Virus record (IMG/VR): IMGVR_UViG_2548876945_000012
DNA: 24,914 bases
Reading direction: 5' to 3' (one strand)
From: a virus
Taxonomy: Duplodnaviria; Heunggongvirae; Uroviricota; Caudoviricetes
Shown here: piece by piece, positions 1-24,914 of the stretch
Position numbering within the stretch: position 1 is the stretch's first letter
Layout: the number at the start of each line of letters is the position of its first letter
Notes under the pieces: model-generated
What the model saw: the letters and a program-made list of their open reading frames with translations, nothing else
Told to the model about the DNA's origin: nothing
Database searches by the model: none
Position numbers and translations under genes: made by a program

Positions 1-303
1 TTCTCCCAAACCAAGGTTTTCGAGAGCCGTTTGCACAGTGCCATCCGATTTGATATCGCCAAACGGATTCTTGCGGCTTAACAGCAGCGCACGAAGTGCG
101 GTAAGCATCTGGTCATGCCGCCCTTTCTCCAGGCTGGCACCGGAGGCCTCCACCACGCTACAAAGTTCTTCCTGCAACATGTCAAAGTAGTCATCATCCA
201 GATCGGTGGCAGGTGTGCCGGTCTGGGGGTTACCACGGGTAAAACCGTTCTTACCCGCGCCGAACTTATCCTTCTGCGCGGTTTTCGTGTCTATACGATG
301 CAT
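1..303 (-). CDS. Phage tail fibre protein, N-terminal part only (gene runs off the window start)
   Basis: Reverse complement of 241..303 reads ATG CAT CGT ATA GAC ACG AAA = [21 protein letters not shown], a conserved N-terminus of enterobacterial prophage side tail fibres as I recall it; no stop before position 1. Sits at the end of the baseplate module. Confidence 0.65.
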
Positions 304-306
304 GGA

Positions 307-891
307 TTACTCCGGATATTTAAAAATTACGTAGGTATGCGAAGGGCAGAGTTTGTTAAGCACGCACTCGACAACGGTGTCGCCCCAGATACGCAGTGCG
401 GAATCACAGGGATCGCCACATGTCATCCAGGTGGTGTTGGTGGCGGCTGGCATGTTGACCTGCCAGTAATACCGCCATTCCGGCGCATTCACTGCGTCAG
501 TACAGGCCGATGAGCAGGTGAACGTGCTTTTATCGTATCGCGTGATAGTAGCGTCTGGTCTGCCCAGGGCAGCAAGCTGTGCAAGGTAAAAATCCTCATT
601 GATGCCGCCCGCCAGATTAACCTTCGCATCCAGCCGTTGCTGACGCTGGCGAAGGGTCTGTGTCCCTGCGGGAATACATTCATCCGGCAGACCGCACAGA
701 CGCTCCCAGCGGTTTATCAGTTCAGTGGTGGTGCGCGGATCCAGCTCCCGCATCAGGGCATCCGCACGCTGATGAACGCGGGTTAATGAAGGTGCCGCAC
801 CGGCAATCGCCGGATCGCTGGCTGACCATGCAGGACCGGGCGGCAACAGTGCCGATAACAGGCGGATGTAATCATCGTTTGTCACGTCCAT
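307..891 (-). CDS. Mu gp48-like tail/baseplate protein (DUF2313/YmfQ-like)
   Basis: 194-aa ORF with ATG at 891..889; size and position (last gene before the tail fibre) match Mu-like baseplate modules. Family assignment is from memory, not a search. Confidence 0.55.
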
Positions 892-1940
892 GAAATCGTC
901 CCCAGAACCGCCAGTTCATTTTTTGCAATGGAGATATTGTCCGCCGGGGCAAGCAACTGATGGCTGTATTCCCCGTTCGCACCGGAAATCGCCTCACTGA
1001 TACGCGATACCTTCAGTTCTCCCTGAGGATAACCATCACGCAGCAGGAACGAACGCAACTCTGCGGTGATGGCAGCCCGTATTTCCGGTGTGTCCGGCGT
1101 CACGCGGATATGAAAATCCACTTTATGCGCCACCGGCCTGAATACATACAAATCAGAGCCTGCCACCGGGGCCAGTGGCTCAATGTGTTGTCTTGCCGCC
1201 GTTTCCGTTGATTCTTCCGGAATGGGATTAATCAGGTCACTGCTGGCAATCATCACACCGACAGTTCCCGTTCCCATCCAGTGACGGTATGTCCATGCGC
1301 GGGTAATGCCGGGCACTTCTTTAGCCCAGACGACATAGTCCACGTCAGCCCCGCCCTGCGGCGTCCAGTAATACCGCTCAATGATGCGGGCGCGCCACGT
1401 TTCCAGATCTTCAGTATCAAATCCGCCTGTCAGGGTGTCAGCCACACCGGAAGACGGCAGACCATTCACCGGCGTGACCAGGATTAATGACGTACCGTCG
1501 TCAGCGTTACCGACCGCGCCTGAACTTGAGCAGGCGATCGGCACGCGCAGGACACCACCGGAGCTGGTTGCATCGGCAGTTGCCGTGTACTGAACCAGGT
1601 CATCGCGCTGAATAACACTCCCGGCGGTCACCTTCAGGCCATCGCTGACACCTTCCCAGCGCATATACCCGCTGGCAGCCGTGGCCCCCTTGCGCGGACA
1701 CCGTTTCATCGCAGCATGTCGCGCCAGCCAGGACTCATCGCACAGGTCAGGCAGCATGTTCATTGCCAGATAATCGATGTAACCGTAAACCGTATGCAGC
1801 GCCGCCGCATACACCTTTGCCCGCACGTCTTCATCCATGCGCCGGAGCGTGTCGCTGACGTCCAGCCTGGCGAATAAATCGTTACGGAGCATACTGATAT
1901 TTTCTGCCAGCGTCGGGCGCTGAAATTCACTGTCCGCCAT
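882..1940 (-). CDS. Baseplate J-like protein (Mu gp47-like)
   Basis: 352-aa ORF, ATG at 1940..1938, overlaps flanking genes by a few nt (operon-style coupling); size and order fit the baseplate J family. Confidence 0.65.
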
Positions 1941-2355
1941 GCGTTATCGCACTCCACAGATCATCAAAAGAAATCATTACCGGTCCGTCACGACGCCAGA
2001 GAGTGATACTGTTACCCAGTTCATTAATCCCGGTGCGGCGGATATCCAGATCAATACGGGACACCACGCCATCATCAATCATCCATTGCAGGCATTCGCG
2101 GATATACCCCCTTACCGTCTGCACCAGCTGATTGGTCAGTTTGCTGCGCTGAAGCAGCCACAGTCGGGAGCCGTAACGGTCATTCTGTACCGCAGGCCAG
2201 GTATCCCCCCACCATCCCATCGGGACGTCGGCGTTGTCATCAGGCTCCGCCCGCCGCCAGGTAAACAGGGAAATCACCACGGAGCGGGTCAGCGGATCCA
2301 GCGGTGCGCTGGCGCAGGTGCGTTTACCGTTCACCGTCAGCCACAGTTCCATCAT
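1927..2355 (-). CDS. Phage GP46-like baseplate protein
   Basis: 142-aa ORF; ATGA start/stop overlap with the upstream gene at 2352..2355; size and order match Mu gp46. Confidence 0.5.
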   Translation of the reverse strand: MMELWLTVNGKRTCASAPLDPLTRSVVISLFTWRRAEPDDNADVPMGWWGDTWPAVQNDRYGSRLWLLQRSKLTNQLVQTVRGYIRECLQWMIDDGVVSRIDLDIRRTGINELGNSITLWRRDGPVMISFDDLWSAITHGGQ

Positions 2356-2900
2356 GCCTCCATCGCTTTATCCGGTTTGTCGGTGTTACTGCCCTGACCG
2401 TTCTCTCTGTGACGATGCCCGTTATAGGCAAGCCGCATCGCTGACATGGTGGTGCCGCCGGAGTCGCACAGGTCTTTCACCTGTCCGGTCACTTCCAGGT
2501 CCATTTCAAAACGTGCTTCAGGTGCATTGCGAAACGTGATCGTTTTACCTGCACCGTCCACCACGATCCCCTCCCGGGTCAGCGTCACGGACTGCCCCTG
2601 ATCGTCATAGACAGCCACCTCACCCGTCTGCAGCCCTTTCAGGCGGTAGCGACGGTCCGACACCGTAACAACCACCGCATGAGAACGGTCGCCATCCGGA
2701 AACAACACCACCGCTTCCGCACCGCTGTTTGCCCTTGCGGTAAAACCGTAGGGTTCAAGATGTTCAACCCCGGCTTTGGGTTCACCGGCAATCAGGGACA
2801 CATCCACGGTCTGACATTTCGTGGCGGCACTGATGCTTTTCACCACGGCCCGCCCAATCAGGCCGAGGAGTTGTCGCTGCATGGCTTCAATCGTCCTCAT
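2352..2900 (-). CDS. Baseplate assembly protein V / spike (Mu gp45-like)
   Basis: 182-aa ORF, ATG at 2900..2898 overlapping the upstream stop (ATGA); N-terminal sequence resembles gpV-type spike proteins. Confidence 0.6.
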   Translation of the reverse strand: MRTIEAMQRQLLGLIGRAVVKSISAATKCQTVDVSLIAGEPKAGVEHLEPYGFTARANSGAEAVVLFPDGDRSHAVVVTVSDRRYRLKGLQTGEVAVYDDQGQSVTLTREGIVVDGAGKTITFRNAPEARFEMDLEVTGQVKDLCDSGGTTMSAMRLAYNGHRHRENGQGSNTDKPDKAMEA

Positions 2901-3979
2901 CAGAACGGGTCCTCCTGTACTCTGGCTTTTTTCTTTTTCCGCGCGCCGGGGGCTTCGGGTTCAGGCAGATAAGCATCAGGCGGGCCGACACGGATTTCCG
3001 TCAGGGTGCCGTTCTGGTCCTGAGTAAACGTGACTTCCGAAACAAGCAGTTCGGTATTGTCGAAACCACAGACCGGATCAAAGACAATCACCCGCTGGTT
3101 GGGCTGCCACAGCGTACCGTTACCCTGTCGCCAGCCCTGCACCACATAGGTGGTTTCATCCGTCCGCGCCGCCCGTTGTCGGGCTTCAAAGTCCGCACGG
3201 GCAATACAACCTGCCCCCGTAGCCTGCCCTGTCTGCCTGATATACATCGGACGGTAACGGGCAATAAATGCGTCCTCTGTGCGGGCCCGCAGCGCGGTGG
3301 TGGTGGCCTCACCGAAATCATCGTCGTTTCCGGCACGCTGCCCCGCCACCTGGTAAACAGAAAATCGCTCCCGGATACTCTTCTCCGTATCGCAGGAAAG
3401 GATGTTTTCCCCGAGTACCAGCGCGGTATGTGCCCGCGTTGAGCCAATACCGCCAATCACCAGCCTGCCGTGCGGGTCGTCATAAGCCAGCGCCTGCTGC
3501 TGACCGAGTATTTTGTTAATCACCTCGATCACCGTTTCACCGTGATCAGGCTGGACATCAGGAATAACACCCGACGGCGCACCGCTGTTCACCACCTCAA
3601 TGCCGAAGGGCGCAGCAAGCGCCTGCGCAATCTGTACCAGTGATCGTCCGTTAAACTGTGTCGGTTCGGCTGCACAGTCAATCAGGTCAGCAGTCAGACT
3701 GCGTCCGGCAATACCGGTGCTGACCGAACGGGCATCGTAACGAACGGGCGTCGCCTCCACCCAGCCGGTGATCACCCGCTCATCACCAATCAGCACCTCC
3801 ACTTTTGAACCGTTTTTAATGCGCGGCTGAAGCGTGGTAATACCCTCATCACCCGGCCACTGGCGGGTGATCTCCACACTGAAATCCCGCGCCAGCCGTT
3901 CAATACCGGCACCGATGCGCACCGATGTCCAGCCATTCCACTCCCGGCCATTTACCCGTAGCGTGACATTGTCGTTCAT
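2900..3979 (-). CDS. Mu gp44 (P)-like baseplate hub / tail protein
   Basis: 359-aa ORF, ATGA overlap with upstream gene at 3976..3979; size and order consistent with Mu P-like protein. Confidence 0.5.
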   Translation of the reverse strand: MNDNVTLRVNGREWNGWTSVRIGAGIERLARDFSVEITRQWPGDEGITTLQPRIKNGSKVEVLIGDERVITGWVEATPVRYDARSVSTGIAGRSLTADLIDCAAEPTQFNGRSLVQIAQALAAPFGIEVVNSGAPSGVIPDVQPDHGETVIEVINKILGQQQALAYDDPHGRLVIGGIGSTRAHTALVLGENILSCDTEKSIRERFSVYQVAGQRAGNDDDFGEATTTALRARTEDAFIARYRPMYIRQTGQATGAGCIARADFEARQRAARTDETTYVVQGWRQGNGTLWQPNQRVIVFDPVCGFDNTELLVSEVTFTQDQNGTLTEIRVGPPDAYLPEPEAPGARKKKKARVQEDPF

Positions 3980-5247
3980 TGCACTGGCACCTTCAGAGGG
4001 ATCACCGGCACAAAGCCGGGATGCGTAATGGCATTACGCCGGATAATGTCCGCGTCACGCGCCGCGTTATCAAACCAGGTCGCCGCCAGCACCAGCGCGG
4101 GTAAAACCTCATCCGGTGTGCGCTGAATGATCCGTGCAGACTGTTCAAGGCGCGTGTTGATATCCGCATTCAGATCTGCTTTCACCCGGCGCAGCGCCAG
4201 AAACAGCGCATCGCTGGTTGTACGGGACAACTCCTTATCAATTGCCGTATTCAGTGTGTCGCGAATGTCAGTCAGTTCTTCCCACGTCGGCAGGTCAACC
4301 GTGTTTTTCACCGCCGGTGCATTGTTCAGTGCCGGATGCGTGACGGAAGGCCAGCCAGTGCTCTGCGCGGGTGTTGTTGCCTGCCCCACTGTGGCATTCT
4401 GCATCACCGCGGAAGTTGTTGGCGCAGGCAATCGGATGACGGCATACGCCGCTTCGCTGATTGCGGTCGTACGAAGGGTGCTGGCAACCACGTTACGCTG
4501 CTGCGTCGCCGTGGCGGTGGTTTTACTGTCCGTTTTCCAGACGCCACGCGGTTGCAGATCGCTGCCGAGGCTGACACCGGAAAGCGTTTTGATCATGGTG
4601 ACCAGGTCGCTGGCGTTACCATAAAGGCGTTTCCCGGTACGCCACATTTTCTGCACCTGCTCAACGAAATTTTTGCCTGACGATGGCGGCGGCAGAAGTA
4701 CCGAGATATCACCCTGCAACAGCCTGGCGGCATCCGATACGGCAGAATCCACCACTTTCATCGCATCAGAAACATACCCAAGCATTGTGCTGGCATTACC
4801 GATAACGTCGTTCTGCACAAAATCCGCCACGCCATCGATACTGAAACCGCTGAAGCTGTCACTGATGCAGTCATCCAGTGCAGAACAGGATGACATCAGC
4901 GTCTGCGCCGTCGCCACGCCTGATGTGGGGTAAGAGAGATCTCCCGCTTCGACAAACTTCAGGTCAAAGCGGACAATACGCCCTTCACTCTTCGATGTGC
5001 TGACCCGAACTTCCCCGTCAACACAGACTTTCAACTCACCGTATGTCGGGTGGACAAGCGTGCCGGGACCGGGTTTATTCAGCGCGTCAATCAGGCGATC
5101 GCGCTGGTCAAAGCAGTCATCTCCCACCACATAAGCCGTGATGGACGGGCGGAAAGTGACTTTTCCCAGATCTTCGGTATAGGGTTTGTCGCGGTTCGGA
5201 TACCACACAACCGGGATCGACGGGCAGCAGTTCAGCCACTTCGCCAA
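3976..5247 (-). pseudogene. DNA circulation protein (Mu gp43/N-like), apparently N-terminally truncated at a deletion junction
   Basis: 423-aa ORF lying where gp43 sits in Mu-like tail modules. Its 5' end overlaps, in another frame, the 3' end of the portal-fragment ORF, and there is no tape-measure gene upstream. The ATG at 5247 is probably fortuitous. Confidence 0.45.
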
Positions 5248-5608
5248 ATGCTTTCACTTTGTAGGCGTAAAAGTTTCCCCGCAGACACAGACAGGTGACC
5301 ACCAGCTCCCAGAACTCCTGCGGCGTCATATAGCCATTGGGATGCGTGGAGATCAGCTTATGCAGACGTTCGCCGGTGGCCCTCTGTTTCAGGCTGCCGT
5401 TCAGGTGATACAGATTGCAGGGCAACATCCCGACCGACTCTGCCAGCACCCTGACGCAGGAAAAAACCGCCGTCAGTCGCATGGCCCGCTGGCTGCTGAT
5501 CTGCTTTCCGGTATAGGTGTCATATGACAGCCCGATAGCCTCCGCCAGCTCTGCTGGCGTGGTCACCGGTGCGTCACTTTTTCGTTGAAATAATCCCGAA
5601 AAGAACAC
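5117..5608 (-). pseudogene. Portal protein (HK97 family), N-terminal ~125 codons only, then out-of-frame read-through
   Basis: Translation MFFSGLFQRKSDAP...LRGNFYAYKVKAFGEVAEL looks like an HK97-type portal N-terminus; resemblance is lost near 5215..5230 and the ORF stops at 5117. GTG start at 5608 preceded by GGAGG, overlapping the upstream stop by 1 nt. Confidence 0.55.
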
Positions 5609-5790
5609 TATTTACCTCCGCCGACAGACGACTGTGTACGGTCGAGATATCGCGCCACCAGCCACGACCAGAACAGGCACAGCGCCCCGGCAACAACAAA
5701 ACCCGCCGGGGGATAAATCAGCCAGGCACCATACGCCAGCAAAAGCGCACCCAGCACGCCCACCAGAGGCGCGAAAATCAGCATGATCAT
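5608..5790 (-). CDS. Small membrane protein (two predicted TM helices), unknown function
   Basis: 60-aa ORF, ATG at 5790..5788 preceded by GAGGT; hydrophobic throughout; lies between TerL and the portal fragment. Confidence 0.45.
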
Positions 5791-5801
5791 AATTACCTCA
5801 G

Positions 5802-7535
5802 TTAAAGCGAGCGGATCCCGTAGGACTCAATGTGATCAGACAGCGTGTCTTCTTTCTCGTACAGCATGGCTCTGCCAACCGCCATAATCAGCGCAACTGC
5901 ACCATCGATTTTGTTTTCCGCCTGCTCTTTGACAGGCTTCACCACATCATCGTTACCCGGAATGGTTTTGCCGACCACGTTGCCGATACACCAGGTCATG
6001 ATGGGATTGCCATCATGATGAAAGCGCCCCGATTCAATTGCCGCTTCCAGCTCTTTCATCGGGTCGGACATGTTGGTGTAGTTCTGAATGATGGTGACGG
6101 GGTTCAGGTCTTCATCAGCAAGGTCATGTGAGAGCCCGGTCGCCCCGAAGGGGTCGATGGGTGACTCACTGACCGGGCTGATTTTGTTCGCCGCTTTGGC
6201 CTCCTCGAGGATGTAGCGATAATCCACCTCCGCACCATCGGTAACGGTCAGAACGCCCATTTCCACCCATTTCTGAAAGCGTTCGGCTGTCCGTCGATCT
6301 TCATTTTTCTCGACGCTGTACACCGTGTCATACGGTACCCAGAAACGCGGGGCCACACTGTAGTAATGCGTTTTACCGTCAATCTCGCGGGTATAAAGTC
6401 GCGCCATGCTGTTCATATCCAGCTTACGCGCCAGGTCAAAGGCCAGAATGCACGGCTGCCCCTCGAACTGCTCAAGGGTCAGTGATTTATCCTCGCAGCT
6501 CTGCCAGCTCACCAGGTTGAAATACGCCGAACGCGCCGACACCCAGATATTGAGGTGTTTTGTTTTAAAGACGTTTGCCAGACGGGCGTTATTTTTCGCA
6601 CGCTGCTGCTGACTTAACAAAAATTCGCGATAAACCGACACGCCAATATTTGGATTGGCTTTTTCCAGCACCTGCGGGTCGGTCCAGTCGTCACCTTCAT
6701 CAACGGTATAGATGATCCCGAACAGTTCATCGTTTGGTACCGAACCGTTGAGCATCTCGATGACTTCCCGCCGTTTGTCGTAGCACGGCCCCTCAATGTT
6801 GTACCCGGCGGTGGTGATAGCCCACATCAGTGGCTGACGTCGCGCCCCCATCCCGGTAAGCATCGTGGTATAAAGCGCATCGGTGGCGTGCTCGTGATAT
6901 TCATCCACCACCGCACAGTGGGGCGATGAACCATCACCGGGGTTACCGATCAGCGGTTCAAACCGCGCGCCATCCTCCGGACGGTTCATGTTTGAGGCGT
7001 TAACCTCAATCCCGAACGCTTCCGTCAGCATGGGCGTGCGTTTACACATCAGTCTTGCCGGACGAAAGACTTCCCATGCCTGTTTCTCCGTCGTGGCACC
7101 GGAATACACTTCTGCGCCGAACTCGTTATCACAGGCAAAACAATACAGGGCGACACCGGCAGAGATTGCCGATTTGCCGTTCTTACGGGGGATTTCGGTA
7201 TACACCTCACGGAAGCGGCGCAGCCGGGAGCCTTTATTGACCCAGCCAAACGCACAGCAGATCACAAAGAGCTGCCACGGCTCCAGCGTGATGGGCATTC
7301 TCTTGAATGCCCACTCACCCTTGGTGTGCGGCAACAGCTGAATAAATTTGGCGGCCCGTTCAGCCAGGTCCTTGTCGAAGCGGTAACGAAACGACTTACT
7401 TTTTTCCGCCATCAGGTCATCAAGATGGCGCTGGCAGACCTGAATCACAAACTGGCAGGCCACAATCTTTCCGCGCACAACATCACGGGCATACTGATTG
7501 GCAGCATTTACGTTGGGGTAAGATTTCCGGCTCAT
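5802..7535 (-). CDS. Terminase large subunit
   Basis: 577-aa ORF; ATG at 7535 overlaps the TerS stop (ATGA); sequence and length typical of phage TerL. Confidence 0.85.
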
Positions 7536-8026
7536 GACTCGATGATTTTCAGAAACGGGTTAGTGGCTTTCTTCTGCCCCGCCAGGCCAATCAGACGCTG
7601 GCGGCTGCTGGGGTCGAGTCCGAGCATTGCCCCCGTGCTGCTCATCTCGGACTCCTGTTCTTTTTTGGCGGTCAGCTCCGGATTTTTGACCCTGCCGCCC
7701 ATTGCACCGGTGATGGTGTTGCCCTGTATGGCAATATTTTTCACGGCACGTCGCCAGAACTCGTAGGCCACGCACCACCGCTCAAGCACCGCGAGGTCAG
7801 TCACGCACAGCAGGCCCTGACCGCAGAGTTCTTTGGCTGTCAGTTGCCACATGATCGTGGCGAGAGGGAGATCTTCTTCAGCGAACCACTCCGGTGGCTC
7901 AACACCTTTGATGGGCGTAAAAACAGGTTCATCTTTATTCAGGGCTCGCTTGCCGGGGTTTCCGGCCAGCGCCTTGCGCGCCGTTGGCTTGGGGCGACGC
8001 TCGGAACGCCCCGCCGTTCCAGCCAT
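7532..8026 (-). CDS. Terminase small subunit (P27 family-like)
   Basis: ORF 7532..8035 begins with GTG; the ATG at 8026..8024 with AGGAG 8 nt upstream is the likelier start (164 aa). Immediately upstream of TerL, downstream of HNH. Confidence 0.7.
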
Positions 8027-8151
8027 ATGCGGCACTCCTGGTTAAATTTCATTTTTCGCGGGTATAAAAAAACGATGGGGCGGGCAGTCCGGAAGACGTC
8101 AGGTCACAGGGATTTGACCCGCCCCTCCCCTCTGGCAGTAGGAACTGGTTC

Positions 8152-8502
8152 TTACTTCAACCGTTCACGGGCCGTCTTCGCCTTATGACACGGCCAGCAC
8201 AGGCTCTGCAGATTGCTGTCGGCATCAGTGCCGCCATGCGCTTTAGGGATGATGTGGTCAACGGTTTTCGCCTCGCGCACCACACTGGCACGCAAACACA
8301 ACTGACACAGGCCTTTGTCACGCTTCAGTACACGCCCCCGGATAACATCCCATTTCGAACCATAACCGCGCTGGTGTCGGGACTGGCCTGGCTTGTATTG
8401 CTTCCAGCCTTTGCTTTTGTGGCTTTCGCAATAGCCTGACGGGTCAGTCGTGGTATGGCGGCAGCCGCGAACGCGGCAGGCTTTTGGGGTTCGTGGAGGC
8501 AT
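8152..8502 (-). CDS. HNH endonuclease (terminase-associated)
   Basis: 116-aa protein with Cys pairs (CRVRGC...C...C, CQLC, CWPCH) and a DHIIPKAHGG motif typical of HNH nucleases; HNH-TerS-TerL order as in HK97-like phages. Confidence 0.8.
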   Translation of the reverse strand: MPPRTPKACRVRGCRHTTTDPSGYCESHKSKGWKQYKPGQSRHQRGYGSKWDVIRGRVLKRDKGLCQLCLRASVVREAKTVDHIIPKAHGGTDADSNLQSLCWPCHKAKTARERLK

Positions 8503-8629
8503 CTATTATCCCTGTAGTTTTCGTTAAATATCTAACCATAACTGCAATCAAAAACCGCTTTAACACGGTTTGTTAAATAGACTTTTCAATCCAATGAACA
8601 AACGGCAAATAAATACCAATCGTTAATTT

Positions 8630-9085
8630 TCATTTGAATACAAACGGTTCTGAAAGAATATTATGACAAATATATTTCGCCTGAATGCTATTATCTCTCA
8701 TTCTAATATATTCTTTGTGGGCAACAGATAAAGAACGACAACCGCTGTTTACACTTGGGTATTTTTCCAACATATGCTCGCATATCAAAAAAGCATTATT
8801 AATAGCATTTAATTTATGGCTTAACTCTCGTAGCTCGGCTCTTTTTTCAATACGAACATTACGACTAAGAGATAAAGGTAGCTGTGATAATGCATTTGAA
8901 TAATCAGCCACTGCCATTTTCAGAGCCATTTTGGCCTTCAGAGCCTCCTGTCGCCGCCAAACATTCATTGCCCAAAAACCTAATATAACAGTTAAAATTG
9001 AACCTAAAGCCGATACAACTGAACCTAAAGCCGATACAGCAGACCACTCTGTTCCCGAATGCCAGTTAAGTAATGTATGCCACAT
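8630..9085 (-). CDS. Hypothetical membrane protein (moron), unknown function
   Basis: ORF 8630..9097 starts with GTG; ATG at 9085..9083 has GGAGG 6 nt upstream (151 aa: MWHTLLNW...). One N-terminal TM helix then a charged, probably helical domain. AT-rich by eye, with AT-rich non-coding flanks. Confidence 0.5.
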   Translation of the reverse strand: MWHTLLNWHSGTEWSAVSALGSVVSALGSILTVILGFWAMNVWRRQEALKAKMALKMAVADYSNALSQLPLSLSRNVRIEKRAELRELSHKLNAINNAFLICEHMLEKYPSVNSGCRSLSVAHKEYIRMRDNSIQAKYICHNILSEPFVFK

Positions 9086-9418
9086 AATAACCTCCACTTA
9101 ATGAAAAGGTTATTTTATCGTAACTAAGCACCACAGGCACTATCTAAAGATTAGATGCCCTACCAGTTGTACCATCGATAATCCGCACAAAAATGATACG
9201 TAATGAACCAACTGATAACTAACTCTGCTATGCACATTTTTAATCATCAACAAACGATTTGTATTAACTTCCTCTCTCATACTAGCCCAAAAGGTTGGGC
9301 TAATAATTAATCACGATACATATTCTATGTGATGACATACTTTATGTAAGCTTTTACATTACACTATAGAAGCTGGAGCACCTAAACTTTATGCATCATA
9401 TCTTTATAATAAATAACA

Positions 9419-9697
9419 TCACTCTGGATATTTATACTTTGAATGCAAAATAGCGCGCCGTGATTCAATATTTCTGATTCCGGTTTTATCAAAATTACAT
9501 TGTCCTAACGCTGACAACAGAGCCACATTCAACTCCAGACTAGCACCATATGTCAGTGAACTGGGTATAATTGGAATCGGTGTTTCAGAAGTCAGGCTGG
9601 CTGGCAGTGGTGCCGCCGGAATGTTCACGTAAACTGTCCGCGTACTTCCGCAACCGGTCAGCAGCGGTAGCAGGCACAGGACGTGAAGCGCAATCAT
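9419..9697 (-). CDS. Rz1-like o-spanin (lipoprotein)
   Basis: Frame overlapping the 3' part of Rz; internal Met gives MIALHVLCLLPLLTGCGS with lipobox LTGC followed by a proline-rich segment. Start codon uncertain. Confidence 0.55.
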   Translation of the reverse strand: MIALHVLCLLPLLTGCGSTRTVYVNIPAAPLPASLTSETPIPIIPSSLTYGASLELNVALLSALGQCNFDKTGIRNIESRRAILHSKYKYPE

Positions 9698-9977
9698 CAC
9701 TCGCAACAGCCACTTTGATATATTCCTGGGTTCTCTGTGACTCCAGTGCGATCTGCTGTTTTGCATGTTGATTCGCCTCCTGAATGATGTTCGTTATTGC
9801 CATAGTACGCAGAACATTCGCGGTGATAGCCTCAGTAGAATCAGCTCTCTGTTCCGCAGCGTCAGCACGCTTCTGCTCCTCCAGAAACTTTCCATGATAG
9901 TGATTCGCTGACCAGACAAGACCACCAGCAACACAAGCAATAAACGTTAAAATGAGCGCCCAATAACTCATCTTCAT
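9585..9977 (-). CDS. Rz-like i-spanin
   Basis: 130-aa protein with N-terminal TM helix and charged coiled-coil-like remainder; ATGA overlap with the endolysin stop at 9974..9977. Confidence 0.7.
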   Translation of the reverse strand: MKMSYWALILTFIACVAGGLVWSANHYHGKFLEEQKRADAAEQRADSTEAITANVLRTMAITNIIQEANQHAKQQIALESQRTQEYIKVAVASDDCASRPVPATAADRLRKYADSLREHSGGTTASQPDF

Positions 9978-10588
9978 ACCAGCAGCGCCGCCCGCGCCTT
10001 GTTGTATCGGACCTTACGATCCTCAATACCGTTCAGACCGCCGTTAATGATGCGCGTAACACGGTTAATATCGGCACCGTAGATCATGCAGCCTTTAGAG
10101 GTGTAGAACCATGCAGCTGAGCGCGCCGCCTGTAGCTCCTGTTCCAGTTGTTCAGGTGAAGTCACCAGATCTAACTTCAGCGCCGCACCACAGATGCGAT
10201 AATTATGGAGGCCAGTGATTTGAATTAATCCTCTACCACGATATTTCCAGCCATCACCGGGGGCTTTGTTACCCAGTCGGTTGCTATACACCAGATTGGC
10301 AATAGCATCCTGACGAGCTGCATGTCCGGATGTTCTGCCAAGGGCATCAGCCTGCTGCTGTGTGATCCTCTTTCCGAACGTCGCCACCAGCGCAGATGGT
10401 GTGTAGTTAAAATTTTCAACTACGGCGCTAAACCCCATCGACTCATGGCCTACCTGAGCGATAAACATTGCCTGATCCGCGGGTACTGTAATGCCGAATT
10501 CCTTCATCGCCGCATCAATGTGCGGAAACCAGCGCGCAGCCAGCCCGGCACTAATACCAGCCGCCTTTTGAAATAATTGTTGGTTCAT
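9974..10588 (-). CDS. Endolysin, glycoside hydrolase family 19 (chitinase-like lysozyme)
   Basis: 204-aa protein; sequence typical of GH19-type prophage endolysins as I recall them; start overlaps the holin stop (TAATG). Confidence 0.8.
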   Translation of the reverse strand: MNQQLFQKAAGISAGLAARWFPHIDAAMKEFGITVPADQAMFIAQVGHESMGFSAVVENFNYTPSALVATFGKRITQQQADALGRTSGHAARQDAIANLVYSNRLGNKAPGDGWKYRGRGLIQITGLHNYRICGAALKLDLVTSPEQLEQELQAARSAAWFYTSKGCMIYGADINRVTRIINGGLNGIEDRKVRYNKARAALLV

Positions 10589-10869
10589 TAGTGCCTCAGA
10601 TGATCAACCAAACGTGCAACGTTGCCTCTGACGGCCACCAGCACGGAAAGAAAAATAGTATTCGCCACGATAATGAGCCATGAGGAGTGAGGATAAATCC
10701 CACAGAGATAGGCCAACGGAACAGCACTGTATGTAACAGTAATCAGCCAGGCTAAACGTGAAACCCAAGGACGATGCCGCGAATCACCACGACGATAAAA
10801 CATCAGAGTAATAACAACACAAGCACATAACAGCGCATTAATAGTTGCTGTCGGGTCATTTAGCTCCAC
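10588..10869 (-). CDS. Holin-like small membrane protein
   Basis: 93-aa hydrophobic protein with 2-3 TM helices directly upstream of the endolysin; GTG start at 10869 with GGGAGG 5 nt upstream. Confidence 0.5.
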   Translation of the reverse strand: MELNDPTATINALLCACVVITLMFYRRGDSRHRPWVSRLAWLITVTYSAVPLAYLCGIYPHSSWLIIVANTIFLSVLVAVRGNVARLVDHLRH

Positions 10870-11242
10870 CTGAACCTCCCCGGCGCGTTATGAGCGCCAC
10901 CAGCGAGCCGATATCCTGATTATTCAGGAACGTCAGGATTTTAACGGCTAAAGCAGAGACGATTACGGCACCAATAGCATCCAGAGGTTTATCACTGTAT
11001 CCGGTCAAGTTTGCCAGCTTGGAGCCAACCAACCCAGAGCAAAGGATCCCAGCAATATATGACACGATAAAATATGCCAGTCGACGCGATGCACTCAGAT
11101 CTGCTGCTGTTGCTATATAGAATACAGCCCCTGCAAATGCGCCAAATACAACGCCGTAATCAGTTCCGGTCAGCAGTCCATAAATACTAGCGCCCGTTAG
11201 GGCTCCACCAGCTAACCCTGTGCCGGAAATCGGATCGGACAT
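10856..11242 (-). CDS. Holin-like membrane protein (Gly/Ala-rich TM helices)
   Basis: ATG at 11242..11240 (MSDPISGTG...) preceded by AAGAGGTGG; 128 aa; overlaps the next holin-like gene by 14 nt. Confidence 0.5.
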   Translation of the reverse strand: MSDPISGTGLAGGALTGASIYGLLTGTDYGVVFGAFAGAVFYIATAADLSASRRLAYFIVSYIAGILCSGLVGSKLANLTGYSDKPLDAIGAVIVSALAVKILTFLNNQDIGSLVALITRRGGSGGAK

Positions 11243-11350
11243 TAGCCACCTCTTATTGCAGTGAGTCCTCTCAGAAATAGAAATGAGAGGAATAAAAAAG
11301 GCCACCATTTGGCAGCCATAGAATTGATGTAATTATAACTAATTCATTAA

Positions 11351-12157
11351 CTATTTCTTAATGATGCTATTTAACATTTCTAATGCAAAAAGCAACATGG
11401 AGCTAATAAAATATAATATAACCGCACTGGCAATCGCTCCAATTATAGCCTGGACACTCCAGTGAAAGTAATTTTTACCATTAATAACAAACTTAACACT
11501 AGGAAACAAAAAGTCGATAAGCTTAATTATTAATGGAATAGCAAAGCTCCATAAGTTCGAAAACAAAATAAAGATACAAATAAATGATAAAGCAAATGCA
11601 CCATCGATTGATAGTTTTGGCGCCAGTTTTGAGGCTGTCCATAAGCTAAGCAAAAAGCCAACTGTCACACCTGAAATCTGGATACTTAACATAGTCCAAG
11701 CTGTTCTAAAAAATCTAAATTTATTTTTGCACTTGTTAAGTAAATCCTGAATCGTAATCCATAACGAGTCAACCCACTCATTATCTTCCGATGCTACAAT
11801 CATTGTGCTGCTATTTGAATTCCTCTCATCAATTCGTAGCTCCATCCAAGATCCATTCATCCTGTTAGACTGTCGACTTTGATAAGTTTCAATAGTAAAA
11901 ATTATTTGATCAATCCTAGTGGCCTGTCTAAAGTATTTCACAAGCTCACCGATAGAATCAACTTTATATCCCTTACCATCGAACAAAATAAAAAAAACAC
12001 ATTGAGCACAAACTTCCCTACTTTCCTTTTGAGCTTGCTCATTCATTTTAACGCAGCGTTCGACAATTGCCGTGCTTAAGCTAATCAAGCTATCTTCATT
12101 TATAGAAACACCTGAAATATTCTTGCTTCTGTAAAAATATGACACTTTCGATTCCAC
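11351..12157 (-). CDS. Hypothetical protein: soluble N-terminal domain (~150 aa) plus three C-terminal TM helices; accessory (moron) gene
   Basis: 268-aa ORF in an AT-rich island; first codon is GTG (internal ATG at codon 38 is an alternative start). Hydrophobic segments near aa 165-185, 195-220 and 240-265. No family recognised. Confidence 0.5.
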   Translation of the reverse strand: MESKVSYFYRSKNISGVSINEDSLISLSTAIVERCVKMNEQAQKESREVCAQCVFFILFDGKGYKVDSIGELVKYFRQATRIDQIIFTIETYQSRQSNRMNGSWMELRIDERNSNSSTMIVASEDNEWVDSLWITIQDLLNKCKNKFRFFRTAWTMLSIQISGVTVGFLLSLWTASKLAPKLSIDGAFALSFICIFILFSNLWSFAIPLIIKLIDFLFPSVKFVINGKNYFHWSVQAIIGAIASAVILYFISSMLLFALEMLNSIIKK

Positions 12158-12322
12158 TCCGCACCAGTCTCGATTTAGCGCAGGTTAACATAACCACTTC
12201 ATTGGTAGAAGAAAAGAACTCTTCTTGTCAGAAAGCTACTGTGATATCCCTAAACCTGCAGATGATACAGAACAAAATTTAAGCATCAATTGTAGGCGAT
12301 TTTAAATTCACTTTACAGTTTA

Positions 12323-12340
12323 GGCTGCCAATTGGCAGCC
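12323..12340. promoter_or_regulatory. Perfect 18-bp palindrome GGCTGCCAATTGGCAGCC between the two moron genes
   Basis: Read directly; lies 15 nt past the stop of the 89-aa gene and upstream of the 268-aa gene; no U-run follows on either strand. Confidence 0.4.
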
Positions 12341-12354
12341 GATTGAAGCAGAAA

Positions 12355-12624
12355 TCAATGAGTGCTCATCGATGAATTTTTTTCAGCGCCAATCTCACTC
12401 AAAAAAGCAAAACCTTTTGACGTTATCTCATTAGCAATCAATCCACCTTCGGCAGATTTGCTTCGTATAACATCGATAAAACCTATATCAGCAAGATCTG
12501 AAATAGCAAAATTAACCTCTTTTGCTGAGAGATGAGGTAATGATGCAGCCTGAATTCTAGAATCCTTTGGCTGCAATTCATTCACTCGACGTAGTATTTC
12601 AAGATGGATAGAGGTCAGTTTCAT
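12355..12624 (-). CDS. Hypothetical small protein, possibly winged-helix DNA-binding
   Basis: 89 aa; ATG at 12624..12622 with AGGAG 6 nt upstream; helix / helix / beta-hairpin pattern by eye; AT-rich; followed by an 18-bp perfect palindrome. Confidence 0.5.
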   Translation of the reverse strand: MKLTSIHLEILRRVNELQPKDSRIQAASLPHLSAKEVNFAISDLADIGFIDVIRSKSAEGGLIANEITSKGFAFLSEIGAEKNSSMSTH

Positions 12625-12707
12625 AATGTTCTCCTGTTTTTAATGTTGTTTTACAGAAAACATTATAACACATTGATTTTGATGTAGATTGAATAGAAAA
12701 AAACCAT

Positions 12708-12730
12708 AAAAAAACCTCGCAATAGCGAGG
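12708..12730 (-). terminator. Intrinsic terminator downstream of Q (tR'-like)
   Basis: Minus strand reads CCTCGC-tatt-GCGAGG followed by TTTTTTT (plus coordinates 12730..12715 stem, 12714..12708 U-run). Confidence 0.55.
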
Positions 12731-12761
12731 TCGTAAAAATCGTTCAACGATAGATACACAA

Positions 12762-12797
12762 GCCCCATCGTTGAGAAAATCTTATCCATATTTTTTG
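12762..12797 (-). promoter_or_regulatory. Candidate late promoter PR' (sigma70-like) between Q and tR'
   Basis: Minus strand TTGTGT (12797..12792), 17-nt spacer, TAAGAT (12774..12769); both hexamers are weak matches. Position after Q and ~50 nt before the terminator fits the lambdoid PR'-tR' arrangement. Confidence 0.3.
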
Positions 12798-12838
12798 AGA
12801 AACACAAGCATTATGTCGTTATCTTCGGCGAAAATCGC

Positions 12839-13591
12839 TTATCTCGTCACCCTTCTCAATTGTGCTTCAGCGTAAGCTTCCTCCTGCCAGCACTTTGTAA
12901 CCAGTTTATCAATGACATCTGCATATCCTTTGTACCACTGATAATCCGTCAGGTCTGGTACCAGCTTCTGGACATGAAGCCGCGCCAGTGTGGTTGGTAA
13001 ACGGCTAAACCGGTTTCCATTGCAACGCCCACAAATCTTATAAACAGGCGTGCCATGAAGCCGGGTTCTTTTTTCATCCAGGACAATACCTTTACCCTTA
13101 CACCCTCTGCACGCTGTGCTGACTTCTCCCTTACCATGACAATGCTGACATAGTTCCTTCACCCACTCTTCCTTGATAACAGACTCCCCGCTTCTGGAGT
13201 GTTTCACCACTTCGCGCAATACATTATGAAATCCAGTACCAGCACAATGCTCACAGCGAGCCTTACTTGCCGCAGACCTGGAATAATCAGCAAAGGCAAA
13301 ATTCACAAGGTAAGGAATGATCTGTAGCCGGGTTTCTTCACTCAATTTGTTCAATGTCGGGTTATCCAGTGCCATCGCGTAATTGAGCAGACCTTCAATC
13401 GCAAACTGAGGATCCTGAACACCAACTTTTGCCAGGAATAAGGCAAACCCAAGCGGTGCTTTCGACTGCACCATCCCCTGCGCAGCCATCACATCTGTAA
13501 TTGTTAAACCACCCGAGCCTGTCGCCGGTGCGTCATCACTCAATTTTGGAGATTTTGGGGAGTAATATTTTGGTAAGGCTTCAAGGTTCAT
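12839..13591 (-). CDS. Late antiterminator Q
   Basis: ORF 12839..13633 begins with GTG; ATG at 13591 with GGAG upstream gives 250 aa. Cys-rich zinc-binding-like motifs (CEHCAGTG, CQHCHGKG, CRGCKGKG, CGRCNG); position directly upstream of PR'/tR' and the lysis genes. Confidence 0.65.
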   Translation of the reverse strand: MNLEALPKYYSPKSPKLSDDAPATGSGGLTITDVMAAQGMVQSKAPLGFALFLAKVGVQDPQFAIEGLLNYAMALDNPTLNKLSEETRLQIIPYLVNFAFADYSRSAASKARCEHCAGTGFHNVLREVVKHSRSGESVIKEEWVKELCQHCHGKGEVSTACRGCKGKGIVLDEKRTRLHGTPVYKICGRCNGNRFSRLPTTLARLHVQKLVPDLTDYQWYKGYADVIDKLVTKCWQEEAYAEAQLRRVTR

Positions 13592-13604
13592 GCTCGTTCT
13601 CCAC

Positions 13605-14600
13605 TTACGCCAGTACGCCAATTGCCAGCGCACGATCGATAAAACGAAATATCAGCTCCAGCTGGGAGCCATACTTCTCTTCAAATGCCACGGTATCCGC
13701 ATGCAGCTCGTCGTGATGCTTTCTGCACAAAGGCAACACAAAGAGGTCATGCGCTTTTGTACCCATCCCACCCTGACCGTGGCCTATCAAGTGGTGGGGA
13801 TCATCAGCAGGCTTTCCACAACATGCACACGGCTGTGTCTTAACCCAGCGCGTGTACTTTTCATTAACCCAGCGGCGACGTTTTGGGCGTAACATAAAAG
13901 ACTCCGGCGACTCCGGATCCACTTTCAGCGTCAGCACCTTTTTCGCCTTATCCTGGATGATGCTGGTGGCAGGAACCGAAGGCACAAGGTCACTTTCCCG
14001 GGTGACAGACGGCACAACAGGCTTTGGTAATCTCAGTGCCTTACGGGCTGCACTTTCCGGTAAGGCATCCGCCAGGTCATTACGAATCAGCCACCAGCAC
14101 AGTTCCGGCATTGTCACAACGTGACTATCATCAAAACCGAGATCCCGACGCACAACAGACAACACCCAGCGGGCACAGTTATCCGTTGCCATTGATTCCA
14201 GCCGTTCCGTGAACTGATCGCGCAGCTGGTTATCACAGTGCCAGCACAGACGGATTGCGCCCGGAGCGTGTCGCATTGTGGTCATGTTCTCGCTATGCCA
14301 GTCGGAATGAGGCCACTGGCAGCCTTTTTCACGAAGTAACCAGCTTTCAAGACATTCCACGCCACCAGCACGACGGATCACTGCCTCATTGCGGAACACG
14401 GCCCGAACAGCAGGATCATCCGCCAGCGGTTGTGATGCCGCGGGAACGGCACCACTGGCGAAAGATGAATAACGTTCCGGCTCAGGCTCCAGCAGTACAC
14501 GCCCCTGCATAAACAGGGGCATCAGCTCTGAACCTGGTCTGAACAATACGATCCCCATACGCGGGGCTATTTCAGGGGTCAGTAGTGCTCTCACGGTCAC
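13605..14600 (-). CDS. DUF968-like prophage protein (nin region)
   Basis: 331-aa ORF; GTG start at 14600 one nt after the KilA-N stop (alternative ATG at 14558); C-terminal Cys/His cluster (CACCGKPADDPHHLIGHGQGG...CRKHHDELH). Family assignment from memory. Confidence 0.5.
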   Translation of the reverse strand: MTVRALLTPEIAPRMGIVLFRPGSELMPLFMQGRVLLEPEPERYSSFASGAVPAASQPLADDPAVRAVFRNEAVIRRAGGVECLESWLLREKGCQWPHSDWHSENMTTMRHAPGAIRLCWHCDNQLRDQFTERLESMATDNCARWVLSVVRRDLGFDDSHVVTMPELCWWLIRNDLADALPESAARKALRLPKPVVPSVTRESDLVPSVPATSIIQDKAKKVLTLKVDPESPESFMLRPKRRRWVNEKYTRWVKTQPCACCGKPADDPHHLIGHGQGGMGTKAHDLFVLPLCRKHHDELHADTVAFEEKYGSQLELIFRFIDRALAIGVLA

Positions 14601-14601
14601 C

Positions 14602-15411
14602 TCAATGAACGGTATCGAGCAACTTTAACAGCTCAGGGAATCGGGATTCGAAGAAATGCGGCTGCGTCTCACGCGGATTTGCGGGACTGGTGATGTTCTT
14701 GCCGAACATGCAGCCTTTCGCCGTCAGCGACCAGAATTTTTTGATGTTGTTAATCGCGGTACGGCTGTATCGTTCGCGCTGCTCGACGATCCCCAGCTTC
14801 GCCATCTGGTGATATGCCTGATTAGCCGTAAGGCGGATACCATACTGTTTCAGCAGTGCACTCAGCGACAGTGTCGGGCGGCTTGAGCCATCAGGCGCGT
14901 CAGCAGGAGCATCAATGGCATAGCGCGGTGCCAGATTCGGTAAGCCAACAGCCTCCTGGAGTTTCTGACAGGCCCCAAGCACTGAAGAGTTAGACAGGTT
15001 TAACTCCCTGCGCATAAAGTCCAGCAGAATCACTCCAGCCTGCATCTTGTCAGCAGCCTGCCCGGATAATTTTTCCGGTACGCTGGTTACCATATCGAAA
15101 GTACGGATCACCTTCAGATGGAATGACGGGCTGATCCACATTGCATAGGCATACACCAGTTCCTTGCAGACATAAGTTCCCCGTTCATTTCCCCCATGAA
15201 TCACACTCACCGGGTCAACACCCAAATTCTGGGTGTTGGTCAATTCATGAACAAGTTCAACAGTTTGTTGGCTGGAAAGAAACTTTCCTGGCTCCTTGGT
15301 TCTGGCATTTGCACCAGATGCTACTGCTGCGCGATGCAGATCGTTCAGGCTGTAACGCCCATAAGCATCACGACGAACTTCAATACCATCAATGACCATC
15401 AGATTATTCAT
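14602..15411 (-). CDS. KilA-N domain protein
   Basis: 269 aa; ATG at 15411 with AGGAG upstream; N-terminal ~100 aa resemble the KilA-N DNA-binding domain. Confidence 0.6.
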   Translation of the reverse strand: MNNLMVIDGIEVRRDAYGRYSLNDLHRAAVASGANARTKEPGKFLSSQQTVELVHELTNTQNLGVDPVSVIHGGNERGTYVCKELVYAYAMWISPSFHLKVIRTFDMVTSVPEKLSGQAADKMQAGVILLDFMRRELNLSNSSVLGACQKLQEAVGLPNLAPRYAIDAPADAPDGSSRPTLSLSALLKQYGIRLTANQAYHQMAKLGIVEQRERYSRTAINNIKKFWSLTAKGCMFGKNITSPANPRETQPHFFESRFPELLKLLDTVH

Positions 15412-15430
15412 ACTTCGTTTCTCCTCTTAA

Positions 15431-15820
15431 TCAGGCGGCTGCACCCGCCGTTTTCTCGTACTTACTGATAGTGATCTCGACCTTCCCTTCCGGGACAACC
15501 GGTCCCCACTCCACCAGCATTCTTTTCACCTGACTGTCGTCTTCCCACACACCCGCGTGGGTCAGGGCGTCAAACAGCGCCTTGTTATAGTTGTCCAGAT
15601 CGCGGATCCGGTTATCCGGTGGAAACAACACGATCTCCACTGCAGCAGGTGCCGACGTTGGTTTCGGCAGACGACGTAACTGCTCAACTATTGCTGCGCA
15701 CGCCGCGCTCTGGAATTTTCGCCCCGCCGCGCTTATCAGGCTCTTACCAGCAAACGCCCCTTTGTTGGGGTGTCGCCAGTACGTGTTGACGCTGGGCGGA
15801 AAAGGCAGAATAAGCTTCAT
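15431..15820 (-). CDS. rusA: Holliday junction resolvase RusA
   Basis: 129 aa, typical RusA length and sequence (conserved acidic residues, RIRDLDNYNKALFDALTHAGVWEDDSQV); ATGA overlap with the upstream gene. Confidence 0.8.
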   Translation of the reverse strand: MKLILPFPPSVNTYWRHPNKGAFAGKSLISAAGRKFQSAACAAIVEQLRRLPKPTSAPAAVEIVLFPPDNRIRDLDNYNKALFDALTHAGVWEDDSQVKRMLVEWGPVVPEGKVEITISKYEKTAGAAA

Positions 15821-16143
15821 ACTTTCAGGCCCCTCTCATGTAACCAGTGGGCTGCACGCAGCCTGGCGTTTTCCTCACCGGCAAGCAGTGAGCGGATAAT
15901 CCCGACCGCCTCGCTGTCGTCGTCCTTCACCGCGGTATGAAGCGTTATCCCCCGGGCCACGCCACGCTTTATCGTGATGACGCCTTTTTTCTCCAGCGCA
16001 CGAAGATGCTCCACCGCTGCATTCACCGAACGGTATCCCAGCATGGTTGCCACCTCCTGATTGGTTGGCGGGAAGCCACGTTCTTTCTGATAAGAAATCA
16101 GCATATCCAGCACCTGCTGCTGGCATTGAGTTAACGTCGTCAT
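15817..16143 (-). CDS. LexA N-terminal DNA-binding-domain-like protein (no peptidase domain)
   Basis: ATG at 16143 (MTTLTQCQQQVLDML...), 108 aa; winged-helix resembling the LexA DNA-binding domain; translationally coupled (TAATG) to the upstream gene. Confidence 0.5.
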   Translation of the reverse strand: MTTLTQCQQQVLDMLISYQKERGFPPTNQEVATMLGYRSVNAAVEHLRALEKKGVITIKRGVARGITLHTAVKDDDSEAVGIIRSLLAGEENARLRAAHWLHERGLKV

Positions 16144-16631
16144 TAAGCCCCCACGTAATTCCCTGACAGATACCACTCTTCACCCGATGCAGCGCGCTTG
16201 CTGCTTTTCCGTAAGCACCGCTCACGACGCGCCAGAAAATTGTTTCGTTCTAGCTGGGAGTGGCTTTCACGGAATGCCGCCATCCACACGGTTGCAGCAC
16301 GACGAAATAAGCCCCTGGACTCCAGTTCTTCCGCCTGGCGGGCCAGGCACAAAATCACCCGCGGGTCGTTAGTGCCGACATAGAAATTGCGCACAGGTCT
16401 GGTTTCACGAACTGGTTGCCGTTCCGCCTCCGGCGATATCTTTGTCTGGCGCGGGAAATGTCTGCGTGTATCCCCTTCACAACGGTGAGCCACACGCCCA
16501 CTATGACGTAACTTGCTTGCTGACTGCAGAACGCGCTGCCGTGAGTAACCTGCAAAAGCATCCGCAATGTCTCCGGAAGTACACCCCGGATGGGCTTCAA
16601 TGAATTTCTGAACTTCATTCAAAAGACTCAT
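16143..16631 (-). CDS. Hypothetical regulator-like protein (C-terminus resembles PerC-family small regulators)
   Basis: ATG at 16631 a few nt after the O stop; 162 aa; C-terminal LFRRAATVWMAAF...RRERCLRK resembles PerC-like proteins as I recall them. Confidence 0.35.
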   Translation of the reverse strand: MSLLNEVQKFIEAHPGCTSGDIADAFAGYSRQRVLQSASKLRHSGRVAHRCEGDTRRHFPRQTKISPEAERQPVRETRPVRNFYVGTNDPRVILCLARQAEELESRGLFRRAATVWMAAFRESHSQLERNNFLARRERCLRKSSKRAASGEEWYLSGNYVGA

Positions 16632-16633
16632 AA

Positions 16634-17575
16634 TCACCCCCTGAATCCTGCCGGGATCTGGCTGTAGTCCACGTTGTCGTAACTGGATTTGAAGTACGGG
16701 TCTTCGCGTTTTTCGGTGTACGTGCTGACGGACGGCGATAAGCGCAGGGAAAGCTCATCCCATTTTTCCCGCAGCTTCGACGGGCTGAGCACGTTACGGC
16801 ACCAGAACGGATCGCGGCTGACGCGGCTGTACATCTCGCAGATTTGTTTATGAGTACGACCATCCTGCACACACATCAGGCGAATTTCGTTTGCCCATGC
16901 TGTCCAGTTCGGTTCTTTGGGACGAACCACCTCGCCGTCACATTCGGCGGCCTGCTCGTACAGGGCAATGATTTTTTTCCAGAGCCACTGTGCACAGGTC
17001 AAATCATCCTGCGTTCCCCACTGGCGCTTTTTAGGGCTGAATACAACCGCATCAGGATGGCGAGTTAAAAAATCCTGTTCAGCCGTCTGCGTGTCCGGTT
17101 GCGAAGCGTCCGGACGAGAAGTTTTTTTATCTGACGGATCATGTTTTGATTTTACTGACGGATCCCCGCCAGATTCTGACGGGTGAAAACCCGCTTTTTT
17201 GCCAGATTTCGACGCATCAAATTTTGACGGGTCAGATTTTGATGCGTCAGATTTTGACGGGTCAGAATCTGACAGTTGAGAAAATGCCGCAGCCTGAAGC
17301 TTCGCAACGTTAAGCTGATAAACATTCGACGCATTGCGGTTACCCTGGCGACGCGCCTTACGCGTTAACCAGCCTTCTGCTTCCAGCCGTGCGATAGCCG
17401 TTCTGACGGTACTCATCCCCGCGCCAATCTGGCGGGCAATGGTTTCAATTGATGGCCAGCACACACCTTCGTCATTACTGAAATCAGCCAGGCGGGCCAT
17501 AATTGCCACGCTGGATAATTTCATGCCTGACGCAGCGCAACCATCCCATACATAGCCGGTTAATTTAGTGCTCAT
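16634..17575 (-). CDS. Replication initiator (lambda O-like), with intragenic iterons
   Basis: 313 aa; N-terminal HTH-like region; central low-complexity DPSKSD/DASKSD repeats encoded by tandem ~15-nt DNA repeats; ATG at 17575 preceded by GAGGT. Confidence 0.6.
   Translation of the reverse strand: MSTKLTGYVWDGCAASGMKLSSVAIMARLADFSNDEGVCWPSIETIARQIGAGMSTVRTAIARLEAEGWLTRKARRQGNRNASNVYQLNVAKLQAAAFSQLSDSDPSKSDASKSDPSKFDASKSGKKAGFHPSESGGDPSVKSKHDPSDKKTSRPDASQPDTQTAEQDFLTRHPDAVVFSPKKRQWGTQDDLTCAQWLWKKIIALYEQAAECDGEVVRPKEPNWTAWANEIRLMCVQDGRTHKQICEMYSRVSRDPFWCRNVLSPSKLREKWDELSLRLSPSVSTYTEKREDPYFKSSYDNVDYSQIPAGFRG
17131..17278. repeat. Iteron array (candidate replication origin) inside the O-like gene
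   Basis: About 7-8 copies of a ~15-nt unit related to ATTTTGACGGGTCAG (e.g. attttgacgggtcag / attttgatgcgtcag / attttgacgggtcag in 17221..17265), flanked by an A/T run (gtttttttat) at 17121..17130. Confidence 0.5.
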
Positions 17576-17584
17576 GACCGACCT

Positions 17585-17923
17585 CTATTTCCCTGAATTT
17601 ACGACGAAACTGTTCGAACGGGCTGAAGCACTCATGCTCATAGCCTTCACGGAGGTAGATAACCCGTTGTGTTTCCGGCTCCCAACGAATGACTCTGACG
17701 GGTACTCCGTAGTGATCTTTGAACCAGCGGTTAACTTGTCGCAAAGGACTGTCTCCTTCTGCCGGTTGAAATCACCCACAGCCCACTCTGCAAAGCTGTG
17801 GGTTACAATTTCCCTGTCACCTAGTACATTTACTGCATAGCAATACTCCACCTTCGCTTTTCCACCCGGTACAGGAAGCGCAATCAGTTGCGAGCGACGG
17901 TAGTGTGTTGTTAAACTGTTCAT
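17585..17923 (-). CDS. Hypothetical small protein between the cII-position gene and O; reading frame uncertain
   Basis: ATG at 17923 overlaps the upstream stop (ATGA). The C-terminal half of this frame is Ser-rich and low-complexity, while the +1 frame (17565..17744, possible TTG start after AGGAG) encodes a more protein-like 59-aa sequence whose stop overlaps the O start. Confidence 0.35.
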
Positions 17924-18483
17924 GCGTTAGTTTCTCCACAGTCACGACACGCCACGGCGCCCGGAGCTGCACACTCGCGGGCGTCATTACTTTCTGAAAT
18001 GCAAAAAATTTTGTAGACCAGTGCTGCATGCTCCTGCAGCTTCGAAATTGAGAGGTACAGCTCGTCGTTAATTGCTGTCTTCTCATGCGGTTCCACTACA
18101 CCGTCTTCAATTGCTGAACGAATCTGTTTTGAATAACTGCCGATCTGTTCAATGACTTCCAGCAGACGCTGGTTAATATCGGCGTTATCCACATCCTCGA
18201 CGTCAGGAAGAGACACAAATACGCCATTTGCAGACTGCGCCACAGCATCAGCAATGAAGTGAGTGCCACCAGCACGCTGTAAAACCATTGCCCATCCCAG
18301 CGGAAAAATCTGATCGCCATCTGCACGAAGGCGGTTGAATAAAGCGTTCTCTGTTACATCCAGCCAGTCAGCGGCTTCAGCGTAACCACCCGGCAACGCC
18401 GCGATAGTTTTTCTGACAGCTTTCACGTACCACTCAGGCTGTTTTTCTATTTTCCAGTGATGCTTACCCACGATTAGCCTCAT
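17920..18483 (-). CDS. cII-position early protein (possibly YdaT-like)
   Basis: 187-aa ORF, ATG at 18483, immediately downstream of cro; the YdaT-like assignment is a weak recollection. Confidence 0.4.
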
Positions 18484-18514
18484 CGTTCTGTGGTTAAAAA
18501 TTGAAAGTGTTCTG

Positions 18515-18715
18515 CTAATCTTTCGGATAGATATCCGGTCTTAAGTCAGATTTCGTAATTGCACCTGACGTGCATTGCTCAAGTTTTTTAGCCAGCACAA
18601 AACTGGCTTTTTTATAGCCATTGAAAACCAGCCGTAAGTAGCCAGGTGTTGAGCCAACTTTTCCGGCCAACTCGCCCTGCTGTTCTTTGGTTAAAGAGTC
18701 CCAATACGCTTTCAT
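18515..18715 (-). CDS. Cro-like HTH repressor (YdaS-like)
   Basis: ATG at 18715 with GGAGG 9 nt upstream (MKAYWDSLTKEQQGELAGKVGSTPGYLRLV...), 66 aa; HTH-like; divergent from cI. Confidence 0.6.
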   Translation of the reverse strand: MKAYWDSLTKEQQGELAGKVGSTPGYLRLVFNGYKKASFVLAKKLEQCTSGAITKSDLRPDIYPKD

Positions 18716-18730
18716 ACAATATGTACCTCC

Positions 18731-18765
18731 GGTATACATATTACATGATTAAAATGAACCTTCAA
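18731..18765 (-). promoter_or_regulatory. Candidate PR promoter for cro
   Basis: Minus strand TTGAAG (18765..18760), 16-nt spacer, TAATAT (18743..18738). Confidence 0.35.
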
Positions 18766-18769
18766 GATA

Positions 18770-18791
18770 CTTGTACCTTAACGGTACAAGG
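18770..18791. promoter_or_regulatory. Operator-like palindrome CTTGTACC-N6-GGTACAAG between cro and cI
   Basis: 8-bp perfect inverted arms read directly; a related GTACC element recurs at 18721..18739, and a looser GTACC-containing sequence sits near the PL-like promoter (~19549..19553). Confidence 0.45.
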
Positions 18792-18805
18792 GTTTTAATT
18801 TTGTT

Positions 18806-24914: not shown

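Follow-up and report, generated by a model that had tools for sequence, protein, structure and literature searches.

A 9,360-bp deletion and a recurrent portal-gene breakpoint in an SfV/e14-family prophage of Escherichia coli

The prophage at thrW-proA and its deletion joint

In ∼23.5 kb of the window analyzed here, a 24,914-nt stretch of IMG/VR virus record IMGVR_UViG_2548876945_000012, the genes are arranged as in an ordinary prophage, and the element extends beyond the left end of the window. At the attachment end of the prophage, a tyrosine integrase gene (22293-23456, + strand) is followed by thrW, a tRNA-Thr(CGT) gene (23471-23546, - strand), and by the adjoining host gene proA (23661-24914), which is 100% identical to E. 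coli proA. The position of thrW next to proA is the attachment site of the SfV-type phage family (PMC3636060), and thrW-proA of E. coli is the integration site of the SfV/e14-family prophage in the window. The interval from the integrase stop (23456) to thrW (23471) measures only 14 nt, which leaves no room for gtrA, gtrB or gtr(type) between integrase and attP and places the element outside the serotype-converting subgroup (SfV, SfI, SfII, SfX).

The packaging module supports the family assignment. It is encoded on the - strand and comprises an HNH endonuclease gene (8152..8502), the 10-nt cohesive end TGCCCGCCCC (8077..8086), which is the cos of the SfV/SfI family (PMC3636060), a P27-family terminase small subunit gene (7532..8035) and an intact 577-aa terminase large subunit gene (5802..7535), with a ymfR-like gene for a 60-aa membrane protein beyond it (5608..5790, - strand). 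The phages SfI, SfII, SfIV and SfV show 96.5-97% nucleotide identity to the window over 2.2-2.9 kb (HNH-terS-terL-portal), and an intact E. coli prophage, L001, is colinear in gene order and 96.9-98.1% identical. The cos overhang and the thrW site beside proA are shared with SfV, SfI, SfII and SfIV of Shigella flexneri and with ST64B of Salmonella. These phages are complete, plaque-forming or inducible, 37-41 kb in length and equipped with gtr O-antigen genes, whereas the window element has no such genes between integrase and thrW and lacks 9.4 kb of morphogenesis genes. Intact SfV/ST64B-type forms have an HK97-like head and a Mu-like contractile tail, and it is the HK97-like head genes and the Mu-like sheath, tube and tape-measure genes that are absent from the window element. 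Their absence is a secondary loss through a 9,360-bp deletion and not a sign of different ancestry.

Alignment with L001 defines this deletion. Window positions 1..5202 correspond to L001 16102..21303 (98.1%) and positions 5195..8502 to L001 30656..33961 (96.9%), with 9,360 bp missing from the window. In a three-way comparison with L001, gp43-derived DNA runs up to 5200 and portal-derived DNA begins at 5203; the TA dinucleotide at 5201..5202 is the only sequence common to both parents and marks the joint. The original prediction, made from the window alone, had proposed a deletion junction between a portal fragment and a truncated DNA-circulation gene at 5100-5260. The junction is real and lies inside that interval, although its exact point is 5202|5203 and not 5215-5230, where portal resemblance had been thought to end.

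The portal remnant (5203..5608, - strand) comprises nt 1-406 of the gene, codons 1-136 of 413; if the TA at 5201-5202 is assigned to the portal as well, it corresponds to nt 407-408 of the gene. It is 96.9% identical to the L001 portal, and the Pfam Phage_portal match (PF04860) of the ORF covers only profile positions 2-93 of 321. As had been anticipated, the portal frame ends at 5117, in a chimeric 163-codon ORF (5117..5608, - strand) consisting of portal residues 1-136, 27 out-of-frame residues from gp43 DNA and a stop. The predicted protein is identical to OSL62756.1 of E. coli H383. A near-full-length gp43-like ORF in another frame had likewise been noted correctly: the 5'-truncated baseplate hub/DNA-circulation gene (3976..5200, - strand) keeps codons 35-442, 408 of 442, and has lost M1-E34. 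Candidate starts are a TTG at 5247, within portal-derived DNA, and a GTG at 5130, which is called in other assemblies; in the product, the DNA_circ_N match begins at profile position 27 and the match to PHROG 184 'baseplate hub' at position 37.

The lost interval takes in the end of the portal gene (codons 137-413), the genes for protease, capsid, connector, sheath, tube, chaperone and tape measure, and gp43-like codons 1-34. Each of the 13 genes annotated for this stretch in the intact relative is either missing from the window or cut short there. Between TerL and gp43 the window holds no head, connector, sheath, tube or tape-measure gene, in agreement with the original prediction. Because every gene of these classes has been lost, the element is predicted to be incapable of building virions by itself. 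The intact portal is 413 aa long in more than 1,000 complete E. coli genomes, and an assembly artifact is contradicted by the same 163-aa junction protein in many independent assemblies, Mb-scale contigs among them.

The remaining modules are present as ORFs, as had been stated for regulation, replication, lysis, terminase and baseplate, and the cos overhang is kept as well. They include the integrase, CI/Cro/CII-like regulators, an O-like replication protein, Q, holins/endolysin/Rz, HNH-TerS-TerL and the baseplate genes. The latter are all full length on the - strand: gp44 (2900-3979), gp45 (2352-2900), gp46 (1927-2355), gp47/J (882-1940) and gp48/YmfQ (307-891).

Recurrent breakage in the portal gene

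The endpoint on the portal side is non-random. Some 30 defective relatives with different joints, the K-12 beeE/jayE junction among them, are broken in portal nt 399-411, an interval of ∼12 nt; the original prediction had recognized a deletion joint here and missed the recurrence of its portal breakpoint. In 27 distinct database proteins (28 with the window ORF), collected mainly by a protein search seeded with the portal N-terminal fragment that favors short products and misses most mirror events, portal residues are common up to positions 133-137 and are followed by 9-141 unrelated residues. Two further junctions, L101 and L103, were found at the DNA level. The chance that at least 28 of 45 breaks would fall within 5 of the 413 codons is 2e-42, whereas a control search with portal residues 137-290 returned scattered breaks only, at 183, 258, 264, 312, 327 and 400. 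Possible secondary derivatives, as opposed to independent events, are P0017 relative to K-12, and P0012 relative to P0032. Full-text literature searches found no description of this portal hotspot.

The main crossover is the TA of GGTACC at portal nt 407-408, where most junctions lie, each with a different partner. This TA is common to both parents in 16 of 21 mapped junctions against 3.6% expected (P = 2e-19); the parents were approximated by one intact prophage, L001, so single microhomologies may be off by one base, and with this proxy the TA is not seen in L101 and L103. In the mapped junctions position 406 is always portal-derived and position 409 always partner-derived, giving a fixed crossover nucleotide with core identity. 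A second, small junction cluster lies at TGT, portal nt 400-402. The corresponding ST64B sequence is GTGGTGCC, without the TA that the window-type portal has; ST64B was considered as a natural no-TA control, but its 6 copies in IMG/VR are too few.

On the intact prophage map the partners lie on the same strand, 567 bp to 17 kb downstream, with the exception of two junctions whose partner DNA comes from the opposite strand and which are therefore inversions. In all there are deletions spanning 0.6-17 kb, a single deletion in mirror image and two inversions. In the mirror deletion (L237), ymfM is joined to portal nt 407 through a common TACCG. For one inversion (L236) both junctions can be read; they overlap by 3 bp and no base is missing. 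A conservative reciprocal exchange is seen in this inversion, while in the deletions the excised product is lost. One hotspot event occurred in a phage whose tail is lambda-like and whose terminase and cos are different.

The findings are best explained jointly by a genuine 9,360-bp deletion in an SfV/e14-family prophage and a recurrent portal breakpoint at which DNA is broken and rejoined to ectopic partners, an account we consider likely. The GGTACC motif of the portal gene would be the place of repeated breakage and rejoining, with the crossover anchored on 2-6 nt of identity that nearly always include the TA, and the outcome would be a deletion on either side or an inversion. The L236 inversion, having lost no base, points to conservative break-and-rejoin and not to resection of free ends. 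The excess of deletions over inversions, about 21 to 2, is not predicted by symmetric reciprocal exchange at a palindromic TA alone.

Use of the site at least 25 times independently, with a fixed two-base crossover, implies a specific mechanism. It is tentatively suggested that the GGTACC of portal codons 135-137 may be the target of a specific cleavage-and-rejoining activity (an unrecognized recombinase, nuclease or topoisomerase encoded by the host, by a prophage or by a competing element) that recurrently disarms prophages by deleting or inverting morphogenesis genes. If so, K-12 e14 and the window element would be products of one directed process and not of random decay. Were an enzyme responsible, this would constitute a new route of prophage inactivation and give a practical marker by which e14-like remnants could be dated and typed.

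Replication template switching would dispense with a site-specific enzyme: a polymerase stalling at the GT-rich GGTTGTGTGGTACC would leave a nascent end that re-primes on a few identical bases elsewhere in the prophage. Short microhomologies anchored at one spot are what such a process would leave, and an extended imperfect similarity to GGTACCGAAG with a one-base bulge is present in several partners, those of the window (TATCCGAA), of L103 (TAACCGAA) and of P0024. The site, however, forms no stable hairpin (z -0.5 to +0.6) and contains no terminator or known RNA element, the deletions reach 17 kb and one is a mirror image, and a perfectly reciprocal inversion is hard to obtain by slippage. 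Template switching is therefore regarded as doubtful.

Recurrent break-and-rejoin at the portal site resembles known phage recombination systems in part. Parkinson and Davis reportedly described, in 1971, Int-promoted lambda b deletions with one fixed endpoint, and Iida and Hiestand-Nauer are said to have described Cin/Gin recombination at quasi-sites in 1986-87. Rearrangements driven by Int, Cin and Gin share with the hotspot an endpoint fixed to the nucleotide, variable partners and a need for few identical crossover bases, and they too give both deletions and inversions, with one hotspot exchange being conservative. Their fixed endpoint, however, is the recombinase's own att, cix or pix site, whereas the hotspot lies in the portal gene, bears no resemblance to pix, is not convincingly similar to an att core and implicates no recombinase. 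E. coli also has hotspots of short-homology illegitimate recombination, for example in lambda bio/Spi- phage formation and at gyrase-associated sites. These resemble the portal site in their microhomologies of 2-6 nt, kilobase deletions and site preference, but each of them is either a gyrase cleavage site or two sites that share 9-13 bp of homology, whereas the portal gene presents a single site with at least 25 partners and as little as 2 nt of identity.

Individual agents were compared with the hotspot. The only dyad symmetry is GGTACC itself and a weak CCGGT/ACCGA pair, and neither dyad-symmetric recombinase arms nor a cognate recombinase was found at the hotspot. A Pin invertase quasi-site is rejected, since pix (TTCTCCCAAACC-AA-GGTTT, core AA) is unlike it. 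Pseudo-cos cleavage by the phage's own terminase/HNH is rejected as well: CTTCGGTAC on the opposite strand agrees with the cos nick context CTTCCGGAC in 7 of 9 positions, but this predicts an end at nt 405 and not 408, the match has about P = 0.05 after multiple testing, and the phage with a different cos also underwent the event. A DNA hairpin or cruciform is not supported by folding energies, which are no better than those of shuffles, and no promoter, terminator or known RNA was found at the hotspot. The prophage operator half-site TTGTACC matches at 6 of 7 positions, about chance level after multiple tests.

Enzymatic cleavage by known systems fared no better. For the Type III enzyme EcoP1I (AGACC, cutting 25-27 nt away) the distance fits, but the partners have no AGACC and other AGACC sites should be equally hot. 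GGTACC restriction is rejected, with several other GGTACC sites in the prophage and partners that are neither GGTACC nor GTAC. A gyrase cut at G|GTAC|C with a 4-bp stagger would give products other than those observed, and no sensitive/resistant allele pair indicative of a homing-endonuclease target exists at the site among intact phages. Chi (GCTGGTGG on the coding strand) occurs at 5299..5306 (- strand), ∼100 nt inside the kept portal fragment, and a second Chi is at 5655-5662. In this orientation the kept side would be protected, and more than 18 kb on the deleted side would not; RecBCD/Chi is rejected as the setter of the endpoint given this 100-nt distance inside kept DNA and the mirror deletion. 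P0101, a portal-like segment in a DUF927 gene of a small integrative element, has its junction at about residue 146 without GGTACC and is unrelated.

Clonality of the deletion and fate of the element

Taken alone, the window deletion describes one more defective prophage and is ordinary. What its breakpoint reveals is a rearrangement site that recurs, is precise to the nucleotide and lies in a very common prophage family of E. coli; prophage decay is usually modeled as random deletion. About a quarter of complete E. coli genomes carry the family, and intact relatives are found in 1,091 of 5,426 (roughly a fifth).

Exact matches to the 163-aa junction product were obtained in 70 index blocks, and the contigs that carry it number at least 24, two of them 4.85 and 5.01 Mb long; OSL62756.1 was deposited from an E. 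coli H383 assembly of 43 contigs. Copies of the window deletion type carry 1-8 substitutions relative to the window over 8-15.6 kb and are 99.95-99.99% identical. Judged by this near-identity, the deletion type appears to be a young clonal variant with no measurable history of selection. The proposal that the element is in a domesticated state, with its accessory genes as the selected function, therefore finds no support: the low-GC cargo ORFs match only PHROGs of unknown function and no PADLOC defense model. Preservation of such an element is also not what its relatives indicate, as K-12 e14 and L093 show further decay instead.

The element could alternatively be a helper-dependent, satellite-like derivative packaged in the capsids and tails of a co-resident intact relative. 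Its cos, HNH-TerS-TerL, lysis, replication, immunity and integrase modules are intact, and the frequency of intact relatives given above would provide helpers. Against this, the copies are nearly identical and apparently clonally inherited, thrW is the sole integration site shown for the window junction type, and the baseplate genes it has kept serve no purpose without tube and sheath. Known satellite hallmarks are missing, and Pfam scans of the window revealed no P4-like, PICI or cf-PICI marker, which makes the satellite reading unlikely.

Selection in place of a mutational bias would require the ∼136-residue, BeeE-like portal fragment to be useful, for instance as a dominant-negative block to related phages. 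The fragment does persist in very reduced elements (L093 keeps little beyond portal residues 33-136), and BeeE is kept in all K-12 genomes. A benefit at the protein level cannot, however, explain nucleotide precision with a common TA, nor does it account for the 9-141-residue unrelated tails, the mirror event that discards the fragment or the inversions at the same point. Selection of the fragment is accordingly considered very unlikely, and recurrent break-and-rejoin remains the preferred explanation of the endpoint.

Comparison with e14 of E. coli K-12

The e14 element of K-12 (ymfR-beeE-jayE-ymfQ) belongs to the same phage family as the window element and is 96.5-98.2% identical to it at the nucleotide level in the common parts. 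Like the window, it has a 136-residue portal fragment followed by an out-of-frame tail. BeeE and the window portal both read ...LLPVDPGCVV before diverging (BeeE ends after residue 136), and the two portal breakpoints are identical to within the common GGTA. In e14 the fragment runs into the middle of gp47 (jayE), so that gp43-gp46, kept in the window, are also gone, and a second deletion has fused the replication gene to terL (ymfN). The integration sites differ: e14 lies in icd with a different integrase, and the window element at thrW-proA. The icd integration that defines e14 (icd 3' duplication, intE) is not shared by the window element, whose integrase region has no match to K-12 e14.

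The substitutions, together with the different att sites (icd, thrW), show the K-12 and window junctions to be of independent origin. Across the 1,736 sites compared, 31 differ; 13 of these lie within the 406-bp portal fragment, one of them at a distance of 7 bp from the joint. The window and e14 are each more similar to several intact phages than to one another. Direct descent of K-12 e14 from the window type is excluded by the same substitutions and att sites. A broader form of shared descent would have one ancestral deletion create the portal end and further deletions from that joint produce the other junctions, K-12 e14 included. Consistent with it, K-12 e14 equals the window minus 1670-5199 and 6939-17341, the jayE partner matches the window joint by 5 nt (ATACC) and the intact portal by only 4 nt, and P0017 and P0032 resemble small secondary changes of existing joints. 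This is contradicted by the 13 substitutions and the closer intact phages, by integration sites and integrases that differ between elements, and by the event in a phage with another terminase, cos and tail type. Moreover, most partners (portal C-terminus, protease, capsid, sheath, tape measure) lie within DNA that the window has already lost, so these junctions are not derivable from the window type. Shared descent is thus extremely unlikely.

The least credible alternative is Type I CRISPR self-targeting, for which the geometry read from the sequence, an AAG followed by CTTCGGTACCACACAACCGGGATCGACGGGCA on the window + strand of the intact parent, would represent a type I-E PAM and protospacer with the TA at positions 7-8 and Cas3 degrading towards the deleted side; but no such spacer occurs in any register in the arrays of 5,426 complete E. 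coli genomes, prophage-free genomes have no match of at least 28 nt to the 110 nt around the site and K-12 genomes match at a single place, Cas3 deletions do not begin at one fixed nucleotide, and neither the mirror deletion nor the reciprocal inversion is expected.

The window element is a relative of e14 that has decayed less. It retains both blocks that e14 has lost, of 3.5 kb and 10.4 kb, namely gp43 to the 5' part of gp47 and terL to the replication gene, which makes the anatomy of the e14 pseudogenes beeE, jayE and ymfN readable. The 403 nt that precede the break on its N-terminal side are found in 1,343 complete E. coli genomes, where they nearly always extend to the break itself; the 397 nt beyond it are found in 1,095 and the K-12 junction in 284.

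The portal-gene deletion in the window

All late genes of the window lie on the minus strand, where four ORFs are consecutive: TerL (577 aa, 5802-7535), a YmfR-like ORF (60 aa, 5608-5790), a chimeric portal ORF (163 aa, 5117-5608) and a gp43-like ORF (423 aa, 3976-5247). The window was compared with the intact related prophage of E. coli JX21CE8 (L001). Window 1-5202 aligns to L001 16102-21303 at 98.1% identity and window 5195-8502 to L001 30656-33961 at 96.9%; the two matches are colinear, and 9,360 bp are therefore absent from the window. In a base-by-base comparison with both parents, the joint reads GGTTCGGA-TA-CCACACAACC, the TA at window 5201-5202 being the sole bases common to the two. 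According to the L001 annotation, the lost interval comprises portal codons 137-413, the prohead protease, the major capsid protein, a small ORF, the head-tail connector, the head closure protein, a hypothetical protein, the tail terminator, a DUF2635 protein, the sheath, the tube, a tail assembly protein, the tape measure, a further small ORF and codons 1-34 of the 'DNA circularization' gene (gp43).

The 163-aa ORF consists of portal residues 1-136 followed by 27 wrong-frame residues read from gp43 DNA, and it covers just positions 2-93 of the 321-position Pfam portal model. The gp43-like gene begins at its own codon 35; in its product, similarity to DNA_circ_N sets in at profile position 27 and similarity to the PHROG 'baseplate hub' model at position 37. 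The L001 alignment, the 9,360 missing bp and the truncated domain coverage bear out the original prediction of a deletion junction between the portal and DNA-circulation genes; portal resemblance had been placed as fading near 5215..5230, and here the junction stands, with the joint itself 10-25 nt further left. The large terminase gene of L001 (31262-32994) is annotated as frameshifted although the prophage is otherwise intact, and this reference relative may itself be non-functional.

The window-type deletion is real and not an artefact. The assembly collection has its exact 163-aa product in 70 index blocks, and two of the 24 contigs examined measure 4.85 and 5.01 Mb; the protein is deposited as OSL62756.1 from E. 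coli H383 (43 contigs), which settles the earlier concern over misassembly. The gene order TerL, YmfR, portal fragment, gp43, gp44 was identical in 9/9 returned loci extending that far. The junction occurs in none of the 5,426 RefSeq complete E. coli genomes and was not seen in a species-representative scan. Occurrence in many assemblies but absence from complete genomes indicates a real variant limited to a minor lineage. Across 8-15.6 kb, ten window-type loci show 1-8 substitutions each relative to the window, and an IS has inserted in two of the ten; the clone is young. In two loci with the window-type deletion (L006 and L007), an IS3-family element is inserted in the KilA-N/DUF968 region at window position ~14553, which shows continuing decay of the clone.

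Recurrence of the portal breakpoint

Neither defective prophages nor microhomology deletions are unusual. The interest here lies in the recurrent breakpoint and not in the deletion as such. The truncated portal gene of the K-12 prophage e14 has long been annotated. Three segments of the window, 1-1669, 5200-6938 and 17342-19629, have their counterpart in e14, which thus resembles the window without 1670-5199 and without 6939-17341. The latter gap is the known chimeric ymfN (oweE/aaaE); relative to the window, this deletion (L002, the e14 locus, 10402-10404) joins an O-like replication gene to terL through a short T.ACC identity and removes ~10.4 kb, including the nin genes, Q, lysis genes, cos, HNH and terS that the window, unlike e14, retains. 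The beeE/jayE junction of e14 reads GTGTGGTA followed by TATGCG and that of the window GTGTGGTA followed by TCCGAA, so that the portal nucleotide is identical. Shared descent does not account for the two joints: of 1,736 aligned positions, 31 differ between K-12 and the window, and 13 of the 31 fall inside the 406-bp portal fragment, including one at 7 bp from the joint; the intact phages L075, L079 and L030 are nearer to the window than e14 is; and the two elements have different att sites and integrases.

Querying the protein collection with portal residues 1-136 retrieved 27 distinct proteins, each of which keeps to the portal as far as residue 133-137 before passing into a different, unrelated tail; the window's own ORF brings the junction types to 28. 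Mapped on L001, the same-strand partners are the portal C-terminus, protease, capsid, head closure (two events), hypothetical protein, terminator, sheath (two events), tape measure (two events), gp43 N-terminus (the window), gp43 C-terminus, gp46, gp47 (two events), gp47/48 region, tail fibre and pinE. Such same-strand joints represent deletions, from 567 bp to 17 kb in size; two tails come from the opposite strand, which makes them inversions. Two more junctions, in loci L101 and L103, emerged from DNA pattern scans. A control search with portal residues 137-290 gave scattered breaks, at most two per codon, and the probability that 5 of 413 codons would take 28 or more of 45 breaks is 2e-42. 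The N-terminal-side 403 nt occur in 1,343 complete E. coli genomes, extending to the break in all but one, and the C-terminal-side 397 nt in 1,095; the K-12 junction is present in 284 and the other junctions in ~7.

Three tails that had stayed unmapped on L001 extend the range of contexts. In L095, the deletion ends just upstream of an intact gp43, while in L094 the portal fragment is fused to a lambda K-like gene in a phage with a different terminase and cos. L093 (CP057860.1, 1874767-1887225) is a proA-thrW prophage with the same 387-aa integrase as the window; all that is left of it is early genes, a portal fragment spanning residues 33-136, genes for tail-fibre assembly and a type IV restriction gene (GmrSD), and its downstream joint is again at GTGTGGTA, ~40 nt from a pix-like site.

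Several other rearrangements were also noted. The partner ends of three independent events (proteins P0028 and P0025 and the L236 inversion) lie within ~50 nt at L001 27260-27315, in the region of the head-closure and adjacent hypothetical genes (annotated 26515-27021 and 26996-27406). CCCGGTT is present both there and in the left flank of the hotspot, and this stretch may be a secondary warm spot. The 837-aa annotated 'portal protein' of E. coli E92 (L092, NZ_CP119734.1, locus 5564-8077) looks like an upstream unrelated ORF, presumably terminase, fused in frame to the portal from ~residue 142, with its break ~21 nt downstream of the hotspot. A small integrative element adjoining folD (L096 8001-8672, Logan SRR18508063) encodes a 223-aa protein that joins a portal-like stretch (67% identity to residues 90-145) to a DUF927 primase-like domain; this junction lies away from the hotspot.

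Sequence signature and candidate agents

The TA at portal nt 407-408 is common to 16 of the 21 mapped junctions, against an expected 3.6% (P = 2e-19). Identity to its left is at chance level and to its right slightly above chance, and the partners tend toward an R-TA-Y consensus (11/16, P = 0.008). A second, minor crossover cluster lies at TGT, nt 400-402. The site acts in either direction: in locus L237, the ymfM start is joined to portal nt 407 through a common TACCG, so that genes for replication, lysis and the terminase are lost and the portal C-terminus stays. In L236, a single contig shows both joints of an inversion of L001 27260-30669; each joint has a 3-bp overlap, with zero bases lost or gained, a pattern that points to conservative break-and-rejoin rather than to resected ends.

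The hotspot sequence GTGTGGTACCGAAGCTTAAC is essentially invariant among 81 intact copies. Salmonella ST64B encodes the identical protein but has TGCGTGGTGCC at the hotspot, altering both crossover points; no ST64B-type junctions were seen, in a sample too small to serve as a control.

The best-supported reading, a descriptive one, is that the TA of the portal GGTACC is a preferred point of breakage and rejoining for which two-base identity is required. A 2-nt staggered cut at this TA would fit the products; serine recombinases and GIY-YIG nucleases make such cuts. The main rival is template switching at a stall site. Tested and found wanting as causes were a hairpin; a promoter, terminator or known RNA at the hotspot; the element's own cos cleavage; Pin acting at pix sites; CRISPR spacer targeting; EcoP1I and GGTACC restriction; a homing endonuclease, judged by allele pattern; and Chi. 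Three resemblances each reach only about P = 0.05 allowing for the number of comparisons: the hotspot to the cos nick context, an AGACC site 25-27 nt from the hotspot, and the GGTACC to the operator half-site TTGTACC at 18771-18789 (6/7), a likeness that may be chance. Full-text searches, with the original e14 genome description outside their scope, returned no published account of a common nucleotide-precise breakpoint.

Identity and gene content of the element

At its right end the window carries proA (100% identity to E. coli), and ahead of it lie tRNA-Thr(CGT) and a tyrosine integrase; this is thrW, the attachment site of Shigella phages SfV, SfI, SfII and SfIV (PMC3636060). The packaging module shares 96.5-97% identity with these phages, and their 10-nt cohesive end TGCCCGCCCC (PMC3636060) is found at window 8077-8086. 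Full-length ORFs encode a CI-like S24 repressor, Cro-like and CII-like proteins, YmfM, an O-like replication protein, RusA, KilA-N, DUF968, Q, two holins, endolysin, Rz, HNH, TerS, TerL and baseplate gp44-48, in agreement with the intact regulation, replication, lysis, terminase and baseplate modules originally predicted. Judged by these ORFs, the element appears competent to switch, excise, replicate and lyse; it is predicted to be unable to make heads or tails.

Low-GC islands at window 8500-9500 and 11000-13000 (34-39% GC vs ~56%) contain ORFs of 155, 268 and 89 aa (8630-9097, 11351-12157 and 12355-12624), likely morons. They match only PHROGs 6169, 30208 and 32916, of unknown function, with a weak DUF2513 match, and no PADLOC model matched them. 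The proposal of domestication with selected accessory genes is unsupported, because the clone is too young for selection to show and the cargo is of unknown function.

Between the divergent CI-like and Cro-like genes lie a perfect palindrome, TTGTACC-TTAAC-GGTACAA (18771-18789), and the related ATGTACCTCCGGTATACAT (18721-18741), presumably operators. A Pin crossover site, TTCTCCCAAACC-AA-GGTTTTCGAGAG (1-26), stands at the very start of the window, with the invertible tail-fibre segment and pin past the window's left edge. Beyond that edge, after the tail-fibre genes, several window-type carriers (L003-L010, locus 17.7-20.5 kb) have a gene for an 869-870-aa AAA_15/AAA_13/SMC_N-like ATPase, a possible defence cargo gene, where e14 has pin and mcrA.

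Follow-up and report, generated by a model that had tools for sequence, protein, structure and literature searches.

In an SfV/e14-like E. coli prophage, we describe an AT-rich insert of ~ 950 bp (8516..9464, minus strand) that lies between the lysis and packaging genes and consists of a moron cassette and its upstream spacer. Its single ORF encodes a predicted bitopic inner-membrane protein of 151 aa, and the leader of the gene appears to hold the Shine-Dalgarno (SD) sequence in a hairpin that is maintained across very distant relatives and that directly abuts a − 10-like hexamer. The interpretation we favor, tentatively and with somewhat less than even confidence, is that of an autonomous, self-insulated moron cassette at the lysis-packaging junction, encoding a candidate anti-phage membrane protein. 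The window, i.e. the whole stretch of DNA analyzed, is 24,914 nt long, and all coordinates refer to it.

The prophage is integrated at the tRNA-Thr(CGU) gene next to proA. The insert is missing from empty-slot relatives, and its limits were drawn from blastn. In the blastn comparison with one empty site (L007), homology to the window stops at 8515 and restarts at 9465; the insert slightly exceeds the Rz1-HNH intergenic gap, and it follows from these limits that the last ~ 15 codons of Rz1 are part of the variable segment. The C-termini of Rz1 vary among slot variants. The upstream neighbor is the Rz1/LysC o-spanin gene (9419..9766, minus strand; PF23793, E 5e-14), and downstream lies an HNH endonuclease gene (8152..8502, minus strand; PF01844, E 2e-15), followed by the small (7532-8035) and large (5802-7535) terminase subunits. 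The first-pass annotation had described an AT-rich island between Rz1 and the HNH/terminase genes, and indeed the GC content of 8516-9464 is 0.35, versus 0.563 in the left flank, 0.496 in the right flank and 0.507 in the whole window; within the insert, the ORF has a value of 0.373, the DNA upstream of it 0.33 and that downstream of it 0.31. The non-coding DNA around the ORF measures 127 bp (8503-8629) and 333 bp (9086-9418), close to the ~ 130 and ~ 320 bp first estimated. No direct repeats or transposon-like ends were found flanking the insert.

The HNH/Rz1 flanks match ~ 1200 E. coli genomes. Among the 5426 complete E. coli genomes, 27 carry the insert itself. Many related prophages have nothing in this slot, others show at least 8 alternative states of it, and unrelated cargo is among what fills it. 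The distance between Rz1 and HNH is 916 bp in the window and 26 bp in L007, and the two genes are contiguous in SfV-type records. A second type, a 184-aa member that is ~ 20% identical, is carried by another 27 E. coli genomes and occupies the same slot in ETEC H10407 and phage 118970_sal3; one slot variant elsewhere carries a GrlR-family regulator (a virulence-regulation fold). The carrier strains stem from mixed sources (food, chicken, human, panda, river) that show no niche signal, and a scan of species-representative genomes gave one further locus only. Morons are recognized as extra DNA of deviant GC that separates genes which are neighbors in the genomes of relatives (Juhala et al. 2000; PMC3594210), and further criteria are an own promoter, an own terminator and expression from the repressed prophage (PMC3594210). 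The insert is extra DNA between otherwise adjacent genes and its GC is deviant; in structure, it qualifies as a moron. The polymorphic slot, the deviant GC, the rarity and the family-conserved promoter-like and terminator-like ends all bear out the earlier suggestion of a horizontally acquired moron. In the comparison of presence and absence proposed along with it, the gene proved far from ubiquitous, which agrees with the suggestion; at the level of the family, however, its position at the lysis-packaging junction is strongly conserved, which had not been foreseen.

This conservation of position is seen across very different late regions. The gene is co-oriented with the late operon in 61/61 carrying loci, nearly always preceded by lysis genes and followed by HNH, small terminase or ParB genes. 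It is accompanied by at least 5 unrelated holin families (the cassettes being Phage_holin_8+3_7, holin_2_1, lambda-family, holin_3_3 and holin_3_1), by 3 endolysin types and by 3 types of terminase; no lysis partner thus co-varies with it. Exceptional sites are found in L087, where a second copy lies between Q and holin, and in phage CobraSix, where the gene is placed between that of the large terminase subunit and the following, probably portal, gene of 449 aa. Divergent paralogues occur within one prophage, also in tandem. Several members have no more than 24-80 bp of intergenic DNA upstream of the gene, and such short gaps are also compatible with plain late-operon expression.

The ORF (8630..9085, minus strand, stop codon included) starts with the ATG at 9085, 5 nt downstream of the SD sequence GGAGG (9091..9095, minus strand); a GTG start listed at 9097 falls within the SD region and its use is unlikely. 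The first-pass annotation recognized no family for the product. This holds for Pfam, NCBIfam and PADLOC, where scans of the protein gave nothing above threshold; among the PHROGs, however, it clearly belongs to phrog_6169, of unknown function (profile match E 9e-59, residues 12-155). All 43 diverse relatives match phrog_6169 too, and with these nothing above threshold was obtained from Pfam or PADLOC either. From a 50%-identity representative library of 1.84 billion proteins, 70 cluster representatives were collected as homologues at E ≤ 0.001. A single architecture and a conserved length run through all 70 clusters; the members considered here are of 145-184 aa. Between diverged members dN/dS is 0.09-0.2 at dS 0.35-1.5; the gene is under purifying, not diversifying, selection.

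No homology or fold match points to a defense, exclusion, lysis or virion protein. The exclusion or abortive-infection function first suggested gains no support from this and is not contradicted by it either. In PADLOC-DB 2.0 the protein had no match at E ≤ 1, and the 43 relatives gave three isolated matches (E 0.002-0.007). The best hit of a PDB sequence-profile search was not below E 0.2, the BFVD fold search gave no match at E ≤ 0.001, and fold searches overall returned generic helical bundles only. There is no PHROG, Pfam or PDB relationship to SieA, HK97 gp15 or T4 Imm/Sp. Clear homology to a lysis or virion protein had been named in advance as a finding that would speak against the moron proposal, and no Pfam/PHROG match to lysis or virion families was obtained. 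GiPD474 was checked as well and is an unrelated ATPase. The papers covered by a literature search do not mention phrog_6169, the accessions or the motif sequence.

One N-terminal transmembrane (TM) helix and a charged C-terminal domain had been read from the protein at the outset, and the counts agree: there is a single hydrophobic segment at residues ~ 14-43 (Kyte-Doolittle maximum of 2.1 over 19 residues; codons 8957..9046, minus strand), rich in small residues with heptad spacing, and the C-terminal 108 residues contain 18 K/R and 10 D/E. No K/R precedes the TM helix and 5 K/R are found in the next 20 residues, a positive-inside pattern that predicts an inner-membrane location with the N-terminus out and the C-terminus in. 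The AlphaFold model (pLDDT 93) has a long helix, residues 8-67, running into a four-helix bundle that is predicted to be cytoplasmic. Mean pairwise identity in the family is 37-39% in the TM and juxtamembrane helix versus 19-23% in the C-terminal bundle, making the membrane core twice as conserved as the bundle. A HEPN-like or enzymatic bundle was considered and rejected, the cytoplasmic domain having no invariant catalytic-type residues across the broad family. A tandem duplication in the gene, initially placed at 9001..9042, was recovered by Tandem Repeats Finder at 8999..9038 as an exact 21-bp repeat (period 21, 1.9 copies, 100% matches). Its product, SAVSALG/SVVSALG, adds 7 residues, i.e. 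two helical turns, to the TM helix. Homologues of 145 aa lack the 7 duplicated residues, and the duplication allele is carried by 3 of the 27 E. coli genomes and by 2 IMG/VR contigs.

A further conserved feature of the cassette is its leader. The − 10-like hexamer TAAAAT (9112..9117, minus strand) directly abuts the anti-SD arm of a hairpin (9088..9112, minus strand), in which the arm TAACCTTT (9112-9105), i.e. nt 1-8 after the hexamer, pairs with GGAGGTTA (9095-9088), the 3′ arm containing the SD sequence. In 21 of 21 diverse leaders the hexamer has the form TAnnnT with T1, A2 and T6 invariant, and it stands 24-28 nt from the ATG in 25 leaders. The folding energy calculated for the window leader is − 12.6 kcal/mol with the anti-SD arm and − 2.4 without it. 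In the family the leader helix is 82.7% paired, while controls slid along the sequence reach 56% at most; its covariation was reached by none of 500 shuffles, 6 of the 10 helix pairs change on both sides (e.g. CG:10/AU:7 and AU:9/CG:4), and RNAalifold independently recovers the same helix. The pairing probability of the SD has a family median of 0.99, versus 0.49 in 235 other SD-bearing genes of the same loci. Comparative sequence analysis thus shows that compensatory changes have kept the SD-occluding helix in place. As in fold-back inhibition, upstream sequence pairs with the ribosome-binding site, and the pairing, judging from the covariation, is selectively maintained. The T-run that follows the hairpin varies among members, and a role as terminator or attenuator was rejected for this reason. 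What appears to be new is an invariant TAnnnT abutting an SD-pairing hairpin across members only 20-60% identical.

The position of the hexamer suggests which transcripts the hairpin would act upon. A start site 7 nt downstream of the hexamer would fall at ~ 9105, and for RNAs begun there in silico the median SD pairing of the family drops to 0.60; in the window it falls from 0.97 for the full leader to 0.60. The relief in these shortened leaders is partial, with some members remaining at 0.76-0.83. The − 35 region is poor (GTGCCT, 3/6), and a generic sigma-70 scan, which does not call the TAAAAT hexamer because of the weak − 35, found no more sites in the window island than in shuffles. The invariant TAnnnT could instead be a signal at the RNA level, e.g. 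an RNase E site. Many members have an extended − 10-like box, TGnGATAAT, ~ 22 nt further upstream; were this a second promoter, its transcripts would contain the whole hairpin.

At the other end of the cassette, a weak terminator-like hairpin with a T-run (AACCG-N8-CGGTT, 8545..8571, minus strand) lies ~ 60 nt past the stop codon. A stricter terminator scan of the window did not call it, and most family terminators are far stronger; in 18 of 26 distinct family contexts, a hairpin with a T-run occurs no more than 120 nt past the stop. Upstream of the leader, the leader alignment identified at 9131..9160 (minus strand) a degenerate remnant of a widespread 40-nt element (AGGCATTACAGCAGGCATTCACTGAGTGCCTGTGATAATG). 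Intact copies of this element occur in 44 phage records and in over 120 viral contigs. It is sharply bounded, precedes more than 50 late-region cargo genes that are unrelated to one another, and may represent a recombination junction or a promoter/operator. The hairpin GCAGGCA-N9-TGCCTGC is part of this 40-nt DNA element, and was rejected as an RNA structure, its covariation being no better than that of shuffles (147/500). A GC-rich hairpin without a T-run, GCCCAA-CCTT-TTGGGC, is also present in the upstream spacer (9285..9300, minus strand). No Rfam family matched the window island or the canonical copies of the 40-nt element.

Taking these together, a pathway can be envisioned in which the cassette, read on the minus strand, consists of a weak promoter, the SD-pairing leader, the 151-aa ORF and a weak intrinsic terminator. 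RNA from the own promoter would start within the anti-SD arm, ~ 7 nt past the hexamer; the cassette's own mRNA would therefore lack the arm, and its translation could proceed at an ordinary rate. Late transcripts antiterminated by Q and entering from the lysis genes would carry the arm, and in this read-through RNA the SD would consequently be locked in the hairpin. The occluded SD thus probably serves translation mainly from the cassette's own promoter, and the outcome would be a low level of protein in the lysogen with no over-production in lytic growth. The protein would insert with the short N-terminus facing outward and the C-terminus inward, combining a constant core, made of the conserved small-residue membrane helix and the basic juxtamembrane helix, with a variable part, the fast-diverging cytoplasmic four-helix bundle. 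The weakest step is the last one, in which the protein would act against incoming phages at the cytoplasmic face of the inner membrane, either by blocking genome entry or by sensing an infection cue and damaging the membrane. Neither the searches of known defense and exclusion families, which gave no hit, nor the purifying selection on the gene speak for this step, but such action on phages at the inner membrane may be considered plausible. A bolder reading would make phrog_6169 a new single-gene inner-membrane anti-phage family (exclusion or abortive infection) of lambdoid prophages with a self-insulating module, translation being confined to RNA from the own promoter and denied to the strong late transcript, and would see in this design, joined to the 40-nt element, a docking-and-expression platform that serves morons in general; we consider this combination doubtful.

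The anatomy of a moron would be equally expected if the protein served lysogenic conversion, unrelated to phage defense, and changed a trait of the lysogen (envelope, transport, stress or virulence) in the manner of lambda Bor/Lom, and the slot corresponds to the post-lysis position of bor in lambda. The GrlR-family regulator in the same slot elsewhere would suit this explanation, as would the diversity of moron functions (PMC3594210). However, neither the sequence nor the fold gives an indication of a host target, the sources of the carrier strains carry no niche signal, and the paralogues and the two ~ 20%-identical slot types are a better fit to target diversification than to a single housekeeping effect; we regard conversion as rather improbable. 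Less probable still, in our estimate, is a lytic-cycle accessory transcribed with the late operon, either an antiholin-like factor in lysis timing or a membrane factor in packaging or lysis, with a hairpin that merely limits the dose. The constant co-orientation with the late operon, the location nearly always directly after the spanin genes and upstream gaps down to 24 bp are all in line with it, and so are a membrane protein with a small-residue TM helix and an SD pairing that stays above background in some shortened leaders. Yet the gene is missing from the great majority of similar prophages, does not co-vary with its lysis partners, has no lysis PHROG/Pfam match and, in CobraSix, lies away from the lysis genes, after the large terminase subunit. 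Moreover, most members have a terminator after the gene, and this view finds no role for the invariant − 10-like box.

The almost complete occlusion of the SD also brings to mind the mRNAs of type I toxin-antitoxin systems, and a selfish, toxin-like addiction module that stabilizes the cassette or the prophage without benefit to the host could use a single-pass membrane protein, harmful in excess, with an oligomerization-type small-residue helix and could account for the tandem and duplicate copies. Type I toxins are far smaller than 145-184 aa, though, and a protein of this length with a folded cytoplasmic domain exceeds their size; the lack of an Rfam match and the free loss and replacement at the slot argue against addiction as well, leaving it decidedly improbable. 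Finally, the ORF might be a decaying or functionless passenger in junk AT-rich DNA, considering that it has no known domain, that the window allele has an in-frame duplication within its TM helix and that the window's promoter-proximal 40-nt element is degenerate. The conservation of length and architecture in 70 clusters, the strong SD, the covarying conserved leader and the confident fold stand against this, and the dN/dS values largely refute it, so that we regard it as very improbable indeed.

Morons are a store of host-changing genes in temperate phages, most of them uncharacterized, and phrog_6169 is a small, confidently folded family that recurs at one junction of many Enterobacterales prophages. 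Its conserved leader suggests how cargo co-oriented with a strong late operon may escape over-translation in the lytic cycle. If this holds true, a − 10 box abutting an anti-SD arm would be a sequence signature by which lysogen-expressed cargo genes could be found, and the leader would be a compact insulation part for synthetic biology. Should the protein prove to be an exclusion or abortive-infection factor, it would represent a new single-gene membrane defense.

Among known systems, P22 SieA is a prophage inner-membrane protein of ~ 160 aa with three predicted TM helices that blocks DNA entry through the ejection proteins (PMC10883804). The 151-aa protein is likewise a small prophage protein, predicted for the inner membrane, with a conserved motif on the cytoplasmic side, and in both cases related phages carry, at equivalent positions, several types that share less than 30% identity; unlike SieA, it has one TM helix rather than three and another genomic location, and no homology between the two was detected. 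SNIPE (PMC13190303) is a membrane-bound nuclease that defends at the site of phage genome entry. The concept of a membrane-anchored defense protein at genome entry would be shared, the function being a proposed one here, whereas the 151-aa protein has no nuclease motif or invariant catalytic-type residues and is not homologous. The lambdoid morons (the HK97 gene 15 element, lambda bor/lom) are similar in that extra DNA of deviant GC lies between adjacent genes of the late region and carries a single gene, with promoter-like and terminator-like ends, for a small membrane protein, although the 151-aa protein, whose only PHROG or Pfam hit was phrog_6169, has no sequence relation to gp15, Bor or Lom. 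To our knowledge, an SD-occluding leader abutting a − 10 box has not been described for lambdoid morons. A parallel to the proposed logic of the leader is offered by IS10/Tn10, where fold-back inhibition, in the work of Davis, Simons and Kleckner from 1985, reportedly protects against transcription from outside promoters. IS10 differs in being a transposon end rather than part of a phage late operon, and no antisense RNA partner is known for the cassette; in both, sequence upstream of the own start, which in the cassette is a putative one, would pair with the ribosome-binding region and thereby occlude it only in read-through RNA.

The window is the genome of a temperate phage integrated at tRNA-Thr(CGU) (23471-23546; integrase gene, 22293-23456) beside proA, where the Shigella serotype-converting phages also integrate. 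Among named phages, SfV, SfIV, SfI and similar ones are closest to it, and a prophage of E. coli CFIAFB20190172 is 99.9% identical across the studied region. An acyltransferase-family gene was seen beyond the tail-fibre genes in the near-identical E. coli record. The minus strand carries all the late genes, running from the Q antiterminator (12839-13633, minus strand, PF03589) through a first AT-rich cargo region, two holins, a GH19 endolysin, Rz and Rz1/LysC to the island, and then to an HNH endonuclease, the small and large terminase subunits and the head and tail genes. Since the linear SfV and SfIV records stop ~6 nt past window position 8100, the cos site for this phage type should lie at ~8094, in the gap from the HNH stop (8152) to the start of the small terminase gene (8035), and the virion DNA would then have HNH and the island as the last genes at its right end.

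All the features that the first-pass annotation had described for an AT-rich, single-gene island between Rz1 and the HNH/terminase genes were found. The 151-aa ORF (8630..9085, minus strand) begins with ATG, 5 nt after a GGAGG, and has flanks of 127 and 333 bp, neither with convincing ORFs; GC content is 0.35 in the insert vs 0.56 and 0.50 on its two sides. An empty site used for comparison puts the borders of the insert at 8516 and 9464, and Rz1/LysC therefore has its last ~15 codons (9419-9464) in the variable segment. The C-terminal tails of Rz1 were seen to vary with the cargo, ending in ...AILHSKYKYPE in the window, ...NALLAAGK at the empty site and ...GHIMQKK beside GrlR cargo.

The proposal that the island was acquired horizontally gained support from its distribution, as it is present in 27 of 5426 complete E. 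coli genomes, always as one chromosomal copy, vs ~1200 for the flanks, and in related prophages the slot between Rz1 and HNH is polymorphic, being either empty or otherwise filled. In a spread sample of flank matches in E. coli genomes, the Rz1-to-HNH span was ~780-800 bp (empty), 1157, ~1270, 1299, 1380, 1448, ~1510, ~1680 (island gene) or ~1920-1950 bp, and annotated examples of other occupants were a GrlR-family gene, unrelated hypothetical proteins of 64, 124, 168 and 197 aa, and a gene pair on the opposite strand. Since both spans and occupants differ among the flank matches, the slot is a cargo hot spot. A 184-aa protein, of a type found in another 27 E. coli genomes, occupies it in ETEC H10407 and in Salmonella phage 118970_sal3; the profile of the 151-aa protein family detects this protein (E 4e-40) and recognised none of the remaining slot cargo. 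Judged by sequence, two ~20%-identical members of one family are among the alternative occupants. GrlR regulates the LEE type III secretion island; the GrlR-family gene (PF16518, match at threshold) lies in the slot of L009, a comparison locus from E. coli 23CRST011 (L009:3489-3809), and of other genomes.

The 151-aa protein, in which the first-pass annotation had recognised no family, indeed had no match in Pfam, NCBIfam or PADLOC, but it is a clear member of phrog_6169 (E 9e-59; annotated as of unknown function). The family thus has catalogue entries, as a PHROG without an assigned function and as RefSeq hypothetical proteins, e.g. WP_032300356.1, and a literature search found no paper on it. 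A word-indexed search returned 22 clusters, in E. coli, Salmonella, Enterobacter and Hafnia, and when 1.84 billion representatives were searched exhaustively with a profile, only 70 had E<=0.001; those relatives that were aligned are all 137-195 aa, share one architecture and match phrog_6169. The AlphaFold model (43-sequence alignment; pLDDT 93, pTM 0.78) agrees with the predicted single transmembrane helix and argues for a bitopic membrane protein, with a fold that gives no function: residues 8-67 form one unbroken membrane-crossing helix, the cytoplasmic half of which makes a four-helix bundle with three more helices. An N-out/C-in topology is predicted because Lys/Arg residues number zero in the N-terminal 13 residues and five in the 20 residues past the helix. 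Conservation is highest in a core made up of the membrane helix and a basic juxtamembrane helix (consensus W-R/K-x-Q-E-x-L-K-A-K-x-x-F-K), where mean pairwise identity is 37-39% vs 19-23% for the remaining bundle, and no invariant catalytic-type residue was found across the aligned family. Homology and structure searches, which had been suggested as a check, yielded no functional relative: besides the Pfam, NCBIfam and PADLOC searches, a PDB sequence-profile search had no match, and fold searches returned generic helical bundles or nothing significant.

The 21-bp tandem duplication noted in the gene at 9001..9042 is exact and was placed at 8999-9038 by Tandem Repeats Finder. It inserts into the sole hydrophobic segment seven residues that 145-aa homologues do not have, extending the hydrophobic helix, as read from the sequence, from ~23 to ~30 residues. 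As exactly one extra heptad of the S-x-x-S-A-L-G pattern is added, the small-residue face of the helix would stay roughly in register. The duplication allele is recent and rare; it was found in only 3 of the 27 E. coli carriers and in two IMG/VR contigs.

All 61 member-bearing loci that were gathered have the gene in the orientation of the late operon. Neighbour clustering placed endolysins, spanins, holins and Q upstream, and HNH, three kinds of small terminase subunit, ParB-like genes, large terminase subunits and portals downstream. The position differs in temperate Enterobacter phage CobraSix, where the gene follows the large terminase subunit and precedes a 449-aa, probably portal, gene. 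Since its partners comprise at least five holin families, three endolysin types and three packaging module types, the gene is tied to no particular lysis or packaging partner. Other exceptions to the usual position are one comparison locus, L087, which has two divergent copies (L087:3839-4360 and 5995-6555), one between lysis and packaging and the second between Q and holin, with its own TAAAGT box and anti-Shine-Dalgarno (anti-SD) hairpin, and another locus, which carries divergent tandem copies (L006:78-233 and 280-792).

The part of this system that may be new is the design of the leader. Alignment of 21 distinct leaders revealed a TA[A/C/G]AAT-like hexamer, 24-28 nt (mode 26) before the ATG, in which T1, A2 and T6, the most important positions of a sigma-70 -10 element, are invariant, and the nucleotides directly 3' of it are complementary to the SD region. 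The arms differ among members: AACCTCC with GGAGGTT in most 145-aa members, TCACCTC with GAGGTGA in one 184-aa group, CTCACT with AGTGAG in ETEC H10407, CTCAT with ATGAG in locus L077, and TCCCC with GGGGA in locus L012; compensatory change maintains the pairing. Within the helix 82.7% of cells are paired and 6 of 10 pairs vary on both sides; its covariation score was reached by none of 500 column shuffles, sliding the partner by 1-3 columns lowered pairing to 37-56%, and RNAalifold independently gave the same helix. The partition-function probability that the SD pairs with upstream sequence had a median of 0.99 in 24 distinct family leaders vs 0.49 in 235 further SD-bearing genes from these loci (Mann-Whitney p 3e-12, a value that overstates independence, as the family leaders are mutually related). 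In the window, the hexamer (9117-9112), the anti-SD arm TAACCTTT (9112-9105) and the SD arm (9095-9088) lie in a 50-nt leader that folds at -12.6 kcal/mol (z -3.05), vs -2.4 kcal/mol without the arm. A hairpin with a T-run follows within 120 nt of the stop in 18 of 26 distinct family contexts, many of them textbook terminators; that of the window (8545-8571) is weak, and a stricter terminator scan made no call.

From the helix and the hexamer, which are present in the leaders, we infer a mechanism of self-insulation. A -10 element sets the transcription start ~7 nt downstream, and the start from the cassette hexamer would then fall at the final nucleotides of the anti-SD arm, such that mRNA begun there could not form the hairpin, whereas RNA entering from upstream would include the arm and fold. 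The sole strong upstream source would be the Q-antiterminated late transcript, which ignores terminators. Because only read-through RNA could form the SD hairpin, the putative weak promoter of the cassette would allow translation in the lysogen, and over-production from the late transcript would be prevented. The fold-back inhibition of IS10 follows the same logic. In silico, RNA begun 7 nt past the hexamer had a median SD pairing of 0.60, about background (0.97 to 0.60 in the window), and several members kept 0.76-0.83 because the SD pairs with coding-region partners. The -35 region is weak, a generic promoter scan found nothing above chance at the cassette, and many members carry, further upstream, an additional, extended -10-like box, the transcripts of which would contain the hairpin.

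Further observations concern a sharply bounded, widespread 40-nt element, AGGCATTACAGCAGGCATTCACTGAGTGCCTGTGATAATG, of which a degenerate remnant lies at window 9131-9160 and intact copies at L079:5921-5960 and L090:2132-2171, in two comparison loci, and in phi80 (NC_021190, 44298-44337). It contains an inverted repeat, GCAGGCA-N9-TGCCTGC, and then an extended -10-like TGnGATAAT, with identity of at least 90% inside and background a few nt outside on both sides. It is carried by at least 120 IMG/VR contigs and 44 phage records, including phi80, mEp390, phiP27, cdtI, Klebsiella prophages and Pectobacterium ZF40, with at least 52 unrelated ORF clusters downstream. It is unannotated, has no Rfam family and was not found in a literature search; late-region cargo may use it as a portable promoter/operator or as a module-junction sequence. 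Anti-SD/SD hairpins just 5' of the start (GACCTCC...GGAGGT and CTCCTT...AAGGAG, spotted by eye) also precede several unrelated cargo genes past this element in loci L100, L103, L115 and L125, and SD occlusion may therefore be general to late-region cargo beyond phrog_6169. The window has a second AT-rich cargo region (11309-12838, GC 0.35) between Q and the holins, the position of stx in Shiga-toxin phages. It holds an 89-aa gene (12355-12624; weak DUF2513 match) with TGTTATAAT before it and a hairpin after it. Also there, a gene (11351-12157) encodes a multi-pass membrane protein of 264-268 aa, which falls in phrog_30208 (unknown function) and had no match in Pfam or PADLOC, and a strong terminator follows this gene (~11292-11318).

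As to function, a junk ORF is essentially excluded, since dN/dS of 0.09-0.2 at dS 0.35-1.5 (Nei-Gojobori, diverged pairs) argues that the ORF is a protein-coding gene under purifying selection. The role in superinfection exclusion or abortive infection suggested earlier is a conjecture that we rate as less likely than not. The moron anatomy and likely lysogen expression would fit a membrane factor made in the lysogen against variable targets, as would the joining of a conserved membrane core to a fast-diverging cytoplasmic bundle, and the occurrence of very divergent types in one slot and of divergent paralogues within one prophage. The protein may instead have a conversion function other than defence, have an accessory role late in the lytic cycle, or act as a toxin-like module.

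In structure, the island fits the moron concept of Juhala et al., which PMC3594210 summarises: it is an insertion of deviant composition, and its promoter and terminator have support at the level of the family, with weak signals in the window copy. The kind of element is ordinary; its regulatory signature is unusually clean and testable, and its protein family is uncharacterised. Among membrane exclusion proteins encoded by morons, the classic case is HK97 gp15 (PMC3594210), and P22 SieA, a membrane protein with types <30% identical (PMC10883804), resembles the island protein in size, membrane location and divergence between types, but has three membrane helices where the island protein has one.

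Follow-up and report, generated by a model that had tools for sequence, protein, structure and literature searches.

The AT-rich stretch between the late antiterminator gene and the holin genes of the analyzed DNA (24,914 nt in total, hereafter the window) very probably carries two independent morons rather than a functional pair, one encoding an 89-aa small protein and the other a 264-aa inner-membrane protein. In the fuller reading, for which we regard belief and doubt as evenly balanced, the region consists of two independently acquired morons stacked in a cargo slot, the membrane protein forming an anti-phage block on its own. The lasting interest of the region lies in the membrane protein, which belongs to a well-conserved, phylum-spanning, unnamed family behaving as a mobile solo gene.

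The host element is a lambdoid-type E. coli prophage, and a prophage integrated at a tRNA-Thr gene of E. coli F9792 and other strains is 100% identical to the window. The genes of interest, namely Q, the 89-aa and membrane ORFs, the holins, and the endolysin, are all encoded on the minus strand. The upstream border of the slot is set by the Q-type late antiterminator gene (12839..13633, minus strand; PF03589, E = 4.5e-53; phrog_127; antitermination protein in RefSeq) and by a tR'-like intrinsic terminator identified by the terminator scan (12704..12732, minus strand), in which an 8-bp stem, GACCTCGC/GCGAGGTT, is followed by a T7 run. The hairpin part of this terminator occupies 12732-12713, and its RNA fold has an energy of -16.1 kcal/mol (z = -4.9). 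It represents the end of a Q module that is common to other E. coli prophages, and the DNA homology to Qin-like and other Q-module prophages ends at approximately 12709-12703, directly after tR'. The downstream border, between the cargo and the holin, is an intrinsic terminator with the hairpin GGCTGCCAAATGGTGGCC and a T6 run (11294..11317, minus strand), recovered by both the scan and the folding. This pre-holin hairpin and its T-run are kept in a 77%-identical relative (L002), and the hairpin is also kept in E. coli prophages that have another cargo gene instead of the membrane gene. The Rfam search returned sub-threshold matches only, located on the terminators. The lysis cassette starts with the first holin (PF16931; 10856..11242, minus strand), assigned by Pfam, PHROG, and RefSeq; a second holin (PF05449) and a GH19 endolysin are located further downstream, and the ORF list contains an overlapping ORF downstream of the endolysin gene (9585-9977, minus strand).

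The interval between Q and S is a classic cargo site of lambdoid phages, occupied for instance by stx, and specialists expect uncharacterized morons in the slot between Q and the holin. An earlier inspection of the letters and open reading frames (the sequence-only reading) had described this interval as a cargo site holding an AT-rich island with two same-strand genes, and both parts of the description are borne out. The GC content is 0.34-0.39 across 11200-12800 and 0.48-0.57 on both flanks, and the ORF list includes the two genes. In sibling prophages that share the Q module, the slot is filled by single, unrelated genes, with products of 111 aa and 261 aa, and at least four unrelated genes occupy it overall. 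The tested 261-aa cargo protein of a sibling prophage was rejected as a member of the membrane-protein family, to which it is unrelated. The slot between tR' and the pre-holin hairpin is thus a genuine hypervariable cargo site. Searches against sequenced phages by megablast and tblastn gave no match for the cassette or for the membrane protein.

Morons have been characterized as extra DNA of deviating GC content with its own promoter and terminator (PMC3594210). The insert in the window is extra DNA with respect to its close relatives, as other genes are found here in prophages that have the Q module or the holin module in common with it, and its base composition deviates to the extent given above. 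The terminator is the one at 11294-11317. The candidate promoter, TGTTATAAT, was recognized by eye and has a counterpart in Klebsiella phages, with no call from the consensus scan.

The gene for the 89-aa protein (12355..12624, minus strand) matches phrog_32916, a function-unknown PHROG, with an E-value of 2.9e-61. Its product is probably a winged-helix DNA binder. The best family matches of the protein are all to small winged-helix families and all below threshold: DUF2513 (PF10711; E = 2.4e-4, 21.8 bits against a gathering threshold of 29.6 bits), HTH_45 (E = 0.026), and Lrs14 and MarR_EPS (E = 0.06-0.15). Two Klebsiella phages encode 79-aa homologues with 37-39% identity, each standing alone between Q and the holin; these score 17.5 and 15.8 bits against DUF2513, also below threshold. 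The window protein and its Klebsiella homologues are alike in having their best, sub-threshold matches among DUF2513, HTH_45, MarR, and Lrs14-like families, with which the C-terminal pattern ...G(F/Y)I...(I)TSKGF.FL is shared; in contrast to DUF2513 itself, the protein is shorter than the model in addition to falling short of its threshold. The best sequence match in the PDB is the winged-helix domain of RPC6 (E = 1.1), and the single-sequence AlphaFold model is poor (pLDDT of 54, all-helical). The winged-helix-like pattern proposed for this protein by the sequence-only reading is supported only by the sub-threshold DUF2513 and HTH_45 matches, the missing above-threshold match and the unreliable model being points against it, and we consider the assignment no more than plausible. 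No literature was found on DUF2513, on the WP accessions, or on the PHROG identifiers.

The 89-aa gene has a strong Shine-Dalgarno sequence, AGGAG, at 12635-12631, 6 nt upstream of its ATG. The putative extended -10 promoter, TGTTATAAT (12662..12670, minus strand), is located just past tR', and the equivalent site in the Klebsiella homologues, TGGTAAAAT, likewise lies between tR' and the gene. The order of elements in the Klebsiella phages also corresponds, comprising tR', TGGTAAAAT, GAGGAG, the gene, and a terminator, although this last element is canonical, unlike the hairpin of the window. The consensus promoter scan made no call at TGTTATAAT, where a good -35 element is missing, and the promoter-like sites that it reported are no more frequent than in shuffled sequences. 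The region from the -10 element through the leader to the start codon is spanned by three AACATTA motifs (12624-12630 and 12641-12647 on the minus strand and 12659-12665 on the plus strand). The 24.9-kb window has five copies of this heptamer in all, so that three of them fall within 42 bp (12624..12665); these three belong to an inverted repeat, 12618-12633/12656-12671. The AACATTA repeats are a candidate operator through which the 89-aa gene may be autoregulated.

The layout of the two genes had earlier been taken as that of a regulator plus effector system. A coupled two-gene abortive-infection or exclusion module, in which the winged-helix protein regulates or neutralizes the membrane effector via the palindrome between the genes, would account for their adjacency on the same strand within one AT-rich island. 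They probably also share a transcript, as the hairpin between them has no U-tract, and in complete E. coli genomes they are always found together. However, this joint presence is limited to the same 41 of 5426 genomes, including two with frameshifted-looking copies, and because all copies are at least 99% identical, it reflects one recent, near-clonal block. The small-protein HMM found no relative at any other locus of the membrane-protein family, the relatives of the small protein stand alone in the Klebsiella slot, and none of the 107 family loci points to a recurrent neighbor of the membrane gene. Conserved co-occurrence across divergent genomes, by which the sequence-only reading had proposed to judge the pair, was accordingly not observed, and in this slot either gene can be found by itself or beside different neighbors.

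The mosaic structure of the region also argues against a coupled module. Homology to those phages that carry a methyltransferase gene in the slot starts 49 bp ahead of the membrane gene, at 12194, and continues through the lysis genes. Since homology breaks at about 12703 and again at 12194, the 89-aa gene with its flanks (~0.5 kb, about 12703-12195) is a separate insert, and the two joints set the genes apart. Taken together, a coupled module seems improbable to us, and the two genes are best regarded as independent morons; their adjacency in a cargo slot is no evidence of a system.

The perfect 18-bp palindrome reported between the two genes, GGCTGCCAATTGGCAGCC, was confirmed at 12323-12340, 14 nt past the stop codon of the 89-aa gene. 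It is the only perfect palindrome of at least 14 bp in the window; an 18-bp palindrome also arose in 34 of 300 composition-matched shuffles, which makes its mere presence only mildly unusual. Of its 18 positions, 15 agree with the pre-holin hairpin at 11300-11317, a similarity expected 0.01 times by chance. As RNA, the palindrome would form a 7-bp GC stem with a 4-nt loop, lacking a U-tract (-18 kcal/mol, z = -3.3). It is not conserved 3' of the Klebsiella homologues of the 89-aa gene, which have a different, canonical terminator at this position. The palindrome is probably a decayed, T-less copy of the terminator at the slot boundary. The operator role that had been suggested for it is unlikely because of its likeness to the pre-holin hairpin, a structure that phages devoid of the small protein possess as well, and because it is not conserved in Klebsiella; the same two facts weigh against the coupled module, of which the palindrome would be the regulatory site.

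The membrane gene (11351..12145, minus strand) encodes a protein with a soluble N-terminal domain and three transmembrane (TM) helices, as had been described, although the length of 268 aa given before requires correction. The longest ORF runs from a GTG at 12157 (268 aa) and ends at 11351; we place the true start at the GTG at 12145, yielding 264 aa, because this start agrees with the family N-terminus MxxYLRD and with the RefSeq annotation. The form in PHROG 30208 has 231 aa and starts at an internal Met. The cytoplasmic N-terminal domain (residues ~1-148) has an alpha/beta fold modeled by AlphaFold with a pLDDT of ~85, the hydrophobic segments are located at about 152-172, 183-203, and 233-255, and the charge distribution fits an N-in topology. 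The periplasmic loops are very short, and the TM helices contain the conserved polar residues Q156, S196, N197, and Q232. The translation signals of the gene, with its GTG start and a weak Shine-Dalgarno sequence, are poor. The membrane gene is real and under ordinary purifying rather than diversifying selection: its dN/dS between the window and L002 is 0.16, compared with 0.07-0.15 for the adjacent phage genes. In the same comparison, dS is 1.41 in the N-terminal half and 0.37 in the TM half, which suggests an intragenic recombination joint.

No match for the membrane protein was obtained in Pfam, NCBIfam, PADLOC, or the PDB or by fold; its PHROG match, phrog_30208, is labeled 'unknown function', and no lysis family was hit in Pfam or PHROG. 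At E <= 1, neither window protein matched PADLOC-DB v2, and PDB searches by sequence, run with a single protein as well as with the family profile, gave no significant match. The earlier statement that neither protein belongs to a described family is supported by these scans of Pfam, NCBIfam, PHROGs, and PADLOC, and of the homology to lysis or structural components that had been named as refuting the proposal, none to a lysis family was found for the membrane protein.

A profile search of 1.84 billion representatives recovered 230 clusters of membrane-protein relatives at E <= 0.001, including 126 at E <= 1e-30, and a further homologue search with a 72-sequence profile added just three proteins. 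Nearly all members are ~260 aa long and align from end to end. The near-invariant positions are D7; R54, D56, and G59 within the motif IRFDxKGY; W124; Q156; F188; N197 and W199 (FSNxW); and P215 and F219 (FPNIxF). Genome and metagenome scans, in which the family loci were located with a 10-sequence alignment, placed members in the Gamma-, Beta-, and Deltaproteobacteria, Nitrospirota, Bacteroidota, Omnitrophota, and Planctomycetota. Pfam and PADLOC scans of 72 members gave nothing significant, the PADLOC output being limited to three isolated matches (E = 0.006-0.008) of one member each. Judging by these scans, the family is unnamed and has no Pfam, NCBIfam, or PADLOC entry.

The genomic contexts of the family are heterogeneous, and away from the enterobacterial phages its members stand by themselves in unrelated chromosomal surroundings. 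No neighbor family occurs in more than 5 of the 107 loci, and the median gap to the neighbors is ~100 nt. At the non-enteric loci, the neighbors include no phage hallmark genes and no lysis genes; many are housekeeping genes, and some are type I or IIG restriction-modification (R-M) genes, SoFic, AAA_21 ATPases, or a transposase, with an integrase and a resolvase at one locus. The GC content of the gene is below that of its surroundings in 49 of the 53 loci with sufficient flanking sequence (mean deficit of 9.9 points, p = 6e-10), a deficit explained in part by the fact that TM-rich genes are intrinsically somewhat AT-rich. The foreign GC content and the R-M, SoFic, AAA_21, and recombinase neighbors are hints of an accessory or defense-like nature. 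The enterobacterial homologues (51-79% identity) are always located between the Q gene and the holin, accompanied by Q genes of three families and by two kinds of lysis cassette (PF16931 + PF05449 + GH19 or PF04971 + lysozyme). Their upstream neighbor is a PF01555 N6_N4 DNA methyltransferase gene or a remnant of one, and never the 89-aa gene.

The latter context raises the question of whether the membrane protein is tied to DNA methylation, as part of an R-M-like or methylation-sensing function whose methyltransferase partner was lost in the window. Two enterobacterial sublineages have both retained a PF01555 gene next to the membrane gene; between them, the methyltransferases are 74-75% and the membrane proteins 51-55% identical, and a type I or IIG methyltransferase gene lies upstream in the syntenic Nitrospirales loci L040 and L044 and in the Planctomycetales locus L053, among which an S subunit was identified in L044 only. 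However, the membrane gene is intact where the methyltransferase has decayed (L006 and L008), the methyltransferase is absent from the window and from most of the 107 loci, and the methyltransferase families vary between contexts. We consider a link to methylation very improbable.

In all of its enterobacterial phage contexts, the membrane gene immediately precedes the holin, which might instead indicate an accessory role in lysis, for example in modulating the holin or the timing, with expression from the late transcript. The gene shares its recombination module with the lysis genes, and Q-dependent read-through would express it strongly. In contrast, unrelated holin and endolysin sets are found alongside it, comprising the two cassettes listed above, and only 41 of 342 genomes that share this holin region have the membrane gene. 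Between the gene and the holin there is a terminator, the non-enteric loci are non-phage chromosomal regions with no lysis genes nearby, and PHROG provides no lysis annotation. The chance that the protein serves in lysis is thus slight in our estimation.

Some form of defense or exclusion role is possible for the membrane protein. We tentatively favor, at somewhat less than an even chance, the idea that the protein counters phages by itself, its cytoplasmic domain serving as sensor and its TM module acting on the membrane. This role is proposed because of the solo mobility of the gene, its foreign composition, and its repeated capture into a prophage cargo slot, together with the occasional R-M and recombinase neighbors, the polar TM residues, and the weak translation signals; the prophage inner-membrane exclusion proteins SieA and HK97 gp15 serve as precedent. 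Points against it are the lack of a significant PADLOC match among the 72 members scanned and the many housekeeping genes next to the family. In its most extended form, which we put forward with more doubt, the 264-aa protein would found a phylum-spanning family of single-gene anti-phage proteins, in which an alpha/beta sensor gates a three-helix module that either dissipates the membrane potential or prevents DNA from entering, encoded by an AT-rich solo gene that moves between chromosomes, R-M islands, and the Q-to-holin slot.

A lysogenic-conversion or general accessory factor, with a function in envelope stress, transport, or signaling, would place the protein outside phage conflict, and the small protein would then be an unrelated transcription factor with host or phage genes as its targets. 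In favor of this reading, members of the family are common among free-living environmental bacteria and frequently adjoin housekeeping genes; the family lacks a conserved partner as well as a match to known defense models, and it evolves under ordinary purifying, not diversifying, selection. Against this stand the consistently foreign base composition, the repeated capture into the prophage slot, and the sporadic adjacency to R-M, Fic, or recombinase genes, all of which would suit a mobile conflict gene better than a housekeeping gene and none of which is decisive. We regard such a general function as rather unlikely.

If two stacked morons are assumed, the following scheme can be proposed. 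Moron 1 (about 12703-12195) would supply the extended -10 promoter, the strong ribosome-binding site, and the 89-aa protein, which may repress its own promoter via the AACATTA repeats, and it would terminate in a hairpin stripped of its T-tract. Moron 2, which would extend from 12194 through the holins, encodes the 264-aa membrane protein. In the lysogenic state, a transcript of both genes would start at the moron-1 promoter, run past the T-less hairpin, and stop at the terminator at 11317-11294, thereby sparing the holin. In the lytic cycle, polymerase modified by Q would proceed across both genes into the lysis genes. The cytoplasmic domain of the membrane protein would act as a sensor and its TM domain on the membrane, causing abortive infection or exclusion of other phages. 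The organization of the genes, the mosaic joints, the lack of a conserved partner, the breadth of the family, its purifying selection, and its foreign composition were observed directly, whereas we infer the promoters, the expression in the prophage state, the autoregulation, and the anti-phage activity.

Should the membrane gene prove to be a true exclusion or abortive-infection gene, it would represent a compact single-gene defense whose ~230 clusters span five phyla or more, and the slot between tR' and the holin in this lineage of E. coli prophages would be a place to mine for further cargo.

Among known elements, the region most resembles the lambdoid morons in the sense of Juhala and Hendrix, such as gene 15 of HK97 and cargo found between Q and S: it is extra DNA of deviating GC content in the late operon, flanked by terminators, with a putative promoter of its own, and located between Q/tR' and the holin (PMC3594210). 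It differs from them in that two unrelated morons are stacked here, the first of them with a terminator that no longer has its T-tract; both are for this reason probably co-transcribed, and we infer their expression in the prophage. Prophage-encoded inner-membrane exclusion proteins are known from HK97 (gp15; PMC3594210) and from P22, whose superinfection exclusion protein SieA has three TM helices and acts alone (PMC10883804). Like SieA, the window protein is prophage-borne and predicted to be a three-TM inner-membrane protein (PMC10883804). Homology to SieA was nevertheless rejected (hhalign probability of 11.8%, covering one TM helix only), and the SieA motif FxRYPxEAxxFNK is absent from the family alignment; P22 SieB was likewise rejected as a homologue (hhalign probability of 0.4%). 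The window protein also departs from SieA in its conserved cytoplasmic domain (~148 aa), its very short periplasmic loops, and the reach of its family far beyond enteric phages. With the TM abortive-infection effectors of the PADLOC class it shares a cytoplasmic domain joined to a C-terminal TM bundle, polar TM residues, weak translation signals, and a location on mobile elements, whereas it differs from them in having neither a significant PADLOC match nor a conserved signaling partner.

Low GC content was a recurrent feature of the membrane-family gene, which encodes an inner-membrane protein with three transmembrane (TM) helices. Averaged over the family loci compared, its GC content was 9.9 points below that of the flanks, and across widely differing bacteria the gene was poorer in GC than its flanks at 49 of 53 loci. 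In almost every case the AT-rich island coincided with the membrane-family gene itself (related loci L027-L053 and L068-L142; window 11351-12145).

In enterobacterial lambdoid prophages, a PF01555 DNA methyltransferase gene directly precedes the membrane gene (L002 4886-5941, L007 2541-3614, and L010 4760-5806). This adjacency persists across 51-55% protein divergence, and in some copies the methyltransferase has decayed to a remnant while the membrane gene is still intact (L006 2096-2296 and L008 2042-2248).

Comparison of the window gene (11351-12145) with its homologue in L002 (6037-6831) revealed 68% amino acid identity in the N-terminal half and 91% in the TM half, with dS values of 1.41 and 0.37, respectively. 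The far higher divergence of the N-terminal half suggests an intragenic recombination joint around residue 148. Among the 41 E. coli copies of the membrane gene, two were off-length, each by a single nucleotide, namely a 794-nt copy in NC_020163.1 (3046146-3046939) and a 796-nt copy in NZ_CP148573.1 (1867581-1868376), and one of the two is annotated as two CDS; judged by the 1-nt length change and this split annotation, both copies are probably frameshifted. In the Hafnia/Citrobacter-type copy (protein P0003), codons 1 to ~33 of the membrane gene are still recognizable at L010 5807-6000, but a stop codon separates them from the rest of the reading frame, which explains why the annotated 231-aa protein, and likewise PHROG 30208, starts at an internal methionine.

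Of only five AACATTA heptamers in the entire window, three, two of them direct and one inverted, lie upstream of the membrane gene within 42 bp (12624-12665). These three overlap both the start codon of the 89-aa gene and its putative -10 element.

The slot between the tR' terminator and the first holin is occupied in sibling E. coli prophages by other uncharacterized single genes, encoding proteins of 111 and 261 aa (L056 3208-3543, L057 3225-4010, and L059 1695-2480). The slot-cargo proteins of L056 and L057 had no Pfam match, and no relation was found between the L057 protein and the membrane family.

A 31%-identical family member, P0163, is encoded on a 10.9-kb contig from JGI sample 3300047160, flanked by a resolvase on one side and small unknown genes on the other. 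Since an integrase and a 622-aa AAA_15/AAA_21 ATPase are encoded close by, its surroundings look like a mobile element.
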